Shown here: piece after piece, positions 1-64,000 of the stretch
Layout: the number at the start of each line of letters is the position of its first letter
Numbering within the stretch: position 1 is the first letter of the stretch
Source of the DNA: Acidobacteriota bacterium
GTDB lineage: Bacteria > Acidobacteriota > Aminicenantia > UBA2199
Assembly: GCA_018897435.1 (NCBI GenBank)
Contig: JAHIKI010000063.1
Coordinates: 16 to 64,015, forward strand
DNA length: 64,000 bases
Reading direction: 5' to 3'
The notes under the pieces: generated by a model
Told to the model about the DNA's origin: nothing
Seen by the model: the letters and a program-made list of their open reading frames with translations, nothing else
The model's database searches: none
Position numbers and translations under genes: made by a program

Positions 1-320
1 AGCGGTTTTTTTGATACTATTTTAAAAACCGGTGAGATTGTTTATCAAAATTAAAAGCTATTTATACAAGCTTTACCTCATCCAGGAGGGATTTCTGCAG
101 ATCACTCCGCGCGGCCGCCTGGCCACCGAGAAGGCCTTTCGCTATTTCAAAAAAAAATTGCCGCCCCCGCAAAAACGATTGTTTTGAAAACGTAAAGACA
201 GGCCGCGGTCGGTCGGCACTAAATTCAGCCAGAAATTTATTACATGCAACATTCCTGCGCTTGATATCGTTTACTAAATCTGAAGCAATGGTAAATCCAT
301 GCTGGAGGTATACTGTGAAA

Positions 321-2531
321 ATGAGAAACATTTGGATCCTGAATGGTGCCATTTGGATGTTTTTGTTCAGTGGTCTGCTTTTACATGCTGATGAGGTTGT
401 TGACCTTGCCGCAGCAGCCGGTTCCGTTGCGATATACAAAACCGACAGCCCTCCGGTCATCGACGGTAAGCTGGATGACCCGGTATGGCAGAAAGCCACC
501 AGGTTCGACAATTTCATCACCTTCAAGCCTGATTACGGCAAACTTACGTCGGAAAAGACCGCAGTGCTGATGACTTATGACCGGGAATACATTTACTTTG
601 CCTTTGATTGCCAGGACAGCGAACCCTCCAAGATAAAAGCCGCGATGGCCAAAAGGGACGGCATCGACATGGATGATTGGATCGGCGTGGTCCTGGACAC
701 CTTCGGCGACCAGCAGGGCGGCTACCTGTTCGAAGTCAACCCGCTGGGAATCCAAATGGACGGCAGACTCGACTCCGACGGCAACGGCAACGCCAGTTTC
801 GACACGATCTGGGAAAGCAAGGGAAGGATCAACAGCCGGGGCTACAGCGCCGAGATGGCCGTGCCTTTCAAGAGCCTGCGTTATCCCTTCAAGAAAAAAA
901 TCATCATGGGCTTGCTGGTCTCCCGCTTTATCGGCCGCAAGTCCGAGCAGACGAGTTTTCCGGCACTCAGTCCCGAGGGTGGGGCCATCATGAGCCAGGC
1001 CCAGAAGATTGAACTCAATGATGTCAAGTTCGAGCGCCCGGTGGAATTCATCCCGGCACTGACATATGATCAGGGCAGCACCCACAGCGACGGCGAAATG
1101 AAATCAACCGGAAAAAACACCGATTTCAGCCTGACCGGCAAGGTGGGCCTCACTTCAAACCTGACCCTGGACGCGGCCTACAATCCCGATTTCAGCCAGG
1201 TCGAGACCGACGCCGGACAGATCGATGTCAATTTGCGCTATTCCATCTATTATTCCGAAAAGCGGCCTTTTTTTCTTGAAGGCATGGAAAATTTCGCTTT
1301 CGCTACCGCCATGGAAGCCAATACCGTGGGAGCGATCGTTTACACCCGCACCATTGTCGATCCCTTGCTGGGATTGAAGCTGACCGGTAAAATCGGCAGC
1401 CATAACGTGCTTTCCGGGATTTTTTCCCTCGACGAATATCCCGGAGATCTGGCGGCCGAGGCAGGCGACTCCGAACTGGCCGGCCGCAACGCTTCGTTCT
1501 CCATACTGCGCTACAAGCGGCAAATGGGCAAGGATAACTATGTCGGCGGCTTTTTTACCAATCGCAGTTTCGCCGGTGAAAGCAACAGCGTCGGCGGCAT
1601 CGACGGCCGCTGGCGGTTGAACAACACCAGCTATTTCGAATACAGCCTTTTCAAGTCTTTCAGCCGGGTCATGGCCGCCGCTGAAAGCAACCAGGGGCAC
1701 TCCCTGGGTTTGCGTTACAACTTCAGCAACCGGCACTGGAACGTGGACCTGGGCTTTTTCGATCTGAGTAAAGATTTCCGCATCGATACCGGTTACGTGA
1801 CCCGCACCGGCATCACCATGGCGCCGGCCTTATTCATGTACACGTTCTATCCCAAATCCAAATTCATCCAGAAAATCGACGCCTTCTGGTGGAGCTACCA
1901 CCTGCTGGACAAACCCAGCGATCTCTTTGAAACCTACAACCACCTGGTGCTGCGTCTCAATATGCCGCGCCAGTCGCAGGTCCGTTTCGACGCCATCCTG
2001 GGCAACGAAGTCTTCGCCGACCGGCGTTTCAGCCTGAGCGGTTGGCGCGTCCGCGGCTACACGCAGGTTATTAAGCAACTCTATCTCGAGGGCGGTTTGC
2101 GCCGGTCGAACCGGATTTATTACGACTTGGAGTCGCCGTTTCAAGGCCGCGGGGTCACCGCTGATCTGTATCTGCTGTTCCAGCCTTTCGACAAGTTGAG
2201 CACCTCCGTGGGGATCAGCTATTATGATTTTATCCGTTCCAGCGACGGCGAAAAAATATACGATTACACGATCTGGCGCAGCCGCACCACTTTCCAGGTG
2301 AACCGTTTCCTGTTTTTCCGCGGCATCATCGAGTACAACAACTACTGGAAACGGCTCAGTGCCGATCTGCTGGCCTCCTTCACTTACATCCCGGGAACGG
2401 TCATCTATCTCGGTTATGGTTCGATCAACGAGAAGATCCGCTGGCAGGATGACGGTTACGTCGCAGCCGATGATTACCTGCAGACCCGCAAGAGCTTTTT
2501 CTTCAAGGCGTCATATCTTTGGCGGTTCTGA
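321..2531 (+). CDS. secreted DUF5916 / CBM9-like domain protein
   Basis: ORF 261..2531. ATG at 321 follows GGAGGT (305-310). Hydrophobic signal-like N-terminus IWILNGAIWMFLFSGLLLHA. PPVIDGKLDDPVWQKA motif recalls the carbohydrate-binding family 9 / DUF5916 family (from memory). Confidence 0.6.
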   Translation: MRNIWILNGAIWMFLFSGLLLHADEVVDLAAAAGSVAIYKTDSPPVIDGKLDDPVWQKATRFDNFITFKPDYGKLTSEKTAVLMTYDREYIYFAFDCQDSEPSKIKAAMAKRDGIDMDDWIGVVLDTFGDQQGGYLFEVNPLGIQMDGRLDSDGNGNASFDTIWESKGRINSRGYSAEMAVPFKSLRYPFKKKIIMGLLVSRFIGRKSEQTSFPALSPEGGAIMSQAQKIELNDVKFERPVEFIPALTYDQGSTHSDGEMKSTGKNTDFSLTGKVGLTSNLTLDAAYNPDFSQVETDAGQIDVNLRYSIYYSEKRPFFLEGMENFAFATAMEANTVGAIVYTRTIVDPLLGLKLTGKIGSHNVLSGIFSLDEYPGDLAAEAGDSELAGRNASFSILRYKRQMGKDNYVGGFFTNRSFAGESNSVGGIDGRWRLNNTSYFEYSLFKSFSRVMAAAESNQGHSLGLRYNFSNRHWNVDLGFFDLSKDFRIDTGYVTRTGITMAPALFMYTFYPKSKFIQKIDAFWWSYHLLDKPSDLFETYNHLVLRLNMPRQSQVRFDAILGNEVFADRRFSLSGWRVRGYTQVIKQLYLEGGLRRSNRIYYDLESPFQGRGVTADLYLLFQPFDKLSTSVGISYYDFIRSSDGEKIYDYTIWRSRTTFQVNRFLFFRGIIEYNNYWKRLSADLLASFTYIPGTVIYLGYGSINEKIRWQDDGYVAADDYLQTRKSFFFKASYLWRF

Positions 2532-2566
2532 GTGCAATTTTCGAATTTGAATCGTAAGGGCACGGC

Positions 2567-2588
2567 GCGCCGTGCCCCTACCTGATAT
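2567..2588 (+). terminator. GC-rich perfect palindrome downstream of the DUF5916 gene
   Basis: AGGGCACGGCGCGCCGTGCCCT is a 22-nt perfect palindrome 36 nt after the stop. No T-tract follows, so intrinsic termination is uncertain. Confidence 0.35.
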
Positions 2589-2620
2589 TAGCGCCAACCC
2601 ATCCGCAAAACGGCTTTGGC

Positions 2621-2649
2621 TTTACTATTGCAGCTGAACTGCTTATAAT
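2621..2649 (+). promoter_or_regulatory. sigma70-like promoter of nadC (possibly leaderless transcript)
   Basis: TTTACT (2621-2626), 17-nt spacer, TATAAT (2644-2649). The nadC ATG at 2656 lies 7 nt after the -10 box and has no SD. Confidence 0.35.
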
Positions 2650-2655
2650 ACGGCC

Positions 2656-3495
2656 ATGGATCTCGAGCGGCAATGCCTTGAAAAGATCGTGCGCCTGGCC
2701 CTGGCCGAGGACCGGGTCCGCGACGACATCACCACTAACGCCCTGGCCGATCTGGACGGGCCGGCCCGGGCTGAAGTGCGGGCCAAGGCGGCCGGAATCA
2801 TTTCGGGCATCAATGCCTTCCTGATGACAATGCGCCTGGTGGATGCTGCGCTGCTCGTCACTGTCCACGCCGGCGACGGTTCTGCCGTCAAGGCCGGAGA
2901 CCTGATCCTGGAGATCAGCGGTTGCGAAAGCTCGATCCTGAAAGGGGAGAGGACGGCATTGAATTTCCTGCAGCGCTTGAGCGGCGTGGCTACCCTGACC
3001 CGGCAATTCGTCGAAAAACTCAAGCCCTACCGCTCCGTGTTACTGGACACGCGCAAGACCACGCCCGGCATGCGCTACCTGGAAAAAAAAGCGGTGCGCG
3101 ACGGCGGCGGCCGGAATCACCGTCTGAATCTGGAAGAAATGGCCATGGTCAAGGACAACCACATCGCCATGGCCGGCGGCATCGGGCCGGCAGTTGCAAG
3201 GGTCCGTGCCGCCTGCCCGGGCAAGAAGATCGAAGTAGAAGTGAAAGATCTCTCGGAACTTGAGGAAGCTTTGGCGCTGGGGGTGGAAATGATCATGCTC
3301 GATAATTTCCCCCCGGAGCAGGTTTGCCTTGCCGTTTCGCTCAACCGCGGCCGGGCCAAACTCGAGATCTCCGGCAATGTCACCCTGGAAAACATCGCTG
3401 AAAAAGCGGCAGCGGGAGTGGATTTTATTTCGGCCGGGGCCCTGACCCATTCTTTTTACTCCCTGGATCTGAGTTTAAAGATAGTGAGGTCATAA
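2656..3495 (+). CDS. nadC: nicotinate-nucleotide pyrophosphorylase (quinolinate phosphoribosyltransferase)
   Basis: 279 aa. RKTTPGMRYLEKKAVRDGGGRNHRLNLEEMAMVKDNH is the NadC signature region. Adjacent to nadB. Confidence 0.92.
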   Translation: MDLERQCLEKIVRLALAEDRVRDDITTNALADLDGPARAEVRAKAAGIISGINAFLMTMRLVDAALLVTVHAGDGSAVKAGDLILEISGCESSILKGERTALNFLQRLSGVATLTRQFVEKLKPYRSVLLDTRKTTPGMRYLEKKAVRDGGGRNHRLNLEEMAMVKDNHIAMAGGIGPAVARVRAACPGKKIEVEVKDLSELEEALALGVEMIMLDNFPPEQVCLAVSLNRGRAKLEISGNVTLENIAEKAAAGVDFISAGALTHSFYSLDLSLKIVRS

Positions 3496-5073
3496 ATGAA
3501 AGATTATATTGAAACCGATGTCCTGATCATCGGTAGCGGCATCGCCGGCTCCACGGCGGCTTTGCGACTAGCCGAACAGGGGATCGATGTGCTCTTGGTC
3601 TCCAAGGGCAAGGACTATACCCGGACCAACACCTATTACGCCCAGGGCGGCATCGCGACTTTGCCTGAAGGAGAGAATGCCGATGTTTTTGCCGCTGATA
3701 TCATCAAGGCCGGGGATGAATTCAATTACCGCCCGGCCGTCGACCAAGCGGTCCGGAACGCGCAACACTTGGTGCGGGAAATATTAATCGACAAGCTGCA
3801 GGTGCCTTTTTCAAAAAAGGACGAGCAGTACGACCTGGCCAAGGAAGGAGGTCATTCCTCGCGCCGGGTGCTGAACGTCAGGGACATGACCGGGCGCATT
3901 ATCCAGGATAAATATTACGAATATTTGCAAAAGCTGCCCAAATTGAAAATGCTCTTCAAGCATACGGCTGTCGACCTGCTGAGCTATCCCCACCATTCGC
4001 TTAATCCCATGCGCACCTACGAGGAACCCAAGATCATCGGTGCCTACATACTCGATCAGAAAAGCAAGAAAATATCCCGGGTATTCACCAAAAAAGTGGT
4101 GCTGGCCTCCGGAGGCTTAAGCAGCCTGTATCTGCATTCCACCAATCCCGAAGAGGCCATCGGCAACGGCATCGCCATGGCCTACCGTGCCGGGGCGCGG
4201 CTGGCCAACCTGGAATATGTGCAGTTCCATCCCACGTCGCTCTTCCACCGCGAGGCCGACAGTTTCCTGATCTCGGAGGCGGTGCGCGGCGAAGGGGCGC
4301 GCTTGATGAACCTCAAGGGCGAGTATTTCATGGAAAAATATTCACCGCTTAAGGACTTGGCCCCGCGCGACGAGGTATCGCGGGCCATTTACGAAGAGAT
4401 GATCAAGAACGGCAACGATTACGCCCTGCTCGACCTGGCTTCATTTACCACGATCAACATCCGCGAACGTTTCCCGACCATTTTCCAGACCTGCCTGAAA
4501 TTCGGCATCAACATCGAAGAGAAACCGATCCCGGTGGTGCCTGCCGCCCATTACAGCTGCGGCGGCGTGCTGTGCGACTTGAACGGCCGCAGCAGCATTC
4601 GCAACCTCTACGCCATCGGTGAAGTTTCGGCCACGGGTGTGCACGGGGCCAACCGCCTGGCCTCGGTTTCCCTGCTGGAAGCCCTGGTTTGGGGCGTCAA
4701 GGCGGCCGAGGACATCCTGGCCACGATCGCCGACGACCAGGATCCTTACGTCATTGCCGAGGTCCCGGCCTGGAAGTATCCCTATCCCCAGGAAAAACTT
4801 GACCCGGCCCTGGTCTGGCAGGACCTGGTGACCATCAAGACCATCATGTGGAACTATAACGGCATCATCCGCACCGTCAAGCGCATGGAGCGGGCCAAGG
4901 CCGACCTGGAATACCTCAAGCACCGCATCGAGAAATTCTATCAGCAGAGCGAGATCGGCAACCGCATCATCAACCTGCGCGACAGCGTGCAAGCGGCGCT
5001 GCTCATCGTTGAAGCTGCTTTGCGCAACCGCATCTCGCGCGGTGCCCATTTCATCAAGAGCGACGAAAAATAA
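3496..5073 (+). CDS. nadB: L-aspartate oxidase
   Basis: 525 aa. FAD-binding DVLIIGSGIAGSTAA at the N-terminus. HYSCGGV...GEVSATGVHGANRLASVSLLEALVWG matches the succinate dehydrogenase/aspartate oxidase family. Starts 1 nt after nadC. Confidence 0.92.
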   Translation: MKDYIETDVLIIGSGIAGSTAALRLAEQGIDVLLVSKGKDYTRTNTYYAQGGIATLPEGENADVFAADIIKAGDEFNYRPAVDQAVRNAQHLVREILIDKLQVPFSKKDEQYDLAKEGGHSSRRVLNVRDMTGRIIQDKYYEYLQKLPKLKMLFKHTAVDLLSYPHHSLNPMRTYEEPKIIGAYILDQKSKKISRVFTKKVVLASGGLSSLYLHSTNPEEAIGNGIAMAYRAGARLANLEYVQFHPTSLFHREADSFLISEAVRGEGARLMNLKGEYFMEKYSPLKDLAPRDEVSRAIYEEMIKNGNDYALLDLASFTTINIRERFPTIFQTCLKFGINIEEKPIPVVPAAHYSCGGVLCDLNGRSSIRNLYAIGEVSATGVHGANRLASVSLLEALVWGVKAAEDILATIADDQDPYVIAEVPAWKYPYPQEKLDPALVWQDLVTIKTIMWNYNGIIRTVKRMERAKADLEYLKHRIEKFYQQSEIGNRIINLRDSVQAALLIVEAALRNRISRGAHFIKSDEK

Positions 5074-5116
5074 TCCCCCGAGCGGAGTCCCTTTCCCGAG
5101 AATGCAGGAAAATGGA

Positions 5117-7117
5117 TTATAAATAGCCCAGTGTCTTCATTTCTTCGATCTCGCTGGCCGACAAATTCTTTAATGAGATTTCGGCGGCTTGTCCGCTGCC
5201 GTTGCGGAAGCGGCCGTACCAATCCAGGAAGCGGGCTTTGAAATAGCTGCGTACCTGCGGAAAGTGTTGGCCGACATCCTGCCTCGGGTCGCCCCCAAGC
5301 TGGAACAGTTGCTCTTCATTGTCGCCCAGGTCGATGAGGTAATACCAGTTCTTCCAGCGCATGCCGTATGTAGGGCAGCGGTTGAACGTGCGGGAAACGA
5401 CCATGCGCTCGTCCATCACTTCATTGGCGGCGGCAGCCAGCATGCTCCGGCCGTCCAGCGTCAACTGCTGCCCGAACAGGGAGGCGATGGTCGGAAAAAT
5501 GTCGGCGAGCTCGGTCAAAGGTTGTACCCGGCCCTTGATGTCCAGGCTTTTGGGGTATTTGACGATCAGCGGCACCCGGGTCGTCTCCTCGAACACGTTG
5601 CTGCCATGGCCCAGGACCCTATGTTCGCCCAGGGCTTCCCCATGATCGGACAGGAAGATGATCATGCTTTCGTCGTAGCGCTTTTTTTCCTTGAGCAGCG
5701 ACAGAATCTTGCCGAATTCGCCGTCCACCCAGGCAATGCTGGAGTCATAGGCGTCGGTGATCTCCTGCAGTTCCTCCGCAGTGGGCGGGACCCCGGTATT
5801 CTTATGCTTTCGCACCAGCTGCGCCATGCGTTCCAAGGTGGTTTTCTTTTTTCCCGGCCGGAAGGTAACGGGAAAATCAGCGGGGGGGACCTTGGGAAAG
5901 TGAGGATGGATGTAGTGCATGTAGGAGAACTGGGGGGAAGGGGCTTTTTCCACCCAGTCGCGCAGCTGGGTGTAAATGGACATATCTTTACGTGCCCAGT
6001 ATTTTTCGGGAATGCGGAAATAATCGTCCACTCCCTGCGTGAAGCCGAAATTGGGCGAAATGGCGAACGTGGACGTGATCACGCTGGTCGAGTATCCCTT
6101 GGCGTTGAGGTATTCGGGCAGGGTCAGCAGGTTTTGCGGCAGGAAGGTCTGCAGCAAGCGGACCTTGTGGGTGTCGGGGTAAAGTCCGGTGAATATCGTA
6201 GCCACGCTGGAGCGGGTGAACACGGCATTGGTGTAAGCGTTTTCGTAGACGACGGCGTCGGCGGCGAAAGCGTCGATATGCGGAGATGTATTGCGCTGAT
6301 AGCCGTATGTCCCCAGGTGGGAGGCCTGACAGGCGTCACTGAGAACGATATAGATATTGGGTTTATTTTTGAAGGTGATTTTTGGATTTGACTCTCTGGC
6401 CGGAGTCGCGGCGTAGGTGTAGGCGCTGATGTTGAAGTCGCCTTCACTGCTAGTGATGGTCAGTAGCCCGGGTTGGGCAAACTCGAGCGGCAGTGATATT
6501 TTTCGGGAAAGCCAGCCGCTTTTCACTGTCCTGTTTTTTGCCTTTAGGACATCGATGATGGCCTGCTGCTCTATGATCTCGATCTTGCCCCGGCCGCGGA
6601 GTTCCAGCCGCCCCTGGCCAGGAAGATAGAATAAGCTGAAGCTTTCTCCCGGTTGCAGATGGGGGGCGGCTTTTTTGGTAAACGGTCCGATGACGATGGA
6701 GCGGACACTCAGTTTGTCCTTGTTTTTTTTGCTGAACTGCAGGAAATTCATGCCGCAACTTAGCGGCATCTCGAATTTTTCCCACTTGAAATCCGCCGTC
6801 GGCGACAACATCCTTTTCTTTCTGACGTTCACCGAAAACTCGACCTTTCTTCCGCGAAGGGAATAATTGATCGATATCGGAATCCTTTCCGCTCGACTAC
6901 GCCAGAGGATGAATTGGCATGTATCGCGGTCGGCTACAAAGGCATCCTGGTCGACGCGGAATCCCTCCCACACGTTCATGGTACCGTCGGCCGGACTGAT
7001 CTGGTTCTGGTCCTTGTTCCACATCAGGGTCGGGGGCAGTTCCCGGCTAGGGGATTGGGAACATCCGGGAGACAGTAGCAGGAGGACCAGCAGAAAAAGC
7101 AGGAAATTTTTTTTCAT
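5117..7117 (-). CDS. sulfatase-like hydrolase/transferase lipoprotein with an uncharacterised ~270-aa N-terminal domain
   Basis: ORF 5117..7138. The ATG at 7117 gives MKKNFLLFLLVLLLLSPGC (lipobox). The alkaline-phosphatase-superfamily sulfatase core is IYIVLSDACQASHLGTYGYQRNTSPHID ... FLSDHGEALGEH. No clear C/S-x-P-x-R motif (FTRSS instead). Confidence 0.7.
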   Translation of the reverse strand: MKKNFLLFLLVLLLLSPGCSQSPSRELPPTLMWNKDQNQISPADGTMNVWEGFRVDQDAFVADRDTCQFILWRSRAERIPISINYSLRGRKVEFSVNVRKKRMLSPTADFKWEKFEMPLSCGMNFLQFSKKNKDKLSVRSIVIGPFTKKAAPHLQPGESFSLFYLPGQGRLELRGRGKIEIIEQQAIIDVLKAKNRTVKSGWLSRKISLPLEFAQPGLLTITSSEGDFNISAYTYAATPARESNPKITFKNKPNIYIVLSDACQASHLGTYGYQRNTSPHIDAFAADAVVYENAYTNAVFTRSSVATIFTGLYPDTHKVRLLQTFLPQNLLTLPEYLNAKGYSTSVITSTFAISPNFGFTQGVDDYFRIPEKYWARKDMSIYTQLRDWVEKAPSPQFSYMHYIHPHFPKVPPADFPVTFRPGKKKTTLERMAQLVRKHKNTGVPPTAEELQEITDAYDSSIAWVDGEFGKILSLLKEKKRYDESMIIFLSDHGEALGEHRVLGHGSNVFEETTRVPLIVKYPKSLDIKGRVQPLTELADIFPTIASLFGQQLTLDGRSMLAAAANEVMDERMVVSRTFNRCPTYGMRWKNWYYLIDLGDNEEQLFQLGGDPRQDVGQHFPQVRSYFKARFLDWYGRFRNGSGQAAEISLKNLSASEIEEMKTLGYL

Positions 7118-7121
7118 TGGG

Positions 7122-8915
7122 TTAATCCTCAAGCTCAAGGGCTGCCAGGAATGCCTCCTGGGGAATATCGATCTTGCCGATGCGCTTCATGCGTTTTTTG
7201 CCCTTTTTTTGCTTTTCCAACAGCTTCATCTTGCGGGAGATGTCCCCGCCGTAACACTTGGCCAGGACGTTCTTGCGCATGGCCTTGACCACGGTCTTGG
7301 CGATGACCCGCTTGTTGATCGCCGCCTGGATGACCACCTCGAACATCTGGCGTGGGATGACGGTCTTCATTTTGCTGGTCAGCAGGTTGCCGATGTTGTA
7401 GGCCTTGTCCTTATGGACGATAATGGCCAGGGCGTCGACCGGGTCCTGGTTGATCAGGATTTCCAGCTTGACCAGTGGCGATTCGCGATAATCCTTCAAT
7501 TCATAATCGAACGACGCGTATCCCTGCGAGAGCGATTTCAGCTTGTTGAAAAAATCGTACAGCACGTCGGCCAGGGGCAGGTCGTAGGTCAGGTAGACGC
7601 GGTGCGGTCCGATGTATTCCAGTTTTTTATGAATGCCGCGGCGGTTTTGCAACAATTTCAGGATGTTACCCAGGAATTCGTCTGGGGTGATGACGATGGC
7701 CTCAATATAGGGTTCTTCGATCTTCTTGTAATACTGCGGGTTGGGCAGCTGGGCCGGCGACTCGATCTCATAGGTCTCGTCCTTGTTCGAAGTGACGCGG
7801 TAACGCACCGAGGGGGCGGTGGTGATGATGGAGAGGAAATATTCGCGCTCCAAGCGCTCCTGGACGATCTCCTTGTGCAGCAGGCCCAGGAAACCGCAGC
7901 GGAAGCCGATGCCCAAAGCCGGTGACGTTTCCGGCTCGTAGGTTAGGGAGGAATCGTTCAAGGTGAGCTTTTCAATGGCTTCGCGCAGCTCTTCATGGCT
8001 GGAACCCTCGGAAGGGTAGAAGCCGGCAAACACCATGGGCAGTGGTTCTTTGAAACCCGGTAAGGGAAGCACCGTGGTTTCCTTGGCCAGGGTGACCGTG
8101 TCGCCGATCTTGACTTCCGAGATTTTCTTGATGCTGGCGATGATGTATCCGACCTCGCCGGCTTCCAGAGCCGCCAACGGCGTGGGTTTTGGAGTGTTGA
8201 CTCCCACTTCGTTGATCTCGTATTCGGCATTGTTGGACAAGAACTTGATCTTATCGCCTTTTTTCATGATGCCGTCGATAATCTTGATCAGGATGATCAC
8301 GCCGCGGTAGGAATCGAACCATGAGTCAAATATCATGGCCTGCAAAGGTTTCCGCGCATCTCCGGACGGAGGCGGAATGCGCTCGATGATAGCCGGGATG
8401 ATCTGCTCGATGTTCAATCCCGTCTTGGCAGATACCATCAGCGCTTCTTCGCGTGGGATACCAAGGATGTTTTCCATCTGCTCCAGCGATTTTTCCAGTT
8501 CGTTGTTCGGCAGATCGATCTTGTTCATTATCGGGATCAGGGTCAGGTCGTTCTCCATGGCCAGGTAGGTATTGGCTACGGTCTGGGCTTCCACTCCCTG
8601 CGTGGAATCGATGACCAGCAAGGCTCCCTCGCAGGCGGCCAGGGAGCGTGAAACCTCGTAAGTGAAGTCGATATGTCCGGGAGTATCGATCAGGTTAAGC
8701 AGGTATTTCTCGCCCTGGCTGTCGTGCCAGGTCAGGCGCACGAAGTGCGATTTGATGGTGATGCCGCGTTCGCGTTCCAGGTCCATGGAGTCGAGAACTT
8801 GCTCCTGCATGTCACGCTTGGCTATGGCATGGGTGATCTCTAGCAGGCGATCCGATAAGGTCGTCTTGCCATGATCGATATGGGCGATGATGGAAAAATT
8901 GCGTATATTTTTCAT
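7122..8915 (-). CDS. lepA: translation elongation factor 4
   Basis: [21 protein letters not shown]1 motif and DTPGH. Full-length LepA-like. The ATG at 8915 overlaps the upstream stop (ATGA). Confidence 0.95.
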
Positions 8916-9835
8916 GGCCGTCCCGCCCCGCATTGACGGGGCAGCAGCTCGACGGCCAAGGCGGCCGCCCCGGTCATGCCGGCGTTGTTTCCTAAGCGGG
9001 CCGGTTCGATGCGCGTGCAGGCCAGGGCTTTGGCGATGACCCGGCGCGACAATTCTTGCCGGGCGGGTCGGAGCAGTGCTTCCCCGGCCGCGGCCACCCC
9101 GCCGCCGATGGTGATCTGTTCCGGGTTGAGCGCGTAGACCAGCTGGTGAAGCAAAACGCCAAGGTACGCACCGGCGCGGTCATAGGCCCGGCGCGCCGGC
9201 TCAACGCCTTCTTGCCACAGTTGAAAAATATCTTTGGCACTGAATGCAGCCGTCGATCCCGAAAATTCCTGGAAACTTGTGACGATTCCCGCCTCCGAGC
9301 TTTCGGTCTCGGCGCAGCCATGGTTGCCGCAGCCGCAGACACGTCCCTGGCTGTTGACCAGCAGGTGGCCCAACTCGGCGGCAAAGCCGCAGGCGCCGTG
9401 CCAGATGTTTCCACCCAGGATAATACCCGATCCGATGCCGCTGCCCAGGGTCAGGTGCACAAAGCTGGCTGGGCGCGGTTCATTTAAACTCAGGAACTCT
9501 CCCAGTGCGGCGGCGTTGGCGTCGTTTTCCATCTGCAGCGGCAGGTCAAGGCCGGAGGCGATCTCCTTTTCCAGGGCCATGCCATTGAGAAAAAGCATGT
9601 TGGGGGATATTTCGATGGTGCGCTCATCTCGGGAGATGAACCCGGGAATGCCGATGCCGGAGGCCCGCAGATCATGGGCCTTCTTCAATCCGGTGATGAT
9701 GTCGAAAATCTGGATTTTCAATGCCGGGTATGAGCCGGCTGTTTTTTCTTCAGCTGAAAAAAGCGGACGCAGCTCTTTGGAAAACACCCCGTATTTGATG
9801 GTACCGGCGCCGATATCCATACCCAGAACATTCAT
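8912..9835 (-). CDS. ROK family sugar kinase (glucokinase-like)
   Basis: [16 protein letters not shown]-binding N-terminus and the ROK zinc motif [14 protein letters not shown]. The start at 9835 (MNVLGMDIG) overlaps the upstream stop by 4 nt. Confidence 0.85.
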
Positions 9836-10944
9836 GGTCGAACGCCTTTGACGGCGTATTCGCAAGGAGAAAAAAGCAGCTGGTTCAAGCGGTCGACGTT
9901 GCTGTTGATCGGCCTGGCCAGAGGGTCGCTGGGCCCGATCTCTTCAAGCTTTTCCCCTTCGGGTTCGGCGCTGTAGATGATCTCCACGGCTGAAAAACCG
10001 GAATTTTCCAGCAAATAGCGCATGTATTCAGGATGCAGGGGATTGCGGTGGGTGGGGTCGAGAAAATATATCCGGCTCAGGGCGAAAACGCTGAGCGGGT
10101 TTATGGTCTCCAGCAGCAGGACCCCCTGCGGGCGCAGGACGCGGAAACACTCACTGATGACGCGGCGCAGGTAGTCGGGCTGGAAATGCTCGATGACCTG
10201 GGAGGAAAATATGCCGTCCAGGGAGGCGCCGGGCCGGCTTTTTAAAAAATGCAGGGCGTCGGTTTTAAGGCAGTTCAAGCCCTTGGCACGCGCTTCTTCC
10301 AGCATGGAATCGGAAAGGTCCAGGCCCAGGCTTTGCTGACCGTTGCTTTTCAGCAAAGCCAGGAATTCGCCGCGGCCGCAACCGATATCCAGTATCTCCT
10401 GGCGTCCGGAAAATAAGGACAAGTATTTTTCCAACCGGCCGCTGATTTCTTCGCTGCTGCCGCGGAAGCGCTTTTCAAAATCGGCATACTGGATGGGAGA
10501 GAGTTGTTCTTTGATTGAGTACAGTTCAGCGGCGGTTTCCGGGGCGGCTTTGCCATCAAGAGTTTCAAGCAGGCGGTCCAGTTTGTTTTCCAGCTGGGCG
10601 AAATGGATCAATAGGGTCTTGAGGTTGGAGTATTCAGCCTCCAACTTTTCGATCTTCCACTGCAGCGACTTGAAAACCGTGGTGGCGTGGTTGTTGGCGT
10701 AGGCATCCCATTCCTTGTCCTGGGCGCTGACGTAGGCCTCCAGTGCGTCCTGAAAGCAGGCAAAACCTTCGCGGATCTTCCGGCGGTTCTTTTTAAGAAA
10801 GCTGCGCTTTTCAAGGGCTTCAGCCAGCCCGTTCAAGCTCGTTTTCAGCTCATCCTGCCGGTTTTTTCTCCGCTCGATCAGATCTTCAATTACCCTTCTC
10901 ATCCTTCGGTGTTTCTTCGTCCTTGTCCGTTCCCATGACGGCAT
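9832..10944 (-). CDS. class I SAM-dependent methyltransferase with a coiled-coil N-terminal half
   Basis: [11 protein letters not shown] (motif I) and [13 protein letters not shown]. Start uncertain, since it overlaps the tatA 3' end. Confidence 0.75.
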
Positions 10945-11068
10945 TCTTGAAATTCTTGATGCCCTGGCCCAGGCCTTTGCCCAGTTCAGGAAGTTTTTTG
11001 CCGCCGAAAAGCAGCGCCACGACGACCACTATCAGCAATATTTCCCAGATTCCTAGGCTTCCAAACAT
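10886..11068 (-). CDS. tatA: twin-arginine translocase subunit TatA/E
   Basis: 60 aa. [41 protein letters not shown] is the canonical TatA TM helix plus amphipathic helix. Confidence 0.9.
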
Positions 11069-11146
11069 GATGATCTCCTTATGTCGATATTGTAAGCGTT
11101 TGGCCTCGTGCTGTCAAGCGGAAACAGCTGAGACCTGCTCCGAGTT

Positions 11147-11256
11147 CAGTGAATAGTAAATAGTGATTCGTGATTAGAAAAGACAAGGCCAACGAATATT
11201 TCGTTTATTTTCTTAACCAATCACTATTCACCAATCACCAATCACCAATCACTGAG
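11147..11256. repeat. heptamer-array hairpin element, copy A
   Basis: Left arm is GTGAATA GTAAATA GTGATTC GTGATTA (11149-11176). Right arm (11217-11256) is the complement of a GTGATTG x3 / GTGAATA / GTGATTG array. A 39-nt spacer separates them. Lies between divergent tatA and the DUF4234 gene. Confidence 0.8.
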
Positions 11257-11311
11257 TTTGCTTTTTGCTTTTAGTTCATTTATAGTGCCAGTGATCGACA
11301 AGGAGGTGGCT

Positions 11312-11680
11312 ATGAGCGAAGTGACCCAGGATGCCCGGCGCATTCCCTATTTCAAGAACGATCCTTTCATCGTTCTGCTTTTGGGTTTTGTCACCTGCGG
11401 CCTATACCTGATCTATTGGAACATCAAGATGGCCGAGGTGGTCAATGCCTTGGTGGAAAAAGAGGTGATCACCCCGCCCGTCGCCATTTTTTCCGGCTGC
11501 TGCTTCCCGGTCAACCTTTATTTTTATTACCTGGTCGGCCAGAATCTGGAGGTGATCGGCCGCAAGGTCGGCAACCCCACGCTGCAGGACCAGTCGGTGC
11601 TGCTGATCGTCCTCGGTTTTTTCGCCCCCATGGTCTCGGCCATGATCGTCCAGGGTGAAATTAACAAACTTTATAGCTGA
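11312..11680 (+). CDS. DUF4234 family membrane protein
   Basis: ATG at 11312 follows AAGGAGG. GLYLIYWNIKMAEVVN is typical of DUF4234 (from memory). Two or three TM segments. Confidence 0.6.
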   Translation: MSEVTQDARRIPYFKNDPFIVLLLGFVTCGLYLIYWNIKMAEVVNALVEKEVITPPVAIFSGCCFPVNLYFYYLVGQNLEVIGRKVGNPTLQDQSVLLIVLGFFAPMVSAMIVQGEINKLYS

Positions 11681-12149
11681 GAGCCGGCACAGCTTTTACT
11701 GGCCGCGGCTGCTGGCCCTGGCCCTGCTGGCCGGGGTGCTGCTACTGCCCCTGCTGGCCTTCGATTGGGTGACTGAGCCTGGTTCCCAAGTCCTGTGTCC
11801 GCTGCGGGCCGTGACCGCCATTCCCTGCCCTTCCTGCGGCCTGACCCGCGCCTTGGCCCACCTGGAGCGCGGCCATTGGGCCGAGGCCGTACGATTCCAT
11901 CCCTTCGCGCCTTTGGTTTTTTTGCTGGTTCTGGCTTTGGTCATCATGCTGGTTTTCGAGCTGGCCACCGGCAGAACCATTATCGGCAACCCCCTGAAGA
12001 AGCGGCGCGACGTTTTCCTGGTTTTCGCCGGCTTGGTCGTTTTCCAGGTGGTGCGCACGGTCATTTTCTTCCTCGACGGCGGCTGGGACGTGTTCCGGCA
12101 CGAGAACCTTTTTGCCCGTTTGCTGGCATTGGCAAATTCTGTTTTTTAA
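11655..12149 (+). CDS. DUF2752 family membrane protein
   Basis: CPLRAVTAIPCPSCGLTRA zinc-ribbon-like motif followed by TM helices. GTG start overlaps the previous gene. Confidence 0.6.
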   Translation: MKLTNFIAESRHSFYWPRLLALALLAGVLLLPLLAFDWVTEPGSQVLCPLRAVTAIPCPSCGLTRALAHLERGHWAEAVRFHPFAPLVFLLVLALVIMLVFELATGRTIIGNPLKKRRDVFLVFAGLVVFQVVRTVIFFLDGGWDVFRHENLFARLLALANSVF

Positions 12150-12197
12150 TAAATATTGCTAAATTTCTTAAAATATGTTATTTTCTTGAATAGGAAA

Positions 12198-13301
12198 ATG
12201 AAACAATACAGGAAAATGCCAACCCAGAAAGAAATGCTCGACCAGTTGCGGCGAGGTTTGGTTGTTTTGACTCCGCTATCTTTTCGATTTTTGGAAGAAA
12301 CCTCATCTGTGAGCGGGAACCGGCATTTTGATGCACTGATAGAGGTGTGTTGGAATCAGAATATGGCAAAATTCGCTGTCGAATGCAAAGCCTTGTCGAC
12401 GCCCAAGGCATTTTGGGACGGGATCAACCTGCTGAAATCACAATCAATTCCAAAAGGCTGCTATACGATGCTTTTCCGGCCATTCTTCAGTGAACGACAA
12501 TTACAGGATCTGGAACAGGAAAGGATTAGCGGAATTGACCTGTGCGGCAATGGTGTGGTGATAATTCCCGGGAAATATGCCGTCTTCCGCAGCGGTGGCA
12601 GGAATAAATTTTCCACCTCGGCACCGATAAAGAACATCTACCGGAAAAATAGTTCAATGGTGAGCAGGGTCTTTTGTCTCCGCTCCAGCTATGCCACTGT
12701 TCAAGAAATTTACCTGGAGATCAACCGGCGCAACCTTCTGGTGAACCGTTGGAATAAGAAACCCATAAGCCTCTCTACTGTATCGAAGGCATTGAAGACA
12801 CTGGAAGAGGATTTGATTGTGGCGCGAAAAGAGATCATCCGCTTGCTGCAGCCCGATAAGCTGTTGGAAAAACTTAGTCAATACTATGATCCTCCGGCTG
12901 TTAAGAAGAAGGTCCGTCTCAAGGTTTCAGTGGATGGTAAAGCACTCCGCGAATTGCTGATGAAGCTGGCGGACACGATGGATCTGCCCATTATTGCTAC
13001 TGGTATATCATCGGTTAATCAATATGCCGTAATGCAGCGGGAAGATATTTTATCTATCTATTGCCCGCGATTGGAAATGTTGTTAAAGCAGCTTCCCGGA
13101 AATGAAACGGATCGATTTCCAAATCTCGAACTACTCGAGACAGAGGATGAAGTGCTCTATTTTGATGCCAGGCAGGAGGGCGATTTCTGCTGGGCTTCCC
13201 CGCTGCAGGTTTATCTGGAACTGATGGCTGGGGACAAGCGAGACCAGGAAACTGCAGGTCAAGTACTTTTACTGCTTCTAAAGGAACTTGAGCAGGTATA
13301 A
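12198..13301 (+). CDS. PD-(D/E)xK-like nuclease / winged-helix / AbiEi-like C-terminal domain protein (putative antitoxin-regulator)
   Basis: ORF 12156..13301, with ATG at 12198. FDALIEV...FAVECKAL fits D...E-x-K. ISLSTVSKALKTLEEDLIV looks like a wHTH. The C-terminus LYFDARQEGDFCWASPLQVYLELMAG resembles the AbiEi C-terminal domain. Ends 2 nt before the NTase gene. Confidence 0.45.
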   Translation: MKQYRKMPTQKEMLDQLRRGLVVLTPLSFRFLEETSSVSGNRHFDALIEVCWNQNMAKFAVECKALSTPKAFWDGINLLKSQSIPKGCYTMLFRPFFSERQLQDLEQERISGIDLCGNGVVIIPGKYAVFRSGGRNKFSTSAPIKNIYRKNSSMVSRVFCLRSSYATVQEIYLEINRRNLLVNRWNKKPISLSTVSKALKTLEEDLIVARKEIIRLLQPDKLLEKLSQYYDPPAVKKKVRLKVSVDGKALRELLMKLADTMDLPIIATGISSVNQYAVMQREDILSIYCPRLEMLLKQLPGNETDRFPNLELLETEDEVLYFDARQEGDFCWASPLQVYLELMAGDKRDQETAGQVLLLLLKELEQV

Positions 13302-13303
13302 AC

Positions 13304-14197
13304 ATGATTATGATTACCCAACTGCAAACGGCGTTGCTCGACTTGCTCTACAGCGTGCAAGACACGGATATCAAGTTCATCATCGGCGGTGGCTTCGGCA
13401 TCTATCTTAAAACTGAGCTTGTACGTCAAAGGGGATTGCGGACCCTCTTTCAGGAATGGCCAAAAGTGCGTTCCACCAACGATCTTGACTTGTTTCTGCG
13501 ACCTGAGCTTCTCATTGACTCGGTTAAATTGAAACCGTTGTCGGAAGCAATATTCAGATTGGGTTATCGGGTTATTCCCGGTGCAGAGAAATACCAATTT
13601 GTAAAACCCGGGCCGGGTGGCGCAGATGCGGGCAGCATCAAGATCGATATCCTCACCGGGCCACAGAGCCACTTTGCAGGCACAAGGGTTAAAGTGGACG
13701 CCCGCCGGGCCCGACCCAATCCTTCCGTTGGCATGCACGCTCATCCAGTGAACGAAGCCTCAACACTGGAGAAAGGGTTGTTGCCGGAAACGGTGGCGGG
13801 CAATCTCAGTTCGGGCGAGGCATGGCAGGCAGAAGTTTTTCTGCCGCATCCATACACGTTATCAATGATGAAGCTCTTCGCTTTCAAAGACCGGTTGAAC
13901 GATACCAATAAGGAATTCGGCCGTTACCACGCCCTGGATATATATACTATACTGGCGACGACCACAGAAGCGGAGTGGGGACATGCCCTCGAGATGCGTG
14001 ACCAACATAGGAATGAGCCGTCTGTTATTGAGGCGGGTGACCTGGTCGCGAAATATTTTTCCTCCCTTGAATGTTTGGGCATGATCCGGCTGCGGGAAAG
14101 TCGATACTATCGGCCGGAATTACAGCTTATTGATTTTATATCTGCCCTGCAGGAGCTGTTTCCCGCTGGGGCAAAAACCACTGCGCAGGAAAAATGA
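13304..14197 (+). CDS. nucleotidyltransferase, AbiEii/DUF1814-like (putative toxin)
   Basis: 297 aa. Pol-beta NTase signature IIGGGFGIYL...STNDLDLFL (G-G/S ... D-x-D). Tightly coupled to the upstream gene. Confidence 0.5.
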   Translation: MIMITQLQTALLDLLYSVQDTDIKFIIGGGFGIYLKTELVRQRGLRTLFQEWPKVRSTNDLDLFLRPELLIDSVKLKPLSEAIFRLGYRVIPGAEKYQFVKPGPGGADAGSIKIDILTGPQSHFAGTRVKVDARRARPNPSVGMHAHPVNEASTLEKGLLPETVAGNLSSGEAWQAEVFLPHPYTLSMMKLFAFKDRLNDTNKEFGRYHALDIYTILATTTEAEWGHALEMRDQHRNEPSVIEAGDLVAKYFSSLECLGMIRLRESRYYRPELQLIDFISALQELFPAGAKTTAQEK

Positions 14198-14314
14198 TCT
14201 AACCCGTTATTCCGCGCTTTGATCAATTTTTTATTCAACGGCGGCTGGACCATTTTCTGGCACGAGTATCTTTTCGCCCGCCTACTGGCACTGGTCAAAA
14301 TGGTTTTTAATTGA
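14198..14314 (+). pseudogene. relic copy of the DUF2752 gene 3' end
   Basis: The in-frame translation SNPLFRALINFLFNGGWTIFWHEYLFARLLALVKMVFN* aligns with the C-terminus of the 11655..12149 product (VRTVIFFLDGGWDVFRHENLFARLLALANSVF*). Confidence 0.75.
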
Positions 14315-14369
14315 CTTTTGCTTTTTTTTGGAGTATCTATATTTTTTATAATACCCACAGGAGGAAAAG

Positions 14370-14972
14370 ATGAATTTGGTTGAAAGAGCGAAAAACATTC
14401 TGCTGACGCCGGCCAAGGAATGGGAAGTGATCAAAGGCGAGAACCTGACCATTGCCGATATGTTCACCAAGTATGCCATGATCCTGGCCGCCATCCCGGC
14501 TGTTGCCGGTTTTATCGGTTATGTAGTGATCGGTGTTTCCTTCGGTTTCGGCACTTTCCGCATGCCCTTCAGCACAGCCCTGATCTGGGCCATTCTGACT
14601 TACATCCTTTCGCTGGGTGGAATCTTCCTGCTGGCTTTCATCATCGACACCCTGGCGCCCACGTTCGGCTGCACCAAGGACTTGACCGCCGCGGTCAAGA
14701 TCGTGGTCTTCTCTTATACCGCGGCCTGGGTGGCGGGCATTTTGAACATTATCCCCGCCCTGGCCATACTGGTCAGCCTGGCCAGCATTTATTCGCTGTA
14801 CCTTATGTACATGGGTATGCAGAAGATCAAGGATGTCCCCAAGGACAAAATGATGGGATACTTCGTGGTGACCATCATTGCCGCCATTGTGGTGTTCTTT
14901 ATCATCGGTTTTCTCGTGAGCCGCGTGGCTTTCGGCAGCATGGCCGGCCTGGCGGGGTTGAGCGTTTTTTAA
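14370..14972 (+). CDS. Yip1-family integral membrane protein
   Basis: 200 aa. N-terminus ILLTPAKEWEVIKGE followed by 5 TM helices, as in the Yip1/DUF1282 family. GGAGGA SD 6 nt upstream. Confidence 0.6.
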   Translation: MNLVERAKNILLTPAKEWEVIKGENLTIADMFTKYAMILAAIPAVAGFIGYVVIGVSFGFGTFRMPFSTALIWAILTYILSLGGIFLLAFIIDTLAPTFGCTKDLTAAVKIVVFSYTAAWVAGILNIIPALAILVSLASIYSLYLMYMGMQKIKDVPKDKMMGYFVVTIIAAIVVFFIIGFLVSRVAFGSMAGLAGLSVF

Positions 14973-15000
14973 TTCCATCTTTCTGATCGTCTCATCATGA

Positions 15001-15031
15001 CCGGGCCGGCGTCAGTCCGGCCCGGTTTTTC
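15001..15031 (+). terminator. intrinsic terminator after the Yip1 gene
   Basis: ACCGGGCCGG-CGTCAGT-CCGGCCCGGT forms a 10-bp perfect stem and is followed by TTTTT. Confidence 0.8.
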
Positions 15032-15175
15032 ATTTCCCTTTTTCATCCGCATTGGAAGGTCTATCCCCGCCGCGATGGGCCGCCATTTTATGTTTTCCTC
15101 AGCCCAAAATTTAACTTTGGCGGTTGAAATTCATTTTCTTTTATCTTGGCATATCCTCTGAACTGGCAGCAAAGG

Positions 15176-16960
15176 TCAGAATTTAAAAAACACCGGCAGC
15201 AGGACCAGCGTGATCACGCTGTAAATCACCGCCAACGGCAGGCCAGCTTTCATATAATCACTGAATTTGTAATTCCCGGGTCCGTATACCATCAGGTTGG
15301 TCTGGTAGCTGTGCGGGGTGAGAAAAGAGGCGCTGGCCCCGTAGGCGACGGCCATGACGAACGGCAGGGGGTCGACCTGCAGGGAGAGCGCCGTGGAATA
15401 AGCCAGGGGAAAGGCCAGCGCTGCCGCGGCGTTATTGGTCACCAACTGGGTGAGCAGCATGGTCAGGAAATAAATTCCGGCCAGGTTGGCGAATGCGCCA
15501 TAGTCCTTGAAGAAGAAGAGAATGCCCTTGGCGATGAGCGCGGAGGCGCCGCTGTCGAGCATGACCTTGGAAATGCCCAGGGCCGAACCCACCAGGACGA
15601 TGATATCAAAATTCGAATTAGCTCGAACATCCTCGAAGCGAAAAAAGCCCATCAGGATATAGATGAACATCAATATCGCCAATGATTTGAGCAGCGGCAT
15701 CAGGTTCAGGGCACTGGCCGCGATAGCGGTGGCAAACAGCGCCATCGCCAGGGCGCTGTTTCTACTGGATAGAAATTTTTGCAGGCGGATCCTGTTGATC
15801 AGAAAAAAATTATTGCGCAGATTTTCCCTTTTGCCGAAATCGGAACCGACAGCCAATAGCAGCGTGTCGCCGGCCTCCAGCCGGATCGAGCCGATCTTTC
15901 CCGAGAGCTTTTTATTGCCGCGCCGAACCGCGACCACCGCGGCGTCGAATTTGGCTCGGAAATCCGCAGTTTTTACCTTTTTGCCCAGCAGCGATGAGGA
16001 AGGGGACAAAACCACTTCCCGTAGGTTTTTCCTGAGCATGGCGATGTTTTCTTCCTTGAAAATGGCCAGGCGGTCGAAATTTTGAATGTCCTTCACCTTG
16101 TGCACGTCACCGACAAAAACCAGGATGTCTCCGGCCTGGATGATCTCTTCCGGGTTGACCGGTGACAACAGCCGGTCGTTGCGGATAAGTTCGGCCAGGA
16201 AAAGGCTTTGCAGGTTGCGGAACCTGTTTGCGGCCACGCTTTTGCCGATGTGGACCGAATTTTCCAGCACCTGTGCTTCCAGGAAATAATTTTCACGGCT
16301 GATCTTCGTCGCCGTCCCGTTCACCGGCAGCAGCCACCTGGAAAAAAAGACGATATAAATGAAGCCCCCCAGGCAGAGGGGGATGCCCACGTAGGCGAAC
16401 TGGAAAATGCCCAGTCCTTTCATTCCGGCTTCCAGCGCCAAACCGTTGACCACCAAGTTGGTCGAGGTGCCGACCAAGGTGATGGTGCCGCCGAGGATCG
16501 CGGCGTATGAAAGCGGCAGCAGCAGTTTGGAGGGGGGGAAATGGCGGTTATTTTTTAGCGGTCCCAGGAGCGAGGCCGCCACGGCGGTATTGTTCATCAG
16601 GGCGGAGAGTGGAAAGACCCCCAGACACATGCGGGCCAGCGATTTGTTCAGTGAATGGGAGTGAAAAACCATCCGGCTCATCCAGGCGGTAAGTGGAGTT
16701 TTCTCGATCACCGCCGCAGCCTGCAGGACCAGTACCAAGGTCACCAGGGCCGGATTAATGAATTGCATGAGCAATTCCCCGGCCGATATCATTCCGGTCA
16801 GGAAGAAAAGAAAGAGCGTGGCCGCGAAAAGAAAGGCCGGATGGGTCCGGATCCTGATCAGCAGTATGAACAGCAGAACGATCACAGCGATGACAAAGGT
16901 TGCGATGGGGCCTCCCGCTAGAAACATAGTTTTACTAAAAAAAAAGTTTTTTTGCAACAA
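15176..16960 (-). CDS. SLC13/DASS-type anion permease with two central TrkA-C domains
   Basis: 594 aa and polytopic. A central soluble region carries two TrkA-C-like repeats (GKSVAANRFRNLQ..., LLGKKVKTADFRAKFDAAVVAVRRG). Start may be the downstream ATG (MFLAGG). Confidence 0.75.
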   Translation of the reverse strand: MLQKNFFFSKTMFLAGGPIATFVIAVIVLLFILLIRIRTHPAFLFAATLFLFFLTGMISAGELLMQFINPALVTLVLVLQAAAVIEKTPLTAWMSRMVFHSHSLNKSLARMCLGVFPLSALMNNTAVAASLLGPLKNNRHFPPSKLLLPLSYAAILGGTITLVGTSTNLVVNGLALEAGMKGLGIFQFAYVGIPLCLGGFIYIVFFSRWLLPVNGTATKISRENYFLEAQVLENSVHIGKSVAANRFRNLQSLFLAELIRNDRLLSPVNPEEIIQAGDILVFVGDVHKVKDIQNFDRLAIFKEENIAMLRKNLREVVLSPSSSLLGKKVKTADFRAKFDAAVVAVRRGNKKLSGKIGSIRLEAGDTLLLAVGSDFGKRENLRNNFFLINRIRLQKFLSSRNSALAMALFATAIAASALNLMPLLKSLAILMFIYILMGFFRFEDVRANSNFDIIVLVGSALGISKVMLDSGASALIAKGILFFFKDYGAFANLAGIYFLTMLLTQLVTNNAAAALAFPLAYSTALSLQVDPLPFVMAVAYGASASFLTPHSYQTNLMVYGPGNYKFSDYMKAGLPLAVIYSVITLVLLPVFFKF

Positions 16961-17054
16961 AGCAGTTTTTGACCGCCCGGCAAGCCCCTTTTGTTTCCAG
17001 GCGGCAGCCAGGTTAAGAGTTGACCGCAGGGGCTTTTTCTGTTACAAAATAGCC

Positions 17055-18113
17055 ATGACAGTCGAACAGTTCCTGCCGGCTTTGCATTACGGCGACGCGA
17101 TTGGCAATTCTGCCCTGGCTTTGCACCGTTTTTTACATGGGCGCGGCATCGAAAGCCGGCTGGTGGCCATAACCTGCGATGAGAGTCTCCACGACCAGAC
17201 CGTATTGTTTAATGACTACTGTCTCGATGCCAAGTCCGTCAAAATCATGCATTTCGCCGTCGCTTCGCAGCTAACTGATTTTTTTCTGGGATTGAAGGGG
17301 AAGAAGGTGATGATTTACCACAACATCACTCCGGCGAACTTTTTTTTCGATTTTTCAGAGTTTTTGACGCGCTTCACCAGCGCCGGCCGTGAACACCTGC
17401 AGCGCTTGCATGACTGTTTCGATTTGTCCCTGGGCGATTCCACGTACAACGCCAATGAACTTCGTGAACTGGGTTTTGCCAATGTGCAGGTCTTCCCACT
17501 GCTGGTCAATTTGGACGATTACGGTGGGGAATACAGTCGCTCTTATTTACACCTGTTGAAAAACGAGAGGAAAAACATCGTTTTCACCGGCCGTATAATG
17601 CCCAATAAAAAAATTGAAGACCTGATCAAGGTGGTTTTCTTCTACAAAAAATATATTTCACCGGCCGTTCGCTTGATCGTGGTAGGCAACACCAAAACCC
17701 TGCCCAAATATTACCTGGCCGTCCAGGATTTGGCGGCGCGTTTTTATTTGACAGCCGAGGATGTTTTTTTCACCGGCCATCTGCCCGCAGACGAATTTCT
17801 TGCCGTTTACCGGATGGCTGACGTTTTTCTTTCCATGAGCGAGCATGAAGGTTTTTGTCTGCCGCTGCTGGAAAGTTGTTACTTCCGTCTCCCGGTTGTG
17901 GCTTTCGAAGCCGGAGCCGTGGCCGAAACCCTGGATGGGGCCGGGATTTTGTTTAATGACAAAAATTCGGCCCTGGTGGCCGGTCTAGTGGAGCAAACAC
18001 TGGAAAATAAGCCATTGCGGCGGCAACTGCAAGCCAGGGCCGGAGCCAGGATCGAAAGCTACCGCCGCCAAGCCGATCCGGAAACCCTGCTGACCATGTT
18101 GAGGCAATTGTAA
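17055..18113 (+). CDS. glycosyltransferase family 4
   Basis: ORF 16758..18113, but the ATG at 17055 (MTVEQFLPALHYGDAIG) avoids overlap with the permease gene. GT-B C-terminal motif SEHEGFCLPLLES. Confidence 0.8.
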   Translation: MTVEQFLPALHYGDAIGNSALALHRFLHGRGIESRLVAITCDESLHDQTVLFNDYCLDAKSVKIMHFAVASQLTDFFLGLKGKKVMIYHNITPANFFFDFSEFLTRFTSAGREHLQRLHDCFDLSLGDSTYNANELRELGFANVQVFPLLVNLDDYGGEYSRSYLHLLKNERKNIVFTGRIMPNKKIEDLIKVVFFYKKYISPAVRLIVVGNTKTLPKYYLAVQDLAARFYLTAEDVFFTGHLPADEFLAVYRMADVFLSMSEHEGFCLPLLESCYFRLPVVAFEAGAVAETLDGAGILFNDKNSALVAGLVEQTLENKPLRRQLQARAGARIESYRRQADPETLLTMLRQL

Positions 18114-18165
18114 TGCAATGATGGGACGCTGAAACCAGGGATTCCGCGGCCCGCTTGGAGAAAAT

Positions 18166-19335
18166 ATGATAAATATCGGCATTGTGGTACAGCGCTACGG
18201 CAGCGACGTGATCGGCGGGGCCGAAACCCTGGCCCGCAACGTCGCTGAGAGACTGCTCCGCCAAGGCTTCCGCGTCACCGTATTCACCACCTGTGCCAAG
18301 GATTACCTGACCTGGCGCAATGAGTATCCTGCCGGCGAGTCGATCCTGAAAGGGGTCCGGATCAAACGTTTCCCGGTGACACGTGAACGCGATATCAAAA
18401 AATTCAACAGTTTTTCCGAAGAATTTTTTCCGGCCGCCGCGGCGGGCCGCGATGAAACCAAATGGTTTGCGGAACAGGGACCTTTCTGCCCCGACCTGAT
18501 CCAGGAATTGGCTGCGGCGCAAAAGGGCATTGATCTTTTTTTCTTTTTCACCTACCTTTATTATCCGACCGTAGAGGGGATCAAAGCGGTCAGCAAGCCG
18601 GTAATCCTTTTTCCCACTGCCCACGACGAGCCACCGATTCACCTGCGGGCCATGGGCGAGGTCTTCCGCCGTCCCCAGGCTTTGTTTTTTTTGACCAGGG
18701 CCGAAATGGACCTGGTGAGCCGGCTGTTCGCCCCGCCGGGACGGATGCGCTTGGTGCGTACCGGTTTGGATATCCATCCCGATGTCGATGACAAGCCATT
18801 TCGCCGCCGCTACCTGCTAATCGCTCCCTACCTGCTTTATGCCGGCCGCATCGAAAAGGGCAAGGGCCTGGAAGAAGTTTATAAGTATTATTCTGCATTG
18901 AAGAATGAGGCATATGTGGACCTGGTCCTGATCGGCAAAAAGCTGATGGATATCCCCGCCAGCCAAGGGTTGAAATATCTGGGCTATGTATCTGAAAGCG
19001 ATAAGCTGGCCGCATTCAAAGGCGCTGTATGCTCTTTGCAGCCTTCGCCGCTGGAAAGCCTCTCCATCACCACCCTGGAATCATTTTCCGTGCAGACGCC
19101 GGTGCTGGTCAATCGCCGCTGTCCGGCTCTGCTGGAGCATGTCACCGCCTCCAGCGGCGGCTTGGCTTATGACAATGAAGAGGAATTTTTGGCAGGGTTC
19201 CGCCAACTATACCGGCGGCCGGGACTTAGGAAGCGCATGGGGGCCAAAGGGCTGGAATACGTGCGCAGCTATTACTCGTGGGATGCGGTATTGGCCGAGA
19301 TCAAGAAAGGCATAGACGAAATTTTGGCTGAGTGA
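18166..19335 (+). CDS. glycosyltransferase (GT-B fold, family 1/4)
   Basis: 389 aa. VVQRYGSDVIGGAETLAR N-terminus and a C-terminal E-x7-E-like region PSPLESLSITTLES. Confidence 0.8.
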   Translation: MINIGIVVQRYGSDVIGGAETLARNVAERLLRQGFRVTVFTTCAKDYLTWRNEYPAGESILKGVRIKRFPVTRERDIKKFNSFSEEFFPAAAAGRDETKWFAEQGPFCPDLIQELAAAQKGIDLFFFFTYLYYPTVEGIKAVSKPVILFPTAHDEPPIHLRAMGEVFRRPQALFFLTRAEMDLVSRLFAPPGRMRLVRTGLDIHPDVDDKPFRRRYLLIAPYLLYAGRIEKGKGLEEVYKYYSALKNEAYVDLVLIGKKLMDIPASQGLKYLGYVSESDKLAAFKGAVCSLQPSPLESLSITTLESFSVQTPVLVNRRCPALLEHVTASSGGLAYDNEEEFLAGFRQLYRRPGLRKRMGAKGLEYVRSYYSWDAVLAEIKKGIDEILAE

Positions 19336-19474
19336 TTAGTGATTGGTGAGAAGTGATTGGTGAAGAAGAAGGCATAAGCAATACATAGACCTTGCATCTG
19401 CGGTGAAAAGCAGTTTCAGAAAGATTTCGAGAAATTTCCTAACTAATCACGAATCACTATTTACTATTCACTAC
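19332..19474. repeat. heptamer-array hairpin element, copy B
   Basis: GTGATTA GTGATTG GTGAGAA GTGATTG GTGAAGA (19332-19366) starts inside the glycosyltransferase stop codon. The right arm at 19443-19472 is the perfect 30/30 reverse complement of 11148-11177. Confidence 0.85.
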
Positions 19475-19489
19475 TAGGTCGTTCCTGAT

Positions 19490-20755
19490 CTACATGCCCT
19501 TGGACATCATGTTGATGAATTCGGCGTTGGATTTGGTCTTGGACAACTTTTCCACCAGCAATTCCATGGCTTCCACTTCCGACATCTGCGAAAGCACTTT
19601 GCGCAGGACCCAGATCTTGCTCAATTCCTCGCGTTCAATCAGCAGTTCTTCCTTGCGGGTCCCGGAACGGAAAAGATCGATGGCCGGGAAGACGCGCTTG
19701 TCCACCAGCCGGCGGTCGAGATTGATTTCCATATTGCCTGTGCCTTTGAATTCCTCGAAAATGACCTCGTCCATGCGGCTGCCGGAGTCGACTATGGCCG
19801 TGGCCAGGATGGTCAGGCTGCCGCCGCCTTCGATGTTCCTGGCGGCGCCGAAGAACTTTTTCGGTTTGTTCAGCGCGTTGGCGTCGATGCCGCCCGATAA
19901 CACCTTGCCCGAAGCCGGGGTGATGGCATTGTGGGCCCGGGCCAGGCGGGTGATCGAATCCAGGAGGATCACTACGTCTTTGCCCATTTCCACCATGCGT
20001 TTGGCTTTTTCCAGCACGATGTCGGCCACCTTGGTGTGGCGTAGGGGTATTTCATCAAAAGTCGAGGCGATGACTTCGCCCTTGACGTTGCGGCTCATAT
20101 CGGTGACTTCCTCGGGCCTTTCATCGATCAGCAGGACGATCAGGTTGATCTCTGGATGGTTGACCTCGATGGATTTGGCGATGCTCTGCAGGATCATGGT
20201 CTTGCCGGTGCGGGGAGCGGCCACGATCAATCCGCGCTGCCCCTTGCCCAGTGGGGTGAGCAGGTTCATCACCCGGCCGGACATGTTCTCGAGACCGGTT
20301 TCCAGGTTAATCTTTTCGTCGGGATACAAAGGAGTCAATTTTTCGAACCTGATGTTGCGGCGCTTTTCCGTCACCGATTCCGGATCCTCATTGTTGACCG
20401 CTTCCACACTCAGCAGGGCGAAATATTTTTCTCCGGTCTTGGGCGGGCGAACCGAGCCTGAAACCGTGTCGCCAGTACGCAGGTCGAACTTGTTCACCTG
20501 GGAAGGAGAAACGTAGATATCTTCGGGGCTGGTCAGGTAAGCGTATTCCTGGAAGCGCAGAAAACCGTAACCCTCACTGTGCACTTCAATGACCCCTTCA
20601 GCGAACAGTTTGCCGTTGGCGCGGGCCTGGACGTCCAGGATCTTGAAAAACAGAGAATTTTTATCGATGATGTCTTTTTCGTCTATTTCCAGTTCCTTGA
20701 CCAGTTTTTTCAATTCCAGCGCTTTCATGTTTTGCAGATCTTTCAATGAATACAT
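19490..20755 (-). CDS. rho: transcription termination factor Rho
   Basis: 421 aa. Rho N-terminal and CSD-like RNA-binding domains (GYGFLR). Walker [16 protein letters not shown]. Confidence 0.95.
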
Positions 20756-20757
20756 AT

Positions 20758-21330
20758 TTACTCCTTAATGGCCTCTTTAATATATTTCCAAATTTCATTC
20801 TTTCCCGCTTGCGATTTGATTGAGAAAAAAACGGCCTGCAAGCCGAAATTTTTTATGAGTTGCGTGTTGAGTTTTTTTTGTTCAGAAAACGATAGTTTAT
20901 CACTTTTGGTCAGGATTGTCAAGATGCGAAAATTATTTTCGACGATTTGCGCCAGGGTGTCTAGGTCGGGCGGCAGAAAGCCCCGTCGGGAGTCGATGAG
21001 CAGGGCGGCCAAGCGGACGTTTTCCACCTGGTTTAAAAAATCTGTGATCAGCTGGCGCACTCGGGCGCTTTCGCTTTTCGCTACCTTGGCGAATCCGTAA
21101 CCGGGCATGTCGGCGAAAAGCAGTTTGCTGTCTATCAGGTAGTAATTGATACTCAGGGTTTTTCCGGGCGTGGAGCTTGTCTTGGCCAGCTTGTGCTCGA
21201 GCAGGGCATTGATCAGCGATGATTTGCCCACATTGGAGCGGCCGAAGAACAGGATCTTCGGGCGGTTGTCTCTGGGCAATTGGCTTTGATTGAAGAAAGT
21301 CCCGGCAAGTTCTGATTTTTTTATGTTCAT
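20758..21330 (-). CDS. engB: ribosome biogenesis GTP-binding protein YihA/EngB
   Basis: [17 protein letters not shown]1, DMPGYGF G3 and TKSDK G4 motifs. Confidence 0.9.
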
Positions 21331-21346
21331 TTGGGCGAACTAGTGC

Positions 21347-23677
21347 TTACTGTAAATTTGCTTCTTGCAACGGTCTGATGATCTTGCTCTTGATGTTTTT
21401 TATTTTGATGGGATCTTCCAGGACGATATCCAGAAGTTCATCCATGGTGTTGACCGGGTGGATTTGGATGTCATTTTTCAGTTCTTCGGGAATATCTTCC
21501 TGGAAATCCTTTTCATTTTCCGCCGGGATCAGGATGTGCTTGATGCCATAGCGGTGGGCGGCGATGATCTTTTCCTTGATGCCGCCGACCGGCAGGATCT
21601 TGCCGCGCAGGGTGATCTCACCGGTCATGGCGTAATCGGACCTGACCGGAATACCGGTCAGCAGGGAGAGCAGTGATACGGCCAGGGTGACGCCCGCTGA
21701 TGGTCCCTCTTTGGGCACAGCGCCTTCGGGGATATGAAGGTGAATGTCGTAATTTTTCAGTTCTTCGGTGTCCATCTCCAGCTCGAAAAGTTTCAGTTTA
21801 GTGTAGCTGAAAGCGGCTGACGACGACTCCTTCATCACTTCACCCAAGCGGCCGGTCAGGATCAATTCCCCCTTGCCTTTCAGCATGCGGGATTCCACCA
21901 CCAGGATATCACCACCGGCCGCGGTCCAGGCCAGCCCTATGGCCACGCCAATTTCGTTGCTGTGGAATATCTTCTGGTTGTTGTATTTGGCGATGCCCAG
22001 GTATTTCCGCAACAAAGCCTGATCGATGATCTTGTTTCCCTTTTCCTTGCGCTTTTTGCCTGTTTCGATTATGCTGCGGGCGGTTTTTCTCATGATGACC
22101 GCGATTTCCCGTTCCAGATTGCGCACCCCGGCTTCGCGCGTATATTCGTTGATGATGCTCAGCAGGACGTCATCGCTGATCTGGATTTCGGCCGGGGAAA
22201 AACCGTTTTTTTTCGCCTGCTTTTTCAGCAGAAAATTCTTGGCGATCTGCAGTTTCTCCCTTTCGGTATAGCCCGGGAGCTCGATTACTTCCATGCGGTC
22301 AAGCAGGGCCGGAGGAATGTTGTCGGCAAAGTTGGCCGTGGTGATAAAAAAGACCTGGGACAGGTCCAGCTCCAGGTCCAGGTAATGGTCGGTGAATTCA
22401 GCATTCTGTTCGGGATCGAGAGCTTCGAGCAGTGCGGAAGCCGGGTCGCCGCGGAAATCCGAATTCAGTTTGTCAATCTCGTCGAGCAAAAAAACCGGGT
22501 TCATGCTGGCGGCTTTTCTCAGGCCTTTTACGATCTGGCCGGGATAGGAACCGATATAGGTGCGACGGTGGCCGCGGATTTCCGCTTCATCCTTGACCCC
22601 GCCCAGCGAAACGCGGACGAATTTGCGGTCCAGGGCCCGGGCGATGGATTTGGAAAGGGAACTCTTGCCCACCCCCGGTGGTCCGACAAAGCAGAGGATC
22701 TCTCCTTGCGATTTCTTAACCAGCAGCCGTACGGCCAGGTAGTCCAGTATCCGGTCCTTGACCTTGAGCAGTCCGTAATGATCCTCGTTAAGAATCTGAG
22801 CCGCCAGCCGAATATCCCTGTTTTCCTTTTTGAATTTTTTCCAGGGGATGGCCAGCAGCCAGTCCAGATAATATCGGGAAACCGTGCCTTCGGCTGAAAA
22901 CGGCGGCATGGCAGCCAGGCGTTCCAACTCCTCGTCGGCTCTGATCTTGACATACTCGGGTAACTGGGCCGCCGCGATCTTTTTTTTATATTCTTCGTAA
23001 TCGGTTTCCTGGCCTTCCTCGCGCTTCAGCTTGGGTTCGATGTCCCGCTGACTTCTGAGCTGCAGGACCTCCTTTTTCAATATGTTGTAAACCCGGACGG
23101 CGCGGGCATAGGTATTCAGCTCCTCCAGCAGCGATTGCTTGATCTTCAGGGGGATGTTGATGATGGAGATAATGATGTCCGAGGCATCGGCCAATTGGCT
23201 GGGCCTGAGCCGGGTCATGATGCCTGGCAGGCGGACCCGTTTCAAATTGATATATTCTTCGAACAGAGCGATAAGGTTGCGCGAAAGTTCCAGCAGGTCT
23301 TTGCCGCTATCAGTGTGCTCCTCCAAAATGTCCAGCCGTACAAGGTGAAAATCGCTGTTGTCGGCATAATTGAGAACCTGCCCTCTTTTCAAGCCCTGAA
23401 CAACGATACGGTAACTGCCGTTGTTCTGTTCGGCCGATTTTTCGATCTTGGCAATGGTTCCGATTTCATACATTTCTTCGGGCAGTGGCGCTTCGGTGAC
23501 CTGGTTTTTCTGAGCGGCCAGGAATATATAACCGCCGTAGGTGTTCAACGATGCTTTCAGGGCGTTGACCGATTTGTCGCGGCCCACCAGGATCGGCACG
23601 ATGACGTTGGGGAAGGACACCAGCTCCCGCAGGGGGATCAGCGGCAGAATCAGTTCCTTGGAATTCAGGCGATCCAT
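21347..23677 (-). CDS. lon: ATP-dependent Lon protease (copy 1)
   Basis: 776 aa. [10 protein letters not shown] Walker A and the catalytic [10 protein letters not shown] motif. Sits in a tig-clpP-clpX-lon cluster. Confidence 0.95.
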
Positions 23678-24879
23678 TTTTTATCTTTGATGAAATCACC
23701 ATCGATCAGCACTTTGCTAAGCTGATCTTTTTTGGATGGGATTTCGAACATGAGATCAAGCATGATCTCTTCAAAAATGGCGCGCAGTCCCCTGGCGCCG
23801 ACGCCGCGGGCGCTGGCTTGCTCGGTGATCTTTTCTAAAGCTTCCTTGGAGAATTCCAGATCCACTCCGTCCATCTTGAAGAGGGCCTTGAACTGCTTGG
23901 TGATGGCGTCCTTTGGTTCCAGAAGGATGCGGTACAGTTGTTCATTGTCGAGCTCATTGAGAACGCCGACCACCGAAAAACGGCCGACCAGCTCGGGGAT
24001 CAGGCCGTAGCGGATCAGGTCGTCGGTCTGAACCTGTTCGCAGATGTCGGAGCGAAACTGGCGGTTCTTTTCCTTGCTGTTGCTGAAACCGATCAGGTTT
24101 TTTTTCAGTCGCCGCGTAATGATCTTTTCCAAGCCTACGAAAGCGCCGCCGGCTATGAACAATATGTTCCTGGTATCGATCTTTAAAAATTCCTGATATG
24201 GGTGCTTGCGCCCACCCAAGGGGGGGACATTGGCCACGGTACCTTCGACGATCTTTAGCAGCGCCTGTTGCACACCTTCGCCGGAGACATCGCGGGTGAT
24301 GGAGGGGTTTTCACTTTTGCGCGAGATCTTGTCCAGTTCGTCGATATATATGATGCCCTTTTCCGCCAGCTCTTTGTTCTCGCCAGCGGCCTGATAGAGC
24401 TTCAACAGGATATTTTCAACATCTTCGCCTACATATCCGGCTTCGGTGAGAGTGGTGGCGTCGGCCATGGCGAACGGGACATCAAGGATCTTGGCCAGGG
24501 TTTCAGCCAGCAGGGTTTTGCCGGTGCCGGTCGGTCCAATAAGCAGGACATTGCTCTTGCGGATATCAACTTTGGCCAGGTTCTGGTTGTGGCTGATCCG
24601 CTTGTAATGGTTGTAAACGGCCACGGCCAGCTTCTTTTTCGCCGTGTCCTGGGAAATAATGTATTCGTCAAGCTTGCCTTTGATCTCGACCGGGGTCAAC
24701 AACTTTATTTTTTTTCCGCTGATTGGGGGCTTCGGCGTTTCGCCGCCGCTGAAGATCAGGTTGTAGGCGGTTTTGGTGCATTCGTCGCAGATGTATACCC
24801 CGGGGCCGGCGATCAGTTTCATGGACCGCGATTGGGGGATACCGCAAAAGCTGCAACGGGCTTCTTTCTCTTCCTTCAT
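23665..24879 (-). CDS. clpX: ATP-dependent Clp protease ATP-binding subunit ClpX
   Basis: N-terminal zinc finger CSFCG...CDEC and Walker A GPTGTGKT. Confidence 0.95.
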
Positions 24880-25481
24880 TTGGATCCCTTTTTCTCCTTT
24901 TTGCGGTCACTGATCACCGAGTCGATGATTCCGTATTTCAGGGCTTCATCCGGGGACATGATGCAGTCCCTTTCTATGTCTTGGGCGATCTTTTCGTTTT
25001 TCTGGCCGGTGTGCAGCGACAGGATCTCGATGGTTTTTTCCTTGACTTTGCGGATCTCCTCGGCCTGGATCAATATGTCGGTGGCCTGGCCTTCAAAACC
25101 GCCCAGGGGCTGATGGATGATGATTTTGGAGTTGGGCAGGGCGAAACGCTTGCCCTTGGTGCCGGCCGCGAGCAGAATGGCGGCCATAGATGCCGCCTGC
25201 CCGATGCAAATGGTCACAACATCGTTCTTGATGAAACGCATGGTGTCATATATGGCCATGCCGGAACTGATCACGCCACCCGGGGAATTGATGTAGATGG
25301 ACACATCTTTCTCCGCGTCCTCGGCTTCCAGAAACAGCAGTTGGGCGATGGTGACGTTGGCTACGTTGTCGTCGATGGCCGAACCGAGGAAAATGACCGA
25401 GTCTTTCAGCAGCCGGGAATATATATCGTAAGCCCTTTCGACATTTCCCGATTGTTCGATGACCATGGGAATGAGTGGCAT
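24876..25481 (-). CDS. clpP: ATP-dependent Clp protease proteolytic subunit
   Basis: 201 aa. [13 protein letters not shown] and the catalytic-Ser region GQAASMAA. Confidence 0.95.
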
Positions 25482-25482
25482 G

Positions 25483-26820
25483 CTATACCTCTTTAATTTT
25501 TATTTTATCCCTGATGAACGCGTTGATCTTGACGTTGAGCAGGTGGTCGCGAAGTTCCGTCGCCTTTTTTTCTTCGCTGTAATATTTCCTGATCTCTTTT
25601 TCCGGCAGTGAATGGTGTTGGGACAGGTGGGCGTATTCCTTTTCCAGATCCTGGTCGGTTACCGCGATATGATGCTGCCGGTGCACTTGTTCCAAAATCA
25701 AGGACAGACGGACCGCTTTTTCGGCCTGAGCGAACATCATCTCCTTAAACTTGGCTTTCTCTCCGTCATCTTTAAAATTCAGGGGGCGGTGGTTCTGTGA
25801 CAGTTGGCGTGCCACTTCCTGTTCCAGCAGCGAGTTTGGGACCGGAAATTGGCTTGTTTCCAGAAGTTTTTCGTAAATGCCATCCATGACTTTTTCGTCC
25901 TTTTGATGCTCCTGGCGGTGTTCGTATTCCTCTTTCAGCTTGATTTTGAAATCTTCGGCGTTTTTCATGCCCAGAGATTTGAGGAAATTTTCATCCAGTT
26001 CCGGTTTTTTTAATTCATAGATGGCTTTGATCTCCACCTGGTGTTCGATATCCTTGCCTGCCCAGGCCTTTTTCGGTGCAGCGGTCGGGTAGGATCTCTG
26101 GATGGTGAATTTTTCTTCGCTTTTTTTCCCCAGCAGCTCATCGTGCAGTCCGACGATTTCCGCTTCCTTTTCCTTGTTCATCATGAAATAAATTTCTTGG
26201 CGCGGCCATTTTCTCTTGCCTGCCGTGTCTGCGGATTGCACCAGCAGCAACACCATGTCGTTTTCGGTGATGGCGCGGTCCTTAACCGGCAGTGATCTTT
26301 TGTTGGCTTCCAGGACCTTTTCGATCTGCTTGGTTTCGTCGAAAGTTTCCCCTTTCAAATCGGGGGCCGCTATTCTGACTTGCAGGGTCTCCAGATCGGG
26401 AAGCTTGATTTCCGGGAGAGTCTCGACCGCGATGTCGGCTTGAAAATCCTCGCCTTCCGGATTGTCCATTTTTTCCACGTACGGTTCACTGGCCACGGCG
26501 ATCTTGTCTTTTTCGATCTGGGCAAAGGCTAGTTTGCTGACGGCCTGTTGAATGACCTCTTCTTTCAGGGCCTGTTTGTACACTTTTTTAACCACATCAA
26601 CCGGGACTTTTCCCTGGCGGAAACCAGGCATTTTTACTTTCTGGCTGTATTGCACGGCCAGGGCATCGATCTCGCGGGCGATATCCTCCTTGCTCATGGA
26701 GATTTTAAAACGCCGGATCAGGACATTGTCATCCTTGTCCTGGGCCGCTGGCTGCAAATTCCCCGTGTCATCGGCTTCGGAAACGGACTTTGTTTCGGCA
26801 TCCGCGTTTTTGTGATTCAT
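25483..26820 (-). CDS. tig: trigger factor
   Basis: 445 aa. GFRQGKVP ribosome-binding signature. Sits upstream of clpP. Carries a ~30-aa acidic N-terminal extension. Confidence 0.9.
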
Positions 26821-26885
26821 GATGGTAGCTCCTGAATGGTACAGTGTGAGGTGTGATCAAACTTTAGCAAAAAAGCGTTCTCTTG

Positions 26886-27785
26886 TCAAATGCCCAGAAA
26901 GGCGATGTCCTGGCGGATCTGTTCAACCAGGTCCTGGACCGAAGTGAATTCTTTTTCCTCGCGGATCTTATCGATAAAAAAGAGGCGAATCCTTTTGCCG
27001 TAGACCGTACGCTGGAAACCGGGAATATGGGTTTCGATCTTCTGAGGAACCGCCGCAACAATATGAAACGTTGGAGCGAAACCGATATTGGTGACCGAGG
27101 CGAACTGGCGCTTGCCGATCTCGGCCAGGGTATGGAAAACGCCGCTGGGAAGGATCTGATTCTTGGTCGCGATGTTGATGGTCGGGAAACCCAGTTTTTT
27201 TCCTCTTCCCGCCCCTCTTTCCACGATACCGTCGATGTAATATGGCTTTTCCAGCATGTGGTTGGCCTCGCGGACGGCTCCCGCAGCTAGTTTTTTGCGT
27301 ATCAGGGAGCTGGCCACCCGGCAGCCGTCGATTTTCACGGTCGCAGATTGGATGATCTTGAAATGCGCTGTTGTCGCTTCCCGGTGCAGGTGGGCCAGGT
27401 CGCCTTCGCGGTTGCGGCCGAAGCGGAAATCCTCGCCGACGACCAGCACCTTCATGCGCAAAGTGTTTAAAAGGAGATCCCTGACAAACTCACGGGCCGG
27501 GAGAGCCACCACTATGCCAAAATCGATGAAAAAAAGATAGTCCGGCTGCTGGCGGCTTAAGGTTTCGCGACGCTGGCGGTCGGTGCTGATCAGCTGGATG
27601 GGGTGGTTAAAATAAAGGCGGGGATGGGGATGAAAGGTGAGGACAACGGCAAGCAGTTTTTCGTGCCGGGCGGTTTTATGCAAGGTTTCGATGATCGTTT
27701 TGTGGCCAGCATGAAATCCATCGAAATTGCCGATGGCCACAGCGCTGGGGCCGGGGAGTTTTTCCAGGCGGCTGCGAAATTTCAT
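26886..27785 (-). CDS. ribF: bifunctional riboflavin kinase / FAD synthetase
   Basis: AIGNFDGFHAGH nucleotidyltransferase motif. C-terminal riboflavin kinase motif GFPTINI...E. Confidence 0.92.
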   Translation of the reverse strand: MKFRSRLEKLPGPSAVAIGNFDGFHAGHKTIIETLHKTARHEKLLAVVLTFHPHPRLYFNHPIQLISTDRQRRETLSRQQPDYLFFIDFGIVVALPAREFVRDLLLNTLRMKVLVVGEDFRFGRNREGDLAHLHREATTAHFKIIQSATVKIDGCRVASSLIRKKLAAGAVREANHMLEKPYYIDGIVERGAGRGKKLGFPTINIATKNQILPSGVFHTLAEIGKRQFASVTNIGFAPTFHIVAAVPQKIETHIPGFQRTVYGKRIRLFFIDKIREEKEFTSVQDLVEQIRQDIAFLGI

Positions 27786-27788
27786 TGT

Positions 27789-28769
27789 TCAGCGTGCGGG
27801 CAGAGTCGATGAAAGATTGAGGCGGTAAAGCTGCGTCTTCAGCAGCATGTTTTTTTTGTGAAAAGGCCGCAGCGGCGTGAAAAAGGTAAACAGCAGCAAG
27901 AGGGCCAGCAGGATCAAGAGCAATTGATTCAGGCGGCTGAGCTTTCGGGCATTTTCATGTTCCAGATCTTCGAAAACCTTCTTTTCCTGGATCTCCTGGA
28001 TTTCGGTTTTCTCCTTTTTTTTCATCAGCCCCTTGTTAGCGAGGTTGAAAAGATTTTTGTAGATCTTGTACTCGGTGAAAAGGCCCATTTCGACTATGTC
28101 TTGGACCGTGTTTTTGCCGTTGATGTACTTGAGCAGGTTGACTTCGGTCTCGGTCAGATAAAGGGTGTTGCTGTCCTTGGATTGCAGATCGTCATCATAT
28201 TCGGAGATCATTGATATTTTTTTGTTGCCCAGAAAAACCGGCTCGAAAATAATGCCCTCGGAAGGGATAACTTTTTTGATCAGCGGCCATTCATCGAGCA
28301 TCTGCACCCCTTCCATGATCAGGTTGTCCACGGCGATGGGGCTGAGCAGGCGCAGCTCCTTGTCGACATAATCCAGCACTTTGAAATTGTACTCGCCTTT
28401 TTTCCAGTTGAACAACGACAGCACGATCTGGGTGGCCTGGATCTTGAGCACTTCGGGAATAATCTTCTCGTCGATCAGACCCATGCCGATCAGGATCTCG
28501 CCGACCTTCTGATTGGTCCTTTTCTGAATGGACAAAGCCCTTTGCAGCATCTCTTCGCTGATGATCTCTTGCTTAACGAAGACGTTGCCCACGCGCATCT
28601 CCAGCTTCTTGGGAAAGGCGTCGATGCCGATGATGAAGCCGTCCTCGAATATCAGGGTGATAAAGCCTTCCTGGCTATTGAAGGTCAGGATGCCGGTTTT
28701 TTTTTGCAGGGAGATCAACTGCAGGATATCCGGGACTTTAAACTCTCTCAGGGTTCCTTTAAAAGCCAT
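27789..28769 (-). CDS. DUF4388 domain protein with a C-terminal TM segment
   Basis: N-terminus KGTLREFKVPDILQLISLQKKTGILTF is typical of DUF4388 (from memory). Hydrophobic LLLILLALLLLFTFF near the C-terminus. Confidence 0.6.
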   Translation of the reverse strand: MAFKGTLREFKVPDILQLISLQKKTGILTFNSQEGFITLIFEDGFIIGIDAFPKKLEMRVGNVFVKQEIISEEMLQRALSIQKRTNQKVGEILIGMGLIDEKIIPEVLKIQATQIVLSLFNWKKGEYNFKVLDYVDKELRLLSPIAVDNLIMEGVQMLDEWPLIKKVIPSEGIIFEPVFLGNKKISMISEYDDDLQSKDSNTLYLTETEVNLLKYINGKNTVQDIVEMGLFTEYKIYKNLFNLANKGLMKKKEKTEIQEIQEKKVFEDLEHENARKLSRLNQLLLILLALLLLFTFFTPLRPFHKKNMLLKTQLYRLNLSSTLPAR

Positions 28770-30519
28770 TGTGGTTCCCCTTCAGTGCATAGGCATTGAT
28801 GGCCAGGTACAAAACAATGGCTACGATGCCGATGATATTCAGGAACATGGGAATGGTGCCGAAAATGCTTTTGAAAGCCAGGGCGGTGAAAAGGAAAAAA
28901 CCGAAAACATTGAAAAACAGCAGGAACAAGAAAGTGAATGCTCTGCTTTTGTCTTCGAAGTTCAGGGAAAATCCGGGGATGATAAGGGAAACCAGAAGGA
29001 TTAGGGACTTCTTTAGACGGAACTGCCGGTTGATATCCTTCTCCATGAGGATTTTTGCATCCAGAAAAATGGGATCCTTGATCAAAAACAGCTGGTAGCA
29101 GCCTTCGCACAAGGCGTGGGCCTGTTCAATCGACAATTTTTTGATGATCCTGGCGCATTTGCTGCAAAATGTGCTTTGCCCCAGGGCAAGGGAAAATCTT
29201 TTCAACAGAGTGATATAAACCGCCATGATCAGGATGGCCAGCAGTACCGGAAATTTAATAAATTCGATGGCAACGATTTCCAAAAAATTCCAGACATGAA
29301 AATTTTGCCAGGAAAATTTCAGCAGTCTATTCCATAATATTTTTTCCGGGAATTTGGTTTTCTGCAAGGCCGTGACCTTGTCCTTGAGGCTTTGGATCTG
29401 CGGGTAGCTTTTACTGTAAAAAAGGAATAGTTCCGGATCATTGTTTTTCAGCAAGGCCATGGTGAAATTTTTCAAAGTACTCTGGTTCTGGTTGTCCAGG
29501 CTCAGTGATTGGCGGTAATATTGAATGCTCTGGAGCACGTTTCCTTTTTCATAGTAAATATTACCGAGTAGGTTGAATTTGAGCATGGAATTGTAATTGT
29601 TGCCCGTAGCCTGCAGGATGTCCAAGGCCTCATTCGTATGATTGCGGTTGTAATAAGCGTAGGCCTGCATGATCTTCATCTCATTGTCAAAGTGATTGTA
29701 AGTGCTTTCCGGAAAAAGCTGTTCGGCATAAATCTTTTGTACGGTTTGAAATCCGGGAGTTTGCAAACTTTTTTCCAGGTATTGGCCAAGGCTGTGCAAG
29801 AAGACCAAAACCAGGAGAATAACCACGATGCGCTTGATATTGACCTGGTCGTCGTGGTTGAAATAATCCCAGAGAAATCCGCAGAAAAGAAATGGATAGA
29901 ATCCCCAACCGCCTGTCAGGGCCAGGGGCCAAAGCAGAAGCAGTAGCAATAGGAGGAGCTTGTGAATCTTGAAACGGGGATTGCTCCCCATGATGAAGTC
30001 ATGGGCGGCAAGTTTAAAGTACTTGATGAACATGACGGTTGTGACCAGGTAAAAAAGGAGCAGACCTGAAAAAAGCAGGATGTTAAAGAAGCTGTTTAAC
30101 AGGATGAATGAGCTGTTGAACCCACGCGTCAATAGTCCGAATTGCCGCCCGATATAATTCAAGTTCCACAGGAAATTTCCCCGGCGCCGGGAGATCTTTT
30201 CCAACTTGTTGTACATGGGCCAGGCGTCCTGGGGGGAAATGTTCAGAATCTTTTTAAAAAATGTTTCGGCCAGCTGATAATCACCTTTTTGATAATAGCG
30301 GTCGCCCAATTCCGCCAATTTGTTCATCAGCTCGATTTTATCGGAATGGGGCAGAGTCTGGGCGTTAATTTTGTCCAGGTTTTTCTTTACTTCGGCCAGG
30401 TTGCCGATGGAGTTGTAGAAATAGATTTTTTTCAGATCGCCCCAGGGGTTGGTCGCCGCCGGGGATAGTGAAGCCATTAGGGCCAGGACGATCAGGGGCA
30501 TAATTATTTTATTAGCCAT
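28759..30519 (-). CDS. polytopic membrane protein with TPR-like repeats
   Basis: 586 aa with a signal/TM N-terminus. TPR-like segments (YYQKGDYQLAETFFKKIL; YYEKGNVLQSIQYYRQSL). Multiple TM helices and a CSKC...CEGC zinc-ribbon-like motif. Confidence 0.5.
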   Translation of the reverse strand: MANKIIMPLIVLALMASLSPAATNPWGDLKKIYFYNSIGNLAEVKKNLDKINAQTLPHSDKIELMNKLAELGDRYYQKGDYQLAETFFKKILNISPQDAWPMYNKLEKISRRRGNFLWNLNYIGRQFGLLTRGFNSSFILLNSFFNILLFSGLLLFYLVTTVMFIKYFKLAAHDFIMGSNPRFKIHKLLLLLLLLLWPLALTGGWGFYPFLFCGFLWDYFNHDDQVNIKRIVVILLVLVFLHSLGQYLEKSLQTPGFQTVQKIYAEQLFPESTYNHFDNEMKIMQAYAYYNRNHTNEALDILQATGNNYNSMLKFNLLGNIYYEKGNVLQSIQYYRQSLSLDNQNQSTLKNFTMALLKNNDPELFLFYSKSYPQIQSLKDKVTALQKTKFPEKILWNRLLKFSWQNFHVWNFLEIVAIEFIKFPVLLAILIMAVYITLLKRFSLALGQSTFCSKCARIIKKLSIEQAHALCEGCYQLFLIKDPIFLDAKILMEKDINRQFRLKKSLILLVSLIIPGFSLNFEDKSRAFTFLFLLFFNVFGFFLFTALAFKSIFGTIPMFLNIIGIVAIVLYLAINAYALKGNHNGF

Positions 30520-30826
30520 TTTTCACTCGTGTTTTTTTTAAGAAAATTTTTTGCATGTTTTCTAAAACATCGCTTAAAAAAGCGGCCTCATCAGGGAGCA
30601 GGTTGCCGCTAGTTTTGAGTTGCAGTTCTATAAGAAGATCGATGAAGAATTCTGCCCCGACTGCATCGAGAATGGCTTGTCCGTTCAAGGGGTCGGGGAT
30701 TTCTCCCAAACGGATCATGCCCTGGGTGGCCAGAAGAATGACGATGGCGCGGATGTCCCTTTTTTCCGGATACGTCTTACCTTTTCCCATCCTGATAACT
30801 ATACCATAAGCATGGCGGTTCTTCAA
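30512..30826 (-). CDS. DUF1844 domain protein
   Basis: LATQGMIRLGEIPDPLNGQAILDAVGAEFFIDLLIELQLKTSGNLLPDEAAFLSDVL matches my recollection of DUF1844. Start uncertain (30826 or 30790). Confidence 0.55.
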   Translation of the reverse strand: MKNRHAYGIVIRMGKGKTYPEKRDIRAIVILLATQGMIRLGEIPDPLNGQAILDAVGAEFFIDLLIELQLKTSGNLLPDEAAFLSDVLENMQKIFLKKTRVKNG

Positions 30827-30941
30827 ACGTCAATACGCGGTCGGCAGAAAAAAATATTTGCCGCCCTGTTGCCAGCGCTTGCGCATGATGTGGATTGCCG
30901 CTATGATGTCATTTGCATCGCAGGCCCCGGAGAAAAATGAT

Positions 30942-31706
30942 ATGAAAGAATTCAGCCGGCTGGTCAGGATCATAAAGAAGCTTCGCCACCCCCTACGGGG
31001 TTGCCCCTGGGACCTGAAGCAATCCCCTGCATCATTGAAGGAATACGTTCTGGAAGAAACCCACGAATTGATAGGAGCTATTGACAGCGGCGATGCCGAA
31101 GCGATCAGGGAAGAGTTGGGCGACCTGCTGCTGCAGGTCGTTTTTCTTGCCCGGCTGGCCGAGGAAGATAAAAAATTCTCTATTCGCGAAGTGATTGCGA
31201 CCATCTCGGAGAAACTGGTCCGCCGCCATCCGCATATCTTCGGATCGGTAAAAGTCAACGGGGCCGATGATGTCAAAGTTAACTGGGAAAAAATCAAGAT
31301 CGCTGAAAAAAACAAACAAAGCGTCATTTCCGACTATCCGCCCGCCATGCCCTCATTGCTTCTGGCCAACCGCATCGCTTCCCAGGCCTCGGGCGTCGGC
31401 TTCGATTGGAACGATGCCGGCAAGGCCTTTGCCAAAGTTGCCGAGGAAATAGAGGAATTGCGGGTGGAAATCAATGAAAACCGGCTTCATGAAGCCGAAA
31501 ATGAGATCGGTGACCTGCTTTTTGCCGTGGCCAACGTGGCCCGGCTGCTGAAGATCAATCCCGAATTCGCTCTGGCGCGTACCAATAAAAAATTTACCAG
31601 CCGCTTTCGCCATATCGAAGTGGAATTAAAAAAACAGGGCAAGGATATCGGCAATGCTTCATTGGCAGAAATGGAAACGCTTTGGAACCAGGCCAAAGAC
31701 AAATAA
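30942..31706 (+). CDS. mazG: nucleoside triphosphate pyrophosphohydrolase MazG
   Basis: ORF 30858..31706, with a likely ATG at 30942 (MKEFSRLV). CPWDLKQSPASLKEYVLEETHELIGAI and a second EEIEEL...GDLLFAVAN repeat. Confidence 0.9.
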   Translation: MKEFSRLVRIIKKLRHPLRGCPWDLKQSPASLKEYVLEETHELIGAIDSGDAEAIREELGDLLLQVVFLARLAEEDKKFSIREVIATISEKLVRRHPHIFGSVKVNGADDVKVNWEKIKIAEKNKQSVISDYPPAMPSLLLANRIASQASGVGFDWNDAGKAFAKVAEEIEELRVEINENRLHEAENEIGDLLFAVANVARLLKINPEFALARTNKKFTSRFRHIEVELKKQGKDIGNASLAEMETLWNQAKDK

Positions 31707-31709
31707 TTC

Positions 31710-32204
31710 TTATTGTTCGATTTCGCCGAAGTCGTCGGCCGAAAGGGAATTGAACCAATTGTCGATCTTGTCCTCGCCGCTGAGGAAATTGCTGAAAACG
31801 TCAGCCAGGACCGATGTTTCCAGCACCTGTTTGGAAACGTAAATTTTGGCCCTGTTTTTCAGGGCCAGGGCCACCGCATCCGACGGGCGGCAATCGATGA
31901 TCCTCTGTTCGCCGTTTATTTCGATGACCAGTTCGGCGTAATAGGTATTTTGGACGATGTTGGTGATGATCACCTTGGCCAGCACGGCTTCCAGGTTGCA
32001 CATGATGCTTTTCATCAGGTCATGGGTCATGGGACGGGGCGAAGAGACGTTCTCCAGTTCCAGGGCGATGGCATTGGCTTCGTTCAAGCCGATCCAGATG
32101 GGGATGATCTTTTTTTCGTTCAGGGCTTTAAGCACCATGACCGGGGATTTGGATATCTGATCCATGATCAGGCCGACTATATTCACTTCGACGAATTTTT
32201 CCAT
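31710..32204 (-). CDS. bifunctional nuclease family protein (DUF151)
   Basis: PIWIGLNEANAIALELENVSSPRPMTHDL is the DUF151/BFN signature. Confidence 0.8.
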   Translation of the reverse strand: MEKFVEVNIVGLIMDQISKSPVMVLKALNEKKIIPIWIGLNEANAIALELENVSSPRPMTHDLMKSIMCNLEAVLAKVIITNIVQNTYYAELVIEINGEQRIIDCRPSDAVALALKNRAKIYVSKQVLETSVLADVFSNFLSGEDKIDNWFNSLSADDFGEIEQ

Positions 32205-32299
32205 TCTCAGAACTTATATAATATCAAAACCGGGTTTTGTCAATTCCATAAACCACAAAACGAACTTTTGTGAAAAGTGACTAGAAATATGCGAGATCA

Positions 32300-32524
32300 G
32301 TGTACGGTATATGGTTGACGGTGAACGGTGAAGAGATTAAACAAATTCCAAATCACAAATCCCAAATTCCAAATAAATTCAAGTTCCAAATTCCAATGTC
32401 CCAAACTAAAGCCTTGAAAAGAGTCTGCTCTTTGTTTTGGTCATTGTGTCATTGGAATTTGGTGCTTGTTTGTTGCTTGGATCTTAGGATTTTTATTTCT
32501 TACCGTGTACCGTCCACCTTACAC
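32300..32524. repeat. nested heptamer-array hairpin element, copy C
   Basis: Outer arms are GTGTACG GTATATG GTTGACG GTGAACG GTGAAGA (32300-32334) and CTTACCGTGTACCGTCCACCTTACAC (32499-32524). Inner arms are an AAATTCC-type array (32343-32406) and GTCATTG/GAATTTG-type units (32434-32480). Confidence 0.8.
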
Positions 32525-32538
32525 CGAGTCTTGTGCTA

Positions 32539-33288
32539 TCAGTGCACGTAGCTGGCGGCATTGATGTCGATGGTGCAGCCGGTAGCGTGATCAGCCAGGC
32601 CGCTGGCCAGGAAGGCGACCATGGGGGCGATGTCTTGCGGTTCGGTTAGCCTTTTCAGCGCAATATCCTTGAGCACCAGCTCCTCGCCGTGGATGTCGAT
32701 GAACTGCTGGGCCATCTTGGTGCGGGTGAAGCCGGGGGCGATGATGAAGGCCTGGATGTTGTCCTTGCCGAAAGCCCGGGCCAGGGAGCGGGTCAAGGCG
32801 ACCATGCCCCCCTTGGAGGCAGCATAGGCCAGGTATGCTGAGATGTCGCCGCGGAAAGCGGCCCGCGAGGCGATGTTGATGATGCGGCCGCCGCCCCGGT
32901 CCTGGAAGTGGCGTACCGCTTCCCGGCAGAGAATGCCGCAGGCGTCAAGGTTGACGGCCATGATCTTGCGCCAGTCGGTCAGCCAGCGCTCGTCATCCAG
33001 GCCAAGCGGCGAATCGATGGTCAAGCCGGCGTTGTTGACCAGGATGTCCAGGCGGCCGAACGCATCCAGCACCGTTCTGAACATTTGCCGGCTTTGCGTC
33101 GGGGATTCAAGGTCGGCCGCAAAAGGCTGGACCTGCCCGGGAAAGTCCCTGACTTCGATAGTGTGGCTGAAATGATGGGCTGCCACCCGGGCGCCGGCCC
33201 GGGCAAGTTCCATAGCGATGGCCTGGCCGATGCCCTGACTGGCTCCAGTGACCAGCGCGTTCTTACCGCTAAGATCGATCTTGAGCAT
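32539..33288 (-). CDS. SDR family oxidoreductase (FabG-like)
   Basis: TGASQGIGQAIA cofactor motif and the catalytic Y-x3-K in YAASKGG. Confidence 0.88.
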   Translation of the reverse strand: MLKIDLSGKNALVTGASQGIGQAIAMELARAGARVAAHHFSHTIEVRDFPGQVQPFAADLESPTQSRQMFRTVLDAFGRLDILVNNAGLTIDSPLGLDDERWLTDWRKIMAVNLDACGILCREAVRHFQDRGGGRIINIASRAAFRGDISAYLAYAASKGGMVALTRSLARAFGKDNIQAFIIAPGFTRTKMAQQFIDIHGEELVLKDIALKRLTEPQDIAPMVAFLASGLADHATGCTIDINAASYVH

Positions 33289-33341
33289 GAGGTCTCCCGT
33301 TTTAATGGTCTTGAATCAAATCGAATGGGCTCCGAAAGGGG

Positions 33342-33806
33342 CTATGATCTTTTGTTGATCACTGTGGCCCGGTCATCGCCGTTGACCTTCAGTTCTGCAA
33401 AGCGCACGCTGAAGTAGCCTTCCACTTTGAAGGGCAGGGAATAGCCTGCTTCCCTGTGCAAAATAAAAAAATCGCTGCCGCCTCCGCGCGCCAGCCGCCG
33501 GCAGCCGCTGGTATTGGGTGACACAGGAAGTTCGATCTCTTCTATCCGGGTCGTTGTATCCGGACGGTGTCCCAGGTATCTCTTCAAGGACTCGGCCTCT
33601 TCGCGGCTGAATTGTTCATTGACATATTCCTCGGGGAAAACACGTTCTTTTTCGTTTAATTGGCCGTAGTCCAGGATTGCTGTTTCATAAGGTGCGAGCG
33701 GATTGCTTCGTTCCAGGACGAACCAGGTGATCTTCACTTCCTCGTATTGCTTGCCATCGTATAGAAAGTTTCGCGCCAGGGAATGGACGCTGAAAATGCT
33801 GCTCAC
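33342..33806 (-). CDS. hypothetical protein
   Basis: ORF 33342..33893. An in-frame GTG at 33806 follows AGGAGG. I recognise no family. Confidence 0.4.
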   Translation of the reverse strand: MSSIFSVHSLARNFLYDGKQYEEVKITWFVLERSNPLAPYETAILDYGQLNEKERVFPEEYVNEQFSREEAESLKRYLGHRPDTTTRIEEIELPVSPNTSGCRRLARGGGSDFFILHREAGYSLPFKVEGYFSVRFAELKVNGDDRATVINKRS

Positions 33807-34268
33807 TGCTCCTCCTGTTTCCGGATATAGTAATAACAAAGAGGAATTTAATTTGCAAGGGTAGGGGCGCCTCGTTTCCATATTGCGCCTCAATATGGAG
33901 ATGATATACCCAAAATTAATAAAATAACAAGCGCTTGTCGACAGTTACAATTAGGGTAAATTAAGCTAAATTGTAATTATACGTCATAATTATACGCCAT
34001 ATTTCGTGTACTCTGAGTTATACGCAAGGCGGAGCGCCAAAATTTCGGTAAAGATATAGATGCGGAAGAAAGCAGGAGAGGTAATAGAATGAACTATTCA
34101 GCCATAAGGGCCAATCATGCTCATGGCGCTGTCGGTGATTTTCTCAAGCAGGATGTTGCAAATAATTCTGAAGTCTCAGGGATAAAGTGATGAACTTGAT
34201 TTTAATCTATCAAACTGAAGGTTTAAATATGGCGATTTTGCCATAATTAGAGAAAAACAGGAGAACAG

Positions 34269-34352
34269 ATGAATAATCCTAATTTTAAAGAGGTCGAATT
34301 CGACAATTTTAAAATGCAGGCAGGTCTTTCAAGTTTGATATTTGATATTTGA
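34269..34352 (+). pseudogene. fragment of a KilA-N-type gene
   Basis: MNNPNFKEVEFDNFKMQAGLSSLIFDI* aligns with [25 protein letters not shown] of the 36668..37489 product (about 15 of 22 identical). Confidence 0.55.
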
Positions 34353-34412
34353 ATGAGTTTTATCTAAAATGCTTTTATTGAAACGTAATTTTTAAGATAG
34401 GCGAGGAGATTC

Positions 34413-36671
34413 ATGCCAAAACTGACTGATCAGGAACAACGGGAAATCATCCGTTATATTGAGGCGGGCAAGCCATTGCCGGACAAGTTTCGCTTCCTGT
34501 TGTTTGAGGAGAAGCGTGAAGTCGAGTTGGTCTGGAATGGCAAAACCAGTGAGGTTTGCAATATTGTCCTTCCTTTTCAGGTGATTGAACAAATAGATGA
34601 GCCTCGTTCAGAAGGAAAAAAGGAAAAGCAATACAAAATGTTCGAAGCCATGGGTTTCAGCCTCGATAATCGTGGCAGGCAGCTCAAGGGCTGGACCAAT
34701 AAGCTCATCTGGGGCGACAATAAGCTTATCCTCTCCTCACTGAAAAATGGCCCGCTTCGCGAAGAGATCGAAAAGCAGGGCGGCCTAAAGCTGATTTACA
34801 TTGACCCGCCGTTTGATGTGGGCGCAGATTTTTCCATGGACATCGAGATCGGTGATGACACCTTCACCAAGAAGCCCAACATCCTCGAAGAGATCGCCTA
34901 CCGCGACACCTGGGGCAAGGGGGCCGATTCCTTCATCACCATGATCTACGAACGGCTGGTGCTTATGCGTGATTTGCTGTCCGATGATGGCAGTATTTAT
35001 GTGCATTGTGATTGGCGGGTGAATGGGTATATACGACTTGTACTTGATGAAATCTTTGGGGCAAACAACTTTTTAAATCAAATTTCATGGAAAAGAACGC
35101 CTTTTGCTGGGAGTAGTAAAGCTCGTGCAAATAAATTTCCAATAAATCAGGATACACTTTTTTTTTATGCTAAGGATGAAAACAAATACATCTTTACCCA
35201 ACAGTATATTGACTATTCGGATGATTACAAGGAGAGATTTCAGTATGAAGACAAAAGAGGGTTCTATAGAAAGACATTGCTAAAAACATATTCTTTAGAA
35301 ACCGAGGAAAGATTAAAAAGAGAAGATAGATGGATTGATTCTATCAGACCGGGCGCATATCCATCCTATAAACAATACTTGCATGAGTCAAAAGGCAAGC
35401 AAATCGAAGATATTTGGACAGATGTAAATTCTGCAAATCCAATGGCGAATGAACGTGTGGATTACCCAACCCAAAAACCTGAAGCACTGCTTGAACGCAT
35501 AATCAAAGCTTCATCTAACGAAAACGACTTGGTAGCCGATTTTTTTTGTGGTTCCGGGACGACGGCGGTGGTGGCGGAGAAGTTGGGGCGGAAGTGGATT
35601 GTTAGCGATCTTGGCAAGTTCGCCATTCACACCACTCGCAAGCGATTGATTGGTGTGCAACGGCAGCTCAAGGCTGAAGGGAAAAACTATCGCGCTTTCG
35701 AAATCCTCAACATGGGAAGATATGAACGCCAGCATTATATTGGAGTTAATCCTAATTTACGTGAAATTGAACAACAAAAACAACTTGACGAAAAGGAAAA
35801 TGCTTTTATCGACTTGATCTTGCGCGCGTATCGTGCTGAAAGGACTGCAGGATTTCATACTTTCTCGGGGAAAAAAGCAGGGCGCTTGGTTGCGGTTGGC
35901 CCGGTCAATATGCCGGTGACACGCCTGTTTGTGGAAGAGGTCATTATCGAATGCCGCCAGAATCATATCACGCGGGTTGATATTCTTGGCTTTGAGTTTG
36001 AAATGGGATTGTTCCCCTTCGCGCTGGATGAAGCCAAAGCCAAGGGAATTGATATTGCCCCCAAGTACATTCCGGCTGATGTATTTGATAAACGAGCGGT
36101 TGAAAAGAACCAAGTTGTTTTCCATGATGTGGCTGCAATCGAAATCAAGCCGCATATCAAAAAAAATAGTGTGGCTGTAGAGCTGACCGATTTTTCGGTT
36201 TTCTATTCACAGGACTCTATTGCCAACGCCGAGGCAACTCTAAAAAATAAATCCAGCAAAATTGTGGTTGAGAGAGGTCAGATAGTTAAAGTGAGCAAAG
36301 ACAAAGACGGTATTGTTAGCCGCGAAGTCCTTACCAAACATTGGACCGACTGGATCGATTACTGGTCGGTGGATTTTAATTTTGAAAGCAAAAAAGAGAT
36401 CGTACGGGTGCCGGTAAATTCGCCCGAACCCTCACCCCCGACCCCTCTCCCAGAGGGCGAGGGGAGATTCGAGGAAGTCTGGACCGGGGAATACATCTTT
36501 GAAAACGAGTGGCAATCTTTCCGTACCAAAAAGGATCGTTTACTGGAACTGACCAGCAGCTTCTGCGAATGTGAGCCGGGACGACGAAAACTGGGCGTAA
36601 AAGTTGTGGATATTTTCGGCAATGACACAATGATGATCATTGAAATCAATGTGGGAGGGCAAAAACAGTGA
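34413..36671 (+). CDS. mod: Type III restriction-modification DNA methyltransferase (Mod, beta-class N6A/N4C)
   Basis: 752 aa. Motif [15 protein letters not shown] precedes motif [22 protein letters not shown] (beta-class order). Followed by res. Confidence 0.85.
36429..36468. repeat. 40-bp GC-rich repeat inside mod (inverted partner at 37730)
   Basis: CCCTCACCCCCGACCCCTCTCCCAGAGGGCGAGGGGAGAT is read in frame as [13 protein letters not shown]. It matches the reverse complement of 37730-37769 at 37/40 positions. Confidence 0.9.
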
Positions 36672-37489
36672 AAAAGATTAACGTGTTGGAAAAAGAGATA
36701 GCCCTCTACAAGAAAGATGATGAGGATTATATCTGCATAACCGATATCGCCAGATATAAAAACCCGGATAGAACGGATGACTTGATCAGAAACTGGCTTA
36801 GAAACAGGAATACGATTGAATTCTTGGGGGTTTGGGAGCATTTGAACAATCCGGATTTTAAAGCCGTCGAATTCGACGGGTTTAAAAAACAGGCGGGCCT
36901 TAATAGCTTTACATTGACTCCCAAGCAATGGATTGAAAAGACAAACGCCATTGGGTTGATATCCAAGGCGGGAAGATACGGCGGAACCTATGCCCACAAA
37001 GACATTGCTTTCGAGTTTGCGTCTTGGATTTCCGTTGAATTCAAGTTATACCTGATCAAGGAGTTCCAGCGCTTAAAGGACGAAGAGCACAAGCAGCTCG
37101 GCTGGGATATTCGGCGGAATCTGACCAAAATCAACTACCGGATTCATACCGGCGCCATCAAAGAGAACCTGATCCCGCCGGAACTCACTTTACGCCAGAC
37201 AAACCTAATCTACGCCTCGGAGGCGGATATTCTGAACATGGCCTTATTCGGCATAACCGCAAAGGAATGGCGTGACAGCCATCCGGGCGATAAGGGCAAT
37301 ATTCGAGACTACGCGAATGTGTCGCAGCTCGTTTGCCTCTCCAATCTGGAAAACCTGAATGCCCTTTTTATTCGGGAAAAGACACTACAGGCGGAGCGAC
37401 TCCGCAAATTGAACCAGATCGCAATCCAGCAGATGAGACTGCTGACGAATGACACTGGAATCAAGCGTCTTGAAGCGGGGGACAAATAA
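36668..37489 (+). CDS. KilA-N domain protein embedded between mod and res
   Basis: 273 aa. [34 protein letters not shown]...[21 protein letters not shown] matches the KilA-N family seen in R-M loci. GTGA overlap with mod and TAATG overlap with res. Confidence 0.75.
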
Positions 37490-40239
37490 TGGCGCTCCAT
37501 CCCAATTTCCCCGAATCGCCCTATGCCATCCTCGACCCGGCTATCCGCTGGTTTCCCGCCGATGAAGCCTTGCGCGAGACCAGTATGGAAAAGTTGATGC
37601 CGCCGTTGGTTTCGCAACTGCGCAAGAAAGTAAAAGAGTGGCGGGACAGTGGCTATGCCGGAGCGACAAACACCAGCAAGAGCCTGCTTAACTGGTGGTT
37701 TAACACCCCGCACCTGTTGCCCCAGGCTTATCTCCCCTCGCCTTCTGGGAGAGGGGTTGGGGGTGAAGGCTTGGCTGAGTTCCAATATTATTTTGCCCAA
37801 CGTGAAGCTCTGGAGACAATCATTTTTTTATACGATGTAGTGGGTGTCAAAGACAAATTCGACATGATGCGTTTTGACAGCTCCGGCCTGGTTTCGGCGA
37901 ATATGTTTGATGAAACCTGGCGACGCTTTGTGGTAAAAATGGCGACCGGTTCCGGGAAAACCAAAGTGTTGAGCCTGGTGCTGGCTTGGAGTTTTTTCCA
38001 TAAGCTGTATGAGGCGGGTTCAGAACTGGCGCGTAATTTCCTGGTGATCGCTCCCAACATCATTGTCCTGGACCGCATCTACAAGGATTTTCAGGGCTTG
38101 CGCATTTTTATTAAAGACGACCCGATTCTACCTGAAAACGGAGTGGACGGACACAACTGGCGCGATGATTTTCAAATGACTCTCCATGTGCAGGACGAAG
38201 TGAAGATCACCCGTCCCACGGGAAACATCTTCCTGACCAATATCCACCGCGTCTATGCCGGTGATGATATTCCAGCTTCGCCAAGCGACGAAAATACAAT
38301 GGATTATTTTTTGGGCAAAAAGCCAAGTGGGGCAACTATTGATTCCAAAGTGGATTTGGGCATGATTGTCCGCGATATTGATGAACTGATGGTTCTCAAT
38401 GATGAAGCCCATCATATTCACGACCCCCGCATGGCCTGGTTCAAGTCCATTGAGGATATCCATAACCGCCTGAAACAAAAGGGGGCCGCCCTTTCCATGC
38501 AGGTTGATACCACTGCAACCCCCAGGCATAACAATGGAGCGATATTCGTGCAAACGGTGGCCGATTATCCATTGGTTGAAGCCATCTCTCAGAATGTGGT
38601 CAAGCATCCAGTGCTTCCTGATCAACCGAGTCGTGCCAAATTGGATGAACGGCAGAGTGCCAAATATACCGAGAAATACGCTGACTATATTCACCTCGGA
38701 GTGATTGAGTGGCGCAAGGCGTATGCCGAACATGAAAAGATGGGTAAGAAAGCCATCTTGTTTGTCATGACCGACGATACCCGGAATTGCGATGATGTTG
38801 CCGAATATCTTGAAAGTAATTATCAGGATCTGAAAGATGCGGTACTGGTCATTCATACAAAAAAGAATGGTGAAATATCTGAATCAAGCACAGGCAAGGA
38901 CAAAGAGGAATTGGATAAGCTGCGCAAACAAGCCAATGATATTGATAGTCTGGACAGCCCTTACAAGGCCATCATTTCCGTAATGGTGCTTAAAGAGGGC
39001 TGGGATGTACGCAATGTCACCACTATTGTGGGATTACGCCCTTATGCCGCTCAAAGCAATATTCTGCCGGAACAGACATTGGGACGCGGTCTGCGCAAGA
39101 TGTATCCTGGTTTCATTGAAGAATATGTCAGTGTGGTTGGGACAAATGCGTTCATGGAATTCGTTGAATCGATCCAGGCAGAAGGCGTGGTGTTGGAGCG
39201 AAAGCCGATGGGGGAGGGAACTCAACCTAAAACCCCATTGGTTGTTGAAGTTGACAAAGAAAATGTCAAGAAAGATATTGATTCGTTGGACATTGAAATC
39301 CCGGTGCTGACTCCCCGTGTTTATCGGGAATATAAAAATCTGGGCGACCTTGATATTCACTCCTTAGGACATCAACGTGTGATCTATCGCCAGTTTTCAG
39401 AAGAGGAACAGCGTGAGATTGTATTCAAGGATATCACCACGGGCCAAGTAACACATACGACCATCCTTGATTCCGTTGGTGTTGCTGACTATAGCAGTGT
39501 AATCGGATATTTTACCCAGACAATCATGAAAGATTTAAGGTTGGTCAGCGGCTACAATGTGCTTTATGGAAAGGTAAAGGATTTTGTCAAAAATGAACTT
39601 TTCGATCACCCAGTGGAACTGGAAATTCCCAACACCCTGCGCAACTTGTCTGAATTGGCGGCAACAAAAACCCTGGTCGAGACGTTGAAAAAAGCAATTA
39701 ATGCCCTTACCGTAAAAGAAAAAGGCGACCTGTCTGCGTGCGGCCACGCACAGGCAGGCGCGGAAATTCGGGATTCAATAAAGCTTAGACAAACCCGCCC
39801 CTTTGTGGCCAAGGATCAGGGATATCTAATCCCGAAAAAAAGTGTCTTTAACCGGATCATTGGTGATAGCCATTTAGAGTTGTTGTTCGCCCGCTTCCTG
39901 GAAGATTGTGATGATGTGGTCTCCTACGCCAAGAATTATATGGCGGTACATTTCAAGCTGGATTATGTCAAGGCTGATGGCGACATCTCCAACTATTATC
40001 CTGATTTTATGGTCAAGCTGACTGACAAGCGAATTTTTATTGTTGAAACAAAAGGCATTGAAGACCTGGACGTCCCGCTCAAGATGGAGAGACTTCGGCA
40101 ATGGTGCATTGATATCAACCATATACAAACAGCCATAAAATACGACTTCGTCTATGTGGACCAGGAAAGCTTTGAAAAATTCCGGCCATCGTCCTTCAAA
40201 CAGTTGATTGATGGTTTCAGAATGTACAAAAAGAAATAA
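37489..40239 (+). CDS. res: Type III restriction enzyme Res subunit (SF2 helicase plus C-terminal PD-(D/E)xK nuclease)
   Basis: 916 aa. Motif I MATGSGKT, motif II LNDEAHH, and the C-terminal nuclease motif YYPDF...FIVETKG. Confidence 0.88.
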   Translation: MALHPNFPESPYAILDPAIRWFPADEALRETSMEKLMPPLVSQLRKKVKEWRDSGYAGATNTSKSLLNWWFNTPHLLPQAYLPSPSGRGVGGEGLAEFQYYFAQREALETIIFLYDVVGVKDKFDMMRFDSSGLVSANMFDETWRRFVVKMATGSGKTKVLSLVLAWSFFHKLYEAGSELARNFLVIAPNIIVLDRIYKDFQGLRIFIKDDPILPENGVDGHNWRDDFQMTLHVQDEVKITRPTGNIFLTNIHRVYAGDDIPASPSDENTMDYFLGKKPSGATIDSKVDLGMIVRDIDELMVLNDEAHHIHDPRMAWFKSIEDIHNRLKQKGAALSMQVDTTATPRHNNGAIFVQTVADYPLVEAISQNVVKHPVLPDQPSRAKLDERQSAKYTEKYADYIHLGVIEWRKAYAEHEKMGKKAILFVMTDDTRNCDDVAEYLESNYQDLKDAVLVIHTKKNGEISESSTGKDKEELDKLRKQANDIDSLDSPYKAIISVMVLKEGWDVRNVTTIVGLRPYAAQSNILPEQTLGRGLRKMYPGFIEEYVSVVGTNAFMEFVESIQAEGVVLERKPMGEGTQPKTPLVVEVDKENVKKDIDSLDIEIPVLTPRVYREYKNLGDLDIHSLGHQRVIYRQFSEEEQREIVFKDITTGQVTHTTILDSVGVADYSSVIGYFTQTIMKDLRLVSGYNVLYGKVKDFVKNELFDHPVELEIPNTLRNLSELAATKTLVETLKKAINALTVKEKGDLSACGHAQAGAEIRDSIKLRQTRPFVAKDQGYLIPKKSVFNRIIGDSHLELLFARFLEDCDDVVSYAKNYMAVHFKLDYVKADGDISNYYPDFMVKLTDKRIFIVETKGIEDLDVPLKMERLRQWCIDINHIQTAIKYDFVYVDQESFEKFRPSSFKQLIDGFRMYKKK
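37730..37769. repeat. 40-bp GC-rich repeat inside res (inverted partner of 36429)
   Basis: ATCTCCCCTCGCCTTCTGGGAGAGGGGTTGGGGGTGAAGG is read in frame as [13 protein letters not shown]. Confidence 0.9.
39729..39760. repeat. 32-bp imperfect palindromic element inside res
   Basis: CCTGTCTGCGTGCGGCCACGCACAGGCAGGCG encodes LSACGHAQAGA in frame. It matches 60501-60532 at 31/32 positions. Confidence 0.9.
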
Positions 40240-40244
40240 AAGAA

Positions 40245-41423
40245 GTGACTACTTCACGAATTGTTAATATTTCGGAAAATCTAGTAGCTCAAATAAATTC
40301 TAATATTTTTTTTCAAGAATTCACTTTTCAGAAAAACGAATTCTACCCTCCTGATACAAAAATTGAACTTCAATTAGCTGATAATGTTGTTTGGATTGAT
40401 GACTTACTTTTTATTTTTCAGATAAAAGATAGAAATAAAGATAGCTTATGTGATTCATCTAGTGAGTCAAAATGGTATCAAAATAAAGTAATAAAAAAGG
40501 GAGTTAGTCAGATAAAAGATACATTAGAATATTTTTCTAAGTACCCTCAAATTATTATCCAAAATGAAAGAGGATATAAAATAGATGTAGCAAAAGCAAA
40601 ACAAACTTTCATAAAAAATATTATTATTTTTAACCCAAATGAAAAATTTCCAGACGATCTTAGGTTCAACAAATTTCATGAAAGTAGAACAGCAGGGATA
40701 ATTCATCTTTTTCATATTGAAGATTATTTTAATATTTGTAAATATTTGATTACTCCATCTGAAATCAACGAATATCTTGAGTTCAGAGAAAAAATATATC
40801 TTAAACATAAATGTATTATAAACAATTTTCCTGAACAATACGTTTTGGGTCATTTTCTTGAAACGAGTGATATTTCTTTCATTAAACCTGAATATGTTGA
40901 AACTCTTAAGAGATTTAAACAAGAGTATTCAAATGATATTTTATTTTCAATTATTAAAATTTTTCGTGATAATACTGAAACTTATGAAAAAAAAGATGAT
41001 TATTTTTATATCCTAAAAGAAATAGCAAAACTTAAAAGAAATGAGTTTAAAGAATTTCAAAAACGATTTTTTATTTCTATTGAAAAATGTAATGAACAGA
41101 ATATCGTAGTTCCATATAGAATTTCTTTTCCAAGGATCAATTGTGGTTTTGTGTTTATCCCTTTAGCAAAAAAAAATTCAAATAATTGGAAAATAGCATT
41201 GCATAACTACACCATGGTTCACAAGTATGATCAAAAGCTTTCCAAATGTATTGGAATAATCTTTTTTAAAAGTTCTAACTCAAGATTGTCTTATGAAGTA
41301 TTCTGGGAATATGTTGAGATCGACTGGACTTATAATGAAGAAATGGAAAAAGTAATAAAGGAAAAATTTCCTTTTAGAGAAATACATGAGCACGAATTAG
41401 AAAGATATGAATTTGATAAATAA
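40245..41423 (+). CDS. hypothetical protein, very AT-rich, possible PD-(D/E)xK-like motif
   Basis: 392 aa. GTG start 5 nt after the res stop. IELQLADNVVWIDDLLFIFQIKDR could be a D...(E/Q)-x-K nuclease core. Composition differs strikingly from mod/res. Confidence 0.5.
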   Translation: MTTSRIVNISENLVAQINSNIFFQEFTFQKNEFYPPDTKIELQLADNVVWIDDLLFIFQIKDRNKDSLCDSSSESKWYQNKVIKKGVSQIKDTLEYFSKYPQIIIQNERGYKIDVAKAKQTFIKNIIIFNPNEKFPDDLRFNKFHESRTAGIIHLFHIEDYFNICKYLITPSEINEYLEFREKIYLKHKCIINNFPEQYVLGHFLETSDISFIKPEYVETLKRFKQEYSNDILFSIIKIFRDNTETYEKKDDYFYILKEIAKLKRNEFKEFQKRFFISIEKCNEQNIVVPYRISFPRINCGFVFIPLAKKNSNNWKIALHNYTMVHKYDQKLSKCIGIIFFKSSNSRLSYEVFWEYVEIDWTYNEEMEKVIKEKFPFREIHEHELERYEFDK

Positions 41424-41597
41424 GACATCAAGATCAGATTTTTCATTATATCGGATTATGCTTAAATGACAAGTTTAGCTGGACAAAATAGAAGAAAATT
41501 AAACCATTTGCTACGAGTGTGGTAGGTCGGGATTCAATTGTTGCATTATTTACAATGGTTCAAAAAAATGATCCCGTCGCGGTTGCTGAAATAAAGT

Positions 41598-43040
41598 TCA
41601 AGCCAGGTTTTTTAGATATTCGATCAGCAGGCGCACGCCGAAGCCGGTCGCCCCTTCAGCGGCTAGACAGAAATTTGGCTTGCTCAGGAAAGCTGTGCCG
41701 GCGATATCCAAATGGGCGAAGGGAATATTGCCGACAAATTCATGTAAAAACAGGCCGGCCTTGATCGAGGAGGCGCCTTTATAGTTGGCGTTTTTCAGGT
41801 CGGCGATCTTGGAAGTGATGCTTTCCCGGTATTCAATGGGCAGCGGCATTTGCCAGAGCAGCTCCCCGCAGTTTTCGGCCGCCTGCAGCAGCCCGGCGTT
41901 CAGTTTCTTGTTGCGGCAGAACAGCCCGGCATAGGAGTCGCCCAGGGCGGTGATGATGGCCCCGGTCAAAGTGGAGAGTTCGATGATCATATCCGGCTTC
42001 TGCCGGGAGGCCATGATCAGGGCGTCGGCCAGGATCAGGCGGCCTTCGGCGTCGGTGTTGACGATCTCAACGGTTTTCTTGTTGGCGTAAGTGATGATGT
42101 CTCCCGGTTTGTAGGCCCGGCGTCCGGGCATATTTTCGGCCAGGGCCGCGAATCCGATCACCCTGATTGGCAGTTCCAGTGCGGCCACAGTGTTCAGGAT
42201 ACCCAATACGGCGGCGGCGCCAGCCATGTCGCTTTTCATTTCCTCCATGCTGTTTCCCGGTTTCAGGTTCAAACCGCCGGCATCGAATGTGATCCCCTTG
42301 CCGACCAGGGCCACGGTCCGCGTATAACTTTTCGGGATATGGGACAGGGTGAGCAGGGCCGGAGAACAGCATGAGGAGGCGCCCACGGCGAGCAAGCCGT
42401 TCAGACCCAGTTCCTCCAGTTCCTTTTTACGATAAACTGCCAGTTGCAGATGATTTTTTCCGGCGCTGTCGCTAAAAACCTGCACCAGTGAATCCGGGGT
42501 AATCTTGGCCGGAATCTCGTTGACCAGGTCGCGGGCCAGGGTCACCTGGCGCTGAATGATCTCCCGGGCCTTAAGGTCATTGTTGCTCAAAGCAGCCGGT
42601 TTTTTCAATACCAACTGGATCCTGTCGACAGCCTTGTTTTTTTTTCTTTTATAGCGGTCGAAGCGGTAATTGTTCAGGTGCAGATAATCGACAAGGTTGA
42701 CCAGGTAGCCATGGGAGTACGGACCAGGCGGGATAAAATAAACCAGGGCCTTGCTGACGCGGTTTTCCCGCAAAAGGGTCATGGTTTTGCAGGCCAGTTT
42801 CCGGGCGTCGGGCAGTGAACCGCGGCGTCCGGCCCCGACCAGCAGGAACAGCCGCTGCTGCTGCAGCGAGTGGCAAACCTGCGCTTCGCTGGACGCGCCC
42901 TTGATTTTTTTGTCGCGGTCGAGAAATTTCAATTCGGGAAATTCCTGCCAAATCGCTGCCAGAGTCGTTCCCTGGAAAACGGGAATGACCACGGCGGCAT
43001 GCTCTTCCGGTTTGTAGTTGTTCTTTTTTACGATCTTCAT
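41598..43040 (-). CDS. pepA: leucyl aminopeptidase (M17)
   Basis: 480 aa. The NTDAEGRL signature and VGKGITFDAGG. Confidence 0.92.
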   Translation of the reverse strand: MKIVKKNNYKPEEHAAVVIPVFQGTTLAAIWQEFPELKFLDRDKKIKGASSEAQVCHSLQQQRLFLLVGAGRRGSLPDARKLACKTMTLLRENRVSKALVYFIPPGPYSHGYLVNLVDYLHLNNYRFDRYKRKKNKAVDRIQLVLKKPAALSNNDLKAREIIQRQVTLARDLVNEIPAKITPDSLVQVFSDSAGKNHLQLAVYRKKELEELGLNGLLAVGASSCCSPALLTLSHIPKSYTRTVALVGKGITFDAGGLNLKPGNSMEEMKSDMAGAAAVLGILNTVAALELPIRVIGFAALAENMPGRRAYKPGDIITYANKKTVEIVNTDAEGRLILADALIMASRQKPDMIIELSTLTGAIITALGDSYAGLFCRNKKLNAGLLQAAENCGELLWQMPLPIEYRESITSKIADLKNANYKGASSIKAGLFLHEFVGNIPFAHLDIAGTAFLSKPNFCLAAEGATGFGVRLLIEYLKNLA

Positions 43041-43996
43041 TTTTTTTCTCTTTTTTTGTCACTTGGGTCCACGAAGTGATCGAAACCGAGATGGGAAATT
43101 TTAAGCGGGCGCCCTTTTTCAAGGACGCGCAGGCGGCGCTGCTTGGTGGTTTTCCCGATCAGGTGGTAGGTCATCCCGGTTTGTCGCAAGCGGCTTTCCT
43201 GGATCGGGGATATGGCGAACAGCAGCTGGTAGTCTTCCCCGCCGGCCAGAACCAGTTCTTTCTCCGCATAATTTTTTTGCCGGCACAGACGCTGGAAGCG
43301 CCGGGAAACCGGAAGCTTCTCATAATCGATCTCGGCACCCACGCCCGAGGCCTGGAGCAGCCGGGAAAGATCGAGCAGCAGGCCGTCGGAAAGGTCGATC
43401 ATAGCGTGGGCGTACTTGGCCAGCAGCAGCCCTTTCTCACATTGGGGTTCGGGACGTTTGTGGAGGCGGATGAAGGGGGAATCTTTTTCGCCCGCCAGCA
43501 GCAATTTCAGGCCCAGGGCCGATCCCCCGGTTGGGCCGGTAATGGCGATCCAGTCGCCGGGTCGGGCGCCGCTGCGCAAAACCGGTTTTTCACTTTGGCC
43601 GACAATGGTGACGGCAATGACCATTTTTTTTGAACGCGAATAATCGCCGCCGGCCAGATCCACCTGCCATTTTTTTGCGGCCCTGCTCAGACCTGAAAAA
43701 AAAGCGTGCAATTTTTCGGAGCGCAGTCCATCCGGAAAACCCAGGCCAATGTAAAAATATTGTGCCTGTCCGCCCATGGCCGCGATGTCGGAGATGTTCA
43801 CCGCCAGGGACTTTTCAGCCAATTCGGCCAGAGATAGATCCTGCAGACGGAAGTGGATGTCTTCGATCAAAATGTCGGTGCTAATCAGCTGGAAATATTT
43901 GCCGAGCTTGACCACCGACGCGTCGTCGCCGATACCCAGACCGCTGTGGAATGGGAATTTGTCTTTCAGGTAGGCGACGAATTGTCTCTCATCCAT
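43037..43996 (-). CDS. thiL: thiamine-monophosphate kinase
   Basis: GIGDDASVV N-terminal motif with an AIR-synthase-related fold. ATGA overlap with pepA. Confidence 0.88.
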   Translation of the reverse strand: MDERQFVAYLKDKFPFHSGLGIGDDASVVKLGKYFQLISTDILIEDIHFRLQDLSLAELAEKSLAVNISDIAAMGGQAQYFYIGLGFPDGLRSEKLHAFFSGLSRAAKKWQVDLAGGDYSRSKKMVIAVTIVGQSEKPVLRSGARPGDWIAITGPTGGSALGLKLLLAGEKDSPFIRLHKRPEPQCEKGLLLAKYAHAMIDLSDGLLLDLSRLLQASGVGAEIDYEKLPVSRRFQRLCRQKNYAEKELVLAGGEDYQLLFAISPIQESRLRQTGMTYHLIGKTTKQRRLRVLEKGRPLKISHLGFDHFVDPSDKKREKK

Positions 43997-46380
43997 TAAA
44001 ATATTTTTTTGACCAGGGCGGCGTTAACCGCCTCTTTGAAGTCATGGATAAATATAAAATTCATTAATCGGATGTGGCCGTCCTTGAGTTCGCTCAAGTC
44101 CTTTTTGTTTTTCTCCGGCAGGATAATTGTCTTGATCCCGGCCCGGCGCGCGGACAGCACTTTTTCCTTGATGCCGCCCACCGGCAGTACTTTGCCGCGC
44201 AGGGTGATCTCTCCGGTCATGGCGATCTCGCGGTTCACGGCGATACCGGTAAACGCCGAGATTAGCGCCGTGGTCAGGGTGATTCCGGCCGAAGGTCCGT
44301 CCTTGGGAATGCCTCCCTCAGGAATGTGAATGTGGATATCGTTCTTTTCGAACTTTTCGGGAGCGAGCTGCAGCTGGGCGGATGAGGCCTTGATCAGGCT
44401 CAAAGCGGCGCTGGCCGATTCCTTCATGACGTCGCCGAGGGATCCGGTCAGGATCAGGGTCCCTTTGCCCGGGATCAGCTTGACCTCAATGAAAAGGATG
44501 TCCCCGCCATAGGGCGTCCAGGCCATGCCTGTGGCCACGCCCACCGAGTTTTCCTCCAGCAGTTGGTCGCGGAACAGCTTGGGGATGCCGGCGTATTTTT
44601 CCAGGTTGCGGATGGTGATCTTATATAGTTTCTTTTCACCCAGAGCCACTTTGTGAGCCACTTTGCGGCAGATGCCGCCGATTTCCCTTTCCAGGTTGCG
44701 CACCCCCGCTTCCCGCGTGTACAGGGCGATGATGTTTTTCAGCGCCCCGGCGGTGAATTCGATCAAATGCGAGTTCAAGCCGTTGGTTTCGACCTGGCGC
44801 GGGATCAGGTGGCGGCGGGCGATCTCGATTTTTTCTTCCTCTGTATAGCCGTGGATTTCGATGACCTCCATGCGGTCGCGGAAAGCGGGCTGGATTGGCT
44901 CCAGAAGGTTGGCTGTGGTGATGAACAGGACCTTGGAAAGGTCGAACGGCACCCCCAGGTAGTGGTCGGTGAAGGAGTTGTTCTGCTCGGGGTCCAAGAC
45001 TTCCAGAAGGGCCGAGGAGGGGTCGCCGCGGAAATCCATGCCGATCTTGTCCACTTCATCCATCATGAACACAGGGTTGTTGCTGGCGGCATTTTTCAAT
45101 TCCTGGATGATCTTGCCGGGCAGGGCTCCGACGTAGGTGCGCCGGTGGCCGCGGATTTCGGCTTCGTCGCGCACCCCGCCCAGTGAAATGCGCACGAACT
45201 TTTTGTTCAGGGCGCGGGCGATGGACTTGCCCAGGGAAGTTTTTCCCACTCCGGGCGGGCCGACGAAACACAGGATCGGCCCGTGGGCCTTGGAGGTCAG
45301 CTTACGGACAGCCAGATATTCCAATATCCTTTCCTTTACTTTTTCCAGTCCGTAGTGGTCCTGGTTCAATATGCTCTTGGCTCGTTTCAAGTTCATGTTG
45401 TCTTTGCTGGCGGTCCCCCAGGGCAGTTCGAACATCCAGTCCAGATAGGTCCGGGTTACGGTGCTTTCGGCAGATTCCGGATGCATTTTTTTCAGACGGT
45501 CGATATTTTTCTCGGTTTCCTTGCGGGCAGCTTCCGGCATTTTCACTTCTTCCAGCTTTTTCAGGTAACTGTTGATCTCGTCGATATTCTCGGCCTCTTC
45601 ACCCAATTCTTTTTTGATGGCCTTCAATTGCTGGCGCAGGAAATACTCTTTTTGATTCTTGTCCATCTCGCCCTGGGCTTTGATGTTGATCTGGTTCTGC
45701 ACGTTCAGCATTTCGATTTCATAATTCAGATATTCGTGGATCTTGGCCAGTCTTTTAAGTGAATTCTTCTCTGCCAGGATTTTCTGGGATTCCTCGATCT
45801 TCAATTCCAGGTTGGAGGCGATGATATCAGCCAGTTTGCCCGGTTCTTCTATGTTTTCGGCTATGATCAGGATCTCGTTGGAGATCTGTTTTCCCAGCTT
45901 GCTGACCTGTTCGAATTTTTGGCGTACATTCTTGATCATGGCTTTGTTTTCCAGCGTCAGCTCGGCCGGTTCTTCGTCTTCCACTTGCATGACCTCGGCC
46001 TGCATAATTTTGCCGTCGTCGATCAGTGTCCGTACTTTGACCCGGGAAACACCCTGGATGAGCACGCGCATGCGGCCGTCGGGGAGCTTGAGCATGCGCA
46101 CGATCAGGGCCACGGTCCCGGATTGATACAATTGCTCTTCACTGGGGTCTTCCACGTTCATGTCTTTCTGGGTCAGCAGCAGGATCAAGCGGTCGCTGTT
46201 CAGGGCCGCATCGACGGCCTTTTTGGATTTGGCGCGCCCGACATAAAGGGGTACGATCATATAGGGGAAAACCACGATATCGCGTAAAACCAGCACGGAC
46301 AGGCTTTCAGGGACCTTGATTTTATCCAATTTCTCCTCTTGTTCCTGCCCGGCATGGATGTTTTTTTGTTCTTCGGCCAT
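43996..46380 (-). CDS. lon: ATP-dependent Lon protease (copy 2)
   Basis: 794 aa. [10 protein letters not shown] and the catalytic [10 protein letters not shown] motif. Sits downstream of hsp20. Confidence 0.95.
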
Positions 46381-46391
46381 GCGCCACCTCG

Positions 46392-46793
46392 TTACTTGAT
46401 TTCAACCGAAATCTTGGACACGACTTTCTTGCTGACTTCTATGGTCAGAACCCCGTTTTCCATGAGCGATTTGATCTTGCTGGTATCGAGCGGGAAATCA
46501 ATGACGATCTTTTTGAAAAAAGTGCCGAACTCACGCTCGAACAGATAGTAGGTCACGGAGTCGTGTTCCAGACGCGGTTGGTTTTTCACTCCCTTGACGA
46601 TCAGCTCCTGGTTGTTAAGCAGGGTGATGGCCACATCGCTTTTGTTGACTCCGGGCAGCTCCATTTCGATAATCAGTGAATCGCGGGTTTCGATGATATT
46701 GGTATTGGGCTTCCAGTCGATATGGGTGCTGATCCCCGAAGGATAGTTCTTGCTGATCTCTATCTCAAAAAAAGGATAATTTTTTTTTGCCAT
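46392..46793 (-). CDS. Hsp20/alpha-crystallin family small heat-shock protein
   Basis: 133 aa. ELPGVNKSDVAITL ... GVLTIEV alpha-crystallin domain. Confidence 0.85.
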   Translation of the reverse strand: MAKKNYPFFEIEISKNYPSGISTHIDWKPNTNIIETRDSLIIEMELPGVNKSDVAITLLNNQELIVKGVKNQPRLEHDSVTYYLFEREFGTFFKKIVIDFPLDTSKIKSLMENGVLTIEVSKKVVSKISVEIK

Positions 46794-47249
46794 TCACTCC
46801 TCCTTTTTCAAAAGGCTGTGCAATTCGGTCAGGAACTCCTCCAGGCTTTTGAATTCCAGATAAACAGAAGCAAAGCGTACGTAAGCCACCTTGTCCAGTT
46901 TTTTTAATTTTTCCATGATCATGGCCCCGATCTTGAAGGTGGGGATCTCGCGGTCCGAGCGCGAGAAAAATTCCTCGACCTGACGGGCCAGCTGCTCGAT
47001 CTGCTTGGTCTGGACCGGCCTTTTTTCCAGGGCCCGGTACAATCCTTTGCGGATCTTATCCATGTCGAACGGTTCGCGCCGATCGTCCTTTTTGACCACC
47101 ATCAACGGGATATCCTCGATCTTTTCGTAGGTGGTGAATCTCTTGCCGCAATGGAGGCATTCGCGGCGGCGCCTGATATATCCCCCGTCCTTACTTTCAC
47201 GGGTTTCGATCACCTTATCGTTGATTTCAGTGCATTGCGGACAGTTCAT
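46794..47249 (-). CDS. nrdR: transcriptional repressor NrdR
   Basis: MNCPQCTEINDKVIETRES...RRRRECLHCGKRFTTYE zinc ribbon plus an ATP-cone. Confidence 0.95.
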   Translation of the reverse strand: MNCPQCTEINDKVIETRESKDGGYIRRRRECLHCGKRFTTYEKIEDIPLMVVKKDDRREPFDMDKIRKGLYRALEKRPVQTKQIEQLARQVEEFFSRSDREIPTFKIGAMIMEKLKKLDKVAYVRFASVYLEFKSLEEFLTELHSLLKKEE

Positions 47250-48252
47250 CTTTTTTCCTCAATTGGCCAATGATTTTGAAACTCAGGCCTTCACGCCAGA
47301 AGGCGATCAGGCCAAGAACGATCGGAGGCAGCAGCAGCAGGAAATGGAACAGGAGGGTGAACGCCACAGCTGTTTTGGCCGTGACTCCGAAAAGCCCCAG
47401 CAAAGCATATTTTGATGCCAGGTCCAGGCTGCCGGCCATGCCCGGTGTGGGTATGGCCGCGGCGACAAAGATAACGGCCAAGAAAGGGATGGTGGATGGC
47501 AGGTCCAGGCCGATGCCGGCGAATCCCTGCATCAGCAGCCAATACGAAACGAGGATGATGATCCAGTGCAGCAGGGAGAAAAAAAACACTTGCGCCATGC
47601 TCACCCAACCCAAGTTCAAATGCAGGGCTTTGACAAAATGAACAACCGCAGCGCTCGCCTTGGCGCGAAACCCGGAGGGCAGGATTCGCGATAGCCAATG
47701 GATGAGCTTTTCGGTCTTGGGGAAGAATTTTTCAGAATTGGCCAGGGTGATAAGGAGGAAGATCAAAAAAACCAGTGGCAGGAGCAGAAAGGCTATTGTT
47801 TTTAATTTGATCAGGACGGGTGATGGTTTTCCCAGACCGGAAACCAGATAGAGAACCAGCAGCAGCAGGACTGTGAGCAGGTCGAACAGCCGTTCATTGA
47901 TAATGGTGGCGATGGCCTGACTCTTTTTGATTTTTTCCTTTTCGGCCAACATCACCGGCCGGGCTATTTCTCCCAGCCGGCCCGGTAGCAAATAGGAGAT
48001 CATGAACCCGATCAGGGAAAAATTCCATAGGCTACGGAAGGCGATACGTTTCTTGAATGGCTTCAGCAGCAGCCCCCAGCGGTAAGAGCGTACGTAAAAT
48101 TGCGGCAGGGACAAGAGTATGAACATCAGCGGGTAGCGGACGGGGATTGCCCGCCAGATACTTTTTATTTCGTTAAAGTTGATACGATTTATGAAAAGCC
48201 AGATGAAAAACACCGACAGGGCGCTGATTAGTAACAGTTTCCAAAGTTTCAT
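47227..48252 (-). CDS. UPF0104 / lysylphosphatidylglycerol-synthase-TM-region-like (flippase-like) membrane protein
   Basis: 341 aa with ~8 TM helices. LPGRLGEIARP motif typical of this family. Confidence 0.7.
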   Translation of the reverse strand: MKLWKLLLISALSVFFIWLFINRINFNEIKSIWRAIPVRYPLMFILLSLPQFYVRSYRWGLLLKPFKKRIAFRSLWNFSLIGFMISYLLPGRLGEIARPVMLAEKEKIKKSQAIATIINERLFDLLTVLLLLVLYLVSGLGKPSPVLIKLKTIAFLLLPLVFLIFLLITLANSEKFFPKTEKLIHWLSRILPSGFRAKASAAVVHFVKALHLNLGWVSMAQVFFFSLLHWIIILVSYWLLMQGFAGIGLDLPSTIPFLAVIFVAAAIPTPGMAGSLDLASKYALLGLFGVTAKTAVAFTLLFHFLLLLPPIVLGLIAFWREGLSFKIIGQLRKKDELSAMH

Positions 48253-48323
48253 ATGCCCGTAATACTAATATGAAGCATTGGGAATGTCAATCGGAATTGT
48301 CCTTGTCAAAAGCCGGGGGCGAA

Positions 48324-50438
48324 CTAGGCGCCGTGCTCGGGCAGGAACAGGATGAAGGTCGTGCCCTTGCCTTTTTTTACATCGATTTCGATCCAGCCGG
48401 AATTCTCCTCGATGGTCTCCTTGACTGTGGTCAGACCTAGACCGGTCCCTTTTTCGCCCTTGGTGGTGAAATAGGGTTCAAATATCTTGTTGATGATCCT
48501 TTCATCGATGCCGGTACCGTTGTCGGAAATTTTGATACGGACAAAGTTGTTTTCCGCCTTGGAAATAAAAATGCGGTCGACCGTGATGCCGATCAAACCT
48601 TTTTCGCGCTGGGCCGTCCATATGGTGTCCTTAGCGTTGATGAGCACGTTGAACAGCGCCAGCAGAAATTTTTCCTTGTTCATTAAAACGGTCAGTGAGC
48701 TATCTGCGAAATATTTTTCAACCTCTATGCTTTTCAGAACGGTTTTCCCCAGCAGATTGAGTACGGTTTCAATTGCGTCCCTTACATTCATGCTCTCTTT
48801 CTTCAGCTTCTCCTTTTTCGAAAAATCAAGAATGTCCTTGCCCAGGTTGTGAGCGCGCAGGGCCACATCCTCGATCAGAAGAGTGCGCTTGAAATTGGGG
48901 TGGCCTGTCCCCATCTCTTTTTTGAGAATGCTCAAATGGCCCAAAAGGCTGGTCATTAAATTGTTGAATTCATGGGTAAAGCGGCTGAGCAGTTCTCCGA
49001 GCGTTCCGAGTTTTTTGGCATGGAGCAGTTTTTCTTCCAGTTCGAATTTTTCGCTGATGTCCTCCATCTGCAGCACTTCGGCCGGGGCTCCGGGCAGGGG
49101 GATCTTGTAAAGGGTTAAACGCAGGATTTTTTCGCCACCCTGCTCATGAACCACCGAAAAGTTGTCATAAAAACATGGATTGCCGCTCAACAAGACCTTG
49201 AAATAGTCCTCTTTCAAGGGTTTGAACAAAGGTTGGCATTCAAAAAACTGTTTGTCCTTAAGCATAGACAGCGGCATTTGCAACAACTTTTCGGCAGCAG
49301 GGTTCATGGCGATCACTTCGGTGCTTTCGTTGCCGATGACGATGGCGGACGGGGAATGTTCGACAATCTTGGCGAAAAACTGCTGCAGTTCCCGGATCTC
49401 GTCGCGCTGGATCTTCAGTGAATCTGTCATTTTGTTGAAGACATTGGCCAGTTCTCCGATCTCATCCTTGGACTCAAGCTTCATACGGATATCGTAGTTG
49501 CCGCCAGCGATGGCTTCGGCACCTTGGGCCAGGTTGACGATGGGAGAAGTAAGCTTTTTACCCAGCAGGATACTGGTCAATATGACGAAAAAGCCAATTA
49601 ACAACGATACGGTAAGCAGGCTGGAAATGCCGACCTTTTTGGCCGCCATGATCTTTTCAATATTAACCGCGACAAAAATTTCCCCGACTTTTTGCTTGTG
49701 AAAATCTTCCACGTTGAAGACGTCGAGAAGATAACGGTCGCCGCCCGGTTGGAAACGGATCATTTCATCGGGATTGGCCTTGGCCAGACGCGGGAAAATC
49801 ATTTCGCCGTTGCTGTCGGTCAGGGTGGAAGTGAGGGGTCGGCCCAGGACATAGACCATGATGTCGGTTTTTGATTTTTCCTTGATCTGGTCTGTGAATT
49901 CCAAATTGAAGGGAATTTCCAGCATCAGGAACCCTTTGAGTCCGAAGGTTTCCTGGTCTATGATCGGGGATATGGCGGCCATGCAAAGGCTGTCGTCGAT
50001 CAGAAAAACTCCTGCTTCACGGATTAGCGGGTCTCTTTTTTTGTTTAAAAACGTAATTTTATCAAGATTCTTTTCCGTAATGTGACTGACCGATGAATTG
50101 TCATGGATCAGGACGATCCTTTCCGCCGGATCGAGTATTTTGATGTTGATATTGGAAAAAAAGAAACTCTTGAATTCCAGGGCCATGGCCAACTCATCCT
50201 GGTTGTCCGTGTTTTCGATGATCTCTTTCAATTCGGACAGGAATAACGCCTTGCGTACCAGGTCGCCGAGATTTTCCAGGAACACGCTTTCTGCCACTTT
50301 TTTGGCGGCGGCGATCTCCTCTTTGGCCATTTTTTCATACCTTTTGGAAATGGACAAGATAGAGAAATTCAGAGAGATGACCATGGAGAGGATGGCAATG
50401 AAAATAAGGGACAGAAAGAGTTTTGTTTTTATTTTCAT
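48324..50438 (-). CDS. sensor histidine kinase (periplasmic domain-HAMP-PAS-HisKA-HATPase)
   Basis: 704 aa with two TM segments flanking a ~250-aa extracytoplasmic domain. HAMP region IVNLAQGAEAIAGGNYD, H-box FTHEFNNLMTSLLGH, and ISDNGTGID / GTGLGL. Confidence 0.9.
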   Translation of the reverse strand: MKIKTKLFLSLIFIAILSMVISLNFSILSISKRYEKMAKEEIAAAKKVAESVFLENLGDLVRKALFLSELKEIIENTDNQDELAMALEFKSFFFSNINIKILDPAERIVLIHDNSSVSHITEKNLDKITFLNKKRDPLIREAGVFLIDDSLCMAAISPIIDQETFGLKGFLMLEIPFNLEFTDQIKEKSKTDIMVYVLGRPLTSTLTDSNGEMIFPRLAKANPDEMIRFQPGGDRYLLDVFNVEDFHKQKVGEIFVAVNIEKIMAAKKVGISSLLTVSLLIGFFVILTSILLGKKLTSPIVNLAQGAEAIAGGNYDIRMKLESKDEIGELANVFNKMTDSLKIQRDEIRELQQFFAKIVEHSPSAIVIGNESTEVIAMNPAAEKLLQMPLSMLKDKQFFECQPLFKPLKEDYFKVLLSGNPCFYDNFSVVHEQGGEKILRLTLYKIPLPGAPAEVLQMEDISEKFELEEKLLHAKKLGTLGELLSRFTHEFNNLMTSLLGHLSILKKEMGTGHPNFKRTLLIEDVALRAHNLGKDILDFSKKEKLKKESMNVRDAIETVLNLLGKTVLKSIEVEKYFADSSLTVLMNKEKFLLALFNVLINAKDTIWTAQREKGLIGITVDRIFISKAENNFVRIKISDNGTGIDERIINKIFEPYFTTKGEKGTGLGLTTVKETIEENSGWIEIDVKKGKGTTFILFLPEHGA

Positions 50439-51970
50439 TTAATCTGCAGGTCATACAGGGAAAATTTGCCCAAGGGATTGGGTTGGATGGTGCCGAGTTT
50501 GCGGTTGAAGATAATGACCAGCTTGTCCTGGTACAGTGGAATGACCAGGCCATCGGCTATGATGGTGCGGTTCAGATTTTGGTACAGGGCCTGACGCTTT
50601 TTCGCATCGCTTTCGCGCCGGGCTTGGATCAACTGGGCCTGCAGATCCTTGCGCTTGCTGCCCGCAATAGTGGCGAAACCCTGTTTTTGCAGTTCTTCTG
50701 ACAGCAAAGGGAAAATCATACTGTCGGGATCGGGGAAATCGGCGATCCAGCCCGAATTGGCCAGATCGTAATCGCCCCGGGCGATCCTCTGCTCGTATGC
50801 GTTCGGCTCCAGGCGCGTGAGTTTCAGTTTGATGCCGATCTGTTTCAGGTTCTTGGCGTACATGGAAAGCAGCTGGAAGAGCAGCCCGGCATCTTTTTGC
50901 AAAAGCATTTCAAGCTGGATCTCACGGCCAAGGCCCTCTTTTTTCAGCAGGGCCTGGGCTTTGGCGATGGAAAAATCGATTGGCCGCTCTTCGGGTTCAT
51001 CGGCCATCAAGCCTTTGGGCAGTAACGTATGGATGGGCAGCACGTAATCCTGGAAAACCAATTTCAAAGCCCGCGGGTCCCAGGCGTGGCTCAGAGCCTG
51101 TCGCACTCCTTTGCGGCTCAGCGGCGGCCTGGCGGCGTTGAGCACGGCGTATGTTACCGATAAACAAGGCGTGGCGATGACCTTGACCCAGTCCTGTTTT
51201 TTGTAGCTGACCATCTTCGATATCGAATACGTATAGAGGATGTCCAGCATGCCTTCCTTGAAGTAGTTGTTCAGTATTTCACTCCGGGGTTCGATGGTGT
51301 CGATGTATTCGTCGATGCCTGGCCGGCCGCGCCAGTATTCCTTGTTGGCCGTCAGTACCAAGCGCTTGTTTTTCTGCCAGGAGCTCAACTTGAAAGGGCC
51401 TGTGCCGACCGGCTGGCGCGCGAAGTTGGCGCCGTATTTTTTGACGGCAGTCGGGGAAACGATGGCGGCGCAGTCGACGGTCAGCGTGGCCAGAAAAGGG
51501 AAGAATGGCTCGGAGAGGATGAATTGCACCTGGTGGGTGCCGATCTTTTTAACTGCTTGCAAATAGGTGAATATGTCGGCGAAGAGGGGGAAATCGTGCT
51601 GGCGGTTGGGGTTGGCCGGGTCCATTTGCCGGAAGAAGGTGAAGACCACGGCGTCGGCGCCAAATGGGGTGCCGTCGTGAAAGCGGATGCCGCGGCGCAA
51701 ATTGAAGGTCCAGGTCCGGCCGTCCTTGCTGGTCTCCCAGCTTGTGGCCAGAGAGGGTTCGATTTTCATGGTTTGTGGGTTCAGCTGCACCAGGGTGTCG
51801 AAAATGTTGCAGACATAAAAAGACGAAGTGTCGTCCCAGACCTGGGCGGGATCGATCCCGGTCGGCTCGAAGAGGCTGCCGGACCGCACCACGCGGTCAG
51901 CCATCAGCGGGGCCGCCGTGAGCAGAAAAAGCAGGGTCAGGACTGCTGGCCCTTTCATTTTTATTTTCAT
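50435..51970 (-). CDS. ABC-transporter family 5 (peptide/nickel type) substrate-binding protein
   Basis: 511 aa with a signal peptide. Family-5 SBP motifs (VGTGPFKL). Its stop overlaps the kinase start (ATGA). Confidence 0.85.
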   Translation of the reverse strand: MKIKMKGPAVLTLLFLLTAAPLMADRVVRSGSLFEPTGIDPAQVWDDTSSFYVCNIFDTLVQLNPQTMKIEPSLATSWETSKDGRTWTFNLRRGIRFHDGTPFGADAVVFTFFRQMDPANPNRQHDFPLFADIFTYLQAVKKIGTHQVQFILSEPFFPFLATLTVDCAAIVSPTAVKKYGANFARQPVGTGPFKLSSWQKNKRLVLTANKEYWRGRPGIDEYIDTIEPRSEILNNYFKEGMLDILYTYSISKMVSYKKQDWVKVIATPCLSVTYAVLNAARPPLSRKGVRQALSHAWDPRALKLVFQDYVLPIHTLLPKGLMADEPEERPIDFSIAKAQALLKKEGLGREIQLEMLLQKDAGLLFQLLSMYAKNLKQIGIKLKLTRLEPNAYEQRIARGDYDLANSGWIADFPDPDSMIFPLLSEELQKQGFATIAGSKRKDLQAQLIQARRESDAKKRQALYQNLNRTIIADGLVIPLYQDKLVIIFNRKLGTIQPNPLGKFSLYDLQIK

Positions 51971-53478
51971 TGCTTTGACTCCTTGGTAACATCGCGGAAC
52001 AAGACATGTCCCAGGGGGGTGAACCCCAGGCCGTTGATTTTTTTGCTGCAGGCCATGGTATCGATCAGGTGGAACAGGGGGATCCAGGGCACGTCTTTTT
52101 TCAGGATGACCAGGGCCTCCAGGTAGATCTGGTTTCGTTTCTGCACGTCCAGGGTGGTCTTTCCCAGGTCCAGCAATCGGGTCAATTCGGGGTTTTCATA
52201 AAAAAAGCGGTTGCTGTTGCCGGCGGAAAAGGTGAAAAGGGGATACAGGAAAAAATCGGGATCGGGGCCGGTCGACCAGCCCATGATCAGCAGGTCGTGT
52301 TCGCCCCGTTCGGAGATCTTTATGAGTTCGGCGAACGGAAGCTTGATTTTTTTTATGTTGATCTTGATCTTTTTGGCGAAGACAGCCAGCCGGTCGGCGA
52401 TTTCCTGGATGCCCTCCTGGCCGGCGGCGAAATAGAGCGAGCAGGTGAAGCCGTTTTCCATGCCGGCCGTTTTCAGCAGGGCGCGGGCGGCTTCCAGATT
52501 GAAAGCATTCGGCAGCGTTGTCTTTGCGGCTGGGAAGAGAGGCTGGGGCAGGGGACCGTAGGCCGGAACGGCCAGTTTTTGGAAGATCTGCTTGATCATT
52601 TTTTCCTTGTTGATGATATGCAGGAAAGCGGCGCGGATCTCCTTGCGGTCGAACGGCTTTTTCTTGGTGTTGAAAGCCAGATAGTGGGTGGTTATGGAAG
52701 GGTTTCTCAGAATGGCGATCTCATTGCGGCGTGACAATTCCTCGTATTCCTTGCCCGATTGGATGAGAGCCATGTCGGCGCTGCCGTTCTTGATCTGCAG
52801 CAGCCGGCCCAGCGAGTCGGGCATGACCTTGAAGATGATTTTCTCCAGGCTGACCCTGCCGGCCCAGTAATCGGGGTTGCGGGTCAATATCAGCGACCTG
52901 CCTTTCGACCAGCTGGAGAAACGGAAGGGCCCGGTGCCGACCGGGTGGTACGGAGAGGATTTGCCGGCGGCCGGGGGGGATTGGATGAAAGCGGCGGAAT
53001 CGGCCAGAGCGATGAGAAAGGGAGCATACGGACGGTCCAGGGTGATCTCCACACTGTAGGGATCGCTGCTGCGGATATCGGTTATAAAAGAAAAAAGAAA
53101 ACTCAGCCGCTGATAGAGGGTCTGCTTTTTTTCCAGCCGGCTCTGAAAAGAATAGAGGACGGCCTGGGCGTTGAAAGGGCTGTTGTCATGGAATTTTACG
53201 CCGCGGCGCAGGACAAAGTGCCAACACTTGCCATTTTCCCTGACGCTCCACGAAGTGGCCAGGCAAGGCTCGACACTTGTGGAATTTTTTTTGAAGCGCA
53301 CCAGCCCTTCGAAAATATTGTCCGCGATCTCATTGGAGTAAAAGTCGTCGGCCTGCCAGGGATTGAGGTTAATAGCGTCGGTCGGGCGCAGGTAAATGAT
53401 GGAGTTGTATTCCGCTGCGCACAGGCAATTCCCGGCAATCAAAAAAACAAACAGCAGAGTCACAAATCTCATTATCAA
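51967..53478 (-). CDS. ABC-transporter family 5 substrate-binding protein (paralogue)
   Basis: 503 aa with a signal peptide and VGTGPFRF. Its stop overlaps the start of the next SBP gene (ATGA). Confidence 0.85.
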   Translation of the reverse strand: MIMRFVTLLFVFLIAGNCLCAAEYNSIIYLRPTDAINLNPWQADDFYSNEIADNIFEGLVRFKKNSTSVEPCLATSWSVRENGKCWHFVLRRGVKFHDNSPFNAQAVLYSFQSRLEKKQTLYQRLSFLFSFITDIRSSDPYSVEITLDRPYAPFLIALADSAAFIQSPPAAGKSSPYHPVGTGPFRFSSWSKGRSLILTRNPDYWAGRVSLEKIIFKVMPDSLGRLLQIKNGSADMALIQSGKEYEELSRRNEIAILRNPSITTHYLAFNTKKKPFDRKEIRAAFLHIINKEKMIKQIFQKLAVPAYGPLPQPLFPAAKTTLPNAFNLEAARALLKTAGMENGFTCSLYFAAGQEGIQEIADRLAVFAKKIKINIKKIKLPFAELIKISERGEHDLLIMGWSTGPDPDFFLYPLFTFSAGNSNRFFYENPELTRLLDLGKTTLDVQKRNQIYLEALVILKKDVPWIPLFHLIDTMACSKKINGLGFTPLGHVLFRDVTKESKQ

Positions 53479-53645
53479 TAATAATAAACTAATATATTCA
53501 AATTTTCAATTGTGAAAGCAAGGAGGGCGGGTTGCGCGACCGGATTTCAGAAAAGTCAATTCCCCGCTGAAAGATACATGAACTAGATACTTTTCTTTGA
53601 TTCTTGATAAAGAGAACCGGGAATAGTATTTTTTAAAAAGGATTT

Positions 53646-54200
53646 TTATGATTTTTCAGTTTGCCAACAGCGGCTTTGTACGATCCGGGCCAGTGTGTAC
53701 AGAAAAATGTCGCTACGCCGGGTGCGGCGAATGTCCTCGCGCTTGACTTCGAACCAGAACTGGCACAGCTGTTCCAATACCTGGCACAAAGTGGCAATGG
53801 TGCCGGCCACGCCTTTTTCGTCTTTGACGACCAATTCCTTCATTTCCCGGTTCATGGTGATGATCCGCTCCTGGTAATCCCAGACATTGCCGCCGTTTGA
53901 AGGGCTTTTGTGGTTGGTTTCCTGAAAAATCGCATTCTTGACATCTTCTTCCAAAAGCAGGTCCGCCTCATAGCGGATGAATTCGCGGAACTGTTCGGCC
54001 GGATTGAGCGGTTCGTCGCCGATTTCATCGTTTCCGGGAATATGGGTCATGAAGCTGAGCAGGTATTGCAAGATCTGGCAGACTTTTTCGGACCGTTCTT
54101 TGTGCCGGAAAAATTGTTCCAGGTTGGCCGGGGACAAGACCGGCCCGGACCGCTCCGCCAGCACATCGTCCTGGATGGCCTTCATCGTACACTTCCTCAA
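53646..54200 (-). CDS. hypothetical protein
   Basis: 184-aa ORF with no recognised family. Diverges from a 460-bp palindrome-rich intergenic region. Confidence 0.45.
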   Translation of the reverse strand: MRKCTMKAIQDDVLAERSGPVLSPANLEQFFRHKERSEKVCQILQYLLSFMTHIPGNDEIGDEPLNPAEQFREFIRYEADLLLEEDVKNAIFQETNHKSPSNGGNVWDYQERIITMNREMKELVVKDEKGVAGTIATLCQVLEQLCQFWFEVKREDIRRTRRSDIFLYTLARIVQSRCWQTEKS

Positions 54201-54355
54201 ACAACAATTCTTTTTCGTCGCACGGACAATAAAAAAGAGTTTTGGTTTTCATGCGAATAATAGAGCAAAACATGTGCCAAATAACGGGGGGTCTTGAAAG
54301 TGTTGTCTGCAAAGGGTTCTTGCTTTTCCAAGTTCCGGACCGCTGGCAGCAATGG

Positions 54356-54372
54356 TGTCCCAAATTGGGACA
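54356..54372. promoter_or_regulatory. 17-bp palindromic operator candidate, site 1
   Basis: TGTCCCA-AAT-TGGGACA, a perfect inverted repeat. Confidence 0.5.
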
Positions 54373-54428
54373 TCGGCCGGGGCTGGTGACGAAATCTTTA
54401 TCGGAAAAGCCTCTTCAAGCCCGAGCTC

Positions 54429-54445
54429 TGTCTTATTTTGGGACA
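54429..54445. promoter_or_regulatory. 17-bp palindromic operator candidate, site 2 (degenerate)
   Basis: TGTCTTA-TTT-TGGGACA, with two mismatches in the left half-site. Confidence 0.4.
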
Positions 54446-54496
54446 GTAAGCGATTTTTTAGCAAATGCCCATTTGGATTGGTTTTGCGACCCGCGC

Positions 54497-54513
54497 TGTC
54501 CCATTTTGGGACA
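54497..54513. promoter_or_regulatory. 17-bp palindromic operator candidate, site 3
   Basis: TGTCCCA-TTT-TGGGACA, a perfect inverted repeat flanked by CCGCG/CCGCGG. Confidence 0.5.
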
Positions 54514-54692
54514 ACCGCGGCGAGATGATTTGCCGCCCGATTTGCTTTTTTAAAAAAAAGGTAGTAAGATTAAACTAATTGTGAGATATTAATGAAATCA
54601 GGAATTCTTTTTTATATATATAAATCAATTCTCCCTGAAATTGATTTTTTTGAAACGATTGGTTGTCAGGAGGGCGCGTGATATTTTTTAAG

Positions 54693-56084
54693 ATGCCAAA
54701 GTTGACCATCGGCGGTCGCAGCGCTTCCCTGCCCATAGTCCAGGGTGGCATGGGGGTGGGAATTTCCCTTTCCGGCCTCGCGTCTTCCGTGGCCGCGCAA
54801 GGTGGCATCGGAGTCATCGCCGCCAACGGTATCGGTATGATTGAACCCGACTACTACGAAGACGGCCGGGCGGCCAACATCAAGGCCCTGCGCAGCGAGA
54901 TCCGCAAGGCCCGGAAAAAGACATCGGGCCTGATTGGGGTCAATATCATGGTGGCGGCCAATGATTTCCAGCAACTCCTGGACGTGGCCATTGAAGAAAA
55001 AGCCGACGCCCTGTTCATGGGGGCCGGCTTGCCGATCAAGAACATCCCGGTGGCCAAGATCCGCGCCGCCAACGTTCTAGTGATCCCCATAGTTTCATCT
55101 GGCCGCGCCGCCGAGCTGATTTTCAAATATTGGGATAAAAACTACGGCGATATCCCCGATGCGGTAGTGGTCGAAGGGCCTCTGGCCGGGGGGCATCTGG
55201 GCTTCAAAGTTGACCAGCTGGAAAATCCCGCCCAGGCGCTGGAAATTCTTGTGCCGCAGGTCGTTGCCGCCGTCGCTGGTTTTCAGGAAACCTTTCACAA
55301 AAAAATTCCGGTCATCGCCGCCGGCGGCATCTTCAGTGGTGAAGATATCCTTCGTTTCCTGCATCTGGGCGCGCAGGGCGTACAGATGGCGACCCGCTTT
55401 GTGGCCACCGATGAATGTGACGCCGATCCCCGTTTCAAGGAAGCATATCTCGAATGCCGCCCGCAGGATATCGTCATCATCAAGAGCCCGGTCGGGCTCC
55501 CCGGGAGGGCTATCCGTAATCACTTCCTGGACAATTCAGCCGCCGGAGTGCGTAACGTCAACCGCTGTGCCTGGCGCTGCCTGGACCAGTGTGACATCAA
55601 ACACGCCGACTATTGCATCTCGGCCGCCCTGGACAACGCCCGCCAGGGCTTGCTTGACCAGGGCTTCGCTTTTTGCGGTGCCAACGCCTACCGCGTAAAC
55701 AAGATCGTTCCCGTGGCCGAATTGCTGGAAAGTTTGAAATATGAATATGAAGAAGCCTTTGTCCAGAGCCTGGTCACACTGAAGGACGAATACCTGAAGA
55801 CGATCGAAAAAAAATTCGCCGCCCTGCGTCAGGATTACCTGCAGGCTCGGCAGCGCTTGATCAGCCTGAGCCATGAAGCTGGGAAGGCCTGGGAGGTTCG
55901 CCGGGACTCGCTGCGCGAAGATTATGAACGGGCGCAAAGGATGGCCAACATGCTGAAACATGAATATGAGACCACCCTGGAAAAAATAAACGTCCTCAAG
56001 GAGCGCTTCCCGGAAAAATTGGCCGAATTGCAGGCCCTGGCCCAGCGTTTTCAGGCCGATCTGGCCCTGAACCCGGTGGGCTGA
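54693..56084 (+). CDS. nitronate monooxygenase / FabK-like FMN oxidoreductase with a C-terminal coiled-coil extension
   Basis: ORF 54663..56084, with ATG at 54693 (MPKLTIGG). PIVQGGMGVGIS and AAGGIFSGEDI match the NMO family. The last ~115 aa are heptad-like and charged. Confidence 0.8.
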   Translation: MPKLTIGGRSASLPIVQGGMGVGISLSGLASSVAAQGGIGVIAANGIGMIEPDYYEDGRAANIKALRSEIRKARKKTSGLIGVNIMVAANDFQQLLDVAIEEKADALFMGAGLPIKNIPVAKIRAANVLVIPIVSSGRAAELIFKYWDKNYGDIPDAVVVEGPLAGGHLGFKVDQLENPAQALEILVPQVVAAVAGFQETFHKKIPVIAAGGIFSGEDILRFLHLGAQGVQMATRFVATDECDADPRFKEAYLECRPQDIVIIKSPVGLPGRAIRNHFLDNSAAGVRNVNRCAWRCLDQCDIKHADYCISAALDNARQGLLDQGFAFCGANAYRVNKIVPVAELLESLKYEYEEAFVQSLVTLKDEYLKTIEKKFAALRQDYLQARQRLISLSHEAGKAWEVRRDSLREDYERAQRMANMLKHEYETTLEKINVLKERFPEKLAELQALAQRFQADLALNPVG

Positions 56085-56217
56085 ATAATGGTTTTTTAGA
56101 GCGCTGCCGCTGAAAGCGGCAACTGCCAGAGATCGAAGAGCGGCCGGAAATTGCTGAACAGATGATCAGGGCCGCGGCCGTGAATTCCCCCCCGCTTCTT
56201 TTCAGCGGATTGCCCTC

Positions 56218-56595
56218 ATGCATGTCCTTTTCATCGCCGGTCTGGCCTTGGAAGCCTACCCCTGGAATATGCCGCTCGATTTTCTAACCATTTTTTGCCT
56301 GGCGGTTTTGGCCGTGTTGCAGGCGGGACGCTGGTGGTGCATGGCGACTTTGGGAGAAAACTGGAATGTGCGCATCATCGTGGTGCCGGGAGAAGGGCTC
56401 AAGCGTTCCGGGCCTTACCGCTGGCTCCGGCATCCCAATTACCTGCTGCTGGTCCTGGAATTCGTCTTCCTGCCGCTGCTGATGCGCGCTTTCATCACCC
56501 TGGCCGTTTTTTCAATGGCCAACCTGCTGCTGCGCCAGCGCATCCAACTGGAGGAAAAGGCCTTGGCGCAGGATGTGGCTCGCTCCGGGGATTAA
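56218..56595 (+). CDS. isoprenylcysteine carboxyl methyltransferase (ICMT) family protein, short form
   Basis: 125 aa. LKRSGPYRWLRHPNYLLLVLEFVFLPLL is the ICMT/PEMT-like motif. Confidence 0.65.
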   Translation: MHVLFIAGLALEAYPWNMPLDFLTIFCLAVLAVLQAGRWWCMATLGENWNVRIIVVPGEGLKRSGPYRWLRHPNYLLLVLEFVFLPLLMRAFITLAVFSMANLLLRQRIQLEEKALAQDVARSGD

Positions 56596-56729
56596 AAACG
56601 CATCCCTCCGAAAAAGAGGGACGCAATGGCTGGCAAGTGACGAGTTTATGCCATGATGCCATCCGTCCGCAAATGTTGACGTAGGCGCTAAAAAGCGCTT
56701 GCGAAATAGTACACTGAGGAGAGGAGGCT

Positions 56730-56757
56730 TTGATTTATTTTTTTACATTGCTATAAT
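56730..56757 (+). promoter_or_regulatory. near-consensus sigma70-like promoter facing the cassette array
   Basis: TTGATT (56730-56735), 16-nt spacer, TATAAT (56752-56757). Confidence 0.4.
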
Positions 56758-56782
56758 GGAACCAGTTTTATGAAAGGAGGAT

Positions 56783-56929
56783 GGGATTTTTCCAACAGCG
56801 TCGCATTTCCCCGCGCGCCGGACACCGGCGGCAGCTTGGGCGGCCGGGAACAAGACCACCGAGATATATACCCATGTTTCCATGAAAAACATAGGGAAAA
56901 TAAGGAGTCCATTTGATGAGCTCGACTAA
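56783..56929 (+). pseudogene. C-terminal remnant of a tyrosine recombinase/integrase
   Basis: The in-frame translation ends ...AAGNKTTEIYTHVSMKNIGKIRSPFDELD*. TTEIYTHV carries the catalytic Tyr box and ...SPFD is a typical integrase tail. Upstream sequence is degenerate and lacks a start. Confidence 0.6.
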
Positions 56930-56955
56930 CACATTCAAGGTAGACAAAACATGCC

Positions 56956-57085
56956 GGTTATCAAGTTATCATCTACCAGAGGTGGACATACCATACCGTC
57001 AGAGTGGTTATCATCTACTTTTAAGTGGAGCTGTTAAAGTGAAAATATCACTACCAGGTAGTGTTAGCGAGTAGTTGTGCGAAAT
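56956..57085 (+). other. attI-like recombination site region
   Basis: Direct repeats GGTTATCA-AGTTATCATCTAC (56956-56976) and GGTTATCATCTAC (57006-57018). Palindrome CACTACCAGGTAGTG (57049-57063). Core-like GTTAGCG (57063) and GTTGTGCGAAAT (57074-57085); the latter is identical to the end of the attC at 62629-62640. Confidence 0.45.
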
Positions 57086-58174
57086 ATGCTTCACTATTTT
57101 ACAAAGATAAAGATGCCGAGTAGGATAGAAATGAAAGGTAAACTGAATAAATCATATTTAAATCAACTAGTAAAAAATGTTATTACAAAAAAATATATTT
57201 ACGGAGCTGTTTTTTATGTATCATCTGATGACAACAGCATCGATTTAATCAGTGCATCCGGAAATATGAAAGAAGATAGTCAATACTATATCGCCAGCAT
57301 AAATAAGTTTTTTGTTTCTGCAATCATCCTGAAATTGTATACAGAAAACAAATTAGACCTGCAGGATAAAATCTCAAAATACCTTCCGCAAGAGGTAGTT
57401 CGGGGATTACATTTACATAAGGGAAAGGAATTTTCTAATGACCTTTCCATTGCCCATCTGATGTCTCATACCTCGGGGCTCCCCTGTTATCTGACCGATA
57501 AACAAGCCAACGGAAAAACAGCGATGAAAGAGCTTGAAGCAGGCATTGATCAACCCTGGCCAATTCACAAAGTAATTCAAGAGGTAAAAAGGATGAAAAC
57601 ACACTTTCCTCCCGGGAAAGAAGGCAGGGCTAAATATATTGATACAAACCATCTAATTTTGGGCTTAATCATAGAAAACATTACAGGAGAGCCTGTAAAT
57701 ATTGTCCTGAAAAATCTGTTTCAAGAACTGAACCTAACTAAAACTTATGTGTGTGAAGATGCAAATGATAAAAATTTTGTTCCCATCCGTTATAAATCGG
57801 AAACAAGACATATTCCGCTTTTTCTCACCTCTACACAAAATGATATTATTTCCACTGCAAAGGACCAAATGACATTTTTAAAAGCATTCTTCAGCGGTTA
57901 TTTTTTCCCAAAGGAAAGACTGAACGAATTGGAGAAGTGGAATGACATTTTCTTTCCTTTTAAATATGGTATCGGCATACAAAAATTCTATATGCCCCGC
58001 ATTCTTTCGCCTTTTCATCCCGTACCCGATATGGTCGGTCATTGTGGTTCTACCGGTTCAGCGGCTTTTTATGTGCCTGATATGGATCTCTACATAACGG
58101 GATCTATAAACCAGCAAGCAAGGCCTAATATCGCGTTTCAGACCATGATAAAAATTATTAATAAATTGAGTTAA
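57086..58174 (+). CDS. serine hydrolase, beta-lactamase/esterase (class C-related) family; cassette 1
   Basis: S-x-x-K nucleophile motif in YYIASINKF and HTSGLP further on. Start uncertain (57086, 57113 or 57131). Confidence 0.75.
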   Translation: MLHYFTKIKMPSRIEMKGKLNKSYLNQLVKNVITKKYIYGAVFYVSSDDNSIDLISASGNMKEDSQYYIASINKFFVSAIILKLYTENKLDLQDKISKYLPQEVVRGLHLHKGKEFSNDLSIAHLMSHTSGLPCYLTDKQANGKTAMKELEAGIDQPWPIHKVIQEVKRMKTHFPPGKEGRAKYIDTNHLILGLIIENITGEPVNIVLKNLFQELNLTKTYVCEDANDKNFVPIRYKSETRHIPLFLTSTQNDIISTAKDQMTFLKAFFSGYFFPKERLNELEKWNDIFFPFKYGIGIQKFYMPRILSPFHPVPDMVGHCGSTGSAAFYVPDMDLYITGSINQQARPNIAFQTMIKIINKLS

Positions 58175-58210
58175 TAAAATGGTTGTTAAGGAAGAAATAA
58201 GGAAGCATAC

Positions 58211-58283
58211 TTCATACAACAGCGGCTATGCGGTTTCGCTCCCTTCGGTCGCAACTTCGGGTAGCCGCCACCGTTATCTGACA
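58211..58283 (+). other. attC-like site 1
   Basis: The inverse-core-like box CATACAAC (58213) plus AGCGGCTATGCGG pairs imperfectly with GTAGCCGCCACC plus the core-like box GTTATCT (58273-58279). Confidence 0.6.
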
Positions 58284-58341
58284 TTCGGCTTATGATCGAA
58301 ACAAGTTATCGAAGATAAATCTATTAGGAGGTGTGTATAAA

Positions 58342-59019
58342 ATGACAAGATATATGTCAAAGGGAAAATGTAGTTTTTGTAATGAAACCTTCGGTAAGGC
58401 AGCAATGACTAAACACTTGAAGTCATGCAAACAAAAAAAATCTGCGGCGGAGACAATAGCGGAGAAGCGAAAGTTACAGAGAACAGAGATTTTACATCTT
58501 GTAGTTGAGGGGCGCGATTTGCCTGAGTATTGGATGCATCTTTCTGTGCCAGCTAATGCAACTCTTAAAGACTTGGACGGCTTCCTCAGAGATATCTGGT
58601 TGGAGTGCTGTGGGCACCTAAGTGCGTTCACAATCGAAGGGAAGAGATACTCTATACACCCGATGAAAGAGTATGACGAAAGAAGCATGAAGGGTGCGCT
58701 GGGGGATGTAGTTGGCCTTGGAATGAAGTTTTATCATGAGTATGACTTCGGCACTACTACGGAGCTTTCCCTGCGAGTTATGTCAGGACAGGAACGTGAA
58801 GCTAAGGGTAAATCCATTCAGCTTCTGGCTAGGAATAACCCTCCATCGATAGCCTGTGAATCGTGTGGAAAAATTGCTACACAAGTGTGCACTGAATGTA
58901 TCTGGCCGGACAAAGGATGGCTTTGCGATAAATGTGGTCGCAAACATGAGTGTGGCGAAGATATGCTCTTGCCCGTAGTTAATTCTCCACGAGTTGGGAT
59001 GTGTGGATATACAGGATAG
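58342..59019 (+). CDS. pRiA4b ORF-3-like (PF07929-type) domain protein with zinc-ribbon termini; cassette 2
   Basis: ATG at 58342 lies 11 nt after AGGAGG. LHLVVEG...WMHLSVPANATLKDLDGFLRDIWLECCGHLSAF...YHEYDFGTTTEL resembles PF07929. CSFC...C and CESCG...CTEC...CDKCG clusters. Confidence 0.55.
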   Translation: MTRYMSKGKCSFCNETFGKAAMTKHLKSCKQKKSAAETIAEKRKLQRTEILHLVVEGRDLPEYWMHLSVPANATLKDLDGFLRDIWLECCGHLSAFTIEGKRYSIHPMKEYDERSMKGALGDVVGLGMKFYHEYDFGTTTELSLRVMSGQEREAKGKSIQLLARNNPPSIACESCGKIATQVCTECIWPDKGWLCDKCGRKHECGEDMLLPVVNSPRVGMCGYTG

Positions 59020-59037
59020 GAACATGATGCGTGGCGA

Positions 59038-59118
59038 ACGTCAGATAACAGCGTGTTTGCGGTTCGCTTCGCTCACCCAAATGCTTCGGCATTTCGCAAA
59101 CACGCACTCGTTAGGAAA
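59038..59118 (+). other. attC-like site 2
   Basis: CAGATAAC (59041) plus AGCGTGTTTGCG pairs with CGCAAACACGCACT (59094), which is followed by GTTAGGA (59109-59115). Confidence 0.65.
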
Positions 59119-59171
59119 AATTGCAAGCCCGCTACAAGAAACTTTATTGAAGGAAGGAGGTAACTAAAATT

Positions 59172-60284
59172 ATGATGACCAAGAAAATCTTAATAATTGG
59201 AACAATATTTTTGATTGTTTTGTCATTTGGTTTCATCAACTGCAATAATATTGATGTTGATGAAAGCGGAAACCCGTGCGATGGAGCCGATTCAATATAC
59301 AAGGCAAAATGCAACGAACTCAACTCATGGCTCGACCAGAGATTGGTTGAATGGAAACCTGCGGAATACAAACCGATGAATTTCTGTGTGTATCACGTAT
59401 ATGCAAGCGACAATATGTTTGTAAAATCAAATGCAGATTTTGACATTAAAATGCTGGATGCTATCGAGGGAGTGAACCCGGATACTGTCGTGCTGTACAT
59501 CCGGCCTGGAGGTTACTTCTCGCAAAAAGAAAGATATGATGCGCTTATAAACAGAATACGGGATGACGGCAAAAAGCTGTTTATAGGCGCCCGCTTCGAT
59601 GATGTAAATATGGACTTCAACGGATACGGCAACGCATTGGAGAATTATACGAAAAACATCATTGCACTGATAAAGCCGGATTATTATGGAATTGTCTTAG
59701 AGCCTATGACCATGGAGCAAAAATACAATTTTGATGCAACCGATGAGCAATGGGTGGCGTTGGTTGACCGGATAGCGAAATTATCAAAACAGCTAAGTCC
59801 TGCTACGAAAACAGTTGCTGATGGGCACAAAGAGGAGCTTAATTTTTTGCAAATGGCTTCTGCTCTTGCATCCGTGGATATTATCGCGTTTAACATATAC
59901 GAAACGCAAGGGATTTATTCTGAATACTCGGGGTATTTGGGAAACGGCGATGTTGTCGGAAACTCCATTGACTTTGCAAACTCAAAAGGAAAAGAAACAT
60001 GGATGCTGGAGACATGGACGTCAGCAAATATAGGGGCTTTTCAGACATCTATGAGCACAAAAGAATTCATGAAGCCGATTGACGCCAAATGGGTGAGGGT
60101 CCTGACATATTATGCACAAAGACATAACATGAATGCGATTGTTCCGTTTTATACTGGAAAATTTGTGTATTATGGAACAGATCCGAACGAACTTCTGTCA
60201 GCGATTAATGCTGGAAGCAGAACGCCTGTGTTTTATGCTTACAAATCAATCATAGAAGAAGTTAGAAAGAATATGGGGAAATAA
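59172..60284 (+). CDS. lipoprotein, possible clan GH-A-like glycoside hydrolase; cassette 3
   Basis: MMTKKILIIGTIFLIVLSFGFINC signal/lipobox. Candidate catalytic Glu contexts are GIVLEPM and ETWMLETW. Strong SD GGAGG upstream. Confidence 0.45.
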   Translation: MMTKKILIIGTIFLIVLSFGFINCNNIDVDESGNPCDGADSIYKAKCNELNSWLDQRLVEWKPAEYKPMNFCVYHVYASDNMFVKSNADFDIKMLDAIEGVNPDTVVLYIRPGGYFSQKERYDALINRIRDDGKKLFIGARFDDVNMDFNGYGNALENYTKNIIALIKPDYYGIVLEPMTMEQKYNFDATDEQWVALVDRIAKLSKQLSPATKTVADGHKEELNFLQMASALASVDIIAFNIYETQGIYSEYSGYLGNGDVVGNSIDFANSKGKETWMLETWTSANIGAFQTSMSTKEFMKPIDAKWVRVLTYYAQRHNMNAIVPFYTGKFVYYGTDPNELLSAINAGSRTPVFYAYKSIIEEVRKNMGK

Positions 60285-60447
60285 AATTTTGAGGAGGTAT
60301 ATTGTATGGTCAAAACAATGATTAGAAAGATGCTGGTGCCAAGACGCGTGAGCGTAGTTTCTACCTATCTTTAGGAATTTCGTTTGGTCTACATGGAAAA
60401 TTGTTTAAGTAAAATGCTATTGAAATCCAGTAAAGCAACGTCATACT

Positions 60448-60564
60448 TCGCATGACAGCGGATAAAAGGGGGAAATTTCATTTCCCCAAAAAATTGCCTT
60501 CCTGTCTGCGTGCGGACACGCACAGGCAGGCGGCAACTTCTTTATCCGCATACGTTATATGACA
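60448..60564 (+). other. attC-like site 3 (long, with nested hairpins)
   Basis: CATGAC (60451) plus AGCGGATAAAAG pairs with CTTTATCCGCATAC, followed by GTTATAT (60554-60560). The flanks are homologous to attC-like site 1 (CATACTTC...AGCGG / GTTATNTGACATTC). Confidence 0.55.
60501..60532. repeat. 32-bp imperfect palindromic element inside attC-like site 3
   Basis: CCTGTCTGCGTGCGGACACGCACAGGCAGGCG matches the copy inside res (39729-39760) at 31/32 positions. Confidence 0.9.
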
Positions 60565-60632
60565 TTCCGCCCCTTCACCACAGGGAAATATATAAAAAGT
60601 TGCTAAAATAAGTATGGAATACTGAGGAAAAA

Positions 60633-61148
60633 ATGACAACAATAGAAGAAATACTCCATTCAAAAAAGAAACCAAAAGAAATTATTACTCTTTTGGCTGA
60701 AAAGTTAAAGAGTGATAAAAAATCAGTAGCAGAACTTATCAAATGCTTTGATAGGGGATCTGATACTGAAAAAGGAAATTGTATGGAAGCAATAGAATAT
60801 GTCACCAAGGAAGATCCGGAATTTGCAAAAAACTGCCTTGACTTTGTTATTGAACATATCAATGACAAAGCTCCGAGAGTAAAATGGGAAACTGCAAGGA
60901 TAATCGGTAATGTTGCCCAAAGATTTCTAGATAAAGTTGAAGAAGCTGTCCCTAAGCTTTTAGTAAACACCAATGATAAAGGCACAGTTGTGAAATGGAG
61001 TGCGGCCTTTGCTTTAACTGAAATCGCAAGAAATAATCCTGAACTTAAGAAAGAACTTACTACTAAGTTTAATGAAATAATGAAAATAGAGTCTAACAAA
61101 GGTGTAAAGAACATTTACTTAAAATATCTGGAGGAAGTTGAACAATGA
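60633..61148 (+). CDS. HEAT/ARM-like repeat protein; cassette 4, gene 1
   Basis: 171 aa and all-helical. Repeat pattern ...DKAPRVKWETARIIGNVA... / ...DKGTVVKWSAAFALTEIA... Confidence 0.5.
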   Translation: MTTIEEILHSKKKPKEIITLLAEKLKSDKKSVAELIKCFDRGSDTEKGNCMEAIEYVTKEDPEFAKNCLDFVIEHINDKAPRVKWETARIIGNVAQRFLDKVEEAVPKLLVNTNDKGTVVKWSAAFALTEIARNNPELKKELTTKFNEIMKIESNKGVKNIYLKYLEEVEQ

Positions 61149-61630
61149 TAGATGATGTGAGAGGAATAATTGAAAAAGGCATTCATTCCTTAAGTGATGC
61201 TCTCCCTGAAATCAGGAAACTGGCTATGGATGAGGATTGGAAAAAGCGTGAAGATGCAGCTACTGCTTTGGTGGAAATTAGTAAAAAGAGAGAGGATGAG
61301 GTTATTCAGGAAATGATAATCTGGGCCGGGGACGTTGATCCTAATATCAGGAGGGTTGCCAGCGAGGGCTTGAGAGGTGTTGCACGAAGAAATCCAGAAA
61401 AGATTTTACCTGTAATTGATAAATTAAAGGCTGATGATAGCATCTATGTTAAGAAATCTATTGCTGCTCTTTTTAGGGCAATAAGCAAGAGAAATGCGGA
61501 ATTCGTCTTGGATTTATGCAGAAAATGGACAAAGTCAAAGAACAAAAATATACAATGGATTATTAAAGATGGTATGAAGAAACTATCTTTGGGACAACAG
61601 GAAGAATTAAAATCTTTATTAAGTGAATAA
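61145..61630 (+). CDS. HEAT-repeat protein, DNA-alkylation-repair (AlkC/AlkD, PF08713)-like; cassette 4, gene 2
   Basis: 161 aa. DEDWKKREDAATAL and DPNIRRVASEGLRGVARRNPE are reminiscent of PF08713 (from memory). ATGA overlap with gene 1. Confidence 0.45.
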   Translation: MIDDVRGIIEKGIHSLSDALPEIRKLAMDEDWKKREDAATALVEISKKREDEVIQEMIIWAGDVDPNIRRVASEGLRGVARRNPEKILPVIDKLKADDSIYVKKSIAALFRAISKRNAEFVLDLCRKWTKSKNKNIQWIIKDGMKKLSLGQQEELKSLLSE

Positions 61631-61631
61631 A

Positions 61632-62519
61632 ATGCTCAATGAAATCCAAGTAAAATCAATCTTGAACAAGCACAAAAAGAGAGACGATTGGTTTTTGGAC
61701 GATTACTCAGTAAACCCTTATTCGGGTTGCTCATTCAATTGTATTTATTGCTATGTCAGAGGAAGTAAATATGGGGAAAACAGGGCAAATACATTATCAG
61801 TAAAAATAAATGCCCCAGAACTATTAGAGAAACAACTTTTCGGAAGGGCAAAGAAAGGAGAATATGGAATTATTGCTTTGTCTTCCTCAACAGAACCTTA
61901 CATGCCAATTGAAGAAAAATTGAAACTAACAAGAAGATTACTTGAGATAATTTTAAAATATAGATTTCCTGTTGAGATATCAACAAAATCAAGTCTTGTT
62001 TTAAGAGATTTGGATTTATTGAAAGAGATTGATAAAAATGCAATTTTGCCAAGCGATCTGAAACCCAAACTAAAGCGAGGAGTAATTATTTCTTTTTCAA
62101 TCTCAACTTTTGATGAAAAGCTAGCAAAGATTCTTGAGCCAGGAGCGCCTACGGCGAAAGAAAGATTAGAAACAATGCAAAAATGTAAAGAGGAGGGGTT
62201 TTTTGCTGGAGTATGTCACATTCCAGTATTGCCTTTTTTATCAGACGCAGAAGAAGAACTTGATAGGACGATAAAAACCATAAAAAATTATGGAGCAGAC
62301 TTTATTTTTATCGGTGGATTAACTTTGTTTGGTAAAGGTCCTGCGGATTGTAAGACATTCTACTATAAATTCTTGGAGAAATATTATCCTGAACTTGTGC
62401 CAAAATACAAAAGTTTGTATAGAATATTTTTTGCACCGTCAAAAGAATATCAAAAAGAACTTGAAGAAAAATTAAAAAGGTTGTGTGAGAAATATGGAAT
62501 CAAAAACGGGATCATTTAA
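61632..62519 (+). CDS. radical SAM protein, SplB/DNA-repair-photolyase (COG1533)-like; cassette 4, gene 3
   Basis: NPYSGCSFNCIYCYVR carries the CxxxCxxC cluster in the context typical of the SPL family. ATG at 61632 lies 1 nt after the gene 2 stop (the ORF track starts at a GTG at 61623). Confidence 0.7.
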   Translation: MLNEIQVKSILNKHKKRDDWFLDDYSVNPYSGCSFNCIYCYVRGSKYGENRANTLSVKINAPELLEKQLFGRAKKGEYGIIALSSSTEPYMPIEEKLKLTRRLLEIILKYRFPVEISTKSSLVLRDLDLLKEIDKNAILPSDLKPKLKRGVIISFSISTFDEKLAKILEPGAPTAKERLETMQKCKEEGFFAGVCHIPVLPFLSDAEEELDRTIKTIKNYGADFIFIGGLTLFGKGPADCKTFYYKFLEKYYPELVPKYKSLYRIFFAPSKEYQKELEEKLKRLCEKYGIKNGII

Positions 62520-62549
62520 TAGCGGCTTCGGGGCGGAACGCTTCATTCG

Positions 62550-62638
62550 GGTCATATAACACGGGCTATACGGCTCGTTTCACTCGCCCAAATTCCGCCA
62601 AAGGCGGAACTTCGTATAGCCCGAAACCGTTGTGCGAA
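62550..62638 (+). other. attC-like site 4
   Basis: CATATAAC (62553) plus ACGGGCTATACG pairs with CGTATAGCCCGAAAC (62613), followed by GTTGTGC (62629-62635). The central TTCACTCGCCCAAAT is homologous to TTCGCTCACCCAAAT in site 2. Confidence 0.65.
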
Positions 62639-62667
62639 ATTGAGGGCAAGGATAAGGAGATGTAGTA

Positions 62668-63258
62668 ATGAAACACTTTTTATTATATCCATTAATTGGG
62701 GTGCTATTCTTATTTGGCGGATGTGGTAACAATCCGCCATGGCAAGGCGATTATTTCTTCTCTTTCGAACATGACATGGAAGGATGGGTAGCAAAGGGGA
62801 CGGATTTAGATAATCCACCCGTGGAATGGTCTATTCAACGAACTCAGGAGATAGTGAAGGATGGGAATACTGCCTTAAAATTTTATCTGTCAAATTTAAA
62901 TGATGCAGGTAAAATTTGGATTGAACGATCATTTGATGTAAAATCTGATAGCCTGTATCAAGTTAATGTGAGGTATTCTTTTGCAAGCGCTGATTTTGGT
63001 GATCTAAATCTTTGGACAATCATTACAGGTGTTATTCAGGAACCACCACAGTCAAGAGATGACCTTATTTATCAAGGGGATACTGGAAATGGTTCCAAAG
63101 CAGACACCGGTTATAAGTGGCTGGAAAAAAGTTACGATTTTACTGTGCAGTCGAGTTCGTCAGGCAAGCTCTATGTTATTATCGGCATTTGGGGAACATG
63201 GGAAACAACTCGTACATACTATGTAGATGTAGTCCAAGTATCTTTCATCGAAAAATAG
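62668..63258 (+). CDS. hypothetical lipoprotein; cassette 5
   Basis: MKHFLLYPLIGVLFLFGGC lipobox. AAGGAG SD upstream. No family recognised. Confidence 0.6.
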   Translation: MKHFLLYPLIGVLFLFGGCGNNPPWQGDYFFSFEHDMEGWVAKGTDLDNPPVEWSIQRTQEIVKDGNTALKFYLSNLNDAGKIWIERSFDVKSDSLYQVNVRYSFASADFGDLNLWTIITGVIQEPPQSRDDLIYQGDTGNGSKADTGYKWLEKSYDFTVQSSSSGKLYVIIGIWGTWETTRTYYVDVVQVSFIEK

Positions 63259-63261
63259 CAG

Positions 63262-64000
63262 GGATATAACCAAATGTTGTGTATGGAGTAAAAAAAAGAT
63301 ATGGCGTATGCTGAACCTTTCAAATTCAGTTTAGCAACAAAATCAAAAGGAGGCATACGCCACATGGAAGATTTTACCAGAGAGTTCATTGCAAGTCTAA
63401 TCGGAAAGCCGTTGAGAGAAATCGTGCAGGTAGGAGCCCAGAAAATAGTGGAGGAAGCGGTATTGGCCGAGTTTGAGATATTTATGCGCCAGTATTCGGC
63501 TTTATTGGACGGCAGAGGCAGGCAAGGGGTGGTACGCAACGGCAGCCATCGCGAGCGGGCGATCATAACCGCAGCCGGAGAGTTGAACGTAAAAGTTCCC
63601 CGCGTTCGTGACCGCCGGGAGGGGGACGTGGAAAAAGCGCAATTCCGCAGTTCGATTTTACCGCCATATCTGCGCCGGGCCAAGGAAATGGATGAGTTCA
63701 TTCCGTATCTTTATTTAAAGGGCATTTCGACCGGTGATTTTTCCGGGGTGTTGAGCCACTTGCTGGGAAAGGAAACGTTCATTTCGGCCAATACGGTCGT
63801 GCGCTTGAAGGAGATCTGGGAGGAAGAATACCTGGCCTGGAACCAAACGGATTTGGCAGAGAAGCAGTACCTGTACTGGTGGGTGGACGGGGTGCATTTT
63901 AATGTCCGTTTGGAAAATGATCGAAGCTGCATATTGGTTATTATCGGGGTGACCGAAGATGGCAAAAAGGAACTGCTGGCAGTGGCCGACGGTCTGCGGG
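63262..64000 (+). mobile_element. IS256-family insertion sequence (left end; continues beyond the window)
   Basis: GGATATAACCAAATGTTGTGTATGGAGTAAAAAAAAG resembles the IS256-type terminal repeat (GATAAAGTCCGTATAATTGTGTAAAA, from memory). A transposase ORF follows. Confidence 0.7.
63364..64000 (+). CDS. IS256-family (Mutator-like) transposase, 5' partial at the window edge
   Basis: Absent from the ORF track because it is open at the window end. I translated it as MEDFTREFIASLIGKPLREIV...ILPPYLRRAKEMDEFIPYLYLKGISTGDF...YLYWWVDGVHFNVRLENDRSCILVIIGVTEDGKKELLAV, typical of IS256 transposases up to the first catalytic D region. An in-frame upstream ATG lies at 63301. Confidence 0.85.
   Translation, partial: MEDFTREFIASLIGKPLREIVQVGAQKIVEEAVLAEFEIFMRQYSALLDGRGRQGVVRNGSHRERAIITAAGELNVKVPRVRDRREGDVEKAQFRSSILPPYLRRAKEMDEFIPYLYLKGISTGDFSGVLSHLLGKETFISANTVVRLKEIWEEEYLAWNQTDLAEKQYLYWWVDGVHFNVRLENDRSCILVIIGVTEDGKKELLAVADGLR

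Follow-up and report, generated by a model that had tools for sequence, protein, structure and literature searches.

The 3′ end of a host gene for a DUF2752 protein occurs twice in a stretch of Acidobacteriota DNA, with a pair of AbiE-like genes between the two copies, and the locus raises the questions of how this pair entered the chromosome and what it encodes. The window analyzed is the whole 64,000-nt stretch (Acidobacteriota bacterium, assembly GCA_018897435.1, contig JAHIKI010000063.1, positions 16 to 64,015, forward strand), and all coordinates are those of the window. The first gene of the pair is designated A and the second B. Features are collected in Table 1.

Table 1. Features of the DUF2752 locus and its insert, in window coordinates
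Feature	Coordinates	Strand	Basis
Host DUF2752 gene, integration target	11655..12149	+	PF10825, E 1.4e-16; orthologues syntenic with and without the cassette
Upstream copy of the gene end, attL-like hybrid (5′ part native, 3′ part element-derived)	12061..12160		Repeat search; local alignment 69/91; informative-site test against empty alleles
Crossover interval in the upstream copy (downstream counterpart 14275-14281)	12113..12119		Informative sites against L089
Replacement gene tail from the element (..LLALANSVF, stop)	12120..12149	+	Unlike the tail of every empty allele
Left end of the cassette, conserved promoter/operator (predicted)	12150..12197	+	Consensus of 70 loci
Gene A, 367 aa, putative autorepressor/antitoxin	12198..13301	+	AbiEi_2-type matches; ATG start from homologues
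Gene B, 297 aa, Pol-beta-superfamily nucleotidyltransferase, putative AbiEii/MenT-type toxin	13304..14197	+	Fold, motifs, homologues' matches
Right end of the conserved cassette (..TGATCTAACCCG)	14198..14206	+	blastn against L087 and L007
Element-borne 5′ part of the gene-end mimic (..FRALINFLFNGGWTIFWHEYLFAR)	14207..14281	+	Informative sites; in frame with the native tail
Downstream copy of the gene end, attR-like hybrid (from ~14282, displaced native tail ..LALVKMVFN, stop 14312-14314, and native intergenic sequence)	14223..14322		Repeat search; local alignment; empty-allele comparison
Host Yip1-domain gene	14370..14972	+	PF04893, E 2e-19; adjoins DUF2752 in empty-site relatives

The two copies were recovered by repeat search as diverged direct repeats (72% identity, ungapped), and the nucleotide-level alignment of the gene ends that the preliminary description had proposed gave 69/91 identities with a score of 67. 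As a null, the upstream flank of one locus was aligned with the downstream flank of another; these scores averaged 21–22, with 28 at the 99th percentile, and were at least 50 in 0.3% of pairs. No third copy was found in the 64-kb window by blastn. The repeat after B is therefore real, but it had been placed at 14198 and its similarity begins at ~14207–14223, since positions 14198–14206 belong to the conserved cassette in blastn comparisons with loci L087 and L007; past 14206, L001/L087 and L007 part from the window sequence. Between the copies lie just two co-oriented genes, A and B, which fill the 2,162 bp between repeat starts, B beginning 2 nt past the stop of A. GC content is 0.43–0.49 across most of the cassette vs 0.59–0.64 in the DUF2752 gene, and the earlier account of two AT-richer genes standing alone between the copies holds; its translations agree with the list of open reading frames. 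Genes for DUF4234, DUF2752 and Yip1 proteins flank the pair in the window, and BREX genes are not adjacent.

A search for empty-site alleles in related genomes had been proposed as a check, and five were found in related metagenome contigs (L088–L091 and L093), where the DUF2752 gene is followed after ~60 nt by the Yip1 gene and A and B are absent. Every empty allele, including those of relatives just 77–90% identical, ends in a tail of the same type as the downstream copy (..GGyCAAAAyGGTTTTTrATTGAC), so the tail that now ends the window gene is foreign and the native tail lies after B; from ~14282 to the Yip1 start the window sequence is likewise of the empty-allele type. The foreign tail is also present, with variation, in the occupied relatives L007 and L087. 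In the closest empty allele, L089, the sequence switches from upstream type to downstream type within the crossover interval: 12/13 informative sites equal the upstream copy before the switch and 13/14 equal the downstream copy after it (Fisher p ~1e-5), and positions 14207–14281 of the window depart from the host gene at the majority of informative sites, at which L089 equals the upstream copy. Judged from the aligned alleles, the mosaic is that of a single reciprocal crossover, the partner being a circular element that carried a mimic of the gene end. L089 may itself be an excision product, in which case the mapped switch would mark the excision crossover and not the integration crossover. 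The initial idea of an insertion into the 3′ end of a host gene that supplied a replacement gene end is supported by the empty alleles, the foreign tail and the L089 mosaic together.

The age of the insertion was compared with the divergence of the copies. The cassette (12150–14206) is 95.0% identical to that of L087 and 92.6% to that of L007 (blastn); the flank is 95.3% identical in L087 and 94.7% in the empty L089, and by these values the cassettes of the occupied relatives have co-diverged with their flanks. Identity between the window copies is ~76% and no identical stretch exceeds 11 nt; their difference of 24–28% is far more than the ~5% by which host and cassette have diverged since insertion, so the copies were already different when joined and are not a target-site duplication. 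This contradicts transposition with a long target-site duplication that diverged later, which would explain direct repeats around an insert lacking an integrase but is scarcely credible: terminal inverted repeats and a transposase are absent, repeat length ranges from 25 to >300 nt across loci, and the upstream tail is unlike every native tail. No integrase or transposase reading frame fits in the space between repeat starts, repeat search detected no terminal inverted repeat at the element ends, and no tyrosine recombinase was found in the 64-kb window with a small tyrosine-recombinase HMM and tblastn, a search of limited sensitivity; the preliminary description had noted the same absences, and an integrase-bearing version of the element does exist elsewhere (L013, below). 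A transposon or insertion sequence was rejected on these grounds, the ~100-nt repeats being diverged beyond the insertion age. An integron cassette was also rejected, as inspection of 14198–14330 and 12100–12200 revealed no GTTRRRY core at the boundaries and the repeat, being the end of a coding gene, is no attC hairpin. Equally at odds with the empty-site relatives is a history in which two tandem DUF2752 genes once stood here, the pair was inserted between the two or took the place of most of the second, and what survives of this second paralogue is the downstream copy, a decayed gene end. A further DUF2752 paralogue of full length (34% identity) does lie ~2 kb downstream in L007, and in L078 an internal piece of the same ABC-transporter gene, not contiguous with the copied end, stands before the downstream copy, so that the duplicated segments there were once longer. 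But a single DUF2752 gene precedes Yip1 in 5/5 empty-site relatives, the downstream tail and the sequence following it are the relatives' native gene end and intergenic region, and the foreign tail is the current gene tail. Two tandem DUF2752 copies without the pair, named beforehand as the sign of paralogue decay, occur in none of the related contigs, and we regard such decay as very improbable.

Evidence on the route of entry also came from the wider family. A and B are strictly syntenic in ~78 genome loci from many phyla, wherever the upstream sequence suffices, and the family comprises >1,100 protein clusters (60–76% identical) in >10 phyla; the cassette is one of a widespread, so far unannotated family in uncultured anaerobes. 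Direct repeats bound 14/66 loci within 1 kb and 24/66 within 6 kb, vs 0/66 for inverted repeats within 1 kb (direct-repeat null 0.3%). The repeats are local pieces of host genes that differ between loci (25–405 nt, often 91–100% identical) and correspond to the 3′ ends of tRNA-Ser(gct) (L013, 79/81; L046, 106/106), tmRNA (L032, 25/25, Rfam RF00023; L020, 347/350) or protein genes (an ABC transporter in L078, an AAA_18 gene in L003). In L013 a tyrosine integrase lies within the 3.8-kb repeat-bounded unit, and one adjoins B in L004–6 and L064; most repeat-bounded units lack an integrase, and ~1/3 of loci are repeat-bounded and integrase-less. Locus L078 has three different AbiE-type pairs in tandem behind one ABC-transporter gene, with gene-end copies after the first two, and the tandem arrays of L078 and L003 look like accretion at one att site. 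The L003 array also holds non-defence cargo.

The reading that we favor, with confidence somewhat better than even, is that of an integrase-less integrative cassette, trans-mobilized or degenerate, carrying a divergent AbiE module. Window positions 12120–14281 would constitute a 2.16-kb cassette without a recombinase gene. In its circular form, 14207–14281 would be joined to 12120–12149 to give a continuous ~105–115-nt mimic of the DUF2752 3′ end. This mimic and the chromosomal gene underwent a single reciprocal crossover near 12113–12119, which left the DUF2752 gene intact with a foreign last ~10 codons and its native tail moved to just past B. The mimic, the single crossover and the tail swap are the steps shown by the sequence comparisons; the enzyme would most probably be a tyrosine recombinase, acting in trans or encoded by a larger ancestor and since lost. 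An integrase in trans is suggested by the repeats, which are classical integrase targets (3′ ends of tRNA-Ser, tmRNA and protein genes), and the window element shares its features (integrase-less, att-like direct repeats from the 3′ end of the target gene, empty sites in relatives) with a family that has both integrase-bearing and integrase-less members at like sites (L013 and L046, respectively, at tRNA-Ser(gct)). The element would then be a satellite or a CIME-like cis-mobilizable version of small islands that combine an integrase with AbiE, as L013 does. Against an origin by loss of the integrase stand the very tight boundaries, with the promoter abutting the stop of the host gene and the repeat ~10–25 nt past the stop of B; boundaries this close would hardly result if an integrase had been lost by random deletion.

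The main rival is a recombinase-free Campbell insertion, which is possible but rather unlikely. Here the cassette and a captured 3′ end of a neighboring gene would circularize through flanking repeats or aberrant excision, host RecA would, after transfer, insert the circle into the orthologous gene by a single homologous crossover, and the toxin-antitoxin pair would select against loss of the repeat-flanked insert. The locus-specific, often nearly identical repeats, the lack of an integrase in most repeat-bounded units and the non-defence cargo in an array of the same kind (L003) all fit, as do the long repeats of other loci (160–400 nt, 91–99% identical), which are suited to homologous recombination. 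The window mimic moreover resembles the orthologous DUF2752 end of a related lineage (in frame, dN/dS ~0.23 against the upstream copy over 22 codons), and the downstream remnants of the window and L007 are now ~21% apart (by eye), a drift implying that identity at insertion was above today's 76%. Other observations favor an integrase. The window copies, at ~76% identity and with identical runs of at most 11 nt, are a poor RecA substrate. Tyrosine integrases characteristically use the 3′ ends of tRNA and tmRNA genes as att sites, and for RecA a repeat of 25 nt is of marginal length; tRNA-Ser and tmRNA 3′ ends are targets here, with perfect repeats as short as the 25/25 of L032, and an integrase-bearing version occupies the same tRNA target (L013). 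The Campbell model also leaves the first capture of a new host segment unexplained. A further variant, which we consider improbable, draws on the L078 triple tandem and the many repeat-bounded loci without an integrase: AbiE-class pairs would be self-sufficient recombinase-free mobile elements that capture a gene 3′ end, leave as a circle and re-enter by a single crossover. The ~160-aa N-terminal domain of A or the nucleotidyltransferase could then help movement, and toxin-antitoxin addiction could lock in an otherwise unstable duplication.

Gene A lies immediately upstream of B in one operon (4-nt overlap in most loci), and its homologues back the ATG at 12198 and not the TTG at 12156. The protein has an N-terminal region (~1–160) without assigned function, a predicted winged HTH (~187–223) and a predicted C-terminal AbiEi_2-like region (215–356). 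Window A matched PF09952 with E 0.011 (16.5 bits, under the 21-bit cutoff), vs 27/34 homologues that matched it (best 2.6e-5); it also gave a weak HTH_Crp_2 match (191–223, E 0.021; 29/34 homologues, best 4e-4) and a MarR-like match at 187–216. Full-length hhalign with an AbiEi_2 protein that passes PF09952 at 35.2 bits gave 98.2%, E 4.8e-14, and one homologue is named AbiEi family antitoxin by NCBI; the AF2 model of A (pLDDT 47) is too poor to back the HTH. A is thus a putative autorepressor/antitoxin, a regulator of wHTH plus AbiEi_2 type by sequence likeness. Upstream of it, a −35-like TTGCTA (12156–12161) and a −10-like TATTTT (12179–12184) are separated by a 17-nt spacer and conserved, although a generic promoter scan did not flag the left-end promoter. 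Half-sites are AATTTCTT (12162–12169), ATTTTCTT (12180–12187) and AGGAAAAT (12192–12199), the last two forming a palindrome that spans the RBS and ATG of A. The consensus of the 70 loci is aaAta...cTTGc..atTTTCCTaAAat..gcTATTTTCtTgatcAgGAAAATG, and the palindrome ATTTTCyT-N4-AGGAAAAT is conserved together with the third half-site. By analogy with AbiEi autoregulation (PMC3985639), the palindrome is consistent with an autorepression operator.

For B, the preliminary description had named the lack of an AbiEii/DUF1814 profile match as evidence against an AbiE assignment and had proposed a PADLOC run. The window protein matched no Pfam family at E ≤0.1, and hence not PF08843, nor did it match AbiEii in PADLOC. 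Among 74 diverse homologues (30–59% identical), PF08843 was matched by 31 (best 2.6e-8), PADLOC AbiEii by nine, NTP_transf_8 by 18 and Aminoglyc_resit by two. The key residues of B are G29-G30, T58-x-D60-x-D62, K190-L-F-A-F-K-D-R197 and R207-x-H209-x-x-D212. Motifs I and II (hG[G/S]...DhD) are present, with G29, G30, D60 and D62 invariant in the 74 homologues, as is motif III (KLxAaxxR), with K190 invariant and L191 and A193 nearly so; the motif IV region reads R207-Y-H209-A-L-D212, with H209 and D212 invariant and His where +DxxD has its first Asp. Foldseek with the AF2 model (pLDDT 84.5) returned ANT(2″)-Ia and MenT3/TglT (E 1e-4 to 2e-3); TM-scores were low in general (0.36–0.59), the top match was the aminoglycoside nucleotidyltransferase ANT(2″)-Ia (E 9.8e-5, TM 0.54–0.59 on the target), and MenT3 matched with E 3e-4 to 2e-3 and probability up to 1.0, although TM was low (0.29–0.41). 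When the B-family profile was aligned by hhalign with two canonical AbiEii sequences, motif II alone aligned (probability <2%). We consider B a Pol-beta nucleotidyltransferase with AbiEii/MenT-type motifs and a predicted MenT3/ANT(2″)-like fold, and a putative toxin. The AbiE-like character of the cargo stands on the motifs, the MenT3-like fold, the PF08843 and PADLOC matches of homologues and the likeness of A to AbiEi_2, and falls short in the profile match of window B itself.

The pair could instead be an ordinary island gene pair outside toxin-antitoxin and defence systems, a regulator and a nucleotidyltransferase with another role such as nucleotidylation of antibiotics or small molecules in the manner of ANT(2″)-Ia. 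The top Foldseek match, the Aminoglyc_resit and NTP_transf_8 homologues and the absence of a direct AbiE profile match at threshold for either window protein point that way, but we find it doubtful, as the partner is an obligate AbiEi_2-type regulator, mostly with a 4-nt gene overlap, KLxAaxxR and T-x-D-x-D are typical of DUF1814/MenT toxins (PMC3985639, PMC11375011), and loci of the family have the pair within BREX operons or next to canonical AbiE pairs, Fic and further genes of defence type. By homology, the cargo would be a divergent AbiE-class toxin-antitoxin/abortive-infection pair. B would arrest growth by nucleotidylating tRNA acceptor ends or binding GTP, by analogy with MenT and AbiEii. 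Through the conserved palindrome that covers its RBS, A would keep the operon repressed; it would also neutralize B, possibly by causing B to auto-phosphorylate at the invariant T58, two residues ahead of the catalytic D60. Such an addictive pair would also guard the repeat-flanked insert against deletion.

The locus is a base-pair-resolved case of a minimal defence/toxin-antitoxin cassette that entered a chromosome without a mobility gene and left the target gene undamaged, with occupied and empty alleles drawn from related natural populations. Since the family is missed by Pfam, NCBIfam and PADLOC at the single-protein level, defence censuses of sediment and groundwater undercount it. It provides a test bed for how defence islands with “no identifiable mode of mobilisation” move (PMC10121019) and for whether antitoxin-induced auto-phosphorylation extends to the AbiEi_2/COG4849-like branch. 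Experiments are feasible in the carrier of locus L070, Anatilimnocola sp. NA78, a cultured planctomycete with a complete genome.

In E. coli, phage 21 and e14 enter the chromosome at the 3′ end of a protein-coding gene, icd, bring a substitute gene end and encode their own integrase. As in these elements, the crossover in the window fell in the last codons of the host gene, a diverged functional end was supplied and the native end was left on the far side; the window element differs in its size of 2.16 kb and in having no recombinase. CIMEs of the ICESt1/CIME family are att-flanked islands without an integrase that arise by accretion with integrative elements. They share with the present family the att-like direct repeats of a target 3′ end, the lack of recombination genes, the tandem arrays (L078, L003) and integrase-bearing relatives at the same kind of target (L013 vs L046), whereas the present units are much smaller, carry the same cargo at many unrelated att sites across phyla and would be mobilized in a way deduced from these likenesses. 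Like accessory modules of BREX and other defence islands, the pair lies directly upstream of pglZ-brxL in Planctomycetes L075 and L076, and a 5′ pglZ remnant follows B in nine other loci; in the window the neighbors are DUF4234, DUF2752 and Yip1.

AbiE is a type IV toxin-antitoxin/abortive-infection system of Streptococcus agalactiae and Lactococcus that includes a COG4861-COG4849 branch, has a bicistronic, autoregulated layout and is defined by motifs such as KLxAaxxR and +DxxD (Dy et al., 2014; PMC3985639). The cassette has the same regulator-then-nucleotidyltransferase operon of overlapping or abutting genes with its own predicted promoter of 17-nt spacer, a regulator with a wHTH and a C-terminal AbiEi-type domain (predicted in A), a nucleotidyltransferase with hG[GS], DhD, KLxAaxxR and a candidate fourth motif, and an upstream palindrome consistent with autorepression, its function being proposed here by analogy. 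It differs from AbiE in that the window proteins score under the thresholds of Pfam, PADLOC and NCBIfam, the 367-aa A has an extra ~160-aa N-terminal domain, and in B the gap between motifs I and II is ~29 residues vs ~15 in AbiEii (PMC3985639) and motif IV is R-x-H-x-x-D vs +DxxD. MenAT3 of Mycobacterium tuberculosis (MenA3/MenT3, Rv1044/Rv1045, TglT; PMC7450476, PMC7205606, PMC11375011) is 11–12% identical in sequence (TM ~0.3–0.4) and has an antitoxin of another class than the larger AbiEi_2-type A, and tRNA modification and phosphorylation would extend to A and B by inference. Yet its antitoxin too is AbiEi-like, its solved folds (7c46, 6j7r, 6y5u) are among the closest to the B model, and the T/S-x-D phosphoacceptor logic of MenT toxins (PMC11375011) has its counterpart in B, with S78/T58 two residues before the catalytic Asp, K189/K190 and R205-x-H207/R207-x-H209 in MenT3 and B, respectively.

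In the window, the DUF2752 gene, A, B and the Yip1-domain gene follow one another in that order, and the last ~30 codons of DUF2752 reappear 3′ of B. A repeat search of the window returned a direct repeat (12061-12160 / 14223-14322, 72% identical ungapped) and no inverted repeat at the cassette ends. In local alignment, the two gene-end copies were identical at 69 of 91 positions with a score of 67, compared with a mean of 21-22 and a 99th percentile of 28 for mismatched flank pairs from 66-74 related loci. GC content was 0.43-0.49 over most of the cassette and 0.59-0.64 in the DUF2752 gene. By repeat score and composition, the gene end is thus duplicated around two AT-richer genes, as the preliminary description had proposed; its placement of the second copy from 14198 was too early, since the conserved cassette extends through 14198-14206 and similarity to the downstream copy begins only at ~14207-14223. 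In the TatA-DUF4234 intergenic region (11149-11245), an inverted repeat with 36-nt arms (11149-11184 / 11203-11238, 72% complementary) and a tandem ACCAATCAC motif (11216-11245) were also observed, which may form a regulatory site.

Metagenome contigs were searched with the DUF2752 protein as query, and seven loci were found. Five of these (L088, L089, L090, L091 and L093) were empty-site alleles, the proposed check on an insertion, with Yip1 ~60 nt after DUF2752 and no A-B pair; the order methyltransferase, TatA, DUF4234 was kept 5′ of DUF2752 in L088-L091, and L093 was too short upstream to tell. L087 was occupied, and L092 contained neither the A-B pair nor a match to Yip1. Left-flank nucleotide identity to the window was 95.3% for the occupied L087, 94.7% for the empty L089, and 90.0%, 84.5%, 82.1% and 77.8% for the remaining empty alleles; as judged from these alignments, A-B presence or absence varies between lineages ~5% apart. 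The window cassette was 95.0% identical to that of L087, compared with 95.3% for the left flank, indicating that it has co-diverged with its host, and 92.6% identical to that of L007 (a Thermodesulfovibrionales MAG).

In all empty alleles the gene ends with the downstream-type tail (..GGyCAAAAyGGTTTTTrATTGAC.., running into the Yip1 upstream region), and in an alignment of gene ends the present gene tail (12120-12149, LLALANSVF-stop) was found in occupied relatives only. The gene end now in use by DUF2752 is, by this alignment, foreign, and the claim that the insertion had brought a replacement gene end was borne out by the empty alleles and their uniformly downstream-type tails. When L089 was compared with the two copies, 12 of 13 informative sites before 12113 matched the upstream copy and 13 of 14 after 12119 matched the downstream copy (Fisher p ~1e-5). 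The switch interval coincides in both copies (12113-12119 and 14275-14281), as expected if one reciprocal exchange had taken place with a circular element. Target-site duplication was ruled out because the copies are 24-28% different, far beyond the ~5% divergence accumulated since insertion, and so were already unlike when joined. Between the upstream and downstream copies dN/dS was ~0.23 across 22 alignable codons, a small sample; a mimic derived from a functional DUF2752 orthologue would fit. An origin of L089 by excision is conceivable, and the mapped switch would then mark its excision point; the assignment of native and foreign tails is independent of such an origin.

Several further features of the relatives were recorded. 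In L001, a 95%-identical relative, the sequence from 9 nt past the B stop (L001:6895-7037, equivalent to L087:7544-7667) bears no relation to either the window or L007, and the 18-kb contigs of L001 and L087 (two independent assemblies) stop 124-143 nt beyond the B stop; the contig end may conceal a longer form of the element or be an assembly break at a repeat. In L007, ~190 additional nt lie between B and the gene-end remnant (2208-2400), the downstream genes are unlike those of the window and do not include Yip1, and a second DUF2752 paralogue, 34% identical, is located 2 kb away (4031-4498). For the DUF4234 gene that lies 5′ of the target in L001, L002 and L087 (L001:3962-4374), the window protein matched in two overlapping tblastn segments and separate ORFs were called, which suggests a frameshift or other gene structure.

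At the level of sequence comparison, these alleles show a reciprocal crossover within the last codons of the DUF2752 gene and a replacement gene end borne by an element with no recombinase on board; the original observation of no integrase, transposase or terminal inverted repeat was confirmed. In the proposed mechanism, the circle would carry one continuous mimic of the DUF2752 3′ end, with 14207-14281 joined to 12120-12149, and the predicted circular junction would read B stop, TCTAACCCG, 14207..14281 joined to 12120..12149, promoter. A single reciprocal crossover between the circular element and the chromosomal gene would insert the cassette; the enzyme was probably a tyrosine recombinase, either provided in trans or lost after the event.

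Flanking repeats were also found at other loci. Within 1-kb flanks, 14 of 66 non-redundant loci had a direct repeat around the pair (score at least 50; null rate 0.3%) and none had an inverted repeat (score at least 35); within 6-kb flanks, direct repeats were found in 24 of the 66, compared with 3 inverted. The repeat-bounded units measure 2.16-9.6 kb, that of the window being the smallest. The repeats consist of local host sequence: the 3′ part of tRNA-Ser(gct) (79/81 in L013, 106/106 in L046), the 3′ end of tmRNA (25/25 in L032, Rfam-confirmed; 347/350 in L020) and the 3′ ends of protein genes. These matches associate the A-B family with att-like repeats at classical integrase targets. L013 is a complete 3.8-kb island consisting of tRNA-Ser, a tyrosine integrase, A-B and the tRNA-Ser 3′ copy; in L046, which uses the same tRNA, neither an integrase nor a remnant of the L013 integrase was found. 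Integrase-like ORFs were present near the pair in ~8 of ~70 loci.

Coordinates of the window locus and of insertions and arrays at related loci
Locus	Feature	Coordinates	Remarks
Window	DUF2752 gene, integration target	11655-12149	Pfam PF10825
Window	Gene A, 367 aa	12198-13301	Same orientation as B
Window	Gene B, 297 aa	13304-14197	Same orientation as A
Window	Yip1-domain gene	14370-14972	3′ of pair
L013	tRNA-Ser(gct) insertion	3228-7137	With integrase
L046	tRNA-Ser(gct) insertion	4068-7130	Without integrase
L032	tmRNA insertion	1-2459	Perfect 25-nt repeat
L020	tmRNA insertion	2548-7284	350-nt repeat
L078	Three distinct AbiE-type pairs in tandem	478-8590	Behind one ABC-transporter gene
L078	Pair 1, A-B type	2326-4301	Between gene-end copies 1 and 2
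L078	Pair 2, canonical, DUF6088/AbiEi_4 + AbiEii	4773-6390	Between copies 2 and 3
L078	Pair 3, 205-aa protein + AbiEii	7161-8590	Beyond copy 3
L078	ABC-transporter 3′ end, three copies	2010-2240, 4443-4673, 6747-6794	
L078	Remnant of A promoter + start	4333-4381	Before copy 2
L078	Internal ABC fragment	4407-4453	Before copy 2
L003	AAA_18-type gene 3′ end, three copies (array 1710-7033)	1710-1843, 4764-4830, 6900-7033	

For the tandem array in L078, the empty site of the ABC-transporter gene is present in L110 and L111, and the mosaic comparison with these was made between alleles only 87-91% identical. In L003, the stretch from copy 1 to copy 2 contains a corrinoid-type cassette (B12-binding + URO-D + 234-aa ORF) and that from copy 2 to copy 3 contains A-B, so the same kind of array accepts non-defence cargo. 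One cassette sub-lineage (L018, L039, L048, L061) was found in repeat-rich regions that recall cassette arrays, where 50-300-nt sequences recur between cassettes and across genomes (L048:1-284 vs 3984-4282; L061:3436-3573 vs 8371-8508). In L008 (830-1467), a 156-aa ORF resembles phage integrases in their N-terminal SAM-like domain only, and the upstream copy (1279-1467) of the 189-nt flanking repeat overlaps its 3′ end by ~20 nt and extends past it; this cassette may have landed in or beside a truncated integrase gene.

On balance, we favor, by a little over an even chance, the reading that the window element derives from small integrase-plus-AbiE islands as a CIME-like or satellite form, moved by a trans-acting or lost tyrosine recombinase. 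RecA-mediated Campbell insertion of a circle with a captured gene end, the main rival explanation, is appreciably less probable: it would suit repeats that are long, locus-specific and of high identity, and the scarcity of integrases, but it does not account well for the tRNA and tmRNA targets, for the L032 perfect repeat of only 25 nt, or for the low identity of the window copies, whose longest common run is 11 nt. Random deletion of an integrase does not easily explain boundaries as tight as these, where the promoter adjoins the stop codon and ~10-25 nt separate B from the repeat. In the recombinase and the RecA model alike, selection exerted by a toxin-antitoxin pair would oppose loss by inter-repeat recombination, which may be the reason that minimal units persist.

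Single-sequence searches with A and B (Pfam, PADLOC, NCBIfam, PDB by sequence) gave no significant match, and searches of the PDB with the A and B family-alignment profiles gave none. B homologues form >1,100 clusters, nearly all "hypothetical" and without a Pfam domain, and number 746 among 50%-identity representatives. An AlphaFold model of B (36 homologues in the alignment; pLDDT 84.5, pTM 0.86) had its best PDB structure matches in ANT(2″)-Ia and M. tuberculosis MenT3/TglT (E 1e-4 to 2e-3, TM 0.29-0.59), which, as modeled, makes B a Pol-beta nucleotidyltransferase fold far from every solved member. Residues G29, G30, T58, D60, D62, K190, H209, D212 and G259 were invariant in 74 diverse homologues. 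B residues map onto the DUF1814 motif set defined by Dy et al. (PMC3985639): hG[GS], DhD, KLxAaxxR (K190-L-F-A-F-K-D-R197) and a variant form of motif IV (R207-x-H209-x-x-D212). T58, two residues ahead of the catalytic Asp, occupies the position of the phosphoacceptors T39 in MenT1 and S78 in MenT3 (PMC11375011). PF08843 (AbiEii) was matched by 31 of the 74 homologues (best 2.6e-8), NTP_transf_8 by 18 and PADLOC AbiEii by 9. When the B family profile was compared with two canonical AbiEii proteins using hhalign, only motif II aligned, with low probability; B is therefore filed as an AbiEii/MenT-like enzyme and not as a demonstrated PF08843 member, the evidence for direct homology being weaker and transitive. 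The AbiE-type nucleotidyltransferase named in the preliminary description is thus retained on motifs, fold and the 31 matching homologues, and not on a Pfam or PADLOC match of the window protein.

For A, the match to AbiEi_2 (PF09952) was below threshold (E 0.011), while 27 of 34 homologues matched (best 2.6e-5) and one is named AbiEi family antitoxin by NCBI; a weak wHTH match was found at residues 187-223. The A family profile aligned at full length (residues 7-359; hhalign 98.2%, E 4.8e-14) with a 404-aa L053 protein that passes PF09952. Profile searches assigned no domain to the N-terminal ~160 residues, and the AlphaFold model (pLDDT 47) was too poor for structure search. A possible PD-(D/E)xK nuclease motif in the N-terminus (D45...E62-x-K64) was considered and set aside: the residues are invariant among close homologues, E62 and K64 fall below 90% in the wider set, and the K is also substituted in the AbiEi_2 paralogue.

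A motif common to 70 loci upstream of A, cTTGc..atTTTCCTaAAat..gcTATTTTCtTgatcAgGAAAATG, is read from its sequence as a putative promoter, with -35 and -10 elements 17 nt apart, and three half-sites. Two of the half-sites would form a palindrome across the A ribosome-binding site and start codon, which, on the model of AbiEi (PMC3985639), may be an autoregulatory operator. The conserved upstream block begins at the DUF2752 stop codon in the window. The proposed promoter scores 8/12 and was not picked up by a generic sigma-70 scan.

A was next to B, mostly with a 4-nt overlap, in all genome loci with enough upstream sequence. Hosts include Nitrospirota, Desulfobacterota, Chloroflexi, Actinomycetota, Spirochaetota, Nitrospinota, Zixibacteria, Planctomycetota, Acidobacteriota and others; the closest is a Thermodesulfovibrionales MAG (Nitrospirota, 92%), and protein identity in the family is typically 60-76%. 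In two planctomycete loci (L075:4895-11523, L076:1646-8265) the pair lies directly 5′ of pglZ-brxL (BREX), in nine further loci a 5′ pglZ remnant follows 3-12 nt past the B stop, and the last codons of B overlap the pglZ ribosome-binding site, which points to a BREX operon as the likely source from which the pair was mobilised. A likeness between the A start and the B end (AGGAAAA), tried as a recombination site, is better explained as the pglZ ribosome-binding site kept from this context. Elsewhere the nearest neighbours are highly heterogeneous (135 Pfam families in 119 ORFs) and include canonical AbiE pairs, Fic, DUF4143 ATPases and housekeeping genes. Clustering of all neighbouring ORFs for a recurrent accessory mobility gene gave no family in more than four loci, and neighbours of similar size (445-447 aa) were unrelated (type I RM fusion, DUF4143 ATPase, others). 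Searches of IMG/VR viral contigs, PLSDB plasmids and GenBank phages turned up no B relatives, and no vector came to light; identical-protein look-ups (P0045, P0006) gave one context from many samples, with no new insertion sites. Among the carriers of the pair is Anatilimnocola sp. NA78 (L070; NZ_CP187419.1, 4671534-4684394), a planctomycete in culture whose genome is complete and a possible experimental host.

Overall, the interpretation of the locus as an AbiE-like insertion into a gene end is judged to be supported. The resolved occupied/empty pair, the large family overlooked by current annotation, and the recurrent integrase-less, repeat-bounded units, tandem AbiE arrays included, merit follow-up. 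The cargo may be likened in function to AbiE/MenAT, and by the motif description of Dy et al. (PMC3985639) it would fit their COG4861-COG4849-type branch. The window proteins fail curated family thresholds, and A differs from known AbiE regulators in having an additional N-terminal domain. The mechanism class is familiar: the insertion resembles that of phage 21 or e14 in icd, or of a tRNA-targeting island, but those carry an integrase and the window element does not, and in this respect it resembles CIMEs.

Follow-up and report, generated by a model that had tools for sequence, protein, structure and literature searches.

Two 40-bp inverted repeats lie in frame inside the mod and res genes of a Type III restriction-modification (R-M) system and bracket a KilA-N domain gene. 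Are they the arms of an invertible segment that turns the system ON and OFF, or copies of a dispersed GC-rich palindromic element tolerated in frame? The initial annotation of this DNA offered both readings. Here, we weigh them using the window (the whole 64-kb stretch of DNA analysed), homologous loci, and the published record on bacterial repeats.

The locus and its two repeats

The features that the argument needs are listed here; "TM" denotes the triplex motif to which both repeats are assigned in the next section.

34413..36671, + strand: Type III mod (N6_N4 DNA methyltransferase, 752 aa; ORF and Pfam), with TM copy 1 in a hypervariable C-terminal loop
35158..35166, + strand: T9 homopolymer in mod; T8 in the otherwise identical assembly L202, giving a mod frameshift
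36429..36468, + strand: TM copy 1, in frame in mod, pyrimidine-pyrimidine-purine orientation; extended arm 36417-36468; by comparison with orthologues, a net insertion of 36 bp (12 codons)
36668..37489, + strand: KilA-N domain gene, 273 aa (ORF and Pfam); its start and stop overlap mod and res
37489..40239, + strand: Type III res (ResIII helicase plus endonuclease, 916 aa; ORF and Pfam), with TM copy 2 and another dispersed palindrome that is unrelated to it
37730..37769, - strand: TM copy 2, in frame in res, 37/40 reverse complement of copy 1; extended arm 37730-37781; ancestral DGT(M) replaced, net 11 codons (+33 bp)
39729..39758, + strand: the second in-frame dispersed palindrome in res, CCTGTCTGCGTGCGGCCACGCACAGGCAGG, read as the peptide LSACGHAQAG; a 30-bp insertion absent from the syntenic orthologue L091

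The Type III call is based on mod and res lying in one operon, with Pfam matches to N6_N4_Mtase (E = 1e-46) and ResIII (E = 2.4e-14); the endonuclease match, RE_endonuc (E = 2.4e-4, 21.3 bits), falls slightly below the Pfam cut-off of 23.4 bits. EcoP15I Res and Mod (PDB) match the window proteins weakly; the alignments to EcoP15I and to other methyltransferases are confined to the catalytic cores. Besides mod, KilA-N, and res, the R-M island (33.9-41.5 kb), flanked by orf183 and pepA, encodes only an ORF of 392 aa whose Pfam match is weak and Shedu-like. The second palindrome of res has another copy within 60488-60532.

Across the 64-kb window, the 40-mer at 36429-36468 (+) has a single other match, at 37730-37769 (-), with three mismatches; by chance, a second match arose in 0/100 shuffles. 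The extended arms given by a repeat search are 52 nt long, 85% complementary, and spaced 1261 nt apart, and the pair is the longest inverted repeat of the window. Its longest uninterrupted identity is 14 bp. Each arm is read as 13 residues (Mod 673-685 and Res 81-93) and is predicted, as RNA, to form its own hairpin (-24 and -28.5 kcal/mol). On the geometry, the initial annotation was right throughout: in-frame 40-bp repeats with a 37/40 match, 1.26 kb apart; gene coordinates that place the mod 3' end, the whole of KilA-N, and the first 80 res codons between them; and a short hairpin inside each copy, as folding predicts.

A dispersed triplex motif carried in frame

Judged by their sequence, both arms belong to the G/C-rich intrastrand triplex motif family (TM_ECO/PIT/BoxC), in a variant of ~38 bp with stems of 10/10/11 nt. 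The family, also known as PIT elements (Hoyne/Maher 2000) and BoxC (Bachellier, 1990s), is described by Holder et al. 2015, NAR 43:10126 (PMC4666352). The core 25-mer has exact matches in at least 120 loci of many phyla; among the matches listed are Cyanobacteria, Chloroflexota, Planctomycetota, Proteobacteria, Ignavibacteria, Nitrospirota, and others, cultured isolates included. Alignment of 121 copies gives the consensus CCCTCACCCCC-NN-CCCCTCTCCCAGAGGGCGAGGGGAG, with sharp borders (~38 bp) and unrelated flanks. Over at least 120 loci, the element is a dispersed multicopy repeat with a conserved core and no linked transposase.

Arm 2 (CCCCTCGCCT-TCT-GGGAGAGGGG-TT-GGGGGTGAAGG) and the reverse complement of arm 1 (CCCCTCGCCC-TCT-GGGAGAGGGG-TC-GGGGGTGAGGG) both fit a relaxed triplex-motif pattern. 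The strict published pattern, CCCTCNCCC N3-6 GGGNGAGGG N3 GGGNGAGGG with 9-nt stems and a 3-nt second loop (PMC4666352), is matched by neither window copy nor by the cross-phylum consensus. As the stems exceed it by 1-2 G/C and the second loop measures 2 nt, we therefore speak of a variant of the TM class, not of strict TM_ECO. With the 41-nt consensus as query, blastn gives matches at unannotated sites of 3282 out of 5426 complete E. coli genomes, with 80-90% identity across at least 80% of the query. An Rfam E-value scan of 36300-37900 returned chance miRNA/lncRNA matches only, and a literature search for TM-encoded peptides found nothing.

Residence within genes is common for this variant. 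Among the matches listed, 46 of 123 TM copies lie within ORFs of at least 250 codons, and Pfam supports 31 host ORFs of in-frame TMs as real proteins. Five of the six reading frames are open and encode linker-like peptides rich in Pro/Ser/Gly/Glu/Arg; net insertions of a multiple of three (+36 bp in mod, +33 bp in res) therefore survive in frame. The two frames used in the window are the commonest, with 22 and 11 cases among the matches listed, and in-frame copies sit mostly at domain boundaries of their host proteins.

Defence genes are prominent among these hosts. R-M, BREX, or CRISPR genes make up 17 of 45 long ORFs with in-frame TMs, whereas TM-free ORFs of the same loci include at most 5 in 90 (Fisher p = 5e-6); the sample is the first 120 matches listed, all of one sequence variant. 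They comprise Type I, IIG, ISP, and III R-M, BREX PglX-like methyltransferases, and Cas10. In the host lineage, 237 kb of Aminicenantes-lineage DNA and the window outside the island (~295 kb in total) yielded no TM. Two copies within 1.3 kb and none in ~295 kb do not look like random placement, which weighs against a reading of two independent insertions; that reading needs the added observation that TMs concentrate in defence genes.

Homologous loci and the competing explanations

The mod copy of the TM is present in 0/62 Mod homologues. It sits in a C-terminal loop that is hypervariable, and in two homologues (L123 and L133) the same flanks enclose another G/C element. The res site tells another story, with a TM in ~10 of 78 homologous loci: seven are in '-' orientation and three in '+', a few codons off, and so at least two insertions are required. 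Two further loci have degenerate TM remnants, and the ancestral state of the site reads PHLLPQA-DGTMA-EFQYYF. The syntenic orthologue L091 has the res copy and no mod copy, the nearest relative (L121, Res 93% identical) has neither, and no homologous locus has both. Comparison of these loci shows that the mod copy is lineage-specific and that the res loop has been struck at least twice, once per orientation. The initial annotation had asked whether both peptides are lineage-specific insertions; the Mod peptide is, and the res copy is shared with L091. In a short stretch immediately 5' of the res TM, nucleotide identity to the nearest relative falls to 0.76 from ~0.9, with no clear donor.

Between filled and empty sites, a few target codons are replaced and target-site duplication is absent. 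Because of this, the two states differ by more than a clean insertion, and we therefore infer insertion from the comparison rather than from direct observation.

We consider it very probable that the two arms are independent TM insertions into indel-tolerant surface loops of a Type III R-M system that moves horizontally. Separate ~38-bp copies would each have landed in such a loop, one in mod and one in res. Their opposite orientation fits chance, being expected one time in two for two independent insertions, with no evidence of selection. The TM-bearing Mod and Res are probably both still functional, and the inverted pair would have no programmed job, at most bringing a risk of rare rearrangement. 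The reading of the arms as a dispersed palindromic element tolerated in frame is thus strongly supported: the family is published and cross-phylum, its mod copy is absent from 62 homologues, and the res loop has been hit repeatedly.

A more active part for the element is nevertheless worth considering. In its broadest form, the TM variant would be more than a neutral passenger, persisting preferentially at domain boundaries of defence genes in two favoured frames and acting as a portable microhomology or instability site that encourages their module exchange, inactivation, or rearrangement; the window pair could then mediate a rare R-M-silencing inversion, and the filled and empty site pairs of this very mobile Type III family would offer, for the first time, a way to study the insertion of BoxC/PIT/TM elements. 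We regard this as unlikely. A related proposal, that TMs are retained in defence genes for a role, as portable points of recombination or instability that lie in frame between domains and speed module exchange, inactivation, or diversification (the window pair being one instance), draws on the defence enrichment, the usual domain-boundary positions, the strong bias in frame use, the local identity dip just 5' of the res TM, and the association of E. coli TMs with local variability (PMC4666352). However, a passive account suffices: defence proteins that are large, multidomain, fast-evolving, and horizontally transferred can absorb linkers and ferry the element from host to host. No gene was found to be a chimera joined at a TM, and in one locus (L048) with large deletions in both mod and res, the mod junction is at a CTGGACC microhomology ~30 nt from the mod TM site, not at the TM. 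Given, too, that the enrichment comes from the first 120 matches listed for a single sequence variant, we judge a retained role to be quite unlikely.

The ON/OFF switch holds that recombination between the arms inverts 36469-37729 and reversibly turns R-M off. Its geometry is suitable, and the arm-to-arm duplex is long and G/C-rich. E. coli TMs, moreover, have been linked to local genomic instability (PMC4666352). Inversion in silico has the outcome that the initial annotation predicted, with Mod ending in ...EGEGR directly before a TAA (685 aa) and the first 80 res codons detached; the predicted junction is …GAGGGGAGAT joined to AAGCCTGGGGCAACAGG, plus its partner at the other arm. Of the hallmarks of such a switch, flanking inverted repeats are present (52 nt, 85%), but a nearby recombinase, both orientations, and conservation of the pair were not found. 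As previously annotated, no recombinase gene is adjacent: there is none among the island genes (33.9-41.5 kb, Pfam), and the adjoining orf183 has no Pfam match. The inverted pair is confined to this lineage, its mod copy being missing from all 62 homologues. Efficient RecA-dependent recombination needs more than the 14 bp of uninterrupted identity that the arms share.

Assemblies and products point the same way. An exact-protein lookup of KilA-N gave two further contigs, both in native orientation, as is the window (3/3 assemblies with L201 and L202, though three assemblies are weak evidence); the unique mod flank ATCGTACGGGTGCCGGTAAATTCGCCCGAA has no match in genome and metagenome contig collections. 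The inverted state yields truncations and no alternative functional product. The sole ON/OFF-type polymorphism seen between the assemblies is the T9/T8 frameshift elsewhere in mod, and as the tract is short and the difference was seen once, it could be an assembly error. With a single-lineage pair, no island recombinase, at most 14 bp of identity, native orientation throughout, and truncations only, the invertible segment proposed in the initial annotation is very improbable. The TM family has been known since the 1990s, and the candidate switch is explained away as two chance-oriented copies of it.

A role at the RNA level was also considered. The arms might pair across 1.26 kb in the polycistronic mRNA, looping out KilA-N and the res start, and modulate translation or cleavage by RNase III, for instance postponing Res expression. 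The predicted duplex (~-102 kcal/mol) is far stronger than the two local hairpins, and the three genes lie on the same strand, each stop overlapping the next start. Against this, the pairing partner in mod is absent from every homologue examined, so the pairing shows no conservation or covariation; the arms lie inside translated ORFs, exposed to ribosomes that would unwind duplexes there; and there is no Rfam match. We hold such a function to be highly improbable.

Finally, that the arms are terminal inverted repeats of a MITE- or transposon-like cassette that brought KilA-N between mod and res can be practically dismissed: KilA-N is indeed bracketed by inverted repeats and the mod-res slot varies among homologues, but the inter-arm DNA takes in conserved coding sequence from the 3' end of mod and the 5' end of res, collinear with TM-less homologues, the arms differ in age and distribution, and of the 15/80 homologous loci with KilA-N in the slot, 13 lack TMs altogether and the mod TM occurs in none. 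KilA-N thus shows no association with TMs over the 80 loci, a distribution on which it was rejected as a cassette between TM ends, and is an optional occupant of the mod-res slot, unrelated to them.

Significance and comparison with known systems

For BoxC/PIT/TM elements, which are not known to have a function or a means of spreading, the many empty-site alleles here offer a comparative system for studying how they insert and whether they shape the evolution of defence genes. A ~38-bp TM in frame within real proteins of many phyla stands against the strictly intergenic description in E. coli, and its enrichment in defence genes is joined by repeated strikes on one promiscuous Type III Res loop. 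For annotators, there is also a warning: Pro/Ser/Gly-rich inserts of 12-13 residues in bacterial proteins, such as PSPPAPLPEGEG, are repeat-derived.

On paper, the repeat feature of the window could switch expression, much as in phase-variable R-M systems (Type III mod phasevarions driven by simple sequence repeats, and invertible hsdS), and the T9/T8 difference in mod resembles the slipped-strand switching of the former. Invertible Type I hsdS loci, however, combine an adjacent recombinase with alternative functional coding states, whereas the window locus has no recombinase and its inversion leads to truncations only.

The closest likeness is to TM_ECO itself. The copies of E. coli K-12 are reported to be 'always' intergenic, and folding of single-stranded TM_ECO into a stable triplex has been shown by CD/NMR (PMC4666352); the window copies, in contrast, lie in frame within mod and res, and their arms are known from sequence and a Watson-Crick hairpin prediction. 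Stem sequences are near-identical (CCCTCGCCC / GGGAGAGGG / GGGTGAGGG), and both elements are dispersed, sharply bordered, and not associated with mobility genes. The present variant differs in its 10/10/11-nt stems and 2-nt second loop, and extends far outside Proteobacteria. Closely spaced inverted pairs of it are frequent in other genomes, although the pair here is 1261 bp apart rather than tens of bp.

Rickettsia palindromic elements (RPEs), which Ogata et al. (2000) are said to have described, are reportedly short palindromic repeats of 100-150 bp, in frame in protein-coding genes and confined to Rickettsia. The TM is unrelated in sequence, measures ~38 bp, occurs in many phyla, and, in the organisms studied to date, lies mostly between genes. 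What the two share is the manner in which they reside in genes: a peptide segment is added, the host ORF stays intact, and the net insert lengths are multiples of three.

A variant triplex motif within mod and res

The genes around the repeats belong to a Type III restriction-modification (R-M) system, and Pfam matches and ORF coordinates bear out the assignments made in the initial annotation. Their stop and start codons overlap.

34413-36671, + strand: mod, 752 aa (Pfam N6_N4_Mtase, E = 1e-46)
36668-37489, + strand: KilA-N gene, 273 aa
37489-40239, + strand: res, 916 aa (ResIII; endonuclease-domain match weak, slightly below the Pfam cut-off)
33894-41597: island, the 7.7-kb R-M locus between orf183 (33342-33893) and pepA (41598-43040)

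The 40-mer CCCTCACCCCCGACCCCTCTCCCAGAGGGCGAGGGGAGAT at 36429-36468 recurs once in the window, at 37730-37769 on the minus strand, where 3 positions differ; chance matches were found in 0 of 100 dinucleotide-preserving shuffles. After ungapped extension, the arms (36417-36468 and 37730-37781) measure 52 nt with 85% complementarity and a spacing of 1261 nt, and form the longest inverted repeat anywhere in the 64-kb window. Each is translated in frame, as was first proposed, giving a 13-residue peptide at Mod 673-685 and another at Res 81-93.

Using the hairpin core CCCCTCTCCCAGARGGCGAGGGGAG as query, we scanned 185,579 species-representative genomes and matched at least 120 loci. The exact core matches listed come from Cyanobacteria, Chloroflexota/Dehalococcoidia, Planctomycetota, Beta-, Gamma-, Delta-, and Alphaproteobacteria, Ignavibacteria, Nitrospirota, Armatimonadota, Zixibacteria, and others, and cultured isolates with the core include Geobacter hydrogenophilus DSM 13691, Pseudomonas xionganensis, Spirulina subsalsa CS-330, Plasticicumulans lactativorans DSM 25287, and Citrifermentans bremense R1. 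The consensus from 121 stacked copies, CCCTCACCCCC-NN-CCCCTCTCCCAGAGGGCGAGGGGAG, is sharply delimited, and the sequences flanking it are unrelated. Inverted pairs of the element, spaced 20-30 nt apart, are frequent in cyanobacteria and Thiomargarita.

Searching full texts for the stems pointed to the G/C-rich intrastrand triplex motif (TM) TM_ECO, originally called BoxC and then PIT elements, whose single-stranded DNA forms a triplex in vitro (Holder et al. 2015, PMC4666352). That study counted 3610 strict-pattern copies across 262 proteobacterial genomes, described related G/C-rich motifs as abundant in cyanobacteria, and associated TM loci with local sequence variability between strains; it found no mobility genes and no promoter or terminator activity for TM_ECO, and no functional correlation among the E. 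coli genes flanking TMs. The window's copies differ from TM_ECO in form: the strict published regex is unmet because the stems are 10/10/11 nt and the second loop 2 nt, and a relaxed form fits both copies. The 41-nt variant consensus occurs with 80-90% identity at unannotated sites in 3282 of 5426 complete E. coli genomes, and Rfam has no family matching the arms. We therefore assign the arms to the known TM class as a variant.

Other repeats deserve mention. Inverted repeats of CACCAATCAC / AGTGATT-type units, unrelated to TM, lie ~8 kb apart at 11148-11256 and 19328-19472 (up to 30 nt at 100%, 36 nt at 89%). In addition, 21806-22769 and 44398-45346 are paralogous genes on the same strand, ~71% identical and offset throughout by 22,577 nt.

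Island and insertion histories

The flanking leucyl aminopeptidase is 76-88% identical to its counterparts in Aminicenantes MAGs. In relatives L324 and L325, pepA stands next to orf183, and in L327 next to an SDR gene; at the same position L322 and L323 contain different inserts (4.6 and 2.8 kb). These empty or otherwise occupied sites mark the R-M locus as an island in a variable hotspot, a reading with which its G+C, lower than that of the surroundings, agrees. The position is an integration hotspot in Aminicenantes-like genomes.

Res relatives of 78-93% identity are found in dozens of bacterial phyla and in two archaeal MAGs (L184, L193; Methanothrix and one other), and the R-M module is extremely mobile. 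TMs were absent both from the 237 kb of Aminicenantes-lineage loci scanned and from the ~58 kb of window sequence that lies outside the island; therefore, so far as sampled, TM is not a resident high-copy repeat of the host but is dispersed across bacteria generally. It probably arrived with the R-M module or was gained during the module's wanderings.

At the res site, where 78 homologues were aligned over the insertion point, the ancestral state is ...PHLLPQA/DGTMA/EFQYYF.... The TM is present in the window's orientation in L122 (partly deleted), L124, L129, L132, L140, L145 (on one contig with L091), and L189, in the opposite orientation with a start four codons upstream in L128, L148, and L178, and as degenerate G-rich remnants in L134 and L187. 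This loop was therefore struck at least twice. The mod TM, by comparison, is in none of 62 aligned Mod homologues. The basal state of the mod site is RVKNEETGEWEE, in a hypervariable loop with many unrelated insertions. Two loci, L123 (~3895-3935) and L133 (~4880-4925), have the window's mod flanks (RVPVN...GGFEEVW) around a different G/C element, CCCCCCTTTGACAAAGGGGGGAGCGAAGCGGGGGG, which suggests that structured elements turn over here. The structured insert in their mod loop reads CCCCCCTTTGACAAAGGGGGG-AGCGAAGC-GGGGGG.

The syntenic orthologue L091 (amino-acid identity 69% for mod, 70% for KilA-N, and 81% for res) has the res TM and lacks the mod TM; both are missing from the nearest relative, L121 (Aminicenantes UBA6072; its Res is 93% identical). 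Along res, L121 is closest everywhere (nucleotide identity 0.87-0.96) except in the ~110 nt immediately 5' of the TM, where its identity drops to 0.76 and the best-matching sequences include TM-bearing alleles, with no clear donor. This points to local mosaicism or instability. On these alignments, the two window copies were separate insertions, accepted in frame by permissive loops of a highly mobile Type III R-M system. The first of the two original readings, a dispersed G/C-rich palindromic element tolerated in frame, was right.

L048 (1959-2412) is a decayed R-M copy with an in-frame mini-mod, Mod residues ~97-693 having been lost between two CTGGACC microhomologies; its res is internally deleted (residues ~214-872) and retains the TM.

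Res has a further in-frame insertion of 30 bp at 39729-39758, CCTGTCTGCGTGCGGCCACGCACAGGCAGG (palindrome core CCTGTCTGCGTGCGGnCACGCACAGGCAGG, peptide LSACGHAQAG), which is not in L091, and another copy lies within 60488-60532. This second palindrome is G/C-rich, sharply bordered, and unrelated to TM; it occurs at 119 or more loci across phyla, mostly between genes (7 of 61 copies in long ORFs). In L213 (~3254-3282) it is nested in a TM, between the first C-rich block and the hairpin, which suggests that both are insertional elements.

The island's edges have features of their own. Directly after res, a 392-aa ORF (40245-41423; regional G+C 28%) matches Shedu SduA_C weakly (E = 1.8e-4, below the Pfam cut-off) and may represent a nuclease or defence gene acquired on its own. 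At the left border, 33949-34130 is AT-rich with small tandem repeats (33949-34001); the short-read MAG contigs L201 and L202 stop there, at 33986 and 34123, suggesting a repeat or coverage break.

In-frame copies in defence genes

The consensus is open in five of its six reading frames, and the peptides are rich in P/S/G/E/R. An ORF was counted as long if it ran for at least 250 codons from stop to stop and left at least 40 codons to either side of the copy; by this definition, 46 of 123 copies (120 loci listed) lie inside a long ORF. They are read as a 13-residue peptide (22 copies), PSPPxPLPEGEG (11), a 12-residue peptide (7), or others (6), and the two commonest frames are both those in the window. 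A literature search gave no match for TM-encoded peptides. Pfam confirmed 31 host ORFs as real proteins, 17 of them defence proteins, and PADLOC concurs.

Defence proteins with an in-frame TM, by locus
MmeI-type IIG enzymes: L006, L012, L114
HsdS: L010
N6_N4 MTase: L014
Type ISP enzyme: L033
HsdM / N6_Mtase: L036, L088, L092
HsdR: L079, L085, L088
Eco57I/PglX-like MTases: L083, L093
Cas10/Cmr2: L107
Type III Res homologues: L048, L091

The usual position of the TM is a domain boundary. Hosts outside defence include PFOR, a P-type ATPase, PolA, an epimerase, a radical SAM enzyme, an alpha-2-macroglobulin, and a sensor kinase. As control, 90 random TM-free long ORFs from the same loci gave ordinary housekeeping families and at most ~5 R-M components. 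Fisher's exact test returned p = 5e-6 (17/45 vs 5/90), and p = 2.5e-4 without the two Res homologues and with seven defence ORFs allowed in the controls, for a sample that is the first 120 loci listed of one sequence variant originating in an R-M gene, with orthologous insertions at L006/L114 and L085/L088. A passive explanation is enough: multidomain proteins that are large, evolve fast, and move by horizontal transfer accept linker insertions and ferry them between hosts.

KilA-N slot and segment orientation

Across 80 loci, the mod-res junction is a variable slot: mod adjoins res directly in many, a KilA-N gene fills it in 15, and others hold unrelated DNA (~0.3-0.9 kb). The res TM is present in only 2 of the 15 KilA-N loci (13 lack it) and the mod TM in none. 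Since KilA-N and TM are uncoupled in this way, and conserved coding sequence from the mod 3' and res 5' ends lies between the arms, we rejected delivery of KilA-N as a cassette borne by the arms. Just upstream of mod, ~80 bp (34263-34342) match a stretch of the KilA-N gene (36836-36915) at 74% identity and look like the remnant of a second such gene at the island's left edge.

The other original reading was a switch, in which the arms recombine and invert the segment to turn R-M off. In silico, inversion of 36469-37729 does place a TAA immediately after ...EGEGR, leaving a 685-aa Mod, and detaches the res 5' end, so that the res body follows ~190 codons of antisense junk and has no proper start. 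However, the inverted state yields truncations only, the island genes encode no recombinase (none had been seen nearby at the outset), uninterrupted identity between the arms is at most 14 bp, and the arm pair is confined to the window's lineage. The unique mod flank had no match in genome and metagenome contig collections. KilA-N is unaltered by inversion, and its exact protein sequence was therefore used as query; this recovered two independent NCBI assemblies: L201 matches window 33986-42489 at 100% identity, and L202 (GCA_022013915.1) is identical apart from one base. Both have the native orientation. The switch is thus unsupported, and with three native assemblies, as distinct from reads, a rare inversion keeps a very slim chance. 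The inverted arrangement of the arms around KilA-N fits coincidence.

The single base is T8 in L202 against T9 in the window (35158-35166); it frameshifts mod into ORFs of 289 and 487 aa. Slipped-strand switching, the classic route of Type III phase variation, could account for this single case, as could a fixed mutation or an assembly error.

The part worth pursuing is the cross-phylum in-frame copies, the defence-gene enrichment, and the repeatedly struck Res loop. In E. coli K-12, the 23 TM copies, 5 of them close inverted pairs, are "always located intergenically," and no coding copies were reported (PMC4666352), whereas the window's TMs lie in frame inside genes.

Follow-up and report, generated by a model that had tools for sequence, protein, structure and literature searches.

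The window analysed here is a stretch of 64,000 nt. Near its right-hand end five gene-bearing units follow one another on one strand, preceded by the tail of a recombinase gene and followed by an insertion sequence. The features are listed below; a slash marks a crossover point, and R1 is a covariance model of the sites.

56730..56757, + strand: promoter-like site, TTGATT-16 nt-TATAAT with an upstream TG, the best score in the region (10/12)
56843..56928, + strand, as the cassettes: 3' remnant of a tyrosine recombinase gene, 27 codons, its translation ending in NKTTEIYTHVSMKNIGKIRSPFDELD and a stop
56929..57074, + strand: attI-like region, palindrome CACTACC-A-GGTAGTG (57049-57063), then TTAGCGAGTAG/TT
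57075..58273, + strand: cassette 1, ORF 57131-58174, serine beta-lactamase/esterase family (PF00144, E 2e-28)
58214..58279, + strand: attC1, R'' ATACAAC, R' GTTATCT; R1 match 58202-58289, 32 bits, E 1e-6
58274..59110, + strand: cassette 2, ORF 58342-59019, PRiA4_ORF3-like domain (PF07929, E 1e-6)
59043..59116, + strand: attC2, R'' AGATAAC, R' GTTAGGA; R1 81 bits; hairpin GGTTCGCTTCGCTCACC, then CAAAT
59111..60554, + strand: cassette 3, ORF 59172-60284, lipoprotein of no known family
60450..60560, + strand: attC3, R'' GCATGAC, R' GTTATAT; R1 20-30 bits, E 4e-3 to 4e-5
60555..62629, + strand: cassette 4, HEAT-repeat protein (60633-61148), HEAT/DNA_alkylation-like protein (61145-61630) and radical SAM protein (61632-62519)
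62554..62635, + strand: attC4, R'' ATATAAC, R' GTTGTGC; R1 98 bits; full three-way-junction site
62630..63268, + strand: cassette 5, ORF 62668-63258, lipoprotein of no known family
63269..64000, + strand: left part of an IS256-family element, inside attC5 (PF00872, E 4e-23)

Much of this had been proposed in a first-pass annotation, and most of it stands. The five co-oriented cassettes are real units, all low in GC, and the region is AT-richer as claimed (GC 0.385 over 57074-63270 vs 0.512 in the remaining window). Their ORFs are as unrelated in function as was supposed: PF00144, PF07929, no family, two HEAT proteins with a radical SAM protein, and again no family. The palindromes reported after four of the cassettes are present. 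Their left-hand boxes (CATACAAC at 58213, CAGATAAC at 59042, CATGAC at 60451 and CATATAAC at 62553) and right-hand boxes (GTTATCT at 58273, GTTAGGA at 59110, GTTATAT at 60554 and GTTGTGC at 62629) lie no more than 1 nt from where they had been placed. The inner arms quoted earlier also exist, each unique within the window, and the 12-mer GTTGTGCGAAAT, seen at the starts of cassettes 1 and 5, has its only copies at 57074 and 62629. The recombinase remnant, the attI-like junction and the insertion sequence interrupting the fifth attC had been overlooked.

Two smaller points concern the cargo. The cassette 2 ORF also has zinc-finger motifs, and cassette 3 contains a micro-ORF of 22 codons (60307-60375). 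The cassette 3 protein is found on 7 contigs with identical neighbours. Cassette 4 recurs among other neighbours, in L039 (99.5%), L034 (80%), L010 (82%) and L046 (76%). Similarity to these loci begins at 60543 and ends at 62631-62642, and the breaks coincide with the right-hand box. In other words, the radical-SAM cassette moves with its downstream attC body, in four other contexts. Judged from sequence, 57075-63268 is a genuine array of five mobile gene cassettes whose recombinase gene has been destroyed.

The sites are structured palindromes of 66-111 nt on the + strand. All four have boxes of the R'' RYYYAAC and R' GTTRRRY type with paired L'' and L' arms. Cassette starts are complementary to the flanks of their own attC: the R'' box of attC4 can pair with the first bases of cassette 4 (GTTATAT), and the start of cassette 2 (TTATCTGACATTCGGC) with 59030-59049. 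Cassette 1 supplies the longest inverted repeat in the region (26 nt, 81%), formed between its start (57074-57099) and sequence flanking attC1 on the left (58195-58220). An observation that does not fit an integron-like explanation is that the R'' box of attC3, GCATGAC, is a poor match to the start of cassette 3, GTTAGGA.

The training set of R1 consisted of attC2, attC4 and 23 foreign sites. Applied to the entire window with filtering disabled, the model recovers attC1 and attC3, neither of which was used in training. The first-pass annotation had recognized that palindromes dispersed behind ordinary genes would point to generic elements; over the 64 kb, on both strands, R1 finds no significant match beyond the four sites. 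The model was seeded from sites chosen by one conserved motif and therefore under-detects other site variants. Relative to shuffled sequence the four sites have more stable folds (z -2.3 to -6.7), and they have no match in Rfam. The attC2 hairpin is the conserved one, and its loop motif occurs in the window only in attC2 and attC4. attC3 has a diverged H1 hairpin (GGGGAAATTTCATTTCCCC), a long H2 and a fold z-score of -6.6, and its left end is homologous to attC1. Two alternating sub-families had been suggested, but the sites are instead variants of one architecture.

This architecture extends across genomes. Among 25 sites from unrelated genomes there are compensatory changes in 8 of 10 L-stem pairs, and 86% of cells pair, vs 74% in shuffles, none of 500 of which reaches 86%. 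The covariation is almost wholly Watson-Crick, with few G-U pairs. The fold of the sites is a three-way junction, one arm of which is a conserved hairpin, a GCGAAGC-type mini-hairpin on the bottom strand. H1 is GCGAAGC on that strand in 52 of 105 sites, and on the top strand 17 of the H2 triloops are TTC and one is GAA. The stability of such mini-hairpins has been described (PMC13037366). What does not hold is the earlier claim of a canonical attC layout. In canonical sites the L'' side, which is the AAC arm of the top strand, bears two or three extrahelical bases (PMC5027507), whereas the L stems here are uninterrupted. The asymmetry of the arms also runs the other way. In 58 of 79 sites the GTT arm exceeds the AAC arm by 3-4 nt (-3/-4 nt), vs -1 to +2 in nine canonical attCs, which gain 1-2 nt along the helix. 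Family sites keep the R and L boxes, with L' separated from R' by a bulge of 4-5 nt; on the top strand the two boxes of the right half-site are 9 nt apart.

Upstream of cassette 1, the 27-codon remnant matches the C-terminal end of the L051 recombinase at 69% identity. At the nucleotide level, homology to the recombinase genes of 20 loci begins at 56843/56851, with none further upstream. Since so little of the gene is kept, the window's tie to a Xer-type enzyme consists of a 26-residue match plus synteny with relatives. A tblastn search with IntI1 and the L051 and L013 recombinases finds no intact recombinase gene in the window, in line with the first reading. In the attI-like region the crossover falls between 57074 and 57075. 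A ...GAACAAG/TTA core lies about 100-115 nt past the recombinase stop in about 15 related loci, and 146 nt past it in the window. The family core, AACAAG/TTA, resembles that of attI1, which is ACAAAG/TTA. The promoter-like site at 56730..56757 is oriented toward the cassettes and conserved in the sister strain L085, and may be the driver of the array.

An intact recombinase gene sits upstream of arrays, on the same strand, in 38 related loci. All 39 R1 matches in these loci are downstream of the gene and on its strand, a compartment that makes up 27% of the sequence searched, although 39/39 overstates independence because several loci are near-duplicates. Eight of the 26 loci with enough downstream sequence have no R1 match. 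Because most of the related sequences are from MAGs or metagenome contigs, their taxon labels could be in error. In one locus, L093, fragments of a second, decayed copy lie beside the intact recombinase gene. The pairs L093/L094 and L095/L096 share chromosome context and recombinase and differ in their first cassettes. Identity breaks at ...AAG/TT in attI and resumes at ...CG/TT of an attC, and the comparison identifies these as two related genome pairs that swapped first cassettes exactly at attI and attC. Both the strain pairs and the breaks around cassette 4 place the boundary at G/TT of R', with the attC moving together with the upstream ORF. The conserved core and the differing first cassettes likewise fit an attI that lies next to the integrase gene and receives cassettes.

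What kind of recombinase is this? The IntI-specific domain of about 40 residues is the accepted marker of an integron integrase and is thought to permit recombination of folded single-stranded attC sites via extrahelical bases. The intact relatives do not have it. All seven proteins tested pass NF040815 (the NCBI XerA model) and fail TIGR02249; intact relatives score 217-236 bits against the 265-bit cut-off of the latter, with the match split in two. XerA (5hxy) is matched in one stretch and IntI4 (2a3v) in two, about 42 residues being missing relative to IntI4. Between the KGxKxR and LRHSFA motifs, 114 of 120 relatives have a spacing of 61-64 residues, vs 102 in IntI1. The best full-length sequence matches are the archaeal XerA entries PDB 5hxy and 4a8e (142 and 135 bits). 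A HARP-like domain is present at the N-terminus of many relatives. On sequence comparison, the enzyme appears about equally close to XerA and IntI. It is common, with at least 7,260 protein clusters matching at E <= 1e-40. A tblastn search of the first 50 array loci (L004-L053), using an IntI1 query, found three recombinases only, all without the additional domain. The earlier label of an integron-type array, with an R''-L''...L'-R' arrangement following each ORF, is supported, but under the accepted criterion the cognate recombinase of the relatives does not count as an IntI.

The element in the window is decaying. A sister strain has this array as well (98.5% identity), and relative to it (L085) attC1 is a deletion derivative that lost 27 nt between 15-nt direct repeats; the conserved hairpin H1 is gone. 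At the other end, the transposase ORF of the IS256-family element runs from 63364 past the window end. Its junction is identical in L001-L003 and absent from L085/L086. Comparison with the IS-free L085 indicates that only the first ~10 nt of the cassette 5 attC (GGGATATA) are left. In the IS-free strain attC5 has no model match and no stable fold, and hence is degenerate even without the insertion. The loss of the recombinase gene from this genome leaves the array frozen, and it would be mobile only if a recombinase were supplied in trans. From its sequence, then, this is to be regarded as an inert, decaying member of its family. The first-pass annotation had left a choice between a CALIN and a decaying chromosomal integron. 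With four sites 0.8-2.1 kb apart and no intI, the array does come within the definition of a CALIN (two or more attC within 4 kb, no intI). The second option is nevertheless better supported, because a recombinase remnant and an attI-like junction lie directly upstream, because the sister strain carries the same array, and because attC1 is deleted and attC5 both degenerate and cut by an IS. The remnant and attI mark a beheaded platform and not a free cluster.

The likely explanation is that 56843-63268 is what is left of a chromosomal integron-like platform, built on a Xer-type recombinase system, whose recombinase has been lost. The order would be recombinase (here its 3' remnant), attI-like site, and five same-strand cassettes, each a circularisable unit with a TTRRRY start and its own attC-like site at the end. 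Crossover would split the right-hand box as G/TT. The tyrosine recombinase of intact relatives, whose gene lies immediately upstream in the same orientation, would insert cassettes at attI and excise them. Its substrate is presumably the folded bottom strand, as in integrons, with strand choice perhaps set by the bulge and the three-way junction with its mini-hairpin instead of by extrahelical bases.

Under one rival reading this is an ordinary CALIN, dependent on a normal IntI (with the additional domain) that is encoded at another genomic location or by other cells, and the Xer-like remnant is incidental. The consensus R''/R' boxes, the G/TT crossover and the co-oriented array would all suit it, and IntI1 recombines very diverse attCs, archaeal ones included (PMC9668308), so that a canonical IntI could act in trans. 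It is unlikely, however, because the remnant lies exactly where the intact gene of relatives sits, followed by the same attI-like core. The family model's 39 matches also fall without exception downstream of a Xer-type gene on its strand, the tblastn survey of the first 50 array loci turned up no recombinase with the additional domain, and the sites have no extrahelical bases and a reversed asymmetry. A poorer candidate still is a Xer/dif-type system, in which the enzyme is the host dimer resolvase, the 'attI' is dif, and the cassettes are IMEX/pdif-like modules recombined as double strands. The enzyme does pass the XerA model without an IntI domain, and in single-recombinase Xer systems such as XerS and XerH the site adjoins the gene. 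Yet the sites are imperfect palindromes of 70-120 nt with covarying stems, where IMEX/pdif modules would have dif-like sites of about 28 bp, in which two 11-bp arms enclose a 6-8 bp centre. The 9 nt between the right-half R and L boxes are too many for a duplex core site. The bias of the hairpin motifs to the bottom strand, the strict unidirectionality of the arrays and the second, decayed copy in L093 count against it too.

Finally, the palindromes might be generic intergenic elements (REPs, terminators or RNA stabilisers) and not recombination sites. They do lie after ORFs, and their folds beat shuffled sequence. This reading is highly improbable: there is no further copy in 57 kb of the same chromosome, no + strand terminator is called at the four sites, which have no T-run on that strand and no Rfam match, the covariation has few G-U pairs, and cassette swaps break precisely at the GTT box.

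If the platform interpretation is adopted, the family looks like an undescribed integron variant, and several known systems invite comparison. XerCD integrates the single-stranded DNA of CTX-phi by recombining a folded hairpin with a duplex chromosomal site, the phage genome entering dif. The proposed likeness is a Xer-type recombinase without the IntI domain that joins a folded single-stranded hairpin to a duplex site; the difference is that the family has promoterless cassette arrays beside a dedicated recombinase gene, not one phage genome at dif. Archaeal XerA resolves chromosome dimers at a 28-bp dif, with neither a cassette array nor a HARP-like domain. The closest layout is that of sedentary chromosomal integrons with a same-strand intI (the 'inverted integrase' group, e.g. 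Treponema; PMC4889954, PMC3607928), which share the recombinase gene, the attI and co-oriented promoterless cassettes ending in imperfect palindromes (RYYYAAC...GTTRRRY, crossover G/TT). Unlike theirs, the family recombinase has no IntI domain, fails TIGR02249 and often has a HARP-like N-terminus, and the attCs have no extrahelical bases, opposite arm asymmetry and a conserved three-way junction in place of a freely variable terminal structure. Archaeal integrons and CALINs (Ghaly et al. 2022, PMC9668308) are similar in occurring in MAGs of many uncultivated phyla, in having attI immediately downstream of intI, in that most arrays have no integrase, and in cargo (R-M, methyltransferases, beta-lactamase-family proteins). 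They differ in that six IntIs are reported with the additional domain and that the nine attCs tested show a spacer of 5/6 nt and carry their extra bases in the AAC arm; the present family's conserved motif is absent from the supplementary tables of that study (PMC9668308).

For the source genome alone, the element is an inert relic. For the family the implications are wider, as it combines a recombinase that lacks the IntI domain with sites that lack extrahelical bases and with natural swaps exactly at attI and attC. Whether it amounts to a second, undescribed integron lineage, with a HARP-domain Xer-like recombinase that never acquired, or lost, the additional domain and three-way-junction attCs with a built-in GCGAAGC mini-hairpin, is in our judgement evenly balanced. 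Such a lineage would apparently be widespread in uncultivated Bacteria and contigs binned as Archaea, and would explain many 'CALINs' in phyla without a known IntI. IntegronFinder and similar tools discard recombinases without the IntI domain. If the family is active, surveys would be mislabelling a large share of environmental integrons as integrase-less clusters, a natural Xer-IntI intermediate with an alternative encoding of strand choice would exist, and the integron mechanism would be older or more plastic than assumed.

The array occupies the plus strand from 57075 to about 63268 and consists of five coding units with a GC content of 0.35-0.45, against an average of 0.51 in the remaining 57 kb of the window, which bears out the AT-richness described in the first-pass annotation. 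The rest of that description is confirmed as well. The boxes and arms that it quoted were all found within 1 nt of where it had placed them, most of them unique in the window, and Pfam agrees that the cassette functions are unrelated. Its interpretation holds only in part: the array is a decaying one of integron type, but not of the canonical kind, being instead non-canonical and Xer-type. The cassettes, the first four ended by attC-like imperfect palindromes (attC1 to attC4) and the fifth by an interrupted attC5, encode the following products.

Cassette 1, plus strand: PF00144 beta-lactamase-family protein (Pfam)
Cassette 2, plus strand: PRiA4_ORF3-like protein (Pfam)
Cassette 3, plus strand: lipoprotein, no Pfam family
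Cassette 4, plus strand: three genes, two for HEAT-repeat proteins and one for a radical-SAM enzyme (Pfam)
Cassette 5, plus strand: second lipoprotein, no Pfam family

A circularisable cassette that is cut between G and TT is predicted to start with the complement of sequence flanking its attC. This is what was found. The left AAC box (R'') of each site is complementary to the GTT box that opens its own cassette, not to the adjacent right GTT box (R'), and the pairing extends into the flanks. The longest inverted repeat of the region is that of cassette 1, in which 57074-57099 and 58195-58220 pair over 26 nt at 81%. Cassette 2 has GTTATCTGACATTCGGC against the reverse complement of 59030-59049 and cassette 4 has GTTATATGAC against 62553-62560. 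In cassette 3 the boxes mismatch. Divergence of R'', with an insertion of 6 nt in the flanking sequence, would account for this better than fusion of two cassettes, for which no supporting site was found within 60285-60440. A 22-codon micro-ORF (MVKTMIRKMLVPRRVSVVSTYL, 60307-60375) with a strong GAGGAGG ribosome-binding site is located in the 160 nt that separate the cassette-3 ORF from attC3.

Other genomes place the boundaries independently. The three-gene cassette 4 recurs at 99.5% identity in locus L039, at 82% in L010, at 80% in L034 (a MAG labelled Patescibacteria) and at 76% in L046 (labelled Dehalococcoidia), a locus that spans the 5' part of the cassette only. L039, L034 and L010 have an attC4-type site after the radical-SAM gene, and similarity ends at 62631-62642, within the right-hand box. 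In L046 the site before the cassette is a different one, and similarity starts at 60543, shortly ahead of its right-hand box. These breaks indicate that the attC body moves with the upstream ORF and that recombination crosses over at G|TT, the same point as in integrons. The opposite reading, with sites that face the other way with respect to the ORFs and cross over at the left box, was entertained because the arm asymmetry of the sites is like that of a canonical bottom strand. It was rejected because four independent cassette comparisons break at the right box.

Cassette exchange can also be seen between close relatives, and such differences argue that the Xer-type platform is active in nature. 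Loci L093 and L094 share their chromosome context and a recombinase at >99.9% identity, as do L095 and L096 (99.4-99.9%), and within each pair the first cassette or cassettes differ. Identity stops at ...CCAAG|TT or ...ACGAG|TT, the attI, and returns at ...CG|TTATAC or ...CG|TTATCT of an attC. The opening of each private cassette is the complement of sequence flanking the attC of that cassette, and those exchanged in L093 and L094 carry restriction-modification and defence modules. Separately, two small ORFs just 5' of the intact recombinase in L093 (8571-9031), followed by a YhfC gene, match fragments of Phage_int_SAM_4 and Phage_integrase and may represent another platform, decayed and arranged in tandem.

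The palindromes belong to a family of sites. attC2 and attC4 have a loop motif in common, GGYTCGYTTCRCTCRCCCAAAT, and a scan for it with one genome per species returned 50 loci, every one within a site of the same build. On an alignment of 25 clean sites, compensatory changes were found in 8/10 pairs of the 10-bp L stem, in 4/4 pairs of the variable hairpin H2 and in 2/5 pairs of the conserved hairpin H1, the other three being invariant. Pairing cells amount to 86% against 74% in shuffles, and 0/500 shuffles reach 86%. The covariance model of the family (R1), searched across the entire window with filters off, matches attC4, attC2, attC1 and attC3, all on the plus strand, although attC1 and attC3 were outside its training set. 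The first-pass annotation had named generic terminators or REPs as the rival explanation; on the plus strand no site resembles a terminator, and R1 has no match in the whole 64-kb window beyond these four. An Rfam search of the sites gave no match. A simpler AAC...stem...GTT scanner was dropped because it did no better than shuffled sequence (7 matches in the real window against 2-12) and missed attC1 and attC3.

By their record titles, the MAGs with the 22-nt loop motif (L004-L053) span at least 10 archaeal groups, among them Methanoperedens, Methanosarcinales, Archaeoglobus, Woesearchaeota and Micrarchaeota, and many bacterial phyla. In L028 (Woesearchaeota label) the single site is on the strand opposite to the recombinase. 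Among 2.9 million viral contigs only two hold the motif (L099, L100), one of which belongs to a giant-virus MAG and is 103 kb long.

In 105 aligned family sites the top-strand consensus is RYYTAAC-A-[10-bp L'']-H1-CAAAT-H2-ACTTC-[L']-(4-5 nt)-GTTRRRY. The extrahelical bases that the first-pass annotation had anticipated are absent from these sites, and the L stem is uninterrupted. Arm lengths were compared with those of nine published archaeal attCs, whose MAFFT alignment was of too low quality to yield a proxy canonical model. In those nine (sequences from PMC9668308), eight of which were recombined by IntI1 (PMC9668308), the AAC arm minus the GTT arm is -1 to +2, with a gain of 1-2 nt along the helix. 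This gain represents the extrahelical bases; in the top strand, according to Nivina et al., these belong to the AAC arm (PMC5027507). In contrast, the difference is -4 in 45 and -3 in 13 of 79 evaluable family sites (58/79) and is constant along the helix. Set in the canonical frame, the left spacer has the usual 5 nt (AGCGT) and the right spacer 9 nt, 4 of which pair with the left spacer. The remaining bulge of 4-5 nt (AAAAC) is on the strand cleaved upon bottom-strand folding.

Which strand folds is suggested by the hairpins. H1 is the most conserved element, and its bottom strand reads GGTGAGCGAAGCGAACC, in which d(GCGAAGC) is enclosed by two tandem G.A mismatches; the top strand has pyrimidine mismatches at the same positions. 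d(GCGAAGC) is a known, extraordinarily stable DNA mini-hairpin (PMC13037366), and the ViennaRNA DNA parameters miss the stability of GNA mini-hairpins. The H2 triloop, which is outside the search motif, reads TTC 17 times and GAA once on the top strand. Both these strand biases and the scarcity of G-U pairs in the covariation make a folded bottom strand of DNA the probable active form.

A recombinase is associated with the sites. It is present at full length in 3 of the 50 array loci, and 31 more metagenome loci collected with the L051 protein as query, plus four further relatives on long contigs, bring the total to 38. Here 39/39 R1 matches, not all independent since some loci are near-duplicates, are downstream of the recombinase gene and on its strand, a compartment that makes up 27% of the sequence searched. 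At least one match is present in 18/26 loci with at least 1.5 kb downstream. L055 has no R1 match; downstream of its attI (2100-2500) are a second tyrosine-recombinase tail and the beginning of a zinc-finger protein resembling an IS91-type transposase.

This recombinase is of Xer type. All seven proteins examined pass NCBIfam NF040815 (XerA-type; 227-250 bits, cut-off 220) and fall short of the 265-bit cut-off of TIGR02249 'integron integrase', scoring 217-236 bits in a match that is broken into two parts. The L051 protein aligns with XerA (5hxy) in one stretch (142 bits) and with Vibrio IntI4 (2a3v) in two (142 bits), 34 query residues standing against 76 of IntI4. In an alignment with an approximate IntI1 sequence the gap falls exactly at the additional domain, and 61 or 64 residues separate KGxKxR from LRHSFA in 114/120 relatives against 102 in IntI1. 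P0036, P0107 and about 25/120 relatives have an N-terminal domain of ~70 residues (FPY...GRRW...W.FP; L013 154-400). It matches Pfam HARP in 14/14 sequences (best E 6e-7, mostly under the curated cut-off), and its top PDB match, a weak one, is the HARP domain of SMARCAL1 (4o66), which is said to bind forked DNA. The family comprises at least 7,260 clusters at E <= 1e-40, annotated 'XerD' or 'site-specific tyrosine recombinase/integron integrase'.

The window retains only the end of this gene, which the first-pass annotation missed. Frame 3 of 56846-56928, on the cassette strand, encodes a tyrosine recombinase C-terminus (GNKTTEIYTHVSMKNIGKIRSPFDELD, then stop) with 69% identity to the end of the full-length L051 recombinase. 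Nucleotide homology to 20 related genes begins at 56843/56851, with nothing further upstream. The junction TTAGCGAGTAG|TTGTGCGAAAT is 146 nt past the recombinase stop codon and is preceded by the palindrome CACTACC-A-GGTAGTG. About 15 related loci have a palindrome and then ...GAACAAG|TTA, 100-115 nt past the stop, and this shared layout identifies the window junction as an attI-like site. A good promoter-like sequence, TTGATT-16-TATAAT (56730-56757), is directed into the array and may serve as its promoter. Many attI regions (of L058, L076, L077, L063 and L094) have (C)CCAAAT(T) after a palindrome, the same module as H1 plus CCCAAAT within attC sites, and this may be a shared binding element. 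The attI of the window does not clearly show it.

How the platform has fared is seen from a sister strain (44.6-kb contigs L085/L086) that matches the remnant, the attI and all five cassettes at 98.5% identity. An IS256-family element (PF00872), also missed before, starts at ~63269 downstream of cassette 5 and was not found in the sister array; the comparison locates it in the L'' side of attC5. ATATAAC at 63264 is therefore not the R'' of attC5: the sister strain shows that GGGATATA is an L''-side remnant and that the next bases are IS. The uninterrupted sister attC5 gives no model match and no stable fold, so that it is degenerate even without the IS. Relative to L085 9004-9118, attC1 (58250 region) is short of 27 nt including H1, between two 15-nt direct repeats, copies of GCTCCCTTCGGTCGC. 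This looks like a slippage deletion that removed H1. Together, the same array, the degenerate attC5, the attC1 deletion and the IS describe a platform that is fixed, headless and eroding. The window element is an inert relic.

The DNA 5' of the remnant differs between the strains. An ICMT-family gene is intact in the window (56087-56558) but represented in L085 by its final ~37 nt alone; L085 instead has 3.7 kb (3632-7360) encoding an aldo-keto reductase, a GerE regulator and one hypothetical product. A Y1_Tnp (IS200/RAYT-like) gene is found 5 kb beyond the sister array (L085 19243-19815), with 28-39 nt inverted repeats nearby. The host's Lon protease and trigger factor are near those of MAGs labelled Chrysiogenales/Chrysiogenia and Aminicenantes. 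The window also has a second low-GC island (34413-41423, GC 0.28-0.45), probably a defence island, the first three genes below forming a type III restriction-modification system.

34413-36671: N6_N4 methylase
36668-37489: KilA-N protein
37489-40239: ResIII helicase/endonuclease
40245-41423: ORF with a weak Shedu SduA_C match

The literature has touched on such recombinases. Cury et al. looked in complete genomes at recombinases that lie close to attC sites but have no intI_Cterm, and judged them not to be IntI (PMC4889954). Smyshlyaev et al. described the insertion as 'not fully conserved' in an integron-like subgroup and said nothing more (PMC8138268). Archaeal IntIs carry the additional domain according to Ghaly et al., in whose tables the family motif was not found (PMC9668308). 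A full-text search of incomplete coverage, which included the motif sequence, returned no description of the system, and a prior one is possible.

Like an integron, the family has an attI adjoining the recombinase gene, promoterless cassettes, attC sites and a G|TT crossover. However, its integrase is without the defining domain and its sites are without extrahelical bases. Functionally the family is an integron; by accepted membership criteria it is not. Its mechanism would be that suggested by its anatomy and natural variation. In the VchIntIA structure of MacDonald (2006) the additional domain reportedly binds the extrahelical bases. The joint absence of these bases and of the domain that binds them is the most telling feature of the family, which appears to be a new variant of integron.
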